IMG/VR virus record: IMGVR_UViG_3300047409_000283
Span: 1-50,293 of that record
Length of the DNA: 50,293 nucleotides
Strand: one strand, 5' to 3'
Source: a virus
Lineage: Duplodnaviria; Caudoviricetes
The notes beneath the pieces are model-generated. The model was not told the DNA's origin. It worked only from the letters and a program-made list of their open reading frames with translations, and did no database searches. Of this stretch, positions 1 through 50,293 are shown piece by piece. How positions within the stretch are numbered: position 1 is the first letter of the stretch; each line of letters opens with the position of its first letter. Both the position numbers and the translations under genes were made by a program.

Positions 1-163
1 TTGCTACCTCAGTGACGATCACGCCGACGACGACCGCGAACGGCGATTTGCTGCTGGTCTATGCCGCATCTGGCACAAACAATAGCTTCCAGTTTTACGG
101 CACCTATCCACAACAACTCGTTTCTGGAACCTCTGGCGGTTACGCCTCAGATTCGATGTTCTT
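1..163. repeat. Left copy of 163-bp terminal direct repeat (circular genome overlap)
   Basis: Identical to 50131-50293 except C37 vs T50167. Confidence 0.97.
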
Positions 164-1271
164 TGTCAATCTCGGACTCGCTGGGGCACAGTCTTACACT
201 CAGGTTTACAACACGATAGCCTCAGGCGGGCCAGTGGCAAAGTGGGCGGTCCTCGCCTTAGCCTTCAAGCCTTCTGCAATTTCTGTGACTTCCGACGCTC
301 TGCCGCATGGAGCCCAGGGTACGGCGTACAAAGCCTGCTTGTCAGGCGTCGGGGGTGCAGGTGCTTACACTTTTGCGGTTACCGGCCTTCCCGGCTGGGC
401 GTCGCTCAACACATCTACTGGTTGCATCACGGGAACGCCGAATGCGAACGGCACGACTGCCCTGAGCGCGACGGTGACAGACGGCACATTGACAAGCTCT
501 GCGCGATCTCTCAGTTTAGGAATCGGCTCATCATTTGGCACAATCACCCCGGTTCAGAACAACATCAATTCAGGAACATTCAGCAGCAACGTCACCAGCG
601 GCAATGTGATCTTGATGCAAAGCTGGGGGCCGGAGCAGTTTGGCTCTGACGTTTACGTTTGGTCAAGTGCAGGCCAAGGTGCGGTTAGTGATAGCCGAGG
701 GACAATATTTAAGCGCATTTTTCCTATCACCAAAGTACCGGGAACTGGGAACGGGGCGCCCAATGAACTCTATATCGGATGCCTAACTTCTTCTGGCGCT
801 AATACGGTCAGCATTCTTGGCAATACCCCAATAGCAGTTTCAGAATGGAGTGGCGCTCAATCAGTTGTAGATGATGGCACAAATGGAGCTTCGGCGGGAT
901 ATCCGTCAAGCCCGTTCAGTGTGACCACAGCCAACTATACGGCCCAAGTTGCGAACGAAACTCTCATCGCGACAGCCGCAGTCGGGAAATCGCTTCCGGG
1001 GGAAACCGCCGTCGTCAACGCACCGTTTACGACTCTCTATAGTGGAGCGATTGGGGGCACGTCGGAATTGTCTTTGCTTGGCTACGACCAAGTTACGACG
1101 GCAACGACATACACGGCAACAACTACAGTCACCGCAGCAGGCCAGTTCACAGGCAATGCCGTGGCTACCCAACTTGTTGGACTGCGTCAAGAAATCGCCG
1201 GTTTAGGCTGTGCTGGAACTATCCCACCTGTTGCGATTGCAGTACCACGTAAAAAAGGATGGGTATTTTGA
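1..1271 (+). CDS. 3' part of junction-spanning secreted virion-type protein with a putative Ig (He_PIG-like) domain; starts at 49710, about 563 aa in total
   Basis: ORF 12..1271 is in frame with ATG 49710 across the repeat; contains LPHGAQGTAY..LSGVGGAGAYTFAVTGLPGWASLNTSTGCITGTP, typical of He_PIG; Thr/Ser/Gly-rich. Confidence 0.85.
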   Translation, partial: ATSVTITPTTTANGDLLLVYAASGTNNSFQFYGTYPQQLVSGTSGGYASDSMFFVNLGLAGAQSYTQVYNTIASGGPVAKWAVLALAFKPSAISVTSDALPHGAQGTAYKACLSGVGGAGAYTFAVTGLPGWASLNTSTGCITGTPNANGTTALSATVTDGTLTSSARSLSLGIGSSFGTITPVQNNINSGTFSSNVTSGNVILMQSWGPEQFGSDVYVWSSAGQGAVSDSRGTIFKRIFPITKVPGTGNGAPNELYIGCLTSSGANTVSILGNTPIAVSEWSGAQSVVDDGTNGASAGYPSSPFSVTTANYTAQVANETLIATAAVGKSLPGETAVVNAPFTTLYSGAIGGTSELSLLGYDQVTTATTYTATTTVTAAGQFTGNAVATQLVGLRQEIAGLGCAGTIPPVAIAVPRKKGWVF

Positions 1272-2980
1272 TGCGACATAACAAACTGCTTATCCTTGTG
1301 TTGCTTTGGGCAACACTAACTACAGCACAGATGACCAGCGTCACTGCAACTGTCGTTGATCCCGCCGCGCAGCCTTACGCTAACGGGGTGTGGACAATTC
1401 AGTTCCATCCTAACGGTTTCGATCCTACGTTTTACAAACTCAACGGTGCGTCGTTTACACAGCAATACGCCGGAAGCTTCGACAACACCGGACTCTTAAC
1501 AGAGTCATTACCGGACAACTCAGTGATTACCCCTTCGGGATCGACGTGGGACTTCACGGTGTGCCCCAACGCATCAATGCCATGTACGACCATTAGCATT
1601 CCCGTGTCTGGCGTAAGCGAGGACGTCAGCACACAGATTAACACCGTGATCGCTGCGATTTCGATTAAACTTGATCCACAGCCCAATGCGCGTCCGTTGA
1701 CACGGGCGTACACCGACGCGGAAATCGCTAATCCCGTTCAGGCGGCGATGTATTACAATGTGACGGACAGTTGTATTCATAAGTACGACGGTACGACGTG
1801 GACTACAATCTGTGGTACCGGGGTTACGCCAGTGTTTACGTGTCCGGGTGCGATCAATGGAAGCGGAGCGTTTTTTACAAGTCCATCGTTGTTGGGTTGT
1901 GACAATTTAGTTTTGACGGATTTCTTGGGGCATCTTACGTCACAGTCGTGGACTGGCGTAGGGCCGCTGAACGGTGAGATGGCATTGACAACCATCGGGA
2001 TTACACCGTTAACAGCATTACCAGCTAATACGCTATCTATTATACCACCGAATGTAATCCCGACTCCGTACCGTACTAACTGGATGCCTGGGCCGTGCAC
2101 TGACGGTCAGGTGATTCAACAGCTTTCTCATGCTGTTGACGGTACCGGAACGATGAATATCTTCTTGAACTGTCTCACTCCCGGTGGTGGGGGAGGTGGC
2201 TCAATTACACTGGATACCAACGGTGTTGCTAACGCATCACAGGTGTTACTGAATCTAATCAACAGCGCGGCGACTAATGGTATCACACTTACAGTGACCA
2301 ACACCAGCGGTGGTATCGTGCAACTGGGTTTCACTGGAACTCTTAACAACTCTGGTCTTACGAATTCATCAGTGACATACAACGGTCAAACGGTCGCGCT
2401 CGGTGCGGCTGGGAACGTTAACGTCGGGGCGGCAACGCACTCGATTGCGCTGAATCAGGGTAATGGTAACGCCGTGACTGGTTTGGCAGCGGGAGCACAT
2501 CAAGTCGTAGTGGGCGTGGCCGGGGCTGACCCTGTTGCGAAAACGATGCCTGACTGTCAGGATACTGCTGGTAATCACTTGAACTTTACACAGTCTACGG
2601 ACACGTTTAACTGTGGTACGTCTGGTTATGTGTTACCGGGTCAGTACACTAAGTTACGCTGTGAAACAGGTTTAGGTGACGGTCTCAACGCGATGACCGC
2701 AGGAACGTATTTACAGTCGTTCTGTTACAACGATTCAGGCGTAACGTGGAATATCACGGGCTTGCGTTGTTTTACTGACAACAATGGTACATCGACGATG
2801 GCTGCAACCAACGGAGCCGGCACCGCGTTGTTGACGGGTGCTGTCACATGTACGACAGCTTTCGCGGCCGGAACCCAAAGCGCGACGACTACCATTGCCA
2901 ACGGTGATTTCATCAAGTTTACTTTTGTAGCTGACGCTACATCCAAGCAAACGACTTGGGTGGTGAGTATGACACAATGA
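1271..2980 (+). CDS. Secreted fibre-like/structural protein with signal peptide
   Basis: ATG overlaps upstream TGA (TGATG); MRHNKLLILVLLWATLTTA|Q signal peptide; Thr/Gly-rich, poly-Gly linker, many Cys. Confidence 0.75.
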   Translation: MRHNKLLILVLLWATLTTAQMTSVTATVVDPAAQPYANGVWTIQFHPNGFDPTFYKLNGASFTQQYAGSFDNTGLLTESLPDNSVITPSGSTWDFTVCPNASMPCTTISIPVSGVSEDVSTQINTVIAAISIKLDPQPNARPLTRAYTDAEIANPVQAAMYYNVTDSCIHKYDGTTWTTICGTGVTPVFTCPGAINGSGAFFTSPSLLGCDNLVLTDFLGHLTSQSWTGVGPLNGEMALTTIGITPLTALPANTLSIIPPNVIPTPYRTNWMPGPCTDGQVIQQLSHAVDGTGTMNIFLNCLTPGGGGGGSITLDTNGVANASQVLLNLINSAATNGITLTVTNTSGGIVQLGFTGTLNNSGLTNSSVTYNGQTVALGAAGNVNVGAATHSIALNQGNGNAVTGLAAGAHQVVVGVAGADPVAKTMPDCQDTAGNHLNFTQSTDTFNCGTSGYVLPGQYTKLRCETGLGDGLNAMTAGTYLQSFCYNDSGVTWNITGLRCFTDNNGTSTMAATNGAGTALLTGAVTCTTAFAAGTQSATTTIANGDFIKFTFVADATSKQTTWVVSMTQ

Positions 2981-5900
2981 GAAAAAATTACGTAACAACG
3001 CTACTGTTGACACTGACGCTTTGCATGATGTGTACAGCACAGACACCAACAATGCATGTCGTTGGTAAGTCAAAGGGTGTAGGACGAGCGAGCTTTAATG
3101 CCAGTCCGAATATCACCGTAACCTCACTTGTTGTAACACCAGTGAACCAACAACAGTTCGTTGGTTTTTCTGTGGGTTACACAGCGACGGTGAATCTATC
3201 AACGGGTGACACTGTTAACGTCACTCGATTTGCTACTTGGGTACCAAGCAATACCAACGTTGCGATTCTTGACACTCAAGTAGGAACGCAGAACATTAAG
3301 TGCATTTCGGCGGGGACTGTTATAGTTAAGGCTATCTATGGTGGATTAACTGATCAAGCATCACTGATGTGTAACTCTACGGTGCCACCGCCGCCGACAA
3401 TTCAGAGTGTCACACTCAGCCCGACGAATCCCAGTATTGCTGTGGGTACGTCACAGTTGTTCAGTGCCATTGGGCATTTCTCGGATGGGTCGAGTCAGGA
3501 CATTACATCGACGGCAACCTGGGCTACGTCTGATGCGACGATAGCTAAGAAGGGAGCTCTCGCAACGCAGCAAGATTTCGATTGCTTGAAGGCGGGAACA
3601 CCTGTTATTTCCGCGACGCAGAGCTCGTTTACTGGAACCACCAATTTGACGTGTGCTGCGGTACTCATCAGTGTTCACGTGACACCATTGACGTCGTCCA
3701 TTCTGGTTGCCAGTACACAGACCTATTTGGCGACGTGCGTTTTCAATGATGGGTCATCCAGTGATTGCACAACTCAAGCAACGTGGACTAGCTCTAATAC
3801 ATCAGTCGCGGTGATGACATTACCCCCCGTGTCACCAGAGCCAGCAACAGGGCTGACCGCTGGAACGGTAACAATCACTGCGACTATCGGAACTCTTTCT
3901 AGTAACACCACGCTAACGGTCAACAATCCCGGTCCGCCACCGCCGACGTTGGTTAGTGTCACGGTCAACCCAGTTAACCAAACCGTAAACGTGGGGAGCA
4001 CGCTGGATTACACCGCGACGTGCAACTATTCAGACGGCTCCACACAGGATTGCACCGCGGGTGCGACGTGGGCGTCAACCAGTCCGTCTGTAGCAACGAT
4101 TACATCGACGGGTGATCCGCGTACTGCGACTTGTTTGATAGCAGGTACGACCAGTTTGCACGCTACGTTTCAGGCTGTGTTGGGTACGACTAATCTGACG
4201 TGTCAAACACCCACACCAACCCTGTCTAGTATCGCTGTAACACCGGCTAATCAGACTGTAACGGTTGGATCGAAGATTAGTTACACGGCGACGTGTACTT
4301 ACTCGGATGGGTCAACGCAGAATTGCACACTGGCGTCACAGGGCACGACAACGGTGTGGACAAGCAACAACACCGGCGTTGCAACGATGGCCTCGCCGGC
4401 GACATCACCGGAGCCGGGTTCGTGTATTGCTGTAGGTGCTGTCACAGTGAAAGCACAAGTCAGTGCTACTTTTGGTACAACCACCCTGACATGTCAGAAT
4501 CCAACACAGCCCAATTTCGGAGTAGATGGTTACTGTCCGCCAACTAATATCCCGACGTGGGGCGTTAGTTATCACGGCGCGCTGTTTCCAACTACGTGTT
4601 ACAACACAGATCCATCTAGTACACCATCGACGGGCGCAGTACATGGGCCGGATTCGACGTTGGCTACAGTTCAAGCCGATCTCAATGCAGCAGCGTGCGG
4701 CGATGTAGTGGAGATCACCGCCGGTGTGACGTTGAGCGGAACTCTGATATGGCCAGCGAAGGTCTGCGACGCGTTGCATTATCTTACACTACGTGTACAT
4801 AACTTCGCGTCGGCGTTCCCGCCTTACGGCACGATACGTGGTGTCAGCCCATGTTATTGGGGTGTGGCGTCGTTACCAGGATATCCAGCGTTCAACTGCG
4901 TGCTGACGACAAATCGTGGGGTGACGATCCAATCAACGGGGACGAATTTCTCAATGCAAATGACCGGCCCCGCGGCGTTTGGTCGTATTGAAGGTATTAA
5001 ATTCACGCGCACGGCGGGTACTGGATTGGTGTCACGGATGATCAAATCCGAGATCCCCAACATGGATCACTTCGTTTTCGATAGTGATTGGTGCGCCAAC
5101 ACCGCGACGGATGAGATGCAGCGGTGTATGTTCTTTGATGGTTACAGCTACATCGCATGGGTGAATTTTCTTGTTACCGACATGCACTGTATCTCAATCT
5201 CAGGCCACTGCACCGCGAATCAAGGTTTCTCTGGTGGGCTGAACGGTTTCTCATCGACACCGGATCACACGTGGAAGATAGTCAATGGCTTCTTCACATC
5301 CGCCGATAATACGACAGTAGGTTGGGGCGGCGGTGGGGCTAACACCGTGCCATCAGACATTGAGATACGTCTAAACTGGGGTAAGAAATTGATGATCTGG
5401 AACCCCGGTTGCACCGTAGCTCTGTGTGGTGTCGCCTACAACGGAGGTGTCGGTGGTAATCCGTTTATCGCGAAGCAGTCGATGGAAACGAAGAACTCTG
5501 ACAAGATGTTCATTGAGGCCAATGTACTTGATGGCTCGTGGGCTGGGTTCTCGCAGGTCGGATCACATATACTGCTGACGCCCAAGAACCAAGCTATCAA
5601 CGGGAATAACATCTGTCCGTTGTGTTCGGTGACTAATAACATTATACGGTTCAACTTCCTGACGACGTCTAACAACTGTTTTCAAGTGGCTAACGTTGGA
5701 TCGGATGCAGGTGGCTACGCCGTTGCCGGAAACAGCTACGCGATTGATAACAATGTTTGTGAGAACACCAACTATCCAGGATGCTATAAGTGCTCAACGA
5801 ATTCGGGCGGAGCACTTGACGGTGGTGATCTGTCAGTTACGAGTCCGTTGTCTCCGGTGGGTTTCATCCTGCATGACGTCTTTGTGAACCACAACGCCTA

Positions 5901-6387
5901 CATTCCAAACGGTTCGGCGTTCAAGATGGGTGGATTGCTTGGTGTATCGGGTGGATTGGCATCCAACTCACGACAAATGTTTAACTTCACTTGGACCAAT
6001 AACATTGGGCCGAAAGAGGGTCTGGCTATAAATAATCCATCAGATGGCTGTTCACAGAAACCAACCACGAATTGTTATTGCGGTAACTCGACGCCGAAGG
6101 CGATTCTCGATGCCTGTTTTGGAACCACTGGTTATACATTCGGTGGTAACGCTTTTGTTGCTAATGGGACTACGTCGTGGCCTGGCTCGAATTGTACTGC
6201 TGAATTATCGCAGTCTAGTATTTACGTGAACTACAACAACGGTACTAACGGCCCGCAGAATGTACTGAACTATCGAGTAAAGACAACCAGTGCATGTCAC
6301 AACGCTGGTAATGATGGACTTGATCCAGGGCCAGATGTGACCACGTTGAACAATCGAATTTTCAGTGGTAAGGTGGCTCAATTTTAA
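2977..6387 (+). CDS. Secreted protein with five Big_2-like Ig repeats and a C-terminal probable right-handed beta-helix (glycan-binding or depolymerase-like)
   Basis: ATGA overlap; signal peptide MRKNYVTTLLLTLTLCMMCTA|Q; five repeats of SI.VTP....VG....YTATC.YSDGS.QDCT..ATW.S; Asn/Gly-rich C-terminal half. Confidence 0.8.
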   Translation: MRKNYVTTLLLTLTLCMMCTAQTPTMHVVGKSKGVGRASFNASPNITVTSLVVTPVNQQQFVGFSVGYTATVNLSTGDTVNVTRFATWVPSNTNVAILDTQVGTQNIKCISAGTVIVKAIYGGLTDQASLMCNSTVPPPPTIQSVTLSPTNPSIAVGTSQLFSAIGHFSDGSSQDITSTATWATSDATIAKKGALATQQDFDCLKAGTPVISATQSSFTGTTNLTCAAVLISVHVTPLTSSILVASTQTYLATCVFNDGSSSDCTTQATWTSSNTSVAVMTLPPVSPEPATGLTAGTVTITATIGTLSSNTTLTVNNPGPPPPTLVSVTVNPVNQTVNVGSTLDYTATCNYSDGSTQDCTAGATWASTSPSVATITSTGDPRTATCLIAGTTSLHATFQAVLGTTNLTCQTPTPTLSSIAVTPANQTVTVGSKISYTATCTYSDGSTQNCTLASQGTTTVWTSNNTGVATMASPATSPEPGSCIAVGAVTVKAQVSATFGTTTLTCQNPTQPNFGVDGYCPPTNIPTWGVSYHGALFPTTCYNTDPSSTPSTGAVHGPDSTLATVQADLNAAACGDVVEITAGVTLSGTLIWPAKVCDALHYLTLRVHNFASAFPPYGTIRGVSPCYWGVASLPGYPAFNCVLTTNRGVTIQSTGTNFSMQMTGPAAFGRIEGIKFTRTAGTGLVSRMIKSEIPNMDHFVFDSDWCANTATDEMQRCMFFDGYSYIAWVNFLVTDMHCISISGHCTANQGFSGGLNGFSSTPDHTWKIVNGFFTSADNTTVGWGGGGANTVPSDIEIRLNWGKKLMIWNPGCTVALCGVAYNGGVGGNPFIAKQSMETKNSDKMFIEANVLDGSWAGFSQVGSHILLTPKNQAINGNNICPLCSVTNNIIRFNFLTTSNNCFQVANVGSDAGGYAVAGNSYAIDNNVCENTNYPGCYKCSTNSGGALDGGDLSVTSPLSPVGFILHDVFVNHNAYIPNGSAFKMGGLLGVSGGLASNSRQMFNFTWTNNIGPKEGLAINNPSDGCSQKPTTNCYCGNSTPKAILDACFGTTGYTFGGNAFVANGTTSWPGSNCTAELSQSSIYVNYNNGTNGPQNVLNYRVKTTSACHNAGNDGLDPGPDVTTLNNRIFSGKVAQF

Positions 6388-6406
6388 GACCAATAAGGAG
6401 AGTAAG

Positions 6407-6715
6407 ATGGATGTTTTGCTGCACAGCGAGATCGCGCACTTCGTGGCATATTTCGGATTCATCGCGCTTGTGGGTGGAATGCCTGCTCCTAGTGCCACTA
6501 GCAGTACTGGATACAAGTGGGCTTTCAGTTCTCTTAACCTCTTTGCCGCTAATTTTGCTCGTGCTGCTGGGCCGAAGATTGAGAACTCTCCTAACTTCCA
6601 GGCTGCACTTAACATTCAACAGTCGGTAGCAGGTCAAGCGCCAACTGTAGTTGTACCATCCCCACCGGCTCCTTCGGCAGAGGACAAGTCAAATCTTCCG
6701 AATAAAGGCGACTGA
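6407..6715 (+). CDS. Small membrane protein, holin-like
   Basis: AAGGAG RBS; hydrophobic segment FVAYFGFIALVGG followed by MPAP..YKWAF..LNLFAAN. Confidence 0.5.
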   Translation: MDVLLHSEIAHFVAYFGFIALVGGMPAPSATSSTGYKWAFSSLNLFAANFARAAGPKIENSPNFQAALNIQQSVAGQAPTVVVPSPPAPSAEDKSNLPNKGD

Positions 6716-6719
6716 TTGT

Positions 6720-6941
6720 ATGGCTATCAGGGATCACTGGGACGCGATGATTGCAGGTGGCGCGGCGGTGTTCGTTGCGATATGGAACAATCGCAAAATT
6801 GAAGCTGTCCGACATGGCGTCAACGGTGCATTGGACAAATTGCTCCGGGCTAACACCATAGCGTCGTATGGTAAGGGTCAACAGCGCGAGCGCGAAGATC
6901 AGGCGAAGCGCGACGAATCACCAAAGAAAGGAGTCGAGTAG
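6720..6941 (+). CDS. Small single-TM membrane protein (lysis-associated candidate)
   Basis: AMIAGGAAVFVAIW hydrophobic stretch with charged C-terminus; fills the gap before the terminase; start uncertain. Confidence 0.5.
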   Translation: MAIRDHWDAMIAGGAAVFVAIWNNRKIEAVRHGVNGALDKLLRANTIASYGKGQQREREDQAKRDESPKKGVE

Positions 6942-8636
6942 TTGGAAGTCTTTACACCACTGCCGATCGCTGGGTTGCCGCCCGACAAGGCGTTACGTGC
7001 GCTGCGTCTGAACAGTCTTGGATCATTGTTCTATTTCATCAAGATTGGGCTGCGTCGACATCGTCTTACGGAAGGTCTGCATCTGCCGTTCTGTCGCACG
7101 CTGGAACGTGAACACATCAAAGATGTCATTGAGATGCCACGCGATCATTTCAAGTCAACATGTGCTAGCGAAGGTTTACCGATGTGGCGCACACTGCCGC
7201 TATCGCAGCAGGACTTGGATGAGTTTGCTGCGCTAGGGTACTCGAAAGAGTTTATTCGCTGGATACAACGTTCACACAATCCTGATTTACGTAACATCCT
7301 AGTAGCCGAGAATATCACGAACGCAGCGAAGCTGGGTCGACGCATCCGGTGGCACTTCGAAAGCAACGCGTTGTATCGCACGTTGTTTCCTGAGACGCTT
7401 CCTGATTCGTCGTCCACGTGGACTGATTTCTCGCTGCATACGAAGCGTCCGAGCGCCGGGATGGGCGGCGCGCATGGTGAGGGTACGTTTGACTTCATGG
7501 GCGTTGGAAGTGCACTGCAATCACGTCACTACAATGGTATGTGTATTCAAGACGACTTGGTTGGCCGTAAAGCGGTTGAGTCGCAGTCTATTATGGACAA
7601 GACGATTGAATACCATCAACTACTGGCGAACGCGACTGAGTCAGAAGACAACACATATGAGTGTGATGAGCTTGTAGTAGGCAATCGCTGGTCGTATAAC
7701 GACCTGAACTCGCATCTACGTGAGCACGAACCAGACTTTCGTTTTGAGTCCCACTCAGCAATGGGCGGCTGCTGTAACATACATCCAATTGACACACCAA
7801 TCTTTCCGGAGGAGTTCAGCTTTGAAAAGTTGGAGAAACGTCGTCGCCGTCTGGGCAGTTTTAACTATAGTTGTCAGTTTCTTAACAATCCTTCTGCACC
7901 AGAGAACGCCGATTTTAGAGTGGACTGGTTGCAGTATTTTAGTGTGGTGTACGATCCTGCTGGAAACGGTAAGTGGAAGATCGTCCACGAAGTGAAAGAT
8001 GGCATCGTGTTACCGGACATCAATCGGTCGGTGTTGAGCATCGCTATGACCGTTGATCCAAACCATTCGGGTAACGCTGCGATGGGACGGTGTCGTCACG
8101 CGATTGAGGTGCTAGCGCAGAGCGACAAAGGTAACTACTATTTGCTGGAGTCGTGGGCACAGGCCGCGTCGTATGATGCGTTCTACGCGAAGATCTTCGA
8201 GATCGCGACGAAGTGGGGTCTACATCGGATCGGCGTGGAAACGATTGCCGCGCAACGTTACATCAAACATCACCTGGAGTATCTGGCGACGCAGAAGGCG
8301 TTTCGTTTGCAGATTGATGAACTCAAGGGCGAGGTCGAGGCGCCAGACGGAACGCTATCGCGGCGTAAGGAATGGCGTATTCGCAACGTCATAGGCCCGA
8401 TCGCTGAGCGCGGCCAGTTGTTTGTACAACGACGACAGGTGGATTTCATCAATGAGTACCAAACATTTCCGAAAGGAAAGTACGTTGACCAGCTTGACGC
8501 TTTTGCGTATGCTCCGCAATTGGTACGTAAGCCGATAGATGAGGCAACGCATTACGACATGTTACAGGCGTATAACGACCGAATGAAAGAAGTCAGCAAA
8601 CCATACTCGTATGGTTATGGAGGTGCTCGTGCTTAA
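6942..8636 (+). CDS. terL: Terminase large subunit
   Basis: Walker A-like MPRDHFKST, Walker B CIQDD, coupling motif VVGNRW, RNase H-like nuclease TVDP...DQLDA; upstream of portal. Confidence 0.92.
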   Translation: MEVFTPLPIAGLPPDKALRALRLNSLGSLFYFIKIGLRRHRLTEGLHLPFCRTLEREHIKDVIEMPRDHFKSTCASEGLPMWRTLPLSQQDLDEFAALGYSKEFIRWIQRSHNPDLRNILVAENITNAAKLGRRIRWHFESNALYRTLFPETLPDSSSTWTDFSLHTKRPSAGMGGAHGEGTFDFMGVGSALQSRHYNGMCIQDDLVGRKAVESQSIMDKTIEYHQLLANATESEDNTYECDELVVGNRWSYNDLNSHLREHEPDFRFESHSAMGGCCNIHPIDTPIFPEEFSFEKLEKRRRRLGSFNYSCQFLNNPSAPENADFRVDWLQYFSVVYDPAGNGKWKIVHEVKDGIVLPDINRSVLSIAMTVDPNHSGNAAMGRCRHAIEVLAQSDKGNYYLLESWAQAASYDAFYAKIFEIATKWGLHRIGVETIAAQRYIKHHLEYLATQKAFRLQIDELKGEVEAPDGTLSRRKEWRIRNVIGPIAERGQLFVQRRQVDFINEYQTFPKGKYVDQLDAFAYAPQLVRKPIDEATHYDMLQAYNDRMKEVSKPYSYGYGGARA

Positions 8637-9063
8637 ACGTAAGACCACTGCTGCGTTGACCGTTATAGTGATTGCTTTGTCACTGTGCGGTTTTGGATGT
8701 CCACACGGAACACAGAATCTTGCGACAGCATCGGACGCGATTGCACACAGCTTGGTGAACGCGCAAGCTGCTGCTCGGCAAGCTGAAATGCAAGGTGTTA
8801 TCTCAAAGGAGGATGAACAACAGTTTGAGATGTTCGTTGTCAAGGTGGCACAGGCTGGGCTTGCGCTTGACAAAGGCATCCGCGCGAATGAGTCCGCAAC
8901 AACGTTGTCAACGAAAGTCAACTCGTTCCTGGACGCCTTCAATCAACTCAACACCACCGGGTTGTTGTTTGTTAAAGACCCCAACCTGAGGGTAACGATC
9001 TCTACGATCATAACAGGCGCTGAGACTTCTGTAGCCATCATCGCCGCGACTGTGGGGAAATGA
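8629..9063 (+). CDS. Putative lipoprotein
   Basis: GGAGG RBS before GTG; basic N-terminus KRK, hydrophobic core, then LCGFG|C lipobox-like site; helical mature part. Confidence 0.6.
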   Translation: MLKRKTTAALTVIVIALSLCGFGCPHGTQNLATASDAIAHSLVNAQAAARQAEMQGVISKEDEQQFEMFVVKVAQAGLALDKGIRANESATTLSTKVNSFLDAFNQLNTTGLLFVKDPNLRVTISTIITGAETSVAIIAATVGK

Positions 9064-9064
9064 C

Positions 9065-9271
9065 ATGGATCCAAAAACAGTACAACTCATTCTGTTCGCG
9101 GAGCAAATGGCGTCGTTAGCGGCTAAGACCATCATGGATCTACGCACGGTGCTCTCGAACTCAAACACGAAAACCGTCGATGAGATCCTTGACGACGCCG
9201 ATGCAACGTATCAACAAATCATCGCTGATGCGCAGAATCCTCCACCGTCACAACCGCCAACGAAGGGCTAA
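9065..9271 (+). CDS. Hypothetical small helical protein
   Basis: Tightly packed between lipoprotein and portal genes. Confidence 0.6.
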   Translation: MDPKTVQLILFAEQMASLAAKTIMDLRTVLSNSNTKTVDEILDDADATYQQIIADAQNPPPSQPPTKG

Positions 9272-11185
9272 ATGGACTTCAAACCAATCCCGTTCAATGC
9301 GTTTGGCGCGAGCGAGATTCGTCTCAAAAACTATCTCCATGACAAAGTTATCTCATTACGTGATGGCTTAGTAAAGCTGCACGGTAACGATGGTGTGGTC
9401 AAATGGAGAAAGATGTACGAGGCGATTCCTGCTGAGGAGACACGTGAGTTCCCGTGGCATAATGCTAGTAACTTAGTTGTGCCGGTGGTTGCAATCCACA
9501 CCGACACATTACTAGCACGGGTGCTCTCTGCGATTCTTAAGACCAAACCGTATTGGGCTGTTCGAATGCTTGGTGACTACGCTAACACAGCACCTCCGGG
9601 TGAGCGTGATGCGTTGGAGGAGTTCCTTCAATACGTCGCGCTGGAACCGGAGGAGCTCGACTTGTACCGTGTTGAGCGGGAATGGTTTGCTGAAATCATT
9701 AAGCTGGGTACTGGCATTCTGAAAGTGCCGTGGTTAAAGACTGTTGAGGATGTCATGGCACCGGCCGGCGACGGTCTCGGTAGGCCGTCATGGGGCAAGA
9801 AAACAGTGTACGACGGCCCGCGCCCGGAGAAGCTTCGCTTTGAGGACTTCAAATATCCGGTGTATGAGCCAACACTGGAAGCGATGGATTTCAAGTATCA
9901 CATTGTCCACCTGCAAAAAGAACAACTCGAAGAGCGTGCGTTTCGACAGGTGTACAAGCAGGCTGCTGTGACGGAAATGCTTAAGTCGCCCGACCGTACA
10001 TCGCCTAGCCTGACTCAGTCACAGAACGAACAGTCTGCTAAAGTAGCAACGATACCTGGGTATGGCTACGCTGAGTGGGATGTGTGTGAGTGTCATTTCA
10101 AGTACCGTGTTGACGACAGTCACATCGCTCGTGTGATTGTGTCGTACCATGAGAAGTCCAGTCAGATTCTGCGGTCGTATTACCATTATTATCCGGGTGA
10201 GATATTCATCGCTGGGCGGCTGTTCTACCGTGATGATATGTTCCCCGGAATGGGATTCGCTGAGACGCTGGGTACGTTCCAAGAAGAGCTATCGCAGATA
10301 CACAACCAGCGCCGTGACAACATGACTATCGCCAACATGAAGGCGTTTCGTGTTGACCCCGATAGCAACTTGAACAAAGGTTACAGGATGTACCCGTCGG
10401 GTATGGTGCCCGGTAAGAAGGATGAGATCGAGCCTCTCGATATGGGTACACCAGTACAAGGTGAGATTGACTCCGAGAATTTGTCGATGAGCTTAGCTGA
10501 CCGTCGTAGTGGCGTAAGCCCGCCGATGCAAGGACAGGGTTCGGGAACGAACACCAAGCGTGGTATCTACACAGCGATGGGTACACTGTCTGTAATGCAG
10601 GAAGGCAACACCCGGACAGACTTGAACATTACTGACATCCGATATGCGCACACGAAAGTGGGTCGGTTACTGTGCAAGTTGTATGCTCAGTTCGGCATCG
10701 GTGACCGCGAGCTGATGTTCGGTGAACGCGGTAAGCAGATTAAAGATGCGCTCAACGCGATGCAATCTGGTAAGGTTGCGTTACCTGTTTACGCTGCGAC
10801 TTCGTCGGTGAACTTGGAGATTGAGAAACAGAACGACATGATGCTGATGAACATCAGCGAACGTTACCATCAAACCATCGCAGCGATGTTGCAAGCTATT
10901 AGCAGTCCGATGACACCGGAGCCAATACGCAAGTACACAGAGAAAGCTGTCATGGCTGCGAACGCGCTGATGCAGTCTGTATTCCGTCATTTCGGCCACG
11001 ATGAGGTCGACCGACTTGCTCCTAAACCGGATGTTGAGCCGGCACCTTCAGCAAGTGCAGGTGCTCCGTCAGGTGGGGGCGCGCCGGGTCAGGCGCCGCC
11101 TGGGGGCGGAACGCAGCCGTCTGGCCCGGTTGATCCTCAATTGTTACAACAGATGTTGGCTGGTGGAGGAGGTAAGCCTCAGTAA
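9272..11185 (+). CDS. Portal protein (podovirus/P22-like)
   Basis: 637 aa, after terL; PWHNASNLVVP, IIKLGTGILKVPW and GMGFAETLGTFQEELSQIHNQRRDN motifs; Pro/Gln-rich tail. Confidence 0.88.
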   Translation: MDFKPIPFNAFGASEIRLKNYLHDKVISLRDGLVKLHGNDGVVKWRKMYEAIPAEETREFPWHNASNLVVPVVAIHTDTLLARVLSAILKTKPYWAVRMLGDYANTAPPGERDALEEFLQYVALEPEELDLYRVEREWFAEIIKLGTGILKVPWLKTVEDVMAPAGDGLGRPSWGKKTVYDGPRPEKLRFEDFKYPVYEPTLEAMDFKYHIVHLQKEQLEERAFRQVYKQAAVTEMLKSPDRTSPSLTQSQNEQSAKVATIPGYGYAEWDVCECHFKYRVDDSHIARVIVSYHEKSSQILRSYYHYYPGEIFIAGRLFYRDDMFPGMGFAETLGTFQEELSQIHNQRRDNMTIANMKAFRVDPDSNLNKGYRMYPSGMVPGKKDEIEPLDMGTPVQGEIDSENLSMSLADRRSGVSPPMQGQGSGTNTKRGIYTAMGTLSVMQEGNTRTDLNITDIRYAHTKVGRLLCKLYAQFGIGDRELMFGERGKQIKDALNAMQSGKVALPVYAATSSVNLEIEKQNDMMLMNISERYHQTIAAMLQAISSPMTPEPIRKYTEKAVMAANALMQSVFRHFGHDEVDRLAPKPDVEPAPSASAGAPSGGGAPGQAPPGGGTQPSGPVDPQLLQQMLAGGGGKPQ

Positions 11186-11412
11186 TGTTTGAAACTATTT
11201 ACAGCGAAGCCGAGGTGAATCGGGAGTGGCTCAAGCGCGCTCCGTCGTCGTACAAGCAATGGCTGCGTGAGCTACGTGACTCAGAGATCAAAACGTTGAA
11301 AAACTCCGAGAATATCGTCATGGTGCATCGCGCGCAGGGTCGATTGGATCTAATCGACCGCTTGATCAATCTCGAAAAAGACCTTGAAAAACAACCGAAG
11401 GGAGTACAATAA
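11185..11412 (+). CDS. Small conserved-type protein between portal and scaffold
   Basis: Coupled TAATG overlaps at both ends; VHRAQGRLDLIDRL helix. Confidence 0.65.
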   Translation: MFETIYSEAEVNREWLKRAPSSYKQWLRELRDSEIKTLKNSENIVMVHRAQGRLDLIDRLINLEKDLEKQPKGVQ

Positions 11413-12137
11413 TGCTGTGGGGAAAGAAAGACGAAGAACTTCCAGAAGCGCTGCGTGGTAAAACACCGGAGCAGATTGCTGATGCTCTGAACAAAGCCGC
11501 TCAGCTTGAGCAGCAGGTCACGGACTTAACGTCTGCAAAGACTACTGCGGAAACAACAGTAACTCAGTTACGCTCTGAGTTTGACACCGTGAAATCCAAG
11601 TTGGATGAAATGGAAGCCAACGCTCAGCCAAAGACGCCGCCGACCGTTAACGAGCCACCGTCGATTTGGACTGATCCTCAGGCGTATGTACAGGATCAGA
11701 CCAAAGACACACAGAACATCGCGTTGATGTCGGGTATGATGTCAGCAAAGATGTACGCTCGTCAGGGACTCGGAGAGCGTGACGCGAAGATCTGGCGCAA
11801 GTACGAGAAGGAAATCGACGGCACGATGAACGGTTTCACACCTCAACAGAAGGTATTACCACAGTCGTGGTTGTTGGCGCTGACACTGGTTAAGGGTCAA
11901 CACGAGCAAGAAATCGCGCAAGCGGAACGCGATGGTAATGACTTCTTCAGTGAAGGCCCGTCACGTGGCGCCGCGCCGCCGCCCCCGACGGAGGACAAAC
12001 TCACGCCAGAGGAAGAGGAAGCCTGTCGTACCTTCCACTGGGATCCAAAAGGTTATCTGGCCCGTAAGAAACAGATGCGGGTTAATCAATCTGAGAAGGG
12101 AGGCTACGCTAGTTTCCCAGTACCACAGCGTAGCTAG
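11412..12137 (+). CDS. Capsid scaffolding protein (probable)
   Basis: Acidic coiled coil with C-terminal KLTPEEEEAC..F..DPKGY helix; position between portal and capsid. Confidence 0.7.
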   Translation: MLWGKKDEELPEALRGKTPEQIADALNKAAQLEQQVTDLTSAKTTAETTVTQLRSEFDTVKSKLDEMEANAQPKTPPTVNEPPSIWTDPQAYVQDQTKDTQNIALMSGMMSAKMYARQGLGERDAKIWRKYEKEIDGTMNGFTPQQKVLPQSWLLALTLVKGQHEQEIAQAERDGNDFFSEGPSRGAAPPPPTEDKLTPEEEEACRTFHWDPKGYLARKKQMRVNQSEKGGYASFPVPQRS

Positions 12138-12147
12138 GTGAATTCAA

Positions 12148-12741
12148 ATGGCTGAGCAGCAAGAACGTATTCCAACGATGGTTAACCCGATACCAGCTGA
12201 CCCCAATCCAGGACGGATCACCGCGCCGGAGCTCGACGACGCGATCATTGCTCGTCCGCTGGTGTCGCCTGATTTCACCAACCCGGAGCCGAAAGACCCA
12301 AACGTCCAGTTCCGCTGGATTGAATTCAAGGCGCGTGATGGCTTTCGCTTTCAACAGTGTCTCACACAGGGCTTCAAAGTGGCAACGATTCAGGACTTGA
12401 AACATCCTGAGAAATTCGCCGTGTACGCTAAGGAAGCCGGGACGAAGTTCATCAACGGTGATGTCATCTTGATGAAGATCGACAAGGGTCGGTATCTCGG
12501 TGCGTTGAAGCATCGCTATCTGAGAACACAAGCGATGACCGATCCTGCTGTTGCACGTGCTGTTTCACAGGCGTCAGCGGATCAAGAACTCAAATCGATG
12601 TCGAAAGGCAAGATGTCAGCCTTCGCACCGGAGGCCGCCGACTTGAGCAAGACGGGAGTCAACATCAACCAGATACCGGGAGTCGGTGGCACGCCCGGAG
12701 TTGAGAAGGCTACGGGAACCGACATCCGTAGCGGTAAATAA
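12148..12741 (+). CDS. Hypothetical head-module protein
   Basis: ORF in head operon; QFRWI...GFKV...GDVILMKI pattern resembles proteins found upstream of similar capsid genes. Confidence 0.65.
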   Translation: MAEQQERIPTMVNPIPADPNPGRITAPELDDAIIARPLVSPDFTNPEPKDPNVQFRWIEFKARDGFRFQQCLTQGFKVATIQDLKHPEKFAVYAKEAGTKFINGDVILMKIDKGRYLGALKHRYLRTQAMTDPAVARAVSQASADQELKSMSKGKMSAFAPEAADLSKTGVNINQIPGVGGTPGVEKATGTDIRSGK

Positions 12742-12782
12742 CACGTAAGACGCAGTAAATCAATCCGAAGGGAGCATAGCAA

Positions 12783-13328
12783 ATGGCAACGGCCTTGCAG
12801 CAAAGCAGAAACACTGTATCAGGCAATCAGCCCCGTATGCAGCGTTTGATTGAGGATTCCGGACAGACCTTCAAGTCCGGCACTCCTCTTCAAATCCACA
12901 GCACCAACGGGGCATTGAAAGCCTGGGACGGTGTCACCGTAAGTGCCGGGATTGCGGGTGTTAGCAAGGAGTTCGGTGCTAACCTGGCGGTCGCCGGCAC
13001 GGCGCAGCAACAGACGTTTGGCTCAGTTCAAAACGAGTCAGCGGCTGCAAACTACAGCCGACCTTATTTCAACGATGGCAAGACTGGCATCGAGGTCGCC
13101 AATCAAGACACTGTGTTTTACGGTCAAGTTGGGCCAGCACAGACCACTGCTGCATCAGACATCGGGGTGCAGTATGGTATGACCATTGACTCAGATGGCC
13201 ATTGGTACGTGGACAAAACCAAGACCGGCGCCTCGGCAGTTTGCGAGATCGTTGGTTTGGATCAATGGGACACAACCCGTGGTGTGTTGTTTGTGTTCCT
13301 GCCGTCAGCATCACAGATCGTAGCATAA
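12783..13328 (+). CDS. Capsid decoration/cement protein (probable)
   Basis: GGGAG RBS; small beta-rich Gly/Ala protein directly upstream of the major capsid gene. Confidence 0.6.
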   Translation: MATALQQSRNTVSGNQPRMQRLIEDSGQTFKSGTPLQIHSTNGALKAWDGVTVSAGIAGVSKEFGANLAVAGTAQQQTFGSVQNESAAANYSRPYFNDGKTGIEVANQDTVFYGQVGPAQTTAASDIGVQYGMTIDSDGHWYVDKTKTGASAVCEIVGLDQWDTTRGVLFVFLPSASQIVA

Positions 13329-13371
13329 CACTGGCCTCGGCTAGTGATCTCTTTAAGGGAGGGTAACTACC

Positions 13372-14322
13372 ATGATGGTTCGAGGCCAATACTTTCAGTT
13401 GATGGCCAGCGGCCTGCATGACCTGTTCGTTCAGTTCCTTGACCTCAAGCAACGGGACGAGGAGTACACGTACTTGGCTAACGTCGAGGAGTCCGACGCG
13501 GCATTCGAAGACGAAGTCGAGTTCGCCGGCCTCGGGCCGATGGTTCCCAAACTGGAAGGTACTGCGGTGCAGTACCAAGACATCATCCAGGGTGGCTCGA
13601 AGCGTTACATCCATACACCGTGGGCGCTCGGCGTCAGAGCAAGCTGGGAGTTGATCAAAGACGACCAGTACAAGCTCATCAACCAAGCACCGAAGTGTCT
13701 AGCGCGCAGCGCGGTGTTCGTGCGTGAAATGCAGTTTTGGAATCTGTTGAACCTTGGTTTCACGACCACGGTAACGCAGGACGGTGTCAGTTTGTTCAAC
13801 ACGCAGCATCCACTGTTGGGTGGTGTGTCAGCAACAAACATTGGGCCGGGCGTAGCCGGTATCATATCGGCTGCAGGCACGTATCCCAATCGGCCGGCGA
13901 CTGACGTTGATCTGTCATTCACCGCGATCCAAAATGCCATCAACGAGTTCGAGCGCATGATTGATGGTCAAGGTCTGCCGATCGTGAGCAGACCGAAGTA
14001 CTTGGTCATCCCACCGGAGCTCAAATGGATCGCACGTGAGATCCTCGGCTCGCCACACAAACCATACACCGCGGATAACGAGATCAACTCGTTGATCAAG
14101 GAAGACTTGATGTACTTTGTCGGACACTATCTGACGGGTGCAACGCCGTGGTTCCTGATTGGTGAGAAAGACCAGCACACACTGAAGTTCATCAACCGCG
14201 AGTCTTTAGAAGAGGATTTCGCTGATGACTTCGACACCCGCTCGATCAAGCAGATCGCGACCATGAGATTCTCAACGGGCGCGACAAACTGGATCGGCAC
14301 TTGGGGCTCCAACGGGCCATAG
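13372..14322 (+). CDS. Major capsid protein (HK97 fold, Mu gpT-like)
   Basis: Strong RBS; SDAAFEDEVEFAGLG..K.EG, DGVSLFNTQHP, PKYLVIPPEL and R.S.GA..W.G.WGSNG patterns. Confidence 0.9.
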   Translation: MMVRGQYFQLMASGLHDLFVQFLDLKQRDEEYTYLANVEESDAAFEDEVEFAGLGPMVPKLEGTAVQYQDIIQGGSKRYIHTPWALGVRASWELIKDDQYKLINQAPKCLARSAVFVREMQFWNLLNLGFTTTVTQDGVSLFNTQHPLLGGVSATNIGPGVAGIISAAGTYPNRPATDVDLSFTAIQNAINEFERMIDGQGLPIVSRPKYLVIPPELKWIAREILGSPHKPYTADNEINSLIKEDLMYFVGHYLTGATPWFLIGEKDQHTLKFINRESLEEDFADDFDTRSIKQIATMRFSTGATNWIGTWGSNGP

Positions 14323-14332
14323 GCTGCGCGTA

Positions 14333-14351
14333 GTGTTGCGTAGCACAACAC
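14333..14351. promoter_or_regulatory. GTGTTG-N7-CAACAC palindromic box (family A)
   Basis: GTGTTG cgtagca CAACAC between the capsid stop and the next RBS. Confidence 0.6.
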
Positions 14352-14366
14352 AAAGAGGAGAGTAGC

Positions 14367-15059
14367 ATGAAGCGATGTCTTGCTTTGGTAACACTGGTGT
14401 TGGCGCTGTGTTTGGGTGTCAGCGCACAGAACACGTTTACTCAGGCTGGTGTGCTGAGTGCGTCGGGTGCGGTGGCAAACGGCGGTGCGTTTGAGAACTC
14501 GGTAGCACAAACGCATATCTTGACGTGGACGGATGTCGCAACTGTATCGGCTTGCACGGTGCAGTTGGAGACGTCTACGGATGACGTGACGTACACCTTG
14601 ATGACCGGCTCTGCCGCTCAGACGTGTACGTCTTCGGGGTTCTACAACTTTTCAGGTGTTGCTGCTAAGTACGTTAGGGTGAATTTCACTGCTCTGACGG
14701 TATCTGGCAGCGGTACAGTGTCGTGGACTTACAGTGCTTTACCCGCTTCGACGAAGTCGTCCGGAACACCTTATGTGTCGTTCTGCGGCGCGACGTCTGG
14801 CGGTACGGCGAACTGTGCCAATGTCAATCCTGGAACAAACGCTCACATCATTGGGGGCTCGGCTACGTTAGCGTCGAACGCTTCGGTGATTACGTTTGCG
14901 CCGGGATTCACTAGCACAGCGACGTTTACGTGTGTCGGTAACGACATCACAACGCGGGCTAACCCAGTGCAGGTGGCGCTGACGTCGGCTACATCGGTGA
15001 CCATCACGAACACCACGGGTGCGTCTGACGTCATCCAATGGGTGTGCGTCGGGTACTAA
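14367..15059 (+). CDS. Secreted capsid-associated fibre/decoration candidate
   Basis: GAGGAG RBS; signal peptide MKRCLALVTLVLALCLGVSA|Q; N-domain similar to that of 47893..49710; C-terminal ITFAPGFTS...C...V....TSVTIT....DVIQWVCVG fibre-tip-like pattern. Confidence 0.75.
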   Translation: MKRCLALVTLVLALCLGVSAQNTFTQAGVLSASGAVANGGAFENSVAQTHILTWTDVATVSACTVQLETSTDDVTYTLMTGSAAQTCTSSGFYNFSGVAAKYVRVNFTALTVSGSGTVSWTYSALPASTKSSGTPYVSFCGATSGGTANCANVNPGTNAHIIGGSATLASNASVITFAPGFTSTATFTCVGNDITTRANPVQVALTSATSVTITNTTGASDVIQWVCVGY

Positions 15060-15083
15060 ATAAGCGAGTAAGGAGGTGTTGTA

Positions 15084-15344
15084 ATGCCGATGCAATCACA
15101 TAGCGGATGGACTGGAATACCGTGGCATATGTGTGACTGTCATCAAAAACCATATCCAGTCTCACAACTACGGCGGCAGGATGGACTGATCGTTTGTCAA
15201 GTGGGCTTCGACAACCCACAGCGGACACGCACCGTTGACCGACGACAGTCCATCATTACCGCCCGACTCAGCGACCCGGAGCAGGAGCCCGAGTTGGCTG
15301 ATATACTCAAGAACGAACAGGACAACACAGGAGAATACGCCTAA
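15084..15344 (+). CDS. Small Cys-containing head/tail-region protein
   Basis: AAGGAGG RBS; CDCH..YP..QL..QDGLIVC...DNPQ. Confidence 0.65.
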   Translation: MPMQSHSGWTGIPWHMCDCHQKPYPVSQLRRQDGLIVCQVGFDNPQRTRTVDRRQSIITARLSDPEQEPELADILKNEQDNTGEYA

Positions 15345-15559
15345 TGCCTCTATCATTTGCAACTCCACTTTCAGCGACACTGACTCGTTTTAGAGGGCCG
15401 GTGTTGGTTGGCAGATCGATCACCGCCGCGCAGCAACAGGCGTTGGATGCTATCACATTGACGGCTGGTGATCAACCATTACTGGCTGTCATCGGCAATG
15501 ACACCAATCCGCATATTGTCGTACTAACGTCAGGCAACGCACTAGCGGTGCGTTCGTAA
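15344..15559 (+). CDS. Hypothetical protein
   Basis: TAATG coupling at both ends, GGAG RBS. Confidence 0.6.
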   Translation: MPLSFATPLSATLTRFRGPVLVGRSITAAQQQALDAITLTAGDQPLLAVIGNDTNPHIVVLTSGNALAVRS

Positions 15560-15942
15560 TGTGGCGATACGAACAAGCATCGGGTAAACTGCTTAACTAC
15601 GCCGATGATGTCGTGGGGGTTGGTTACTCTGGCTTCGGCAATGGTAAGAACAACCCAGCAGCGGAATCCACATCGGATGTCGGGCCAATTCCTTGTGGGC
15701 TGTACACGATTGAGCCGCCGCACGACTCGCAGACACACGGCCCTTTTGTTCTCGCGTTGACACCGGACGCGACGAACGAAATGTTTGGACGCAGCGCGTT
15801 TTTGATGCACGGTGACAATGTCCACAAACCAGGGACGGCGTCGTTGGGTTGTGTTATCATGCCGCGCGCGATACGTGAGGAAGTCTGGAAGAGCGACGAC
15901 CACACACTGGAGGTCGTAAATGGCCTTACGGATAGTGATTGA
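15559..15942 (+). CDS. Tlde1/DUF2778 L,D-transpeptidase-fold peptidoglycan enzyme (candidate lysin)
   Basis: GYSG..GKNNP...GPIPCG.Y.I, GRSAFLMHGD and ASLGC catalytic His/Cys motif. Confidence 0.85.
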   Translation: MWRYEQASGKLLNYADDVVGVGYSGFGNGKNNPAAESTSDVGPIPCGLYTIEPPHDSQTHGPFVLALTPDATNEMFGRSAFLMHGDNVHKPGTASLGCVIMPRAIREEVWKSDDHTLEVVNGLTDSD

Positions 15943-16303
15943 AACCATACCGCATGATCAGCAACGTTACGATACCGTAGGTGATTGGTATCTCGGTGCG
16001 GATGCGACGTGGCATATTAAAGTCAGCGCAATGGATGACTGGCGACACGAAGCATTGGTTGCCATCCACGAACTCGCTGAAATGGCAATGTGTTTGCAAG
16101 ACGGTGTATCGCAGAGCGTTGTGGATGATTTCGACAAAGCATTCGAAGAACATCGTCCTGCTGGAAGCACCGCCGAGCCAGGTGACTGTGTCGATGCTCC
16201 TTACGCAGTGCAGCATGGTATCGCGTCAGGTATTGAACGTGCTGTAGCAACGGTGTTAGGTGTTGATTGGAACGTGTACAATGACGAAGTCAATGCACTT
16301 TAA
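15920..16303 (+). CDS. Putative zincin-like metalloprotein (HExxE)
   Basis: AIHELAE plus downstream APYAVQH..A..IE. Confidence 0.55.
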   Translation: MALRIVIETIPHDQQRYDTVGDWYLGADATWHIKVSAMDDWRHEALVAIHELAEMAMCLQDGVSQSVVDDFDKAFEEHRPAGSTAEPGDCVDAPYAVQHGIASGIERAVATVLGVDWNVYNDEVNAL

Positions 16304-17567
16304 GATCGTCTCGGAGACAGCAGATGGAATCGGATTCGCAGTGCGACTCAAAAACGCCGGTCACAGGGTTTCATGTTGGATACGTTCTACAGACGCGAAA
16401 AGCGTTGGGGATCGGCTCGTTGACAAAAGGGGCGACATTGACGATCTGGTTAGAGACATCTCAGATGGGGATGTGTTTCTCTTCGACGTCTCCGGGAACG
16501 GCCTTATCGCAGACGCTTTGCGTGAACGCGGATGCGCTGTCCTCGGTGGGTCAGGCTTAATGGATCGACTGGAACGCGATCGTGACTTCGGTTATGCCGT
16601 GATGGAGGAGTGCAAAATTGATGTACCTCAAACAGAGAGTTTTAACTCCTTCGCAGATGGCATTGATTTTGTGGAGTCGAATCCGGACGTCAGATGGGTC
16701 TACAAACCCTCGAAGCAGTTGGGTGACCTTTCGCCTAGCCACGTTTCATATGACACGGAGGACATGGTTCAGTTACTCACAAACATCGAGCAGGATGTGG
16801 ATATAAGTGATCCACAGTTTGAGTTGCAAGCCTTTGAAAAAGGTGTGGCGATGTCTACAGAGCTATGGTTTCAGAATGGTGAGTTCATAGCTCCGTTGAC
16901 CAATCACACGTTGGAACGCAAAGAGCTCATGAATGATGACCTAGGGCCGAGCGGAGGTTGTTTGGGGAACATCGTCTGGCTATGCGATGGATGTCCCATT
17001 TGTGATGTCGCGAAACGATTAGTACCGTGGTGCGAACAGCATCGTTATCATGGGATGTTGGATCTCAATGTTATCGTAGCCAAAGATACTGTGTATGGGT
17101 TGGAGTTCACCCCACGGTTTGGTTATGACGCTTCGCCAACATTCTTGATGGAGTTGGTACGGGGTGACCTAGGTGATTTCTTCAGCGATATAGCAAACAG
17201 TCGGCTGCGTGATGTTGACACTATTGATGACGCTTACGCTGGTGCAGTACGCGTCACGATACCGCCGTGGCCGACTGAAAAGTATCACGCTGAGGAAAAC
17301 GTACCGATCCGTGGCCTTGCGGCGAAAGACAAAGATGTGTATCTGTACAACGTGAAAGCCGACAAGGATAACGAGTTGGTCAGCGCCGGCGCGTGGGGTA
17401 TTCTGGCGTTGTTGACACATCGCGCGGGCACGGTGAACGGCGCGTTACGCGGCCCGCTGGAACGTTGTAAGGAACTGAAGATTAAGAACAAACAGTTCCG
17501 GACGGATTTGGCAACACAGTTCAATGCTGATCTAGCGAAGCTGGAGGTAATGAATGCCGTTTACTAA
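16281..17567 (+). CDS. PurD (GAR synthetase)-like ATP-grasp ligase
   Basis: LGGS..MDRLERDR.F, VYKP, K.LMNDDLGPSGGCLG (cf. PurD GD.GPNTGGMG), GMLDLN, LEFTPRFG (cf. EFN.RFG); start could be 16281 or 16293. Confidence 0.8.
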   Translation: MTKSMHFKIVSETADGIGFAVRLKNAGHRVSCWIRSTDAKSVGDRLVDKRGDIDDLVRDISDGDVFLFDVSGNGLIADALRERGCAVLGGSGLMDRLERDRDFGYAVMEECKIDVPQTESFNSFADGIDFVESNPDVRWVYKPSKQLGDLSPSHVSYDTEDMVQLLTNIEQDVDISDPQFELQAFEKGVAMSTELWFQNGEFIAPLTNHTLERKELMNDDLGPSGGCLGNIVWLCDGCPICDVAKRLVPWCEQHRYHGMLDLNVIVAKDTVYGLEFTPRFGYDASPTFLMELVRGDLGDFFSDIANSRLRDVDTIDDAYAGAVRVTIPPWPTEKYHAEENVPIRGLAAKDKDVYLYNVKADKDNELVSAGAWGILALLTHRAGTVNGALRGPLERCKELKIKNKQFRTDLATQFNADLAKLEVMNAVY

Positions 17568-18261
17568 TCTTTGGGATGATACGTTTCCGCCGGATACACA
17601 GCTTGCCAACCAACTGGGTCTGGACTTGCGTAACTTCCGTCTCGACGCACAACAGCGCATGGCTGCGATCAGTGGACTGGATGCAGCGAAGCCAGCGTTC
17701 GGTGCCGACACACAACCAGCGAACTGGAATGGTATTCTGTTCTTTGCGACGGACACTGGGAAGATCTATCAGTTTGCCAATCCGGTGTGGGTGGATGTCA
17801 CTGGAAGTTTCCAGATCAGTGGTACACGAAAAGTGTATCAAAATGCTACCTTAATCAATCATCTAGGTACTACTACACTTGATACGATTTATAATTTCGC
17901 GTTTACTCCTCTAGGAGCAGGTCAGTCATTGAGGGTCAAGTTTGCTTTTCGTGTTAATGGTCAGTCTGCACCGAGTAGTGAAGTTCAACTGTTTATGAAT
18001 GGTACCGCGTTGAATTTGGCTATTGAAAGTTGGGGGTCTCCACAACTAAATACAACAATTCAGATAGAGGTTTTAGTGTGTGCAAGCACTCCTACAACGG
18101 CAATGATGTTGTTAAAGATGGATTTCCAAACCGGGCCTCCAATTATAGTGGTAAGTTCAGCACCAAACGGTGGAGGTTATCCGAATTTCACAGTGAAATG
18201 TAAGAGTGGTACTAATACTGATGCACAGGGGTTTGGCCCGATTCTAGCAGAGGTCGTCTAA
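17554..18261 (+). CDS. Tail-associated/short fibre-like protein
   Basis: GGAGG RBS; N-terminal WDDTFP...LGLDLRNF, GILFFATDTGKIY; AT-rich 3' half. Confidence 0.55.
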   Translation: MPFTNLWDDTFPPDTQLANQLGLDLRNFRLDAQQRMAAISGLDAAKPAFGADTQPANWNGILFFATDTGKIYQFANPVWVDVTGSFQISGTRKVYQNATLINHLGTTTLDTIYNFAFTPLGAGQSLRVKFAFRVNGQSAPSSEVQLFMNGTALNLAIESWGSPQLNTTIQIEVLVCASTPTTAMMLLKMDFQTGPPIIVVSSAPNGGGYPNFTVKCKSGTNTDAQGFGPILAEVV

Positions 18262-19793
18262 TGGCTGGTGTACAACCACAGCAACAGCGACAGGAAGAAC
18301 CGAATGACTTCGTGTTAACGGGGCCGTTCGGCGGCATCCAGAGCGAGGCTCCATTAGAACGCATCGAGCGTTTGGGCTTCGCTGATGCTGAGAACATTAT
18401 CTTCCGTAAGGGGGCGGCGTTCGCGCGACCTAAGTTGTACACGGGACTGGCCTCGCTCACTGGAGGCGGAGCAGTCGTTGGTGTTGCTGACTTCTTTGAC
18501 AAAGTGCAAGCACGACATCAAGTGGTGATGACACCCACGTCGTTGTTTGTGTGGAACCCCGGCACCAGTGCGTTCGACCAAATCACGGGCGTAATGACGG
18601 GTGGCCCCAATCAGTTGTTCACCAGCGCAGTGGTGGACTACAAACTGTGCTTCTGTCAAGGACAAGACAAAGTTCAGGTGTGGGACGGTATTACGGGTAC
18701 GTTTGGCCCGGTGTCAGCGAACGCTGTACCAGCCAAGTATTTGTTTGAATTGGCGTTCCACCTTATCGCGGCCAACACAATTGAGGCGGGGCCGACTGTC
18801 GCGCCACAGCGCGTGCGATGGACTGGCGCAGGTGACCCAACGGATTGGACTTCATTTGACTCAGGTCAGATCGATTTGTTGAACGATCTCGGCCCGATCA
18901 CCGGCGGCGTGAAGCTGTTCCAGTCTGGTTATGTGTTTCAGTATTGGGGTATCACGCAGATGATACCAACTGGTAATGGACTGGCACCGTTTCAGTTCAT
19001 CCCGTTGGGGAGCAAAGCTAAAGGTAATGTAATACCAGCGTCGCTCGCGTCGTTTGGAGAGGACATCTGTTGCTATGTGGGGAAGAACAACGTTTACCAG
19101 TTTGATGGCAACTACTCCACCCCAATCGGAGATCGTCCCATCGACGGGTCGCGTTATCGCAGCGGTGCTCGTAAGCGCATCTTGGCGGACTTGCAGTTCG
19201 CTAACTTCGATGAGGTGTTTGGGTTCCTGAGCACCAGTATCAACGGCCAGGATTATTTTGCGTACTGGCTGTTCATACCATCGCTCAACGAAGCGTGGGT
19301 GTACCACTTCGATGAAGGTAACTGGACACGTGAAACATTTGGTGCAAACACGCCGTCGATCGCTGGTAACTTCTTCAAGAACCAGATACCGCGTATCATG
19401 GATTTGATCGGGACGATTGCACAGCAGCAGTGGTCACCAGCGTCGCTGAACGCTGGGTCGCCGTTCGACGACATGCTAGTGGGACTGACATCAGGTATCC
19501 CAGGTTATATCGACATGACTGGATCATCTGAGCTACCGTGGTCGATCACATCGGGTGCCAATGTGATAGGCGACACACGGCACTGGAAAACAGTTAAAGC
19601 TGTGCGACTCGTTTTGGAAGACGTCGCACCCAACTTTACGTGTTTGCTGAAATTGACGAGTAACACTGGCTACAGTCAGACACAGCAAGTCGGCCCCATC
19701 GGAACCGGAAGTGGACTGCCGTTGATTGTTGTTGTGCCGTTTCAGCCAGCGGTTACTGGTTATCAGATCACGTGGAAATTGTTCTCGGCTTGA
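18261..19793 (+). CDS. Tail nozzle/stabilisation protein (P22 gp10- or tubular B-like, beta-propeller)
   Basis: 510 aa beta-rich; RVRWTGAGDPTDW, G.ITGG and WVYHFDEGNW repeats; location in tail module. Confidence 0.7.
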   Translation: MAGVQPQQQRQEEPNDFVLTGPFGGIQSEAPLERIERLGFADAENIIFRKGAAFARPKLYTGLASLTGGGAVVGVADFFDKVQARHQVVMTPTSLFVWNPGTSAFDQITGVMTGGPNQLFTSAVVDYKLCFCQGQDKVQVWDGITGTFGPVSANAVPAKYLFELAFHLIAANTIEAGPTVAPQRVRWTGAGDPTDWTSFDSGQIDLLNDLGPITGGVKLFQSGYVFQYWGITQMIPTGNGLAPFQFIPLGSKAKGNVIPASLASFGEDICCYVGKNNVYQFDGNYSTPIGDRPIDGSRYRSGARKRILADLQFANFDEVFGFLSTSINGQDYFAYWLFIPSLNEAWVYHFDEGNWTRETFGANTPSIAGNFFKNQIPRIMDLIGTIAQQQWSPASLNAGSPFDDMLVGLTSGIPGYIDMTGSSELPWSITSGANVIGDTRHWKTVKAVRLVLEDVAPNFTCLLKLTSNTGYSQTQQVGPIGTGSGLPLIVVVPFQPAVTGYQITWKLFSA

Positions 19794-19800
19794 GATTAAC

Positions 19801-20628
19801 ATGGAAGATATACTCGACTGGATGTTAATGAGTTATCCGCTGCGGACGCAGAAACACCTCGCTGGGGTGTCACTGTATGGGGCCAGTTGGCTTGATGCTG
19901 ATGGAGTAAAGATCTGGATGATTAAGAACGTGTCGGGTCATCCACCGGATATCTATACCTATGACACTAACTTCGTTCGTTTCTATCTTACAGAGAACGG
20001 CGACGAGCACGCGTTTAACAACGCTAATGCGTACAAGCGACAAATCGTACCATTTCCGTGGGCACCGCGTTTGTATGATCCGACTCTGTCGCCAGTACGA
20101 ATCGACACGCCGGGGCTGAATCAATTAGTCAGAACACTGGCGTGTGAAACTGACGGCGAGCCAATTATCAATCTGGGGCCGGTTACGACCATTACGTCGG
20201 GACCAACGACAATTGCGTTCGGTGGCGATGTTGGTACTCGACTCACTATCATAGTTAGTTACTACTACGGTAGCGGAGCACGAGAACAGTTCTTCTATGT
20301 GAAGGGTCTAGGTCTGGTACAATGGCAGCTTGCACATCTGGTGTCGGGAGCCCCGATCACCGGAGTGTACGTTGTGGATCAAACGTCGTTGATGAACATG
20401 ATTGTCGACGGTGGTTGCCCGACACCGATTTTTCCATGTTACCTGTCAATTCCAGGAGCAGGTTTCACTGGGACGTGGATTGGTGGGGTTCCGGGTGCAG
20501 GTGGTAATGTTCAGAATTACGGTACGATCGTGTCACCGCCTGTCGATCCAGATGCTCCGATGCTGGCTTTGTCAGAAATTAGTTTGATACTTGATGTGGG
20601 TGGTGATGTACGTCCAGGTGACGCGTAA
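19801..20628 (+). CDS. Hypothetical tail-module protein
   Basis: Long ORF (frame open from 19726); REQFFYVKGLGLVQW motif; weak RBS. Confidence 0.6.
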   Translation: MEDILDWMLMSYPLRTQKHLAGVSLYGASWLDADGVKIWMIKNVSGHPPDIYTYDTNFVRFYLTENGDEHAFNNANAYKRQIVPFPWAPRLYDPTLSPVRIDTPGLNQLVRTLACETDGEPIINLGPVTTITSGPTTIAFGGDVGTRLTIIVSYYYGSGAREQFFYVKGLGLVQWQLAHLVSGAPITGVYVVDQTSLMNMIVDGGCPTPIFPCYLSIPGAGFTGTWIGGVPGAGGNVQNYGTIVSPPVDPDAPMLALSEISLILDVGGDVRPGDA

Positions 20629-20990
20629 TGCCACAGGCTCCAGCTACGCTACAACCGACGACTGAGAAAGAAACTAACACTGCCGGTTGGCGGATGTTGC
20701 GACGGTTGTGGGAACAACTTGCACGTGTTGTCAACGGACTGATCAGTTTCGGTGACGGCTTAAAGAGCGACAACATCGCTGGTGTCTGGAAAGCCGTCAC
20801 GACGCCGGCGGCGAACACTGACTTCACAGTGACACACAATTTACAACATGTCTGTGTTGGGTATTTGGTAATGACAAAGTCAGCAGCCTGCGATGTGTAC
20901 ACGTCACCAACAGCTAACGCTGACCCAACGCACACGATCATCTTACGTGCTACTGTGAATGCTGTCAACTTAACATTGTTCTTGATCTAG
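20628..20990 (+). CDS. Hypothetical tail protein
   Basis: Coupled start; VNGLISFGD....DNI...TDFTVTHNL...GYLV pattern. Confidence 0.6.
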   Translation: MPQAPATLQPTTEKETNTAGWRMLRRLWEQLARVVNGLISFGDGLKSDNIAGVWKAVTTPAANTDFTVTHNLQHVCVGYLVMTKSAACDVYTSPTANADPTHTIILRATVNAVNLTLFLI

Positions 20991-20993
20991 GGA

Positions 20994-21746
20994 GTGTGGC
21001 CTGTGGTAATGAAAACATCGTTCCTGATTAGTGATCTCGTTAACGAGGTCATCCTGCGTGTTGAGAATCGCATTACGGACACCGAGCGCGCGGCTATCTG
21101 GTTGCGTGACGCGTTGCTTGAGATCAGCGGCAATCCAGACTATCGTGATGACTTCGACCAGTTGGAAGTGCTTGGGCCGTTGTTCAATTTGACGGCTGGT
21201 GTACAGGAATTTCCGTTCAGTGGCTTGGTGCCGCCACAGGCGTTGCCTTTACAGTCGGGATATAACATGTCCACATTGGATATCTTCTTGTGGACTGATT
21301 ATCCGTTGAACACACTACGTCGAAAGCTCAACCCAACTAACTATCAAGACGCTGACAAGTTTCAACAAGCCGTGTCCATTCCGACGGAGTGGTATCGTTT
21401 TGCGGACACAGTGGGATTCAACCCTCGTCCTAATCAACCATATCAAGTGCAAGCTCGCATCATGCAGGAGCATCCCATTGATGATGACAACTTGCCGACA
21501 ACTCAGATCCTGTTGCCTCGTGAATGGAACGAAGTGCTTATCTATGCCGCTGTGATGCGAGCGTATACCGAGCTACTTGAGTACGAGAAGGCACAGCAGA
21601 TTCGAGTGTTCCTGCAAGGTGACCCGAAGTTCCCTGGTAAGTCCGGTCTCGTGGAAGCTATTAAGAAACGTCGCAAGCGTGAAGCATGGCGTCAAGAGCA
21701 GCCGCTTCGTCCTGTAATCAGAGGTTACAGTTGGGGCTCGTCATAA
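20994..21746 (+). CDS. Head-tail adaptor/tail tubular A-like protein
   Basis: LTAGVQEF, PT.WY, NP.PNQ.Y, LP.EW.EVLIYAA...A....EYEKA pattern of adaptor proteins; start may be 21009. Confidence 0.7.
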   Translation: MWPVVMKTSFLISDLVNEVILRVENRITDTERAAIWLRDALLEISGNPDYRDDFDQLEVLGPLFNLTAGVQEFPFSGLVPPQALPLQSGYNMSTLDIFLWTDYPLNTLRRKLNPTNYQDADKFQQAVSIPTEWYRFADTVGFNPRPNQPYQVQARIMQEHPIDDDNLPTTQILLPREWNEVLIYAAVMRAYTELLEYEKAQQIRVFLQGDPKFPGKSGLVEAIKKRRKREAWRQEQPLRPVIRGYSWGSS

Positions 21747-21760
21747 ACTAGGAGGATATT

Positions 21761-22861
21761 ATGGATGCATCACCGATGCCGATTTTTCGACCTGCTGGCG
21801 GTAGCGGCAGTGATATTTTTCGTCCTCCGTCGTCCAATCAGTATTTTCCGATGATGCCGTCGATGTCGAGTCCCAGCTCACCGAACACCGGAATGGGCGG
21901 CGGTGGGATGCCCGGAACGCCGGGCGGTAGCGGTGGAACTGGTTTTGACATGAGCCAATTCAACTGGAGTGGATTCAACCCTGCTGCTCAGTCTGGTAAC
22001 TTCTTTAATAAGGGGTCAGGTGTCGCGAGTGAACCAACGCAGTATCCACATCTGTCACAGAACTGGGCTGAGTACCTGAAGTCTCAAATGGGGCAGGGAA
22101 CACCTGCTAACCCATTGTTACAACAGTTGATGCAATTCTTCAGCGGCGGACAGAGCAATATGCCTGGCGCTAACACGTTGTCAACGATTGCAAATCAAGG
22201 CATCTCAGCATTACCTGAGTGGCAATCGATGATTCAAGCGCAGCAACAAAACATCGGACAGAATCAAGCTAATCTACGTGAGCAGTTCGCTGGGATGGGT
22301 GATCTGGCTGGGTCACCGTTTGGTACGGCGATGTCAAACTTTGCGCAGCAAACCACGTTGGACGAGAACTCGTTGCTCGCGCAGTTACAGCAACAGAACA
22401 TTTTGCAGGGCCAGATTCCAGTTGCCGAGAATTTGATGGGCGGCGCGAATCAGATGGGTATGTTTGGTCAGTCGTTGCTACCGCAGAACAACCCGTTGAA
22501 TCAGTTCATGGAGCAGATGGCGACCACGTATGGGCCGATGTACCAGACTAAGAAAGGAGGCGGTATCTTGGGTGGTTTGATGCCAAGTATTATGGGTGCC
22601 GCTGGTGGTGGAATCGCAGCGGGTGCAGGTGGAGGTGGAGCCAGTGAGATCATCATGGCGATGCTTGCCGGGATGTGCCACGTAGCAGCGTCGTTCTGGG
22701 GCTGGGACGATCCACGTACTAAGAAAGTCCAGTGGTATATGATTACACAAGCTGATCCTAAACTAGCAATGTTCTACCTGCGTAACGGCTGGTGGATTGC
22801 CAAAACGGATCTACGATGGAAATTCAAACCACTATTCGATAGCATCCTGGGGGTGGCGTAA
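21761..22861 (+). CDS. Internal virion/DNA ejection protein with C-terminal CFI-box-like domain
   Basis: AGGAGG RBS; Gly/Gln/Met-rich body; ends GGG...AGMCHVAASFWGWDDP...FYLRNG..IA..F..LFD. Confidence 0.65.
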   Translation: MDASPMPIFRPAGGSGSDIFRPPSSNQYFPMMPSMSSPSSPNTGMGGGGMPGTPGGSGGTGFDMSQFNWSGFNPAAQSGNFFNKGSGVASEPTQYPHLSQNWAEYLKSQMGQGTPANPLLQQLMQFFSGGQSNMPGANTLSTIANQGISALPEWQSMIQAQQQNIGQNQANLREQFAGMGDLAGSPFGTAMSNFAQQTTLDENSLLAQLQQQNILQGQIPVAENLMGGANQMGMFGQSLLPQNNPLNQFMEQMATTYGPMYQTKKGGGILGGLMPSIMGAAGGGIAAGAGGGGASEIIMAMLAGMCHVAASFWGWDDPRTKKVQWYMITQADPKLAMFYLRNGWWIAKTDLRWKFKPLFDSILGVA

Positions 22862-24132
22862 TGGGAATGTCACAATTGTTACCGATGTTGTTGCAGAAAA
22901 TCATGTCGGCCAATAAAGGCCCAATGTCTGAGCAGCCGCCCGGAATGACAACACCGTTCGGGATGCCGGGCGGCGGTGGCGGAAGCACGATGCCGTCGGT
23001 GTCACCTCAAATTCAGCAAATGCAACAGCAGATGCAGAACCAAGCACAGATATTCGGTCAGCAACCTAACGCTACCGCTGCGTCACAACAAGGCCCGTTG
23101 CAGGGGCCACGTAATGTCCGTCCCGGTGAAGTGGGTCAGACTGAATGGTCGACGCGTAGTGGTAAAAACATGGCTATCACTGAAGCGTCAGTGGAGTCGT
23201 TCCGCAATGCGTTTCAAGTCGGTGAACAGAAGAACTGGAATCGCAGTGCAGCACAGGCCGAACAATTGTGGCAGAGCTATCGTTCATTGAATCAAGCACT
23301 GGAGGAAACACAAGATCCCAAGGCAAAGGAAGCCATCAAGAAGCAACTTGACGCTATGATGGAAGATCCAAAAACACAAAAGATCATGAAGAAGGCGCAC
23401 CAAGATCCGACCAGTGCTTACGGTGTCGGTCTACAACGTGCGATGCAACAGTCCAAACAGGAGGCAAAGGAGCAAGCTGCACTCGAGGAGGTTTACAGCA
23501 AGATTCAGTTGCAGCAGCAACAAGCTCAGGCCGAGAAACAACGCGCTGCTCAGGAAGCCTCGACAGCCCACTTGCGTGACGTACAAGCTGCACAGTCGGG
23601 ACAGATCACGCCGAAGGTCGGAGCGGAGCTACAGAACAAAAAAGACATTGTCCAGATGCAGGTAGATCAACAAAAAGACCACTGGGCGAAGTGGGCTCAG
23701 GCTGAATCGGATCGCACCAAAGCCATGATTCAGATGAACAACGCTCGGATTAAAGCGATGAAGGACACTAAAGGTCAGGATAAGGCCATCAAATACTTCC
23801 AGACTCAGGCAACTGAGCTAGGTAAGCAACTCACTGATCTCGACAAACAGCAAAAAGACATTCAAGACAATATCACTAAAGTAGGAACATTTGGCGATTT
23901 GATTGGTCATCAAGGTGATGATCTGCGTGCTCGACTCCCCGCGTTGGCGCAACGACGTCAACAAATACAACAAGCTATTGACCAGTTGAATAACAAAATC
24001 GCTATCACAACGCAAGCTGGTGTCATTCAAATGCCTCCAGCTGACCCAGCACCGGGGGTGTCGCAACCGCCAAGTGGACAGATTACAGTGCCGAACGATA
24101 CGATCATCGTGAAACCTGAGGATATGCAATGA
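22861..24132 (+). CDS. Internal virion/ejection protein, coiled coil
   Basis: Gln/Lys/Ala-rich helical protein after the tail genes. Confidence 0.6.
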
Positions 24133-26711
24133 GCACCGCTCCGCAAGGCGTCGTCGTGATCGGGCCGGATCAGAAGAAGTATCAGTTTCCGGCGGGGACG
24201 ACGAAGGAGAAGGCTGTTGCTTATTTCAAGACCAAAGGTATTGGTGCACCTACATCTCCAAATCCTGTGACTCCAGGAAATATCGATTTGTATAATCGAC
24301 CACACGTCAAGAATCCTGATGGATCGACTAGCACTGTTCGATCAATTGGAATTGAAGTAGCTGGTAAACAAGTTGTTATTCCCACCGTGAGTCCAGATGG
24401 AAAAATTCTATCTAATAAAGATGCTATCGCGTTGTATCGTAAGACAGGTCAGCATCTTGGGATTTTCAAGACTCAAAAAGAAGCCGACCTTTTTGCTCAA
24501 AATCTTCACAATGAATACGCCGCGGGTAAATACGATAAAAAACCCGATGCTCCTCCGAACGAGTCAGTACGGGCGAAGTACGAACGAGAACACCCTGTCA
24601 CACTCAAACCTTATTCCGCCCCACCCGCGGAGAATCGCACTCTGAAGCACGCTGGACAGCAGGCTATTGAGGGTCTAAAAGAGGTGGGTCAGAGTGCCGC
24701 TGAACTCGGTAAGGACTTGGCTCACAATCCAAATTGGGTGTTTGGTAATGAGTCGGTCTTCCGACACGCGATAGCTGAGCCTGCGGTTAAAGAGAAACTC
24801 GAGATGGAGGCTGCGCTGAAGCTCCATCAATACGATCGCGCCGGAATACATGGCATCGCGAGTATCTTTCCGTTGGTTGGCCCGTGGGTTGGAGGGATGT
24901 ACGAGCAAGCTGTCACCGGCGATCCGATAGGTGCCGCTGCTAAAGGCGGAGCACAGGCTCTTGCAGTGGAAGCGACTGGTAAGGTTGTGAAGGGTGTTAA
25001 GGAGGCTGTCAAAGATCCCAAATTGATGGCACGTCAGTTGGAGGTCAAAGCATCGCACCCGGAGATCTCAGAGAAGGCACTGGACAAAACAGAGATGGCC
25101 GAGGCCGGTCGTGCGATGGCTGAGAGCAAGGTCATCGCTGGCAAACTGACACTACCGCGTAAACTAGACCAAATTATCAAGACCAAGAGCGGTCAGGTAG
25201 ATCAGATTGTAAAACAAGCCGACGCAGCAGGTAAAACGGCTGATGTCACACCTGCGTTGAACACCGCCGTTGACACAGCGAAACAGCGCGCGGCGGCCCT
25301 CGGTGACCGCAAAGCGTTAGACGCATTGGATCGTTGGAAGCTCCAGCAGTCTGCCGACCTTGATCCCAAGACAAAACAGTGGTCACCACGTAACATGACT
25401 AAGCGGATGCCTAGTCAACTGCTGCATGACTCACGTCTGTTGGAACATGATGCGGGATGGGAGGGTGGTCAGACACCTGAGTCGATCAAGAACGCCGCGA
25501 AGATGTACCGTAAAGCTATCAATGACCATTTGGATTCAACCGCGCCTGGCACCGCTCGGTTACGTAGCGACGTGTCTGCACTGATTAAGAACCGTGAAGG
25601 CGCACTGGAGATGGCCAAGAAAAGCTTCATGGGGTCATCGCCCACGTTTGTGTCGTACTTTAGGTCACCTGGGACGCTTGGCGCTTACGCATTGCTCAAA
25701 GGCTTAGGGTTCAGTTGGATCGGTGCTATCGCACCTGTGGTTGGGCTGAAAACGTTGTGGGACTCTACTCTATCACGTACCGCTCGTGCGGCGATCTTAC
25801 AGCGCGCCGGCGAGATCATTGACGGCACAAAGCCGTCCAGTGCAGCGCAGGGTGGTCAACCAGCTACGCCAACGGCACCGCCAGTTGCACCACAGACACC
25901 GCCCACCCCACCCAGTCCTACCCCAGCGCCAGCGGGAGCACCGCCCACGCAAGCGGGTCAGATGCAATTACCACCGGGTGCTCAACAGGCGTTGCAGACG
26001 TTCCAACAGGCGAAACAGTTAGCTGGGCCGACGGCTCCAATTGAGCAAGTTGTCGTTACAGCACAAAAAATTAAGGCTGTAAAGGCGTTACAAGCCGCCG
26101 TTGGGCCACAAGTGGCTCAAACCACGCCACAGGCCAACGTCGCGCCTAGCGGCCCACCAAACGCCGTTAACCCCTTACAGGGCAACAACTTAGGGGCGGC
26201 TGCCCCTGCGGTGGCCAAAATAGCCGAAGGCGTGAGCGGCGTTGGCCCCAAAGCCAAAGCACTGCTTGACCGTCTGGATGAGCTCACGCAACGTGTCCCC
26301 AAGAGCGGTAAAGATCGTCAGGATATCGCACGTGAAATCGACGACATAAAAAAGGCCGCTGCCACTGAAACCACTGACGCAGATCGTAAAGCGATCACGG
26401 AGCGTGTACAAGCACGTGAGCGTCAACAAAAACATCGTGCCAAAGCGCAGGCTGAGACACCTGGCGCGTCGAGCACCGCGGCCAAGGAACCTATCGCAGC
26501 GGGTGGTAATCCAGAGACTCAGACTATGTTGATTGACGCTGGTCTGAACAAGTTGTCTAAGCTAGGCGAGATCGGACGCAATGCAGCGAAGGCGTCAAAA
26601 CGCGAAGCTATCATGCACAAGTGGTCATTCGCAGAACACGCAGCGCAGATCACGGAGCAGATCGAGTTCCTGTCGTCACATCCGGAATTGACGACGGAAG
26701 ATGTAAAATAA
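24129..26711 (+). CDS. Large internal virion/ejection protein
   Basis: 860 aa Ala-rich helical protein, last large gene of structural arm; discrete [16 protein letters not shown] domain near N-terminus. Confidence 0.65.
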
Positions 26712-26741
26712 CACGAATACAATCCACGTGGAGGTCATAAC

Positions 26742-26972
26742 ATGGGAGCAGGTAGTTTGAACAACGCAGAAGTGAAATCAGTGTGCGATGGACTGGAGTG
26801 CAGTCCCAGCGCGAACAGCAAGCCCGCACCGTCGGGTGGCAAAGCGAAGCTGATCCGTCACGCGGCTTCACCCGCAGCATCGGGGTCGACGGGCGACTTT
26901 ACCATGTCACGTCAGAGTGGAAAGATACCTGGATACAAAACAGGTTTCGCTCGCGGTGCGCGGCAGGAATAG
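26742..26972 (+). CDS. Small hypothetical protein
   Basis: GGAGG RBS; ends just before terminator. Confidence 0.6.
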   Translation: MGAGSLNNAEVKSVCDGLECSPSANSKPAPSGGKAKLIRHAASPAASGSTGDFTMSRQSGKIPGYKTGFARGARQE

Positions 26973-26990
26973 TGTTGTGCAGTGCAACAC
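26972..26990. promoter_or_regulatory. GTGTTG-N7-CAACAC palindromic box (family A)
   Basis: GTGTTG tgcagtg CAACAC. Confidence 0.6.
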
Positions 26991-27020
26991 AAAAGGGGTG
27001 GCTCACGCCACCCTCTTTTT
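26991..27020. terminator. Bidirectional intrinsic terminator at the convergence of the two arms
   Basis: AAAAG-GGGTGGC-TCAC-GCCACCC-TCTTTTT; U-tract on both strands. Confidence 0.85.
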
Positions 27021-27423
27021 ATGCGTAACTGCCGTCCAACGGCAGTGGGGTGTCTTGATCGATTTCTGCGTCTTCCGCAGCGATCTCCGCAACGATTTCT
27101 TCCTGTGCCAGCGCGATCCACGCGGGACGGTTTTTGAACTGCACGGCGATCCCGGACATCATGCCGTACAGAACACGTTTGCCCATCCATTCCTCAGTAC
27201 CGATACCAGTAGCGACCACCCGGCCGGTGGTCGGACGTACTAAGGACTTCTGTGGTGCCAGGATGATTTTCGAGGGTGCCTTCGGTGCGTCTTGTGCGAC
27301 GATCACCCGCCCCGGCGTTGGCTTCAAGAAGCACGCATCCGGAATAGCGTAGGCTTTCTGGTTGTCGCGCTCAACGCGCTCTAGGGTTTCAGCGATACCA
27401 CCGAATTCAGCTTTGTTGGTCAT
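27019..27423 (-). CDS. groES: GroES/Cpn10-like co-chaperonin
   Basis: LKPTPGRVIV...SKIIL...PTTGRVVATG...G.RVLY...G..V......EEIVA. Confidence 0.8.
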   Translation of the reverse strand: MTNKAEFGGIAETLERVERDNQKAYAIPDACFLKPTPGRVIVAQDAPKAPSKIILAPQKSLVRPTTGRVVATGIGTEEWMGKRVLYGMMSGIAVQFKNRPAWIALAQEEIVAEIAAEDAEIDQDTPLPLDGSYA

Positions 27424-27761
27424 GCTAACTTGCCTCCATGTCTGTGTCCTCTAGTGAGGTTATATTTGAGTTTCCGTTCTAATTCGTATTCGAGTTCAAT
27501 GTCGTTTAAGACAGCGTAATGTCCGATTCGAATCAGAATGTCAGCAAACTCAGATCCGATACCTTGTGGTTTGCCGTGATCGTCAGTCCACGACACCGGC
27601 TCACCATTACGGTATGCTTCGAGGGCTTCGCTCGCCTCACTGTGAATGAGGGCTATTTGTTCCGGGATTGGAACTTCTTTTTCAGTCCATCCAAGTTCTT
27701 TGGCTTGCATGTAGCAGCGTTGTACTAAGTCTTCGATTGTCATGTTAACGGGTCCTTTCAT
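27420..27761 (-). CDS. MazG-like all-alpha NTP pyrophosphohydrolase
   Basis: ALIHSEASEALEA...SEFADILIR...K..YN..R..RHGGK. Confidence 0.85.
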   Translation of the reverse strand: MKGPVNMTIEDLVQRCYMQAKELGWTEKEVPIPEQIALIHSEASEALEAYRNGEPVSWTDDHGKPQGIGSEFADILIRIGHYAVLNDIELEYELERKLKYNLTRGHRHGGKLA

Positions 27762-28101
27762 TTAATAGTTCATCAATAGAATCAACACGACGACACAGAC
27801 GTGTGAACACGTTCGTGTACGGACCTATGATAACTACAGGAATATGATTCGCCAATGCGATGCCAAGCTCTGTGTACATTCCCCCTCTCGACCCCTGATG
27901 TATTGTAAACAGTATTAACATATCAGAGTCGTGGATGTCCTTCAAGTCCGTTGTTGCACATTCGATAGGACAAGCATCGTCATGTTGTCCTGTGAGCCAA
28001 ATCGCAGGTACTCTGATGTTATGACCTTTCGCCTCTAGAAGCTTTGCTACTTTATTTAGTTCTAATCTTGCGGAATACGAGCCAGCTAAATAGATTGTCA
28101 T
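27745..28101 (-). CDS. Nucleoside 2-deoxyribosyltransferase/N-glycosidase family protein
   Basis: IYLAG, D...I..SDMLI, GG.YTELG.A.A..IPV. Confidence 0.82.
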   Translation of the reverse strand: MTIYLAGSYSARLELNKVAKLLEAKGHNIRVPAIWLTGQHDDACPIECATTDLKDIHDSDMLILFTIHQGSRGGMYTELGIALANHIPVVIIGPYTNVFTRLCRRVDSIDELLNERTR

Positions 28102-29333
28102 TGGATTGTACTCACTGTGGATTGTTGTTGAACTTTAACGATACGGTAAATGGTAACACCCGACCTGTTTTCAGTTCGGATGACACGCCCGGCTTCCAGA
28201 GTCGCGAGGATAATATCCAGATTTTGGCTGCTTCCCACGTCGCGCCACATCGCGCCCATTAAATCAGCACGAGTGACGAACGTCAGCTTGGACTTCATCT
28301 CGATGTAACGTAAGACTTTGTCCATCACCGTCGCAAGCTCGCTATCGCCTACGGCACGGAACACCCGTTTGAGGTTCTCGGTGACACCGTTAACCATCGC
28401 GATGGCACTAGCCATGTCAACGAAGTTGATTATCATATTGTCGAAGCGTGCCACTGTCAACACCATTGCCAGCTTCAGTGCGTGGTACGGACGTGACGTT
28501 TCATAGGACGCCGTTGCTTCATCCGCGAACTCGTCTCCTTTGGTGTTGACGTAATAGTCCTCAAACATCTTCTTGGCGTGTGGGTCGAAGCTGAAAGCAC
28601 CTTTAAGCTGACCGATGTGTTTCAGATCGTCGATAAGTGCATCACGTATGGGGTCATTACCGTTCCGTTGCATCGGCCACGGTATGCTTTTGGTCTTTTC
28701 TGAATCGTACACGAAGTTACAGCGTCGCACGAAACCACCGCCTACGGCTTGCGACGGAAACAGGATAGCAACCTGCGACGGTGTACAGCCGCCCAGCAGC
28801 GTTGGACAGGGCTTGGAGATCTTCACGAGTCCCTTACCGCGTGTACCGTACTCGTAGGTGCCGTCTTTGGATTCCCATAGCTCTTTTAGTGGCGACATAG
28901 CGTCGCTGGACAGGATGAGATCTTCCAATTCGGGCGCGCTTATGAAGCATGTGCTGTCCAGTGCAAACGTTACAGTGCCGCTCGGCCCTCCTTGAAACGA
29001 CAGTTGCGCCGCCGCATTACCGCGGTCGGAGATCTTTTCGAGGATGTACTGAATGGTCAACTTGTCACTCACGATGTTGGCGACACCGCCCTCACGTAGT
29101 AATGCCACGGCTGGATTGATAGACCTTCCCTTTCCCAAACCAGTGTGTCCCACAAGGACGGTGTACAGATTGGGAAAGAGGTTGAAATCACCTCGATTCA
29201 CCCAAACATTCCGTTTCAGAGCACCAGCGATGACGGTTGCTGCTGACCAAGTGTGGTAACTGGTGGGACTTTCAGAGGTCTGTTCAATCCACGATAAATA
29301 CTCTGCAATCCAGCCACGTCTGAGAGCGCGCAT
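28098..29333 (-). CDS. DUF3987/YfjI-like P-loop ATPase (putative replicative helicase)
   Basis: ESP.SYH.W....IAGALKR, PNLY.VLVG.TGLGK, TLLGGCTP, GGFVRR, ALKLAM. Confidence 0.75.
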   Translation of the reverse strand: MRALRRGWIAEYLSWIEQTSESPTSYHTWSAATVIAGALKRNVWVNRGDFNLFPNLYTVLVGHTGLGKGRSINPAVALLREGGVANIVSDKLTIQYILEKISDRGNAAAQLSFQGGPSGTVTFALDSTCFISAPELEDLILSSDAMSPLKELWESKDGTYEYGTRGKGLVKISKPCPTLLGGCTPSQVAILFPSQAVGGGFVRRCNFVYDSEKTKSIPWPMQRNGNDPIRDALIDDLKHIGQLKGAFSFDPHAKKMFEDYYVNTKGDEFADEATASYETSRPYHALKLAMVLTVARFDNMIINFVDMASAIAMVNGVTENLKRVFRAVGDSELATVMDKVLRYIEMKSKLTFVTRADLMGAMWRDVGSSQNLDIILATLEAGRVIRTENRSGVTIYRIVKVQQQSTVSTIQ

Positions 29334-30709
29334 TTCACCGTTTTCATTTCGTTGAGGTTGTAGCCGAATTCTACTTCAATAGGTATTTGAAATTCGAGTC
29401 CTTTGGGGAGTCTGATTCTTCGATTGAAAGCTTCTTGTAACCAAGACGTAGCATCGCGAACCCCATCGAATGTATCAGGGACTTCAACTGTGACTGCGTC
29501 GTGGTCGTCGAGGACAACGTGTCCCGGATGGAATCGCTCAAGCCAAAGGATAGCGAACCCTGTATTGGTTCCAACGGTGCCTTGTGGGATTTGGGCATAG
29601 CCCTCCTTCATTATCTTCTTGTTATCACCGTAGTCCCGAAGACCAAAGAACTGACGTGTAAACCCAAATGGTGTCGTGAGACAGCGATTAACCCGGAGTT
29701 GTTCTTGGACATAGTGATGATACACATGTCGAATACCGGGATCTTTCTGATGGAAACGCTCCAAGAGCCAGGCACAGAAAGATTCTTTAACAACATGACC
29801 TTCCTTGGCCATCTCACCCGCGAAGCGGAATGCTTCCATGTCGTAATTACCAGCATGACGTACCTTCTTTCCCATGAAACGTTCTGGGGTGTCTTTACCG
29901 CACTGATCCAGAGGCTTGCCGAAAATGAACGACGCCAGCCGCGCGTGGCGGTCTACGCCTGCAAGCAGCTCATTGAAGCCAGCGCGGTCGCCCGACTGAT
30001 CCGCGATGATACCTTGTACTAACCAATCTTCAGCACTGACTTGATCACATTTAACGAATATCCTTCCCGGACGAGAAACAAGGCACTCTCGATATCGACT
30101 AGCAAGGTCTGTGTGTTTTGGCTGGTTTTGTAAATTCGAGCCAAGTCCGAGGTAATTTTCTCTGCAACTTCTTCGTCCAGTGACTGTGCCTGTGACGAAG
30201 TAAGCTCCATACAACGTATTGCCCTCAAGTTCGACGTCAATGTAAGTTCCAAGGAGCTTATTAAGCTCGCGAACTCTTTGTTGTTCCTTGAGGAAGGGGT
30301 GTCCGGTTTCTGCGTAGAGTTCATTTAATGACTCCTCATCACTGCTTTCAGACCACGTGTTATCAGCACGCTTTTTCTTCGGCGGTGTCATGCCGAGGCT
30401 ACGCAGTACGTCTAGTATCTGCGGGGTGGACGAGAGATTAAGAACCTTAGGGTCAGGCTTCGCTTTAGGAGCACTACGAGCAATGACAGTCTTACCGCCC
30501 ACGTAATTCGATATACGTTGACAAGAGGATCGAAGTTCTTGTTGGACAAAATCACGTAGCGCGTCCAGCTTGGTAGTGTTAACACAAACGCCGCGCTGAT
30601 TGATTTCGTAGAAAGCACGTGCCAAAGGCATCTGATACAATTCATAATACTCCCTCGGAGTGAGTTTACCGGGATCACGGAAGTTAAGCTGCGACGCCAC
30701 GGGCGGCAA
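29216..30709 (-). CDS. polA: Family A DNA polymerase, polymerase domain only
   Basis: TVTGRRS, NLQNQP, motif A DQVSAE, motif B RFMGKKVRHAGNY, PQGT, motif C HDA; likely GTG start a few codons in, after GAGGAG. Confidence 0.9.
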   Translation of the reverse strand: MPPVASQLNFRDPGKLTPREYYELYQMPLARAFYEINQRGVCVNTTKLDALRDFVQQELRSSCQRISNYVGGKTVIARSAPKAKPDPKVLNLSSTPQILDVLRSLGMTPPKKKRADNTWSESSDEESLNELYAETGHPFLKEQQRVRELNKLLGTYIDVELEGNTLYGAYFVTGTVTGRRSCRENYLGLGSNLQNQPKHTDLASRYRECLVSRPGRIFVKCDQVSAEDWLVQGIIADQSGDRAGFNELLAGVDRHARLASFIFGKPLDQCGKDTPERFMGKKVRHAGNYDMEAFRFAGEMAKEGHVVKESFCAWLLERFHQKDPGIRHVYHHYVQEQLRVNRCLTTPFGFTRQFFGLRDYGDNKKIMKEGYAQIPQGTVGTNTGFAILWLERFHPGHVVLDDHDAVTVEVPDTFDGVRDATSWLQEAFNRRIRLPKGLEFQIPIEVEFGYNLNEMKTVKCALSDVAGLQSIYRGLNRPLKVPPVTTLGQQQPSSLVL

Positions 30710-31868
30710 ACTCCTCTTCTTGACGTTGAAAGACTTCTAGTGTAACACAGACGTCCTTGCAGTTGTACCGTTTCATCTTCTGGCGGTCTTTAACCGACCA
30801 GTCTTTGCCTTCGTCCTTGTAATAGGGCTCTCGGGTATACTGAAAGGTCTGAAAATCAAGTTTATGCGATAATTCTGGCCAAAGCGTATGATGTCGTACA
30901 AGTGTGTCATGAACCAACTGAATATCAGGGCTAAATCCGATATACTGCAACCACGGTAAATCGTGCGTGTAATAATTTTGACCAACTTGCGTTCTTCGTT
31001 GTAAAACCTCATTGATAAGTGACCACACTTGGGTTGTTTTATTCTTTTCGTATTCCGCGAGCCCAATGGACATACCGAAAAGAGGATCGATGCTAAAACC
31101 GACGACGTAGGGTACTCGATTACGTTGCTTAACCTTGTATTTGCCACGGTACACTCCGATGTTTTCGATGTCTATGGAAACCACTGTCTGCGGCGGGGAT
31201 GCCAATATGGATCGGAGATAGTCGATCGCGTCGTCGGCGGGAGGATCGCTGATGAGCTGACGCTGGGGGAGGGGCTGCAACTGATTGGAATGCGTCTTCC
31301 AGTAGTTGTATTCTTCAGCAACACGAGCGAGGCATAGGATGTCGATCTGTCTTTCCTCCCACGCTCGGAAGATGAACGCCGGGTGGTAAGCAGGCAGAAT
31401 GTAATGCTCCCACGGGAGCGTATCACACCGTAGAATTGAACCGCGGTATTTGGAGATCTCAGCATGGCCTGTTCGCTTGGAGATAGTAAATGGACACAGT
31501 AGTCCAAGTGGAGTCGCTCCAAGTGGGACGATGAAGGTGGGACGATAAACATTTAGTTCCTCCCAGAACTGCTCTACAAAGAGTCGAAGGTCAATTCCGA
31601 GCTCTCCAAGACGGTCAATTTTGTTATCGGGAGGCCGGGTCTTATAAGGATTCGTCCACCAGCATCCAGACGGATCGATACCTGACTCAAGTAACATTCG
31701 ATCGAGCTCCCGTCCGCTTGCTCCACAAAAAGGGATACCCTGTTGGTCTTCGTCGGCCCCTGGTGCTTCTCCAACAAAGCAGATTGGAGCTCCGTTAGTT
31801 CCACGAGTGCCCACATAATGCAGTCCTTTCGCCGTGCAAGCGGCTTTTAACTCTTCAGTTTTTGTCAT
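30684..31868 (-). CDS. Uracil-DNA glycosylase (family 4-like) fused to 3'-5' exonuclease; N-terminal half of split PolA
   Basis: VGEAPGADED..G.PF.G.SG and YHPA UDG motifs; DIE, GQN..HD, HDT and YNCKD Exo I-III motifs. Confidence 0.88.
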   Translation of the reverse strand: MTKTEELKAACTAKGLHYVGTRGTNGAPICFVGEAPGADEDQQGIPFCGASGRELDRMLLESGIDPSGCWWTNPYKTRPPDNKIDRLGELGIDLRLFVEQFWEELNVYRPTFIVPLGATPLGLLCPFTISKRTGHAEISKYRGSILRCDTLPWEHYILPAYHPAFIFRAWEERQIDILCLARVAEEYNYWKTHSNQLQPLPQRQLISDPPADDAIDYLRSILASPPQTVVSIDIENIGVYRGKYKVKQRNRVPYVVGFSIDPLFGMSIGLAEYEKNKTTQVWSLINEVLQRRTQVGQNYYTHDLPWLQYIGFSPDIQLVHDTLVRHHTLWPELSHKLDFQTFQYTREPYYKDEGKDWSVKDRQKMKRYNCKDVCVTLEVFQRQEEEFAARGVAA

Positions 31869-31998
31869 GTTCTTTTATTAGAGTCAAGTCGATCATGTCA
31901 CCGCACTCAGTACATTCCAGTGCATTCTCTGTTAACCAATCTGGAATGGGACGAGTTGGTTTTACCAGTTCACCTTCGTTACAAATTGGACATTTCAC
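31855..31998 (-). CDS. 47-aa zinc-ribbon protein (not in ORF track)
   Basis: GTG overlapping upstream TGA; MKCPIC...ECTECG. Confidence 0.6.
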   Translation of the reverse strand: MKCPICNEGELVKPTRPIPDWLTENALECTECGDMIDLTLIKEHDKN

Positions 31999-33503
31999 AA
32001 GACACCTAACCGCGACCGGATGAGAACGCAATTCGCTGGCTCCAACTCAAACAGAATGGCCTTGCGTTTGGCGCGCAATGCCGCCTCGCCTGTCGTACCG
32101 GCGCCGGCGAACATGTCTAGCACGACGCAGTCAGGTGTGGTCATGTCGAGGATGAACTTCTCCATTATTCCGACTGGTTTCTGCGCGGCGTGGAGTCGTT
32201 CGGGGCCTCGGACTGAGGGTAGCGCCAGTGAATTAGATAAGTTTGGACGTAGAAATCGTGGCACCCCTTTTGACGCAATAAGTGCTGGATCGTAGCTTTT
32301 GGAGTATCGAGCGAATCCGTCTGGCGGCGCAGTACGATCACGTAGCCAAATAAATGGATAAGGGTCAACAGTAAACCCAGCAGTGACAAGAGCAGAATAC
32401 AATACATCGTGATATCCCATGCCATAAAAAAACACTCCAAAGCGATTGTCTTGTAACACACGGTAAGACGCTACCGCGACGTCGGCACAGAGTTCAACAA
32501 TGTTAAGGTCACTATCGCTGAACTGACCGAGACCAGCACCATGAGCAGCGGATGATGAACCCAGGCCGATGTTATAAGGCAAATCAGTGAGAACCAAGTC
32601 AACACTGGAATCAGGAACCGTAGGAATGTTGTTTTGGAAGGCACCTTCATACAACGTCCACCTTTCTGAAACCGGCGGGGTGGGGCCAGCATCACCAGAG
32701 CCACTGGTCGCGCTGCCCACCCCTACTGTCGTCGAGGCACGGTTGGCCGCCGTCTCACCACTGTTATGAGCAGTGGTCACGACAGATTTCTTTGCTTGAA
32801 TTTGCATCGCCGCGACGGTAACGGCTACACCCAGCTTACGTTGGGCGTCCGCGCGGGTTGGCATTGACGCTAACGCTGGGTGCTTCTCGACGAAACCAGC
32901 GAGCTCAATATCACGACTGGTCGTGCTGGGATTCTCTCCTAGCATGGATGCCATCGCACGTAGACTGAATCCACTGTGCGGGCCAGACTTACCAGCACCG
33001 AATCCAGGGCCGTCGCCTAGAAGTTTTTGCATGATCTCAAAGAGACGTTTTTTACCGAGGATCTCCTCGACCCATGTTAGTTCCTTGCGCTTGAGGTTCT
33101 CCTCGATCTCCATCGCCATGAGCCGGACTGGATCGAGTTCATCTTTGAACACGTAGTCCTGACCGTGAACAAGCTGATCTCGTTTCAGCAAAAGCAACGC
33201 AGCATGACGCCGGCCGCCTGCTATGAGCCTGTAGTTACGCGCGATGACAATTGGCTGAATCAACCCGTGCTTCTCAATGCTGTTAGCAAGAGAACGAACA
33301 TCACCTAGATCATGTCTCATGCGATCTGCGACGATCACACTGGTTATTTTAATTGTGTTGCCTAGAGCAACATTAACTTGGACTTCTTCGAGCACGTGAC
33401 CTCCCATTGCGTGAATAATGACGGTGATTGGGTCGTTATTTAACGGGTTGCTCTTGTTGTCGCTCTGTAACAACAGGTTGCAAGTCCGGCAGAGTATCTC
33501 CAC
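31995..33503 (-). CDS. ParB/Srx-domain plus beta-class N6A/N4C DNA methyltransferase fusion
   Basis: LANSIEKHGLIQPI, LIAGGRR and EENLKR (ParB); DLVLTDLPY, H..QKP and VLDMFAGAGTT (MTase). Confidence 0.88.
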   Translation of the reverse strand: MEILCRTCNLLLQSDNKSNPLNNDPITVIIHAMGGHVLEEVQVNVALGNTIKITSVIVADRMRHDLGDVRSLANSIEKHGLIQPIVIARNYRLIAGGRRHAALLLLKRDQLVHGQDYVFKDELDPVRLMAMEIEENLKRKELTWVEEILGKKRLFEIMQKLLGDGPGFGAGKSGPHSGFSLRAMASMLGENPSTTSRDIELAGFVEKHPALASMPTRADAQRKLGVAVTVAAMQIQAKKSVVTTAHNSGETAANRASTTVGVGSATSGSGDAGPTPPVSERWTLYEGAFQNNIPTVPDSSVDLVLTDLPYNIGLGSSSAAHGAGLGQFSDSDLNIVELCADVAVASYRVLQDNRFGVFFYGMGYHDVLYSALVTAGFTVDPYPFIWLRDRTAPPDGFARYSKSYDPALIASKGVPRFLRPNLSNSLALPSVRGPERLHAAQKPVGIMEKFILDMTTPDCVVLDMFAGAGTTGEAALRAKRKAILFELEPANCVLIRSRLGVL

Positions 33504-33663
33504 GTGGCACCTTGCCTGTACCTAAACAGGTTGGACATGTGTCAGTTGACTCGATCCACTGCTTGCCGTGGACAGAACACTCACCTTTTTCGTTCAACTG
33601 CTCGTGACAGTAGGTATTACACTTACCGCTGTCACCGATGGGAATTTGAACAGTGCATTTCAT
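33436..33663 (-). CDS. Small Cys-rich protein with CxxCxGxG motif
   Basis: GAGGGG RBS; CPTCLGTGKV. Confidence 0.55.
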   Translation of the reverse strand: MKCTVQIPIGDSGKCNTYCHEQLNEKGECSVHGKQWIESTDTCPTCLGTGKVPRGDTLPDLQPVVTERQQEQPVK

Positions 33664-33679
33664 TTTTGAACCCCTCTAT

Positions 33680-33778
33680 TGACGGCCAGGACTCTACGTC
33701 CTGCTTTGACGTAATTACGACTAGCTAGCTACCCGTCGTCATCACGTGGCTCCGCTAGTACGTCAGCTTTGGCCGTCA
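33680..33778 (-). ncRNA. Candidate structured RNA (multi-stem) in intergenic/leader region
   Basis: Outer TGACGGCCA/TGGCCGTCA pair enclosing TGACGTA/TACGTCA, ACGAC/GTCGT and AGGAC/GTCCT stems. Confidence 0.4.
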
Positions 33779-33921
33779 CCACAGGATTTCTCTTTTACAG
33801 AATGCCACACGATGTCATACTCGTTACCGAGAGCGTTCTGAAGGAGTTCATGAAGCTCTTCTGCTCTGTATCCTTTGTCATCAGCCCTGTACTCGAAGAC
33901 AACTTCAAATGTCTGTTTCAT
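33763..33921 (-). CDS. 52-aa hypothetical protein (not in ORF track)
   Basis: GAGGG RBS; MKQTFEVVFEYRADDKGY... Confidence 0.5.
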   Translation of the reverse strand: MKQTFEVVFEYRADDKGYRAEELHELLQNALGNEYDIVWHSVKEKSCGDGQS

Positions 33922-33923
33922 TG

Positions 33924-34012
33924 GTTAGCCCTCTACGCTCCAGTCATTTTACATCGATGCCCGATGTTGTGCGAAAGCACACGGCGATGTGACTGGAGCG
34001 CACAGGGCTAAC
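33924..34012 (-). ncRNA. Long mRNA hairpin (RNase III-like stem) covering the RBS of the 52-aa ORF
   Basis: GTTAGCCCT..CGCTCCAGTCA pairs with TGACTGGAGCG..AGGGCTAAC, about 22 bp; G-U wobble favours - strand. Confidence 0.5.
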
Positions 34013-34027
34013 GCCCTGCGCTTACAG

Positions 34028-34564
34028 CTACGACTGAATCAACGACTCCATGTGATTCACCGTGCACCCCGCCACACGGCACACATAGCGTTTGATGTCC
34101 ACTTGTGTGTCCGTCGGCTTCGCGCCCGGCTTGCGCGACTTCACCTCAGCGAGCTCGATGGTTCCGATTTCGTTGAGCAGTGGGCCGTGATACTGACCCC
34201 AGTTGGTGACCGCAGCTTCGCTGTTGCTCTGCGATGTGTCACCGTCGAAGTAGCCAGGGATGTCGACGTTCTCACCGTTCTCGGTCATCGGCGCGCCGAA
34301 TGCGTGGCAGAAGTCTTGCACACGCGGTAAGAACGACAGGTTCAGTGACTCGAACAACTTCTGTCCGTTCAGCGGCTTACCGCTGGCGTCGCTGCGTGAG
34401 TCGTTGACCACTTTGATCTCAGGGTTGAGATTCACGGATTGGTCTTTTCCTTCTTTCTTTTTGGACAGCTTGGGTTTGAATCCGGTGAAAATCACCTGAA
34501 TCATACCGGCTGGCAAGTTGGGACGTGGTTCCAGTGCACTCTTCGGGAATGTTAGATTTGGCAT
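34028..34564 (-). CDS. Putative ssDNA-binding protein (DUF669-like OB fold)
   Basis: LPAG..V.F.G..P.LSKK...SVNL...GQKLFE.L; follows Sak4-like gene. Confidence 0.5.
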   Translation of the reverse strand: MPNLTFPKSALEPRPNLPAGMIQVIFTGFKPKLSKKKEGKDQSVNLNPEIKVVNDSRSDASGKPLNGQKLFESLNLSFLPRVQDFCHAFGAPMTENGENVDIPGYFDGDTSQSNSEAAVTNWGQYHGPLLNEIGTIELAEVKSRKPGAKPTDTQVDIKRYVCRVAGCTVNHMESLIQS

Positions 34565-34591
34565 TGTTTTGTTCTCTTTTCTGTGTGTGAT

Positions 34592-35527
34592 TTACTTCTT
34601 CTGAAGCGACTTAGCGTCGCGCAGAACTGTTTCGATGTTGGGTACGAGAATTTTGTCGACACCCAACGCGGTTGCGGCCTGAACGAACTTACCGTCTGGA
34701 TCACAAAAAATTTTTGGTATCTTTCCCGACTCGCGCGTCAAACGCCAGACTTCGTTGAAATACACCAACAAAGTGTGGTAACGACGCGGGAACACCTCGA
34801 TCTTCCCGGTGTAAATGGGATTCTCCTGAGTGGAGCGCTCGTCTTGTTCCATCGCTTCGTGGAGGATGCAGATCACGTTCATTGCTTTTGCGACTGGCTC
34901 GTGGTCTACGACTTTAGGATCGGTATGAGCGAGGTGTCCGACACCGTTGTTGCCTTTGGCGTAAGTAACGGACTTGAAACACGTTTTGCAATGCAGCAAA
35001 GCGCGGCCCTGTAAGATGGCTCCCGTAACCATCTCCATTTCACCGCCCCATGCGTGATACGACTTCGCCACACGATAAGTTCGGCCGCCGATTTGGAAGG
35101 CTTTCGTTATACCACCGTCGCCGGTGCCACCAGAGTACAGCACGAAACGACGTGCGCTGTCGCTGATGGTTTGAATGGAATCATACACCAATGTGTCAAC
35201 GCACTTGTCGCCACACGCGGCGAAGCTACCATGTAGATCTTTCAGTAGTGGTGATTTTTCCAACTGGCCCAGAACACCGAGCAGTTCGTTGAATGCAGTG
35301 GGCATTAAGTTGGTGTCGGTTGGGTCGGCGAACGTCAGACCATAGATGTTCTTGGCGTTTGGATGTGAGCGTAGCGCAGCAAGACGCTGATCAAAGTCAA
35401 GGAACAAGATGTTACCCGGTGCTGTCGCAGCGAGGTAGGATTTACCGGCTTTTTTGTCACCAACGAGTAACAGTGCAAGCTCGTCGGTGGGTGATTCGGT
35501 TTGGAGTGTGTGAGGTGTGATTGTCAT
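34592..35527 (-). CDS. Sak4/AAA_24-like recombination ATPase
   Basis: LLVGDKKAGKS Walker A, FLDFD, TLVYDSI, ICILHE, YFNEVW. Confidence 0.8.
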   Translation of the reverse strand: MTITPHTLQTESPTDELALLLVGDKKAGKSYLAATAPGNILFLDFDQRLAALRSHPNAKNIYGLTFADPTDTNLMPTAFNELLGVLGQLEKSPLLKDLHGSFAACGDKCVDTLVYDSIQTISDSARRFVLYSGGTGDGGITKAFQIGGRTYRVAKSYHAWGGEMEMVTGAILQGRALLHCKTCFKSVTYAKGNNGVGHLAHTDPKVVDHEPVAKAMNVICILHEAMEQDERSTQENPIYTGKIEVFPRRYHTLLVYFNEVWRLTRESGKIPKIFCDPDGKFVQAATALGVDKILVPNIETVLRDAKSLQKK

Positions 35528-35766
35528 TGGATGCGCCCCATAAGCATTTGGATGACATCAACCGAGGTACTCATGAGTCGATCCAATCTTCGTTGGAGAT
35601 CATGAATATGCTGTGCTTGTGAATACTCTTGAGGTTGTACTTGATTGAGGATTCCGTAATGTTCTTTCTGTCGATGCTCATCAAGTGATTTCAGAGTGGA
35701 ACATTTCTTACCACAATCGAGACACGTTCTTGACTTCCATGCTTTGTTAATCTTTGGTTTTCTCAT
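35524..35766 (-). CDS. Small protein with classical C2H2 zinc finger
   Basis: CLDCGKKCSTLKSLDEHRQKEH. Confidence 0.7.
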   Translation of the reverse strand: MRKPKINKAWKSRTCLDCGKKCSTLKSLDEHRQKEHYGILNQVQPQEYSQAQHIHDLQRRLDRLMSTSVDVIQMLMGRIQ

Positions 35767-35779
35767 GGTTTGACTTTCC

Positions 35780-35938
35780 TTATAAGTCCTTATGAGTTGA
35801 TTTTTCTATTTGTGATTCCTGTAAAAAGTTACGTAAGAATGTACACACCGGACACGAACATCCACCTTGACCATCTGGATCAAAACCACCGTGTTCCATT
35901 GAAAACTCAAGATGATCACAAAGCTCGTCAAAAGACAT
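35780..35938 (-). CDS. 52-aa Cys/His protein (not in ORF track)
   Basis: GAGGA RBS; LCDHL...CSCPVC. Confidence 0.5.
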   Translation of the reverse strand: MSFDELCDHLEFSMEHGGFDPDGQGGCSCPVCTFLRNFLQESQIEKSTHKDL

Positions 35939-35939
35939 G

Positions 35940-36983
35940 TTAGTCCTCTACATCGTACGGTATCCACGGTGCAATCTTAACGAAGTCACTACGCAGTGTC
36001 GCCTCGCGCACGTTGGGTGGCACTGAGCACGCTCGACGGAACATACAGCCATGATAAAACTGGTGGCAAGCCGACTCGCGCGGCGGAAAGTAGTTGCGTT
36101 CAATGCTCTCGCGTAAGCGACGGCATTTCTCCATCACGCTGCGACGCCATTCCTCGATCTCAGCGTCGCTGTAGTTAGGGTACACTGGTAGAAAGCGCGG
36201 GGCGCGGACACCGCTGCGTGGTTTGTCAGTAGGACGGAAACGCGCGCACACCATGATGATGCACTTCGTAGGCGCCTTCGGCCCGATGTGCATCTCAGAT
36301 GACTCTAGGTTTTGTGCCATCATTTGAATCATCTTGCTAACAGCAAAGATGTAACCCGCTGTCTGCGGATGTGGTTTGTATTGCACCGACGCGTTGCTTG
36401 GCACTGCATCTTTCGTCTTGAAGTCCAGTGGCATCACCATGTTCTGAGAACGATCTAGTATGACTAAGTCTGGTTTACCGCCGTAATACACGACGACTTT
36501 GTCGTCTTCACCCAACGGTAGTTCGTCTTTCCAGCCGAATCCTAGCTCCGCGCCGATGATCTGCCACTGCGTGAAGTGCTGCTGGCCGAATGCCTGTAAG
36601 TATTCAAGAGCCATTAAACGACCGCCATCCAAGCCACCAAACTTGTCAAATACTTCTGCGTCGCTGTTTTTGTAGTCCTCCATCTTGTGTTCTAACCACG
36701 CTTCAGTGGCGAATTTGTACATCAGATGATCAGTGGGCAGGACACCGTGCGACATGTCACTGTAGAATAGTTCCATCACGGATGACCACCACGAGCCGAG
36801 GGCGATCTTGATGTTTAACGTTTTACTGCCGTACACAAGACCCGCAGGGTCGCCCATGTGACGGAACTCGAAGTAACGGTCACATGTGTTGTGGTCGTTA
36901 ATGGTGTGATGGTCGACACGAAAGCGGTAGCGACCATCTGGTAAAATCTCGTAGAATTGATGTGGTTGTATTGTCATAAGCAC
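35940..36983 (-). CDS. PD-(D/E)XK exonuclease (RecB/Cas4-like)
   Basis: GAE, GKPDLV, DFKT, Q..GY, and C...C..C..C Fe-S-type Cys arrangement. Confidence 0.82.
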   Translation of the reverse strand: MLMTIQPHQFYEILPDGRYRFRVDHHTINDHNTCDRYFEFRHMGDPAGLVYGSKTLNIKIALGSWWSSVMELFYSDMSHGVLPTDHLMYKFATEAWLEHKMEDYKNSDAEVFDKFGGLDGGRLMALEYLQAFGQQHFTQWQIIGAELGFGWKDELPLGEDDKVVVYYGGKPDLVILDRSQNMVMPLDFKTKDAVPSNASVQYKPHPQTAGYIFAVSKMIQMMAQNLESSEMHIGPKAPTKCIIMVCARFRPTDKPRSGVRAPRFLPVYPNYSDAEIEEWRRSVMEKCRRLRESIERNYFPPRESACHQFYHGCMFRRACSVPPNVREATLRSDFVKIAPWIPYDVED

Positions 36984-37023
36984 CCGTTCAGCACGAGCAT
37001 CCCCGCCAGCAGTAAAAGAGATT

Positions 37024-37293
37024 TCATTTCGGCTCCAGTCTTACATTTGGCACATTCTCGCGCTCTTTTAGTAGGTCGCGGATTTCTCCTAAGCGCACAG
37101 CTATAACCAACAGGGGAACCCATACAATTGACAGCCAAAGGATTAATATTCCAAGGATTCCGTCATTCATCTCGCCTCCCCCAGCGCAGCGGTTTTCATC
37201 GAGACCTCCCGGCCTCACGCTTGCGAATCTCCTCCAGAAGATTTGCATGATGCGTTCAAGCACTCGTCCATTGTTCGTGTTCGGCGTTTCCAT
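37024..37293 (-). CDS. Hypothetical membrane protein (may start at internal ATG, MNDGILG)
   Basis: One TM segment; two possible RBS/ATG pairs. Confidence 0.5.
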   Translation of the reverse strand: METPNTNNGRVLERIMQIFWRRFASVRPGGLDENRCAGGGEMNDGILGILILWLSIVWVPLLVIAVRLGEIRDLLKERENVPNVRLEPK

Positions 37294-37556
37294 TAAGGCT
37301 TCCCTCCTGCCAGCACGCCGCTAGGGGCATTCACTTCGTCAAGAATGATATTGTCGTACTTTTCGTGCGGGTAATCTTTGAGAAGGGATTCTTTGCAGTC
37401 GGCGGAGCACCAACCTTCATCTGTCAGAATCATGTGCTCACCAGTCAACAGGTAGAGATCATGGAACCACTCACGATCCGGTGCATCTTCCGAAAAATAA
37501 TCGGCAGCACGGGTCAGTAAGTCCATTGCTTTTGTCAGCCTCCCATCGTTATCCAT
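37293..37556 (-). CDS. Hypothetical protein
   Basis: AGGAGG RBS. Confidence 0.65.
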   Translation of the reverse strand: MDNDGRLTKAMDLLTRAADYFSEDAPDREWFHDLYLLTGEHMILTDEGWCSADCKESLLKDYPHEKYDNIILDEVNAPSGVLAGGKP

Positions 37557-37707
37557 TGTTTCCTCCTGCCAGCACGCTTTTCATCGTAAGTGCTCATAAA
37601 GGTAAGGCTGGCATATCTTACAAATCAGCGGATTCCATCCTTCGCAGAAATGCACGGCTCGCTTTTCGCGGTGCCACAATAAACAAGCCCAAGCCAACCA
37701 GATTTCC

Positions 37708-38451
37708 CTAAACATGCAACACACCCTTTAGCCCTGTTGTCGTTTCGTACTCAGCTACCATGTCAAGAACCTTTTGAAGGCTAGCCTTACTGCCAGATTT
37801 GCGATGCGCTAGCAGAGCTACAATCAATTTATCCGCCGAGGCAATTACCTTATTGGCATCTATCAGCAACTTCTTTAGTCGTTCTGTTTCTTCTCGCAAC
37901 TGCCGCGTCTCGGACTCGGCCTTACGTAACAGATAATTCTTGCGCTGGAGTTCATCGAAGTTCCCACGCCCATTCTCCAAGTCGGCTAATAGTTGAGCGG
38001 CCTGCTCCTCCAGGGCGGTGCGGATCGCACGTTCAAGCCACTTTCCGTTTCCAAGTTGATTGCAAACGGTGTCCATTCCATGATGGAACGCATCGAGCGC
38101 AGGATTTTCGTGGTGACCGCCGTTATAAGTCGCATGAATATACTCCCGCAACTTTTCAACTTGCTGAGCCACGTCCGGCCCGGTCACGGGAGCCGCCGCT
38201 TCAACTTTCCCATCCCACAATTCGGCCTTGAATTTCTGCGGACATGCCTCGCACTTGTACCAGAACTGACCGCCGACCAGTTGCTTCTTTAACTGTTTAT
38301 GAGCACACGGCACTGTCACGGGAGAGGCGGGGACGGCAGCCACGAGATCGCCTTTCCAACTTCTAAGCCCATGGCCTGTGTATGGAACGCCGCAAATCGT
38401 ACATGATGCTCGGTCAACTCCGTGATAACTATGTCCGAGTTCCTGCGTCAT
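37708..38451 (-). CDS. Hypothetical protein with N-terminal Zn-binding motifs and coiled coil
   Basis: CTIC, CAH..CEAC; AAGG RBS. Confidence 0.65.
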   Translation of the reverse strand: MTQELGHSYHGVDRASCTICGVPYTGHGLRSWKGDLVAAVPASPVTVPCAHKQLKKQLVGGQFWYKCEACPQKFKAELWDGKVEAAAPVTGPDVAQQVEKLREYIHATYNGGHHENPALDAFHHGMDTVCNQLGNGKWLERAIRTALEEQAAQLLADLENGRGNFDELQRKNYLLRKAESETRQLREETERLKKLLIDANKVIASADKLIVALLAHRKSGSKASLQKVLDMVAEYETTTGLKGVLHV

Positions 38452-38486
38452 TCTTGCCTTCCTTTCAGCCGCGCTGCGCTGACGCG

Positions 38487-39227
38487 CTATGCTTTCGGTG
38501 TTGCTTTCAGTTTCTGTAACGCTTCTAGCATCTTCAGCATCTCCGCGAGGCGCGTCGCCGATGCTGTCTTTGTGACTTGTTTTCCGGTAGCTGGGTCTAA
38601 CGACACAGTACGCACCGGATACTTCGTCTTGTCGGAGCGTAGCCGGCGGCGTTCTTGGTCTTTGCGCTCTTCGAGTTCCAGTTGACCTGACCCCAATCTG
38701 ATGCGACGGTAGTCCAGTGCGCGTTCGGCGTCGTGGACGGCGTGTTTGTAGTCGTCAACAAACGTTTCCAGTTCCGTGCGTGACATCTCGCACAGTGATT
38801 TGGCGGTGGTCTTACCATCGGGTATCCAACGTAGTAAATTGTAACCGTTTGACGGTGTGATTTGACGTCCGGTGTGCGCGATGCCGTCGTCGTCGATTGA
38901 GATATGATCACTGATCTTCATGTCAACGTTCTGCATACACGTCGTACAGTAGTTGGCGTCCAGCACAGACCAACAGAATTGACAAATGAGTTTCTTACAC
39001 GACCGACACCAACGACGTGTATGAGTATCGCTCAGAGCGTGGTCGCACAGCTCAGCGACAAAATTTGGTGGTAGGATGGCGTCGCCGGCGGGTGTCTTAG
39101 TCGCTGCACTTGATTGTTGTGACGGTGGTGCTGGTGGTACTGATGGGATGGATTTGGACTCAGCCTCAGCGATAAGCTGTTCTAACTCAGACGGAGCTTG
39201 CTCCGGTGTTGGGATCTCGTCGGGCAT
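38487..39227 (-). CDS. Protein with B-box-like Cys/His cluster and basic coiled-coil C-terminus
   Basis: CDH......WCRSCKKLICQFC......YCTTC; AGGAG RBS. Confidence 0.7.
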   Translation of the reverse strand: MPDEIPTPEQAPSELEQLIAEAESKSIPSVPPAPPSQQSSAATKTPAGDAILPPNFVAELCDHALSDTHTRRWCRSCKKLICQFCWSVLDANYCTTCMQNVDMKISDHISIDDDGIAHTGRQITPSNGYNLLRWIPDGKTTAKSLCEMSRTELETFVDDYKHAVHDAERALDYRRIRLGSGQLELEERKDQERRRLRSDKTKYPVRTVSLDPATGKQVTKTASATRLAEMLKMLEALQKLKATPKA

Positions 39228-39242
39228 ACGAGAGGTACTCCT

Positions 39243-39446
39243 TTATTTAGTGTTGCTTACAACAACATTACGAGGAAAACCTGGGACGTGAGTGGACGTA
39301 ACAACGATTACTTGTCCGTCTAACCACATCTCGATCAACCGGGCGACTATCTTACTACGTGATCCATGTCGAGGCAACGCCCTACTGAACCTAGTGTGTA
39401 AGGCACGTGACATGCTGTAGGACGAGGTCGCTTGCTTCGTTGCCAT
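39243..39446 (-). CDS. Ribbon-helix-helix-like regulator (leaderless)
   Basis: TSSYSM strand, helix, G.SRSKIVARLIE.WL; ATG lies 6 nt after a -10 box. Confidence 0.55.
   Translation of the reverse strand: MATKQATSSYSMSRALHTRFSRALPRHGSRSKIVARLIEMWLDGQVIVVTSTHVPGFPRNVVVSNTK
39250..39268. promoter_or_regulatory. GTGTTG-N7-CAACAT box (family A)
   Basis: GTGTTG cttacaa CAACAT at 3' end of the RHH gene, upstream of the next RBS. Confidence 0.4.
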
Positions 39447-39452
39447 GTCAAA

Positions 39453-39481
39453 AGTGTAGCAAGCAATTGCTAAGGTTGCAA
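39453..39481 (-). promoter_or_regulatory. Sigma70-type promoter
   Basis: TTGCAA-N17-TACACT-N6-ATG. Confidence 0.7.
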
Positions 39482-39482
39482 G

Positions 39483-39517
39483 CCCTGTAAGTGGTTTGTT
39501 TTGTTACACTTACAGGG
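39483..39517. promoter_or_regulatory. TAAGT-N15-ACTTA box (family B), extended arms
   Basis: CCCTGTAAGTG...CACTTACAGGG; core begins 6 nt upstream of the -35. Confidence 0.65.
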
Positions 39518-39549
39518 TTTTCCACAGACGTACCAAGGTGGTAAACACC

Positions 39550-39822
39550 TCAGAATTGACCGCCGTTCGATGGGTCTTTCGAGGCTGCTTCGATTGGATC
39601 GACGCCAGTAAGAACAGTTGGGTCAAAACGCAGTTCTTCTGGGTTGACATCGGTTACGATGACCCAAACTTTGCTGCCAAGCGGCAATTGGCCACCGACG
39701 TAAATGGTCTCGTCGCTGTACTTGGCTGTCTTGAACGTGACGCTGGACTTGACGTCATAACCACTGACGCTCACGTCCGATTTCATGTTGATGTTTACGA
39801 CGCCTTCGTAGATGTGTCTCAT
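39550..39822 (-). CDS. Hypothetical beta-rich protein coupled to FtsK
   Basis: ATGA overlap with FtsK stop; AAGGA RBS. Confidence 0.6.
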   Translation of the reverse strand: MRHIYEGVVNINMKSDVSVSGYDVKSSVTFKTAKYSDETIYVGGQLPLGSKVWVIVTDVNPEELRFDPTVLTGVDPIEAASKDPSNGGQF

Positions 39823-40970
39823 TGTATTGTAGTGTCCTTTCGAGTGGATTGCGACTGAGTCGCTGTGAAAGTCTGCTGTTGTTGCTGTGCAAATGCTATG
39901 CACTGCGTGATGTCGTCGTTCGACGCGTAACACGAGTGCAAGCGTCGGGATGCCGGGTGATTCGGACTGACGTAGTAACAGTCGCCCTTCGATAGCAAGT
40001 GCTCTGCACCTCCGTGGCCTAAGACAGTACGTGAATCCACTTCCGACGGCAACCGGAAGCTCAACCGCGCGGTGAAGTTAGACTTGATCGTACCAGCGAT
40101 GACGTCCACCGAAGGTCGCTGGGTGGCTGCTATGACGTGTATTCCCGCTGCACGTGAGCGCTGTGCGATTAGCTGTAGCCTGCCTTCGGCTAGTTTTGCT
40201 ATGCCTTTGTCAGCGGCTTTACCAACGAAGTCGGCTAGTTCATCTATCACCAGCACGATGTATGGCAGACGCTTGTGTGAGAACAGTTCGTTGTACTGTC
40301 CGACGTTCTGTTGCTTTGCAGCGGCAAGCAGTTTCAAACGACGTTCCGTTTCGGCGTTCAGCGCGTCCATGTACTCGACAGTTTGCAGCGTCATAGTAGT
40401 GCGCGGTCGCCACAGATGTGGGTCGGCGTCAAACACACCGAATTCAACCTGCTTGGTGTCACTGAGTACCAATTGGACTTCGTCTGGTTTCTTCCAGTAC
40501 GCTAACGCGGCGATCAGACTGCGTAGTAAGACAGTCTTACCACCGCCTGTACTCCCAGCGATGAGTAGGTGTGGTAACTCTGTCAAGTCTTCCCTGAATG
40601 TCTTGCCCTGTGAGTCCACGCCCAGTGCCAGTGGCACTTTCATCCGATCCACCCCGGGTTCCGTCCCGATATGATCTCGCCACAACGGAATGGTACGCAC
40701 TGCGTTGGGTATCGAAATGCCAACGACAGCTTCACCGGGGAGTCGTCTGATTGTGACGTCTTCCACTGCAAGTGCCATCGCGATGTCAGCTGCGAGCGCG
40801 GTGATCTGCGCTACGCGTAAGGAGTTCTTCGGTGCGAATCGATACGTTGTGATCAACGGCCCAACGGTGATGGGTTCCACGAACGTCACTTCGTGGCCTA
40901 GTGACGCCAGTTTCAGCGTCACGGCGGCGATGGTCTTGAACTGTTCAGGTGACACGCTAGTGGGAGTCAT
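39819..40970 (-). CDS. FtsK/SpoIIIE motor (alpha and beta domains only)
   Basis: GP.ITTY...DIA.ALA...IPN alpha domain; PHLLIAGSTGGGKT, VLVIDELAD, RAAGIH.I.ATQRPSVDVI, DSRTVL..GAE.LL.KGD. Confidence 0.92.
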   Translation of the reverse strand: MTPTSVSPEQFKTIAAVTLKLASLGHEVTFVEPITVGPLITTYRFAPKNSLRVAQITALAADIAMALAVEDVTIRRLPGEAVVGISIPNAVRTIPLWRDHIGTEPGVDRMKVPLALGVDSQGKTFREDLTELPHLLIAGSTGGGKTVLLRSLIAALAYWKKPDEVQLVLSDTKQVEFGVFDADPHLWRPRTTMTLQTVEYMDALNAETERRLKLLAAAKQQNVGQYNELFSHKRLPYIVLVIDELADFVGKAADKGIAKLAEGRLQLIAQRSRAAGIHVIAATQRPSVDVIAGTIKSNFTARLSFRLPSEVDSRTVLGHGGAEHLLSKGDCYYVSPNHPASRRLHSCYASNDDITQCIAFAQQQQQTFTATQSQSTRKDTTIQ

Positions 40971-40973
40971 ATT

Positions 40974-41399
40974 CTACTCGAAAACAGCTATACTGTTACG
41001 AACGTTTTGTGTGACGTGAATGTGATGTTTCTTGCCTAGCGAAGTTTTCTTCTTAGAACGTCCTCCCGGTGAACCCAATATGTGAACAGGTTTGGACAAT
41101 TGGTACTCTCCGGGTTCGAATCCCGAGCCCCTGTCAAACGACACGATTTCTTTACGGACGCTTTCTGGTAAGCTGAATCTTACCGCTTTGGTGCCTTTGA
41201 TTAGGTAAGCTGTCTGTTTACCGATAATCATGCCGTCGGCATGGAACATTCTTTGACAAGCAACTGCCATTGCACACTCAGTGTGCTTTTTGCGTTTCGA
41301 GTTGCGAACGTCTGTAGACGTAACTTCGACCCTCAATGGATGTTTCCCGTCAATGACCCTAGTCACCTTAGGAAAGTGTTTTATTATCTGTGAATTCAT
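40974..41399 (-). CDS. Hypothetical basic protein
   Basis: AAGGAG RBS; ECAMAVAC...FD.G..FEPG.Y.L. Confidence 0.65.
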   Translation of the reverse strand: MNSQIIKHFPKVTRVIDGKHPLRVEVTSTDVRNSKRKKHTECAMAVACQRMFHADGMIIGKQTAYLIKGTKAVRFSLPESVRKEIVSFDRGSGFEPGEYQLSKPVHILGSPGGRSKKKTSLGKKHHIHVTQNVRNSIAVFE

Positions 41400-41423
41400 T
41401 TGCTTTTTATCTCCTTGTTGTTA

Positions 41424-42161
41424 TTATTTGAGTTCCTTTGCGCCCAGTGCAGCGGCGTCCAATCCACCCGACGTCAGTTGACCGTAAAACGCTGGCGTCA
41501 GATACTTAAACGACTTCGTAAAGCTTTGTATATCGGTGAACTTGATGAACATCCCGCCTGTTAGCTCAGCGATACGTTGCAGACAGGCTTCGCCTGACGT
41601 GCTACCTGGCCCGTCGCTGATGTGAACGCAATCCACTGGGATTCCGGCTTCTTTGTACTGCGCTGCGCTGTCGAATGCAGCGTATTCGGAATCCGGTTGG
41701 CCGTCACTGACGAGCACGGCGCGCGTAACTGAATACGTGTTTAAGACGTAGTCCATCGCACGTGCCATCGGCGTCGAGCCGTGTGACTGCAACATCATGA
41801 CGGTGGTAAGCGCCAACGGTTGCACTACCGTCAACGGCAGACGGTTTTGTGATGGGTAGTCGTCCCCAAATGGTTCCAGTGCCAGCGCGGTGTCACCAAA
41901 ATTACAGTTCTGTACAAAGCTGACACACGCGTCGCGTAGTGAAACTATCTTCGCGCCGGCCATCGACCCACTGACGTCCAACATCAACGCCAGCCTGTTG
42001 GGACGCGTCAACGGATCGCTGGCGGCGACCTGTATGGGATTACGCAGTCGAGCGTGCAATCCACCGCCTACTGAGACGGAGTGCTTACGCGTCAAACCTT
42101 GATTTGTTTGACTGGATTGCAGCGAATGGTTGTTTGCTGTTGCTGCTGTCTTGTCGGGCAT
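41424..42161 (-). CDS. von Willebrand factor A domain protein
   Basis: AGGAGG RBS at MPDKT; MIDAS DVSGSM, GSTPM, LVSDGQP, LQRIAELTGG. Confidence 0.9.
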   Translation of the reverse strand: MPDKTAATANNHSLQSSQTNQGLTRKHSVSVGGGLHARLRNPIQVAASDPLTRPNRLALMLDVSGSMAGAKIVSLRDACVSFVQNCNFGDTALALEPFGDDYPSQNRLPLTVVQPLALTTVMMLQSHGSTPMARAMDYVLNTYSVTRAVLVSDGQPDSEYAAFDSAAQYKEAGIPVDCVHISDGPGSTSGEACLQRIAELTGGMFIKFTDIQSFTKSFKYLTPAFYGQLTSGGLDAAALGAKELK

Positions 42162-42372
42162 CGTTGTCCTCCTGAACACGATGTAGTTGTTTATTGTGTA
42201 AGTGATATGCTTGTCCACACTTGGGACACTCAAACTGAGCGGTCATCTGTGACTCGTGTAGCTCGCCGGGCACGCGTTCCGTCCAGCGTGTACCACACTT
42301 GCAGATGAATGCGATGGTCTGCATCTTACGTGTGTCGCAAAGCACGGTGATCACATTAAGTGGCTTGTCCAT
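42085..42372 (-). CDS. Zinc-ribbon protein
   Basis: AAGGAGG RBS; FICKCG...FECPKCG. Confidence 0.6.
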   Translation of the reverse strand: MDKPLNVITVLCDTRKMQTIAFICKCGTRWTERVPGELHESQMTAQFECPKCGQAYHLHNKQLHRVQEDNDARQDSSNSKQPFAAIQSNKSRFDA

Positions 42373-43087
42373 AGACCTCCTTCTGCAATCTGTCCCACGC
42401 TGCGTTCAGTGCGCTCATCTTGTCCATTGACCCACCCCTGTCTGGATGCAATTGCATCGCAGCGGCGCGGTAGGCTTTCAGCATACACTCCTGCGGGATG
42501 AGTCTAACGAATTCCACGATCACTGTGTCCAGTGGCTTACCGCGTTGCGCCGAAGGCGAGCTCTGTGATGCTGTTTCGGTCTGCTGACGTGTGATTACAG
42601 TCGCGTTAGCGCCGATCAACTTCAGCATCGCTTGTAGCGGCGCGAGCTGACGTTCCACAAACGTCCATATCTTTGACTGTGGGTCGTAAGAGCGGTCGCT
42701 GACTGGTATGCTAGTTTTAATACCGTCGACGAGCTCACGGTTGAACGGTGAGGACATGCGGTATGCGCTAACGCTGGTGTCCCACCAAATGCGGATGTTA
42801 GATTGTGGTGTCATACGCTCCAGTTGCAGCATGTAAACGACGCTCTTACAGCCGCAGTATTCATCATAAGCAGTGTTCTTTACGTCGCCACATTTGGGAC
42901 AGTAATAGTACTCGCCTTTCTCAGCGAAGATAGCATCCATTACACGCCGCTGTGACGGTGAGTTGTTCGGCCACGCTTGATTTGCGTTTGACCACGTCGC
43001 GTTCTGTCCAAAACCTTGTCCAAGACACGTGTGTGTCCTAGTGTCAGCCCAATAGCCGCAAAATGGGCACATTATTATCGTAAACAC
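42356..43087 (-). CDS. Zn-finger / HARP-like / C-terminal J-domain protein
   Basis: CPFC, CPKC; F.RELVD.IK..IP...RSYDP.SK.W; KAYR.AA.QLHPDRGGS..M..LN.AW. Confidence 0.78.
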   Translation of the reverse strand: MFTIIMCPFCGYWADTRTHTCLGQGFGQNATWSNANQAWPNNSPSQRRVMDAIFAEKGEYYYCPKCGDVKNTAYDEYCGCKSVVYMLQLERMTPQSNIRIWWDTSVSAYRMSSPFNRELVDGIKTSIPVSDRSYDPQSKIWTFVERQLAPLQAMLKLIGANATVITRQQTETASQSSPSAQRGKPLDTVIVEFVRLIPQECMLKAYRAAAMQLHPDRGGSMDKMSALNAAWDRLQKEVYGQAT

Positions 43088-43090
43088 CTC

Positions 43091-43191
43091 AAACGGTGGC
43101 CGACTTGATTGTGTCGACTACCGTTTCAAGTGCCGCGCCGGAGAGGAGGACGCGTATGACAGCGTTGGTAACTCCGGCGCGGTGCTACGTA
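43091..43191. other. Two adjacent intergenic hairpins
   Basis: AAACGGTGGCCGAC/GTCGACTACCGTTT and CCGCGCCGGAG/CTCCGGCGCGG. Confidence 0.55.
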
Positions 43192-43205
43192 AGGTTGATT
43201 GCTTC

Positions 43206-43703
43206 TTACGCAGCGGTCTGTGCCGCGCCAGCGAACGATGCCAGCACTGCGTTGATCTCGTCGTCGGTGGGCGGTTCTGCACCGGGGTGCAGCTTCGACC
43301 ACAACGCCTTCAGTGAGCGGCGCGATGCACTCAACGGATCTGCCACGCGCTTTTCCTTCGGCTCCTGCACGTCAGCCAACAGATCGTAGTTCCCCTCGAT
43401 CGGCTGCCAGTCGGCATCGGTCATGAGCTCGCGCTTCACGTTGTGCTGTGCCAGCGTCAGCCCATAGTTGTAATACGACAGGGCCACGTCGGTGTTGGGT
43501 GTGACTGAGAGGATCTCATCGATCGACTCAGCTTGCGACAGCACGAAGGTCTGGGCCTTGAGCACTTCCACTTGCGAGCCAACTTTGGCCGCGTCAGCGG
43601 TGATCTCTTGGTACTGTTTCTCGCTCTTGTATTCACGTGTGTCGATCTTTCCATCGGCAGACGTGATACGCAGGTTGTAGAAGGTCTGATTGTCAGTCTT
43701 CAT
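43206..43703 (-). CDS. Hypothetical protein, probably highly expressed early gene
   Basis: Downstream of a consensus-like promoter; start at MKTDNQ because the upstream ATG lies inside an operator box. Confidence 0.7.
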   Translation of the reverse strand: MKTDNQTFYNLRITSADGKIDTREYKSEKQYQEITADAAKVGSQVEVLKAQTFVLSQAESIDEILSVTPNTDVALSYYNYGLTLAQHNVKRELMTDADWQPIEGNYDLLADVQEPKEKRVADPLSASRRSLKALWSKLHPGAEPPTDDEINAVLASFAGAAQTAA

Positions 43704-43735
43704 GGTATTCAGCAAACCTTTCTGCTGTGTGTTTA

Positions 43736-43754
43736 GTGTTGCACAGCGCAACAT
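43736..43754. promoter_or_regulatory. GTGTTG-N7-CAACAT box (family A)
   Basis: GTGTTG cacagcg CAACAT just downstream of the predicted TSS. Confidence 0.6.
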
Positions 43755-43773
43755 ATTTTGTAACCCGATTACG

Positions 43774-43803
43774 ACTGTACACCTTTGTACGCACGTGAGT
43801 CAA
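43774..43803 (-). promoter_or_regulatory. Sigma70-type promoter
   Basis: TTGACT-N18-TACAGT; -35 lies within the inverted repeat TTTGTACGCAC/GTGTGTACAAA. Confidence 0.65.
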
Positions 43804-43827
43804 GTGTGTACAAAAGTTTACAGTGGT

Positions 43828-44127
43828 CTAACGTATTGCAGCGCAAGCACTTTCAGTGCGATCAAAGCTCGGTGCAAGATCCACCACGAATTGCAGGGCG
43901 GTGTTGCACCGCTGGCATGTCAGCACCATGCAGTGATCGACGTTGACGGGGTTGTAACTGTCGTTGAAGTGGAATGGACAGCAGCTTTGTTTCCCTTCCA
44001 CTGTGCGACGGCAGTCATCACATGTGTCTGGTCGCATTGTGCTGTTAGATGACGGTTTCGATGTAATCGTGGTTGCGAAGCAAGCCCCGTCACACTTAGG
44101 ACACGTTATTACGGTTTCTTTTGACAT
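43828..44127 (-). CDS. Cys-rich Zn-binding protein
   Basis: CPKC, CDDC, CCPFH, CQRC; AAGGAG RBS. Confidence 0.65.
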   Translation of the reverse strand: MSKETVITCPKCDGACFATTITSKPSSNSTMRPDTCDDCRRTVEGKQSCCPFHFNDSYNPVNVDHCMVLTCQRCNTALQFVVDLAPSFDRTESACAAIR

Positions 44128-44309
44128 TTGTCGAACTCCTTTATCTTTTCAGTGAGTAGTAAGTCTAATGCTTCTGCTAGTGGTAGTGATTTGTCTTCGA
44201 GATACTTGTCTCGTCCAAGACGAACACCAATTTCAACAGCGTAAACAAACATCTCGGTCAGATCTCTTTGAGTGTAGATATGGATCTGATTCTTATTTCC
44301 TAGGATCAT
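44109..44309 (-). CDS. Hypothetical protein
   Basis: ATGA overlap with upstream gene, GAGG RBS. Confidence 0.6.
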   Translation of the reverse strand: MILGNKNQIHIYTQRDLTEMFVYAVEIGVRLGRDKYLEDKSLPLAEALDLLLTEKIKEFDKCQKKP

Positions 44310-44671
44310 TTAATACCTCGATCCTTCATGATCTTTTCCATTGCGAGCTTGTATAGCTCCGGTGCATCATCAAGACTTTCGAACTTCGTTGCTGTCGCTG
44401 CTTTGCGTCCAGCTTTACCGCCAGACGTAAGCAGAATGTTCGGTGCACCGCAGCGCAGTTTCCAATCATCGTCGTTGAACACCGCAGCACAGCGTCGGCA
44501 ACGGTAGACCGTCAGGCGCGCGGTTGTACCATCACTACGTATCACACTGTCTTGCCTAGTGAAACTATAGTTATGATACGACCCACAATGCGGGCAGTGC
44601 ACTCTCCACGCATGTCGACCGCAAGCGCATAGATCATGCTCTAAATCCTTGGTGATGTCAATGTCGGCCAT
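44306..44671 (-). CDS. Zn-finger protein (near-leaderless)
   Basis: CACGRH, CPHC, YRCRRC. Confidence 0.7.
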   Translation of the reverse strand: MADIDITKDLEHDLCACGRHAWRVHCPHCGSYHNYSFTRQDSVIRSDGTTARLTVYRCRRCAAVFNDDDWKLRCGAPNILLTSGGKAGRKAATATKFESLDDAPELYKLAMEKIMKDRGIK

Positions 44672-44678
44672 GTAGACA

Positions 44679-44707
44679 AGTTTAGCCTAAAATGGCACAA
44701 GTGTCAA
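44679..44707 (-). promoter_or_regulatory. Sigma70-type promoter
   Basis: TTGACA-N17-TAAACT-N7-ATG. Confidence 0.8.
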
Positions 44708-44713
44708 GTCTTA

Positions 44714-44949
44714 TAAGTCCTTTGTTTACAACAACTTACATACCTGTGCGTGCTCCAACCGGAACCACCCCAAGCGCAACGCAAAAGCCGACAAAACGAA
44801 GTCAAAAATGAATTAGACAACTCTCTAGAATATATATCATATATCTCAGAGTCATTTGTCAATCATTTTCGGCCGTTTGGCCGCTTTTGGCCTTGGGCTG
44901 ATTCGTTGGAGCACGAACAACTTGTAAGCAACTGCAAACACAGCACTTA
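44714..44949. repeat. Large imperfect dyad: two family B boxes flanking a ~167-bp inverted repeat with AT-rich centre
   Basis: TAAGT-N15-ACTTA 44714-44738; CGTGCTCCAAC 44749-44759 pairs with GTTGGAGCAC G 44905-44915; nested matching blocks; TAAGC-N15-ACTTA 44925-44949. Confidence 0.75.
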
Positions 44950-44967
44950 CACACAATCCAGCTTGTG

Positions 44968-45219
44968 CTATTTCTCACTCAAAAACGTCAGTGTCTCAAA
45001 ATACGCCTTCCAGAAGTTAGGACGCAGACCCGTGAACCACGCTGGATTCCAGACCGCATCGCGCTCGCGCTTGCTAGGCTCGCGTCGAATGCCTCTTACT
45101 TCGCTGCACGGCATTGCCACAGCGTCGGGCGCCATCGCCTGTCGCTGCATCTTGACGTGTGCGTCGTGTAGTAGACGCTCGACGAAGCGTTGAGCAGCTT
45201 CGCTTTGTGTTTGTTTCAT
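44968..45219 (-). CDS. Hypothetical protein
   Basis: GGGAGG RBS. Confidence 0.6.
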   Translation of the reverse strand: MKQTQSEAAQRFVERLLHDAHVKMQRQAMAPDAVAMPCSEVRGIRREPSKRERDAVWNPAWFTGLRPNFWKAYFETLTFLSEK

Positions 45220-45256
45220 GTGTGACCTCCCTGCGAGACGTCTAGTCTCGCGTTGA

Positions 45257-45646
45257 CTACGCCTTGGGTGTCAATCCAAGGTCAGCCAACATGGTCGCAA
45301 CGATCTTCGGATCGATCGCTAGCGCCGGATTCTGTGACAGAATCGTCTTCCAGCTTTCTTTCTTCGTCGACAAGAGCTTCGCTTGCGCCAATTTCATCGC
45401 GGCGTCGCGCGTGCGCTTGATCTCGGCCAACCCGCGCGCTATGACAAACGCAAGTGCGTCGTCATACGTTTGGTGCTTGCCCGATGCCACTTCGTGATCG
45501 ATGCTTTCAGCGTCACGCGGGCTGAGCTCTACAGTACGCTCGCTCGCATCACGACCGAACTCATCCAACACTGGAGGCTTCGGCTGCTCGTTGACCTCGT
45601 TGCTGACCTGTGTGTCTACCACTGCGATAGCATTAGGTGATGTCAT
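45257..45646 (-). CDS. Hypothetical protein, first gene of - strand arm (possible RHH-like segment)
   Basis: AGGAGG RBS; RTVELSPRDAESID.EV.SG...TYDDAL.FVI.RG. Confidence 0.7.
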   Translation of the reverse strand: MTSPNAIAVVDTQVSNEVNEQPKPPVLDEFGRDASERTVELSPRDAESIDHEVASGKHQTYDDALAFVIARGLAEIKRTRDAAMKLAQAKLLSTKKESWKTILSQNPALAIDPKIVATMLADLGLTPKA

Positions 45647-45909
45647 AATAGGCGTCCTCCTAGACGCTTCGCAGGTAGGTCATGCATCGTATTGTCGTGC
45701 GACACGTCATGCGCGTCGCTCATCACACGTTGCGATCGTGTTACTGGTTGCGGCACCCAGCCGCGCCGTACACTTATAGTGTCACGCTCGGAACCGCTTG
45801 CGGTCGTAGGCCCCGGCGCGACCCGGCGGCCCCCAAAAATCGTGATCGTGATTGTAGTCGTATTAGCTACTCAAATAATTTTTTCCCTCCTAGAACATTC
45901 TTTCTATCG

Positions 45910-45932
45910 TAGTGTTGTGCGCTGCAACACTA
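45910..45932. promoter_or_regulatory. Perfect family A box TAGTGTTG-N7-CAACACTA in divergent control region
   Basis: 8-bp perfect arms. Confidence 0.65.
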
Positions 45933-46020
45933 AACGCTGCGCGCTGACGCCGTTGTCGGCAACACGGTTACGCGCTGTATGTGGCCTACGGTGTATCAAA
46001 TGTATTAAAACAATCGCTTG

Positions 46021-46045
46021 TAAGTTGTTGTGTACACAGCACTTA
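46021..46045. promoter_or_regulatory. TAAGT-N15-ACTTA box (family B)
   Basis: TAAGT tgttgtgtacacagc ACTTA, 23 nt upstream of the + strand -35. Confidence 0.6.
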
Positions 46046-46068
46046 TGTAGGTTTTAGCAATTAAAAGC

Positions 46069-46097
46069 TTGACTCTGGCACCTCCTTATTATATGCT
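46069..46097 (+). promoter_or_regulatory. Sigma70-type promoter for the structural arm
   Basis: TTGACT-N17-TATGCT. Confidence 0.75.
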
Positions 46098-46257
46098 CGG
46101 AAGCGAGTGTACACGGGCGCGGGGCGCGGCACTGGACGGGCATCCAGATAGGCCGCGCCCACTGGCGTCAGAGGCACAAATGCACATTAACGGATTTAAA
46201 ATCAACATTGAGATCGAAGATCTGCATATCAGGATCAAGGATCTCCGAGGACATATC

Positions 46258-46602
46258 ATGGCACAGGTAACTGGAACTTTCACTGTCACCGTCAACCCAG
46301 CAGGCCCACCTCCGAATCCACTGGCGTTGACACCGCCGGGCGGTTCGCTTCCCGCGGAAACTGTTGGCGTTCCTGTCACGGACGCTGTTACGACGATAAG
46401 CGGCGGTCAGGCACCGTACACGTTGGCGATCACCGCGGGCGCGTTGCCCGACGGCGTATCGCTGGCACAGGCACAGAATCCCGACGGAAGTGTGTTGATC
46501 TCCTTGAGTGGCGCGCCAACTGCACCCGGAGCGTTTAGCTTCGACTTGCAGGTGACGGACGCTGGTGGTGCGTCGGCAACAGGGTCATTCGCGAGGGGCT
46601 AA
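46258..46602 (+). CDS. Single putative Ig (He_PIG-like) domain protein; alternative start 46180
   Basis: GAGGA RBS; LP..TVG.P......SGG.APY....AG.LP.G.SL.....SG.PT..G.FSF...VTD. Confidence 0.75.
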   Translation: MAQVTGTFTVTVNPAGPPPNPLALTPPGGSLPAETVGVPVTDAVTTISGGQAPYTLAITAGALPDGVSLAQAQNPDGSVLISLSGAPTAPGAFSFDLQVTDAGGASATGSFARG

Positions 46603-46603
46603 C

Positions 46604-47080
46604 TTGAACCGTCAGGTTTGGATCAAAGCCGAGCAAATAGCCCGAATGGTCGTCAAGGGCATCTCCTATACCCGCATCGCGGTTGAAATGGGGATGTCCT
46701 ATGACGGCTTGATACGTATCACACGGCAGCCTGAGTACCTGCGGGTGGAGGAGTCCGTCCGCGCGCAGGTGACAGGTAAAATGGACGCACGTCTGGCAAA
46801 GCGGGCGGAGATGGAAGACCAGCTCGAAGATGCCATTCCCGAGGCCATGAAAGTCCTCCTGGACTCGGTCACCAAAAAACGCGATCTACGTGCGGCACTG
46901 GAACTGATGGATCGCGACCCACAACGTCAATTCGCAAAGGGTAACACCCAACGCGCCGTGCAGCCTTCCCCGTCATTACCACAGGACATTTTGCAAAGCA
47001 CTGTCGCCGCAGCGGACGCCGCGCGCGACCAGATCACCCGTCTACCGGCGGATTCGAAACCAATCTCAGATCTAAATTAG
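46604..47080 (+). CDS. HTH DNA-binding protein, putative terminase small subunit
   Basis: GAGGGG RBS before TTG; N-terminal HTH (GISYTRIAVEMGMS), AIPEAM.VL.D....DLRAA.ELMDR helix pair. Confidence 0.6.
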   Translation: MNRQVWIKAEQIARMVVKGISYTRIAVEMGMSYDGLIRITRQPEYLRVEESVRAQVTGKMDARLAKRAEMEDQLEDAIPEAMKVLLDSVTKKRDLRAALELMDRDPQRQFAKGNTQRAVQPSPSLPQDILQSTVAAADAARDQITRLPADSKPISDLN

Positions 47081-47091
47081 GAGGTAACACG

Positions 47092-47421
47092 ATGTCAACA
47101 CCCGTTGTACTCGGAAAGCCCATTACACCGACAACACCACCCGGCCAGACGTCCGCACCACCGAAGGCCGTAGCACCGCCAGCGAAACTGGACAAGCCTC
47201 AGTTCGAACCCAACTTGCTTCTGACCAAAGACAATTTGGACGACGCAGTCGGCTACGAACTGGTCGAAAGCTCAACTGGTCTGCCGGCCCGCGGCTATTG
47301 TCGCAAGTGCGGATGGCAGACTCATCAAACCAACGAGGCCGATGCGCGCGCGGCGGTACTCGACCACGCGAAGCGGCATGTCGCCGGCTTCGGTGTTACG
47401 ACACCCGGAAAGAAGGTGTAA
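47092..47421 (+). CDS. Pro-rich protein with C2H2-like site
   Basis: AGGAGG RBS; CRKCGW...H...H. Confidence 0.65.
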   Translation: MSTPVVLGKPITPTTPPGQTSAPPKAVAPPAKLDKPQFEPNLLLTKDNLDDAVGYELVESSTGLPARGYCRKCGWQTHQTNEADARAAVLDHAKRHVAGFGVTTPGKKV

Positions 47422-47423
47422 CC

Positions 47424-47603
47424 GTGGAACTGTCTACTTGGTTCTGGATCATTTACTTTCTTGGTCTCCTCATCGGTTGGTGGGGATACTACGACGCACA
47501 GCAACCAGTATGGTATCGCCGCGGATTTGGGTTCACCGCAGCTTACCTTCTGATCGGTATCCTGGGCTACCACGTGTTCGGCTCCGCCGTAAAAGGAAAC
47601 TAA
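47424..47603 (+). CDS. 59-aa two-TM membrane protein
   Basis: GAAGG RBS before GTG; WFWIIYFLGLLIGWW and AAYLLIGILGYHVFG. Confidence 0.65.
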   Translation: MELSTWFWIIYFLGLLIGWWGYYDAQQPVWYRRGFGFTAAYLLIGILGYHVFGSAVKGN

Positions 47604-47604
47604 C

Positions 47605-47883
47605 ATGGCAAACCGTATCGCAGGCCGCCCGTGGGTGCTCGACACAGCAACACCCGGCGTGGCCATTTGGCCCTCGTGGATGAAGATCGCGCACTTCGAG
47701 TACACTGGATACGCCGCGCAGGGCAATCTTGCCATCATCAACGACAAAAATGGTCAGTTAGTTTGGCAAGCCACCGGTGCATTTGACCTCTCTGATCAAG
47801 ACTCGTTCAAGATCGGGTGGGTACAGGGTCTCATCCCGCAACAGATCGATGGCGGCGGTAAGGTTATTGTTTACATCGAATAG
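47605..47883 (+). CDS. Hypothetical small beta-rich virion-type protein
   Basis: AAGGA RBS; ends GKVIVYIE. Confidence 0.6.
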   Translation: MANRIAGRPWVLDTATPGVAIWPSWMKIAHFEYTGYAAQGNLAIINDKNGQLVWQATGAFDLSDQDSFKIGWVQGLIPQQIDGGGKVIVYIE

Positions 47884-47892
47884 GAGTACATC

Positions 47893-49710
47893 ATGAAACG
47901 CTGGCTCGGGAGAGGTCGGTGGTGGATTGTTGTACTCCTTTCGTCGTTGTGCGTCGCACAGGCGTATAACGCTTATCGCACGATTACGATGTCGGCACCC
48001 GCATCTGACATTACCATCCCTGAGAACACCGTAATACAGTACCATCAACTGTCGTGGACTAAGACAGGCACCGTAAGCACCTGTACCGTTGCTTTGGATT
48101 CGTCTACTGACGGCACAACGTGGTCAGCGGGCGGTATCATAACGGGTCAAACCTGTACCAGTAACGGTAACAGTGCTATCACTGCCGGAAGCGCGAATTA
48201 CATCCGTATCACGGCGACCGCGCTAAGCGGTGGTGGCTCTGTGCAGTTCATTTACAAGGGATGGGTTGCTAATCCATCTGGTAGCGTCGCGTTACCTGTA
48301 AGCGTTGCTAACGGTGGGACTGGATCGGCAACAGGGTTCACGTCTGCTGGTGTTATTGCTTTGTTTACAGGATGTTCTGGAACACAGTATTTGGGTGCTG
48401 ATGGAGCGTGCCATACATCGAGTTCTGCTGTCGCAAGTGTGTTCGGACGCATCGGTGCGGTAGTCGCTGCGTCGGCTGATTATTCTGTCGCGCAAGTGAC
48501 GGGTGCCGCTCCATTGGCTTCTCCTACCTTCACAGGCACTCCCGCTGCTCCCACTCCGGCGGCAAGCGACAATTCTACGACCATCCCAACTACAGCATAT
48601 GTAACTACGGCGATTGCGAATGCGGTGGCAGGCGTCAACCCTGCCGTAGCGGTCAGGGTAGCCACTACGGGAGTGTTGCCGAACTCGCCTACGTATAACA
48701 ACGGTGTAGGCGGAATCGGGGCCACGCTGACCACCGCGACCACGAACACAGCACTCGTAGTGGACGGAGTGACGCTGGGATTAAACGACCGAGTTCTAGT
48801 AAAGAACCAAGCCTCTAGTTTTCAGAATGGCGTGTACTTTCTCAGTCAGCTTCAAGGTGTCGCACTAGCATGGATACTGACTCGTGCGCTTGATTTTGAT
48901 ACGCCGTCGGACATGAACAACACGGGAGCCATCCCGGTGATTAGCGGGACAGTGAATACGACGACGCAATGGGTCATTAGTTCTGCGGTGACGACCGTAG
49001 GGACGGACGCGGTGACATTCGCGCAATTCTCCAGCAATCCAGCTAACTTGGTTACGGCGGTGTCTCCGGGCGCGGGCATCGCGCATTTTGCAGGCTCAAC
49101 TCAAGCCGTAACTAGTAGCCCGATTGTAGCGGCGGACATTACCAGCGGCACCATCACCACGACGCAACTTGCAGCCGCCGCAACACCTGCAATGGTGCAG
49201 CTTGAAACTCATACTGCCTCCGGTTCTACTACGGTGGACTTCACAAACGCTGCGCTAGTTGGCTCTACCTATCACGTGTTTAAGTTCGTTTTTACCAACG
49301 TGCTTCCGGCTAGCGCTGGAGTTCTGCAACTCTTGGTAGGCACGGGCGGCGGCCCGACTTACTCGAACACTGGCTATAGCTACGGAGGTAATCTTTTCAA
49401 CTCAGGCGGCACTGGCGCCTTTGGATTAACCAACCAGACCACGATGCAGTTGTCCGGTAACGGCGTACTTGCCACGGCCGCACTCGGCGGCGTATCGGGC
49501 GAATTGATTCTCTATACTCCACAGGCCGGAGCGACCGTGAACGTCAACGTGACTGGCGGGTTTGGCTATTTTGCCTCTGGCACCAATCCCACGTATTCGG
49601 TGGTGGTTGGCAGTTGGACGGCGAGCGCGGCAGTGACGGCTGTTCGCTTCCAGTTCCCATCCATCAACACGACTAGCGGCACGATCACGATGTACGGAAT
49701 CACGCCTTAA
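47893..49710 (+). CDS. Tail fibre-type protein carrying a signal peptide
   Basis: AGGAG RBS; MKRWLGRGRWWIVVLLSSLCVA|Q; fibre motifs VANGGTG, VASVFGR.G.V, APLASPTFTGTP.APT...TTAYV, DRVLVKNQ...QNGVY...LTRA.DFD. Confidence 0.82.
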   Translation: MKRWLGRGRWWIVVLLSSLCVAQAYNAYRTITMSAPASDITIPENTVIQYHQLSWTKTGTVSTCTVALDSSTDGTTWSAGGIITGQTCTSNGNSAITAGSANYIRITATALSGGGSVQFIYKGWVANPSGSVALPVSVANGGTGSATGFTSAGVIALFTGCSGTQYLGADGACHTSSSAVASVFGRIGAVVAASADYSVAQVTGAAPLASPTFTGTPAAPTPAASDNSTTIPTTAYVTTAIANAVAGVNPAVAVRVATTGVLPNSPTYNNGVGGIGATLTTATTNTALVVDGVTLGLNDRVLVKNQASSFQNGVYFLSQLQGVALAWILTRALDFDTPSDMNNTGAIPVISGTVNTTTQWVISSAVTTVGTDAVTFAQFSSNPANLVTAVSPGAGIAHFAGSTQAVTSSPIVAADITSGTITTTQLAAAATPAMVQLETHTASGSTTVDFTNAALVGSTYHVFKFVFTNVLPASAGVLQLLVGTGGGPTYSNTGYSYGGNLFNSGGTGAFGLTNQTTMQLSGNGVLATAALGGVSGELILYTPQAGATVNVNVTGGFGYFASGTNPTYSVVVGSWTASAAVTAVRFQFPSINTTSGTITMYGITP

Positions 49711-50293
49711 TGAGACGCTGGCTAGTTATCGCGTTGCTCTGTCTTCCCTGCTTCGGGCAGTCGAACGCCTTTCGGCCTAGTATCGTCCAGTCGTTCCAGG
49801 CCGAGAACTTCGCCGGAGGCTCACCAACTCCATTCCAAGACAACGTCACCATTAATAACCTGATCGTTGTCGGCTTCCATTGGCAGACCGCACCTTCAAC
49901 CACCGCCTCAATCTCAGACACGTTGAGCACTTCGTTCACCTGCTCAGCACCATTTGTAGCTGATGCTTTCGATCTGACGATTGAGATGTGTTACGGAATC
50001 GCGCCATCATCTGGAGCAGACTCGATAACTGTCTCCGGCCTGACAGGGCACCATGCAAACATGGTGATCTCTGAATTTACCAACGTTTCTGGGACGGTGG
50101 ACGTAACCACCACAGGAAACGGAACACCTTTTGCTACCTCAGTGACGATCACGCCGACGACGACCGTGAACGGCGATTTGCTGCTGGTCTATGCCGCATC
50201 TGGCACAAACAATAGCTTCCAGTTTTACGGCACCTATCCACAACAACTCGTTTCTGGAACCTCTGGCGGTTACGCCTCAGATTCGATGTTCTT
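49710..50293 (+). CDS. 5' part of junction-spanning secreted protein (continues at position 164)
   Basis: TAATG coupling; MRRWLVIALLCLPCFG|Q signal peptide; open frame to window end, in frame with 12..1271. Confidence 0.85.
   Translation, partial: MRRWLVIALLCLPCFGQSNAFRPSIVQSFQAENFAGGSPTPFQDNVTINNLIVVGFHWQTAPSTTASISDTLSTSFTCSAPFVADAFDLTIEMCYGIAPSSGADSITVSGLTGHHANMVISEFTNVSGTVDVTTTGNGTPFATSVTITPTTTVNGDLLLVYAASGTNNSFQFYGTYPQQLVSGTSGGYASDSMF
50131..50293. repeat. Right copy of 163-bp terminal direct repeat
   Basis: Matches 1-163. Confidence 0.97.

Follow-up and report, generated by a model that had tools for sequence, protein, structure and literature searches.

Predicted secretory leaders on fibre- and spike-like proteins encoded in a tailed-phage late operon

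Introduction

Tailed phages are taken to assemble entirely inside the cytoplasm and hence to be barred from disulfide-stabilised modules. The window analysed here, the whole 50,293-nucleotide stretch of tailed-phage DNA, appears to depart from this rule, for it encodes five cysteine-rich proteins, some of them fibre-like, that begin with what look like signal peptides. The first-pass annotation read these as proteins that are exported, folded with disulfides in the periplasm and then attached to virions or displayed on the infected cell, and offered them as its best candidate for an undescribed system. The locus thus raises two questions: are the proteins exported, and, if so, do they belong to the particle or act elsewhere?

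Results

Layout of the genome and of the leader-gene cassette

Bases 50131-50293 of the window repeat bases 1-163 (163 nt, one mismatch). The assembly thus closes into a circle of about 50,130 bp, the end repeat reflecting overlap in the assembly of a genome that is circular or terminally redundant, and the reading frame split by the contig end is consequently one gene, gpB, of 563 aa. The relevant features are:

46565..47080, plus strand: helix-turn-helix protein, 171 aa, conserved; upstream edge of the cassette
47605..47883, plus strand: x92, 92 aa, leaderless; adjoins the leader-gene cassette in relatives that hold x92
47893..49710, plus strand: gpA, 605 aa; leader of about 22-24 aa, A-type N-domain, tail-fibre shaft and central domain, C-terminal tip
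49710..50293, plus strand: gpB, first part; leader of about 16-18 aa and N-domain; continues at window position 164 past the terminal repeat
50131..50293, no strand: terminal repeat, copy of bases 1-163 with one mismatch
1..1271, plus strand: gpB, second part; He_PIG Ig domain, C-terminal tail with a basic cluster and terminal Phe; bases 1-163 duplicate 50131-50293
1259..2980, plus strand: gpC, 569-573 aa depending on the start (ATG at 1259 or 1271); leader followed by a Cys-paired C-type N-domain and a C-terminal tip
2977..6387, plus strand: gpD, 1136 aa; leader, Big_2/Lig-like Ig repeats, C-terminal half of about 600 aa belonging to a Terriglobia family whose members are secreted and probably beta-helical
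6942..8636, plus strand: large terminase (phrog_38, E = 5e-52); downstream edge of the cassette
8611..9063, plus strand: 150-aa protein whose N-terminus carries a hydrophobic leader or anchor (leader scan), between the terminase and portal genes
13372-14322: major capsid gene, directly followed by the gpE gene
14367..15059, plus strand: gpE, 230 aa; leader, A-type N-domain, Cys-rich C-terminal part
17554..18261, plus strand: tail-fibre candidate, 235 aa, 2 Cys, leaderless; in the tail module
20994..21746, plus strand: tail adaptor (SU10_adaptor domain match), leaderless, no Cys

The genes lie where the first-pass annotation had put them, at 47893, at 49710 across the junction to 1271, at 1271, at 2977 and at 14367. 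The first four are indeed translationally coupled, with stop-to-start overlaps of 1 nt at 49710, 1 nt at 1271 (13 nt if gpC starts at 1259) and 4 nt at 2977, and the five products add up to 3,103 aa, close to the 3,100 or so estimated earlier. The coupled genes are located between the large terminase gene and the gene for the helix-turn-helix protein, which, from its position only, may be a small terminase (TerS-like). Promoter- and terminator-like sites occur at chance level only, and none of the cassette's own rises above chance. The 150-aa product of 8611..9063 may be a lysis or envelope protein. As to x92, its relatives fall into 563 representative clusters, nearly all of them stand-alone proteins of about 90 aa; PDB and family searches returned no match. 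It still adjoins the cassette in a rearranged relative (L010).

Leaders and the residue that follows them

Leaders were called with a rule-based scan of our own, and statements below about export, cleavage and disulfides are all drawn from sequence. Each of the five proteins has the leader claimed for it: one to four Lys or Arg residues precede an uncharged core of 11-17 residues with a mean Kyte-Doolittle value of at least 1.9, and in 5/5 a small residue (A or G) stands directly before a Gln. The leader ATGs of gpA and gpE each follow a GGAG-type ribosome-binding motif. The gpD reading frame opens with a TTG at 2956 and its ATG at 2977 yields the leader; both alternative starts, of gpC as of gpD, still include it. 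Of all window ORFs of at least 80 aa, a crude scan flagged six, three of them being gpA, gpC and gpE and the rest short overlapping ORFs; gpD, read from the TTG, escaped it, and gpB, split at the contig end, was seen to bear a leader only in a later scan. Inspection by eye found no lipobox ([LVI][ASTVI][GAS]C) in gpA to gpE.

Some of these N-termini have a twin-arginine look, since gpB and some relatives begin M-R-R; others begin with K-R, K-K or a single K, and the leaders are only 16-24 aa long. Even cysteine counts favour folding after export.

The Gln is not peculiar to the window. Among 56 leader-bearing gpA homologues, 39 have it as the first polar residue downstream of the hydrophobic core, where 18% would be expected (p = 6e-17). 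A Gln right after the predicted cleavage site resembles the "Q-rule" signature and may mark a host-adapted processing site. The available text of PMC5837995 calls the Q-rule Bacteroidetes-specific and makes no mention of Acidobacteria (0 occurrences of the name).

Cysteine parity and oxidative folding

The mature proteins contain 4 (gpA), 6 (gpB), 14 (gpC), 38 (gpD) and 6 (gpE) cysteines, in keeping with the pairing that had been noticed. When the window, its relatives and three unrelated phages are pooled, with related sequences treated as independent, the count is even in 29 of 30 leader proteins, zero in one and odd in none. An even number of cysteines is a bias of disulfide-bonded exported proteins. 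The top 120 gpA homologues allow leader-bearing and leaderless proteins to be compared: 48 even, 6 odd and 1 zero among the 55 with a leader, against 26 even, 20 odd and 19 zero among the 65 without (Fisher p = 4.5e-4, again treating related sequences as independent). Cysteine makes up 1.19% of the former and 0.46% of the latter. Within domains, the A-domain pair (C64/C88 in gpA) is invariant in 6/6 sequences, and the pair of the C-type N-domain is kept in five leader-bearing members, both cysteines being replaced in the one leaderless member (L002:649-1611).

The leaders, the conservation of the locus described below, the Gln after the cleavage site, the even cysteine counts, the invariant pairs and the loss of a pair together with the leader strongly support export and oxidative folding of gpA to gpE, which are very likely true Sec-type secretory proteins. 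One could object that the N-termini are not working export signals at all, but uncleaved tethers, mis-called starts or hydrophobic assembly elements of cytoplasmic proteins. The leader calls are rule-based, the start codons of gpC and gpD are ambiguous and the L002 orthologue is leaderless. Nevertheless, this objection is highly improbable in view of the positive charge before the hydrophobic core, the small residue and Gln in every one of the five, the persistence of the leader in both alternative starts, the cysteine parity and its covariation with the leader, and the fact that bacterial homologues of gpD carry leaders or lipoboxes.

Leaders in related phages

Across the window and nine related contigs, the interval from the TerS-like gene to the portal gene has 32 ORFs of 150 aa or more, of which 21 carry leaders, against 1 of 67 elsewhere (Fisher p = 1.5e-12), the sole outsider being gpE. 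Gene order in L012 and in the complete relative G001 is the same as in the window; gpE is absent from G001. The cassette comprises one to four genes in the relatives, and its contents include small proteins (156-167 aa) as well as one whose end resembles that of an outer-membrane barrel protein; a leader protein of the latter, OMP-like kind is located between terminase and portal in a relative. Clear leaders begin 5/6 of the gpB homologues retrieved. The N-domains that follow the leaders are conserved among relatives and the distal parts vary.

Beyond this locus, the 55 leader-bearing proteins among the top 120 gpA homologues come from at least three phage lineages: the SU10/T7-like group of the window, the P22-like L041 and L059, and the myovirus L038. 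In L041 and L059 the leader-bearing fibres follow the ejection proteins, exactly where receptor-binding proteins are expected. The premise of the first-pass annotation, that fibres normally lack leaders, held good, as among 80 IMG/VR fibre homologues with identities of 33-67% only 3 have a leader.

Fibre modules, and a tail that appears complete without them

The tail-fibre motifs ascribed to gpA are genuine. A profile search matched it to 10 PHROG families, 4 of them tail fibre, and residues 232-403 are homologous to residues 245-411 of orf22, the tail fibre of Legionella phage LME-1 (PDB 9EFK, E = 2.3e-22). In 16 cultured-phage records, most of the matched genes are annotated as tail fibre. 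LME-1 is described, in the portion of PMC12407071 at hand, as a T7-like short-tailed phage with six fibre trimers, the trimer contacting adaptor and nozzle. The likeness to orf22 is confined to residues 245-411, whereas gpA starts with a leader and an unrelated Cys-paired domain, the beta-rich A-type N-domain of about 105 aa; that of gpE is 42% identical to it. The C-terminal tip of gpC is common to fibre proteins such as P0028, and such tips also occur on leaderless virion fibres. The He_PIG and Ig domains reported earlier were likewise recovered above the Pfam cutoffs: He_PIG in gpB (32.6 bits, cutoff 24, E = 1.1e-7) and Big_2 in three stretches of gpD (43.8 bits, cutoff 22.8), where Lig-like Ig repeats were also matched in the PDB. 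According to BLAST comparison the five proteins have four unrelated N-terminal domains, and they share no C-terminus. Searches against NCBIfam and Pfam found no T9SS C-terminal domain or other sorting domain in the leader proteins, and none of the five has a lysin domain.

The phage has tail parts that bear no leader. The product of 17554-18261 has a conserved N-terminal stretch, of about 150 aa in the comparison with G001 and about 90 aa in that with L004, and a divergent C-terminus, and its L004 orthologue matched 17 PHROG families, 9 of them 'tail fiber protein'. With this fibre, the adaptor and the other tail genes all present, the tail would be complete even if the leader proteins were left out. 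The search for a tail-binding end in them found none: the leader occupies the N-terminus, where a classical fibre has that end, the 9EFK alignment leaves out the N-terminal part of the fibre, and BLAST found no similarity to the N-anchor of 17554-18261, nor between its tip and any leader protein.

These data bear on the proposal that the virion is finished outside the cytoplasm, with exported fibres and spike waiting in the periplasm and docking via their N-domains when lysis breaches the inner membrane, or just after. The docking site on the particle could be x92 or the short leaderless fibre. The genuine fibre modules of gpA and gpC speak for it, as does the placement of leader genes in the late structural operons of three lineages, including the usual fibre slot of L041 and L059. 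Two N-domain types are conserved while distal parts vary, and the leaderless, Cys-free C-type N-domain of L002 indicates that this domain can also work in the cytoplasm. The leaderless x92 stays beside the cassette even in L010, and gpD is the only depolymerase-like protein. Against this, four unrelated N-domains would need four docking sites, a leader stands in place of the tail-binding end, the tail module already has a leaderless fibre, and docking would be limited to the brief interval before dilution at lysis. The cassette is variable, holding small, OMP-like and host-derived secreted proteins as well, among them gpD with its host family, and gpE is absent from close relatives such as G001. 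The literature searched offered no precedent in a tailed phage. We thus consider docking rather unlikely: of the original claim, export and disulfide folding are strongly supported, whereas the balance of findings is against attachment to virions. The wider version, in which widespread soil phages, probably of Acidobacteria, send fibres and a spike through Sec for the sake of disulfides and mount them on particles at lysis, appears equally doubtful.

Origin of gpD and the probable host

The C-terminal half of gpD has no Pfam match of its own, and 5 of 23 aligned members of its family match Beta_helix (PF13229, best E = 1.1e-6), so that the beta-helix assigned earlier is supported for gpD indirectly, through its family. 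The family profile gave a weak match to PL6 alginate lyase (E = 0.012). The rule-based scan flagged 92 of the top 120 homologues of this half as leader-bearing, some with a leader of lipobox type. Contigs with homologues reach megabase size, and 76 of the best 80 genome loci are from Acidobacteriota, with several copies per genome in some. This half of gpD belongs to a chromosomal Terriglobia family of secreted and probably beta-helical proteins, a relationship that suggests the host.

GGAG-type ribosome-binding motifs precede many genes of the window, and Bacteroidetes seldom use such motifs. Judged by these motifs and by the Acidobacteriota loci, the host is not a member of the Bacteroidetes. 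The source is a soil phage and, from Shine-Dalgarno use and the distribution of the gpD family, its host is probably an acidobacterium of the Terriglobia.

The ancestry of gpD invites the view that the cassette is metabolic or host-benefit cargo (an AMG or moron): secreted polysaccharide-degrading or -binding proteins, acquired from a host, that feed the infected cell or change how it lives, without contributing to the spread of the phage. The gpD C-terminal half does belong to a multi-copy chromosomal family, and a survey of CAZymes from soil prophages, with tail fibres excluded, found signal peptides on 5% of them, according to the section of PMC13507307 consulted. However, gpA and gpC consist of phage fibre modules and are not metabolic enzymes, the genes are coupled inside a late operon with no promoter or terminator signal of their own above chance, and no integrase was found among the 10 large early-strand proteins scanned. 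Such a role for the cassette is quite improbable.

Discussion

What would a tailed phage gain from exporting fibres and a spike? The reading that we favour over completion of the virion in the periplasm, to which we give a probability of about 0.45, is that gpA to gpE are an "exported cargo" cassette that acts in trans. The proteins would probably be made late, together with the structural genes, cross the inner membrane unfolded, lose the leader to signal peptidase I just before the Gln and form their disulfides in the periplasm; the host would be a diderm, probably an acidobacterium of the Terriglobia. Folding outside the cytoplasm would keep them from being built into the particle there, a role that would fall to the leaderless fibre of the tail module. 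The cassette would consist of stable lectin-like fibres and a putative polysaccharide-cleaving spike, released at lysis or earlier via host secretion. Acting in trans on the host polysaccharide coat and matrix, these could clear or mask them around the bursting cell and its neighbours. The leader would have been kept because Cys-paired modules, some of them from host secreted proteins, cannot fold in the reducing cytoplasm.

Several features argue for this trans-acting role. All five proteins bear leaders, the cassette locus is conserved, and there are the cysteine parity, its covariation with the leader and the Gln site; the tail is complete without them; and the cassette has the character of cargo, with one to four genes per relative, small and OMP-like proteins, no gpE in G001 and a putative enzyme half of host origin in gpD. 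Other features count against it. Shaft and tip modules of gpA and gpC are shared with ordinary virion fibres, conserved N-domains with variable distal parts are the pattern of docked receptor-binding proteins, and the position of the L041 and L059 fibres favours a virion role. As gpD, the sole depolymerase-like protein, has a leader, a virion without it would have no capsule-crossing enzyme. Moreover, no outer-membrane route and no T9SS or other sorting domain was found, and the polysaccharide-lyase link is weak.

Phage proteins with signal peptides are not new in themselves. The envelope proteins Lom and Bor of lambda and Llp of T5 carry them, and alter the cell surface or block receptors. 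These are small single proteins, often expressed from prophages, in contrast to the present multi-gene late cassette of about 3,100 aa, which is partly made of fibre modules. Sec-exported or SAR endolysins, such as Lys44 of Oenococcus phage fOg44, collect outside the cytoplasm before lysis, as stated in the accessible part of PMC6116005; they too are late proteins of tailed phages with true signal peptides, but they are lysis enzymes. The prophages of Porphyromonas gingivalis come closer: according to the available text of PMC10367356, these temperate Bacteroidetes phages carry five functionally uncharacterised genes whose products have Q-rule signal peptides. Like ours, these are phage-encoded Sec leaders that expose an N-terminal Gln, read there as an adaptation to host secretion; here, by contrast, the proteins are of fibre, Ig and beta-helix type, with lengths of 230-1136 aa, and the host is probably a Terriglobia member. 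The claim of an undescribed system therefore fails for phage-encoded exported proteins in general and survives for leader-bearing tailed-phage fibres, none of which we found in the literature searched.

Bacterial precedents are also instructive. The mosaic adhesive trimer (MAT) fibres of Bdellovibrio bacteriovorus are phage-like, trimeric and signal-peptide-bearing, and indicate that a diderm can produce fibres of this sort through its secretory pathway (PMC10769870, in the portion consulted). By description, the present proteins resemble them in the signal peptide, the conserved beta-rich N-domain (about 130 aa in MAT, about 105 aa in the A-type), the tail-fibre- or tailspike-like trimer and the swappable tips, a trimer being known for MAT only. 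MAT genes are chromosomal genes of a predatory bacterium and serve its own surface, whereas ours lie in a tailed-phage late operon. WceF of Pantoea stewartii, an exported bacterial tailspike-like beta-helix glycanase that acts on the bacterium's own exopolysaccharide (PMC7949094, as far as the text at hand goes), illustrates by description the kind of role proposed for gpD. It differs in being bacterial and in having a Tat signal and being exported folded; the leaders here are short and Sec-like, and cysteine parity points to folding after export. The trans-acting reading draws on precedents in PMC10367356, PMC7949094 and PMC10769870 as far as the consulted parts of these sources extend.

The MAT comparison can also be turned towards display on the infected cell envelope, where exported fibres would stay in the periplasm or on the surface. 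There they could mask or bind receptors, giving superinfection exclusion or keeping progeny off debris, or tie the cell to neighbouring hosts. The architecture matches that stated for all 21 MAT proteins in the consulted portion of PMC10769870, the tips are common to leaderless virion fibres, so that an exported copy could bind the same receptor, and an OMP-like leader protein sits in the terminase-portal interval of a relative. The P. gingivalis genes have been proposed to modify the outer membrane, according to the available text of PMC10367356. We judge display unlikely all the same, as searches for a membrane anchor, a lipobox, a T9SS signal or any other sorting signal came back empty, the leaderless fibre of the tail module has a tip unlike any leader protein, and exclusion late in infection would be of little gain to a lytic phage, the scan of 10 large early-strand proteins having turned up no integrase.

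Whichever role applies, the secretory route appears to supply a whole class of late proteins that resemble fibres and spikes, including about half of the closest 120 gpA relatives in at least three lineages. Annotation pipelines that label such genes "tail fiber" may overstate virion content, and predictors of receptor-binding proteins and hosts should weigh leaders and cysteine parity. The Gln-after-leader signature outside the Bacteroidetes is a useful host clue. If particles were completed outside the cytoplasm, a step unknown for tailed phages, the textbook picture of their assembly would change. If instead the proteins act in trans, as we favour, phages of a dominant soil phylum would release robust lectins and enzymes and so remodel the polysaccharide matrix round the burst cell, with a bearing on carbon turnover in soil, on the structure of biofilms and on how phages spread.

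Genome organization and relatives

The record IMGVR_UViG_3300047409_000283 is a complete phage genome of 50,293 nt (rated 100% complete in the source collection), whose last 163 nt (50131-50293) are a direct repeat of nt 1-163 with one mismatch. The mismatch replaces Ala by Val at residue 153 of gpB and suggests a population variant. The record is labelled 'linear' in the collection, yet it closes as a circle inside the gpB gene. It encodes:

Large terminase: phrog_38, E = 5e-52
Portal: SU10_portal match near threshold
Major capsid protein: encoded in the window
Adaptor: SU10-type
Replication block, opposite strand: family-A polymerase, UDG-exonuclease, DUF3987 (primase/helicase-type) protein, methylase and FtsK-like ATPase

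Given this gene set, the virus is a short-tailed, SU10/T7-like phage. It has no near cultured relative, the terminase being less than 28% identical to that of any deposited phage, and the fibre central domain matches cultured phages at 30-45% identity only. A terminase search retrieved 11 related IMG/VR contigs (61-86% identity) and one MAG contig. G001, a complete relative of 50,181 bp, is syntenic with the window, carries two leader genes only and lacks gpE. A temperate lifestyle was rejected, as no integrase was present among the 10 large early-strand proteins scanned and no tRNA gene was found.

Several other genes deserve mention. The early region encodes an FtsK/SpoIIIE-family ATPase and a von Willebrand A protein (39819-42233, minus strand) and, farther along, a ParB-N-methylase fusion (31995-33503, minus strand). 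A leaderless Tlde1-domain protein of 127 aa (15559-15942; Pfam E = 1.5e-13, phrog_24118 E = 1e-46) is L,D-transpeptidase-like and may be a cell-wall enzyme of the lysis system. The tail module includes, directly before a leaderless fibre gene, a 435-aa protein (16260-17567; 61% conserved in G001) resembling phosphoribosylamine-glycine ligases (ATP-grasp; PDB 2ip4, E = 8e-6); an ATP-grasp enzyme amid tail genes would be unexpected. Just upstream of the helix-turn-helix gene lies a leaderless He_PIG protein of 177 aa (46069-46602, E = 2.6e-7), which gives this region an Ig-domain protein on the cytoplasmic side as well.

Leaders and their clustering

The first-pass annotation had proposed that five genes, four of them translationally coupled, encode Cys-rich proteins with signal peptides. 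All five genes proved real and correctly placed. Those for gpA to gpD, joined by stop-to-start overlaps, form a cassette between the helix-turn-helix and large terminase genes; gpE adjoins the major capsid gene. The terminal repeat bears out that gpB (563 aa) spans the artificial contig end. Each protein does begin with a leader, in which 1-4 basic residues precede an uncharged core 11-17 residues long, after which come a small residue and then Gln; the leader ATGs of gpA and gpE are preceded by ribosome-binding motifs. Leaders were called by a rule-based scan, which makes the boundary of the "mature" part approximate. An initial, crude scan that took in every ORF from 80 aa upward picked out gpA, gpC and gpE along with three short overlapping ones, six in all; gpD was flagged only when read from its ATG start, and gpB, split at the contig end, in the later locus-wide scan rather than the first. 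Later scans also flagged a 150-aa ORF between the terminase and portal genes.

In the relatives, the interval from the conserved helix-turn-helix gene to the portal gene holds one to four variable genes, nearly always with a similar leader. Across the window and nine relatives, which are not independent samples, leaders were found in 21 of 32 interval ORFs of at least 150 aa versus 1 of 67 elsewhere (Fisher p = 1.5e-12), a count that leaves out L005 and L009, which nearly duplicate L011 and L008, and three ORFs open at the 5' end, and that misses two leaders (L008:2557, L012:6867) recognised by eye or from a later start. The sole exception outside the interval is gpE. Between terminase and portal, one relative encodes a 167-aa leader protein (L008:5560-6063, equivalent to L009:2636-3139) whose C-terminus, with its final Phe, resembles that of outer-membrane beta-barrels.

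Other kinds of N-terminal signal fitted poorly. Lipoproteins were rejected since Cys residues in the leaders lie outside a lipobox context, and SAR-type anchors since the cores, read by eye, are Leu/Val/Ile-rich with small-residue sites rather than Gly/Ala-rich. Pfam and NCBIfam searches and a comparison of the C-termini of the leader proteins found no T9SS or other sorting domain. The gpB C-terminus (1150-1271) and homologues P0397-P0406 share a Pro-rich stretch and a basic cluster, with a final aromatic residue in 5 of 6; this tail may be a sorting signal not yet recognised. Scans for promoters and terminators near the cassette stayed at chance level and were uninformative on transcription. 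The idea of a diversity-generating retroelement target was also rejected, there being no reverse transcriptase among the proteins scanned, which represent part of the genes.

Evidence for export and disulfide formation

Three lines of evidence, each independent of the leader itself, bear on whether the leaders work. The first is Cys parity. Counts were made for 30 leader proteins, taken from the window, from its relatives and from three unrelated phages: the number of mature Cys is even in 29, zero in one and odd in none. In the best 120 gpA homologues, a list biased toward shared words, the 55 with a leader have even (48), odd (6) or zero (1) mature Cys, versus 26 even, 20 odd and 19 zero in the 65 without, which contain 2.6-fold fewer Cys; this split required the hydrophobic core to start within 15 residues, and lifting the limit flagged 57 of 120. 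Within the window, Cys content averages 0.72% in 17 leaderless structural proteins versus 0.7-3.4% in gpA-gpE.

The second line is Cys covariation. The domain that follows the leader in gpA and gpE retains one Cys pair in all six sequences, and that of gpC retains its pair in five leader-bearing members. Both conserved Cys are replaced in the sole leaderless orthologue of the gpC domain, from a close relative (L002:649-1611), a case in nature where the leader and the predicted disulfide are lost together.

The third concerns the site of processing. In 39 of 56 leader-bearing homologues the first polar residue to follow the core is Gln, where 18% would be expected, and in 38 of these 39 a small residue stands before it. 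Most leaders, in the window proteins and in homologues P0001-P0245, have Gln as the residue that immediately follows the presumed signal-peptidase site. The pattern is similar to the Q-rule, which PMC5837995 describes for signal peptidase I substrates in Bacteroidetes. That paper presents the rule as Bacteroidetes-specific and leaves Acidobacteria unmentioned; the setting here points to Acidobacteria.

Because parity, covariation and processing site agree, export followed by periplasmic oxidation is the natural reading of the leader proteins, with a probability of roughly 85%. Cleavage, disulfides, oligomeric state, timing of expression and location are all predictions made from sequence. That the leaders are non-functional is the last of the explanations we considered, and a very improbable one.

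Modular make-up of the leader proteins

The domains previously proposed for these proteins were largely recovered. gpA, thought to carry tail-fibre motifs, matches several PHROG tail-fibre families and is a mosaic fibre; its residues 232-403 match the LME-1 tail fibre, described in that Legionella phage as six trimers on a T7-like tail. At least 1,728 proteins among 8,000 candidates examined are related to it at E <= 0.001, and they have shafts and tips in common with or without a leader. The N-domain of gpC recurs in leader proteins of relatives; its C-terminal tip recurs in fibre proteins such as P0028, which also hold the gpA central domain. gpB does contain a He_PIG Ig domain and belongs to a small family (19 matches), with clear leaders in five of the six members retrieved. 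gpE combines a gpA-type N-domain (42% identity) with a Cys-rich C-terminal part.

The Ig domains expected in gpD are present as Big_2/Lig-like repeats; the proposed beta-helix has indirect backing, 5 of 23 members of the family of its C-terminal half matching Pfam Beta_helix. Among the 120 best homologues of this half (about 600 aa), 92 were flagged as leader-bearing by the scan, some with lipoprotein-type signals, and homologues occur on contigs up to megabases long. The family profile matches PL6 alginate lyase weakly, and enzymatic activity of gpD is putative.

Virion component or exported cargo

If the proteins are exported, what do they do? We tentatively favor a cargo acting in trans, at somewhat less than even odds. 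The order in which we place the explanations rests on the points for and against a virion role, the chief competitor being that the proteins complete the particle outside the cytoplasm.

The tail module already has a leaderless fibre of its own (17554-18261), whose N-terminal stretch is kept in G001 and the related locus L004 while the C-terminus varies; the L004 orthologue matches nine PHROG tail-fibre families. In the cassette proteins a leader takes up the N-terminus, which in classical fibres binds the tail, and four unrelated N-domains occur among the five proteins. Cassettes of relatives include proteins of 156-167 aa, one with an end resembling that of outer-membrane barrels; G001 does without gpE and two of the four cassette genes; and gpD looks host-derived. 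On the other side stand the presence of fibre modules, the placement of leader-bearing fibres in the slot of receptor-binding proteins in the P22-like L041 and L059, the conservation of N-domains next to variable distal parts, and the fact that gpD is the only depolymerase-like protein. Furthermore, a leaderless protein of about 92 aa adjoins the cassette even where gene order is rearranged (L010):

Window, 47605-47883: 92-aa protein
L002:408-680, homologue
L003:2134-2418, homologue
L007:2919-3206, homologue
L010:5820-6086, homologue
L011:5601-5894, homologue
L012:635-919, homologue

Searches of Pfam, PHROG, NCBIfam and PDB gave no match for this protein. The view of it as a fibre anchor that became detached was not supported, since in a large HMMER search nearly all of its 563 representative clusters stand alone, with two or three fused forms only. 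A PDB sequence search with the leaderless fibre and a 510-aa tail protein gave chance-level matches only.

Weighing these points, we place finishing of the virion second, as unlikely, and display on the cell envelope third, as slightly more doubtful still; a metabolic cargo, in fourth place, is improbable.

Leader-bearing fibres occur elsewhere. A profile of the fibre central domain detected at least 80 loci in IMG/VR (33-67% identity). The fibres at only three of these 80 bear true leaders, and their mature Cys number 36, 8 and 8. One belongs to a myovirus and lies between the head-completion genes and the sheath gene; the others are from P22-like podoviruses and follow the ejection proteins, next to further leader genes. 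With true leaders in only three of 80 fibres, such fibres are confined to particular lineages, although they span at least three phage architectures, in all three inside structural gene blocks.

Probable host

The distribution of the gpD family, together with common GGAG ribosome-binding motifs, points indirectly to a host among Terriglobia rather than Bacteroidetes. Searched against reference genomes, the profile of the gpD C-terminal half detected 550 relatives; of the 80 best, 76 come from Acidobacteriota (Terriglobia, Acidobacteriaceae, Sulfotelmatobacter), some in several copies per genome. Loci L118-L197, for example three within about 35 kb on one Terriglobia contig, show the domain as an extensive family in Terriglobia genomes, present in multiple copies and made up of secreted or lipoprotein-type, probably beta-helix proteins. 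As a host marker, the terminase gave one match only, on a contig of 9.5 kb assigned to a Candidatus Eisenbacteria MAG, which was set aside as possible mis-binning. The fibre domain gave no host clue in a first genome scan; a profile scan then yielded 17 taxonomically scattered loci, uninformative on host.

Relation to known exported proteins

Exported phage proteins are known, among them endolysins with signal peptides or SAR sequences (PMC6116005) and Porphyromonas gingivalis prophage genes with Q-rule leaders (PMC10367356). In a survey of soil prophage CAZymes, which did not include tail fibres, a 5% minority carried signal peptides (PMC13507307). Bacteria themselves export tailspike- or fibre-like proteins, such as WceF and the MAT fibres of Bdellovibrio (PMC7949094; PMC10769870), and the closest match in architecture is that of the MAT fibres, where a signal peptide is followed by a beta-rich N-domain, a fibre and a variable tip. 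Full-text searches, covering most papers by title and abstract opening, listed no account of tailed-phage fibres with signal peptides. Phage particles finished outside the cytoplasm would, if true, be categorically new.
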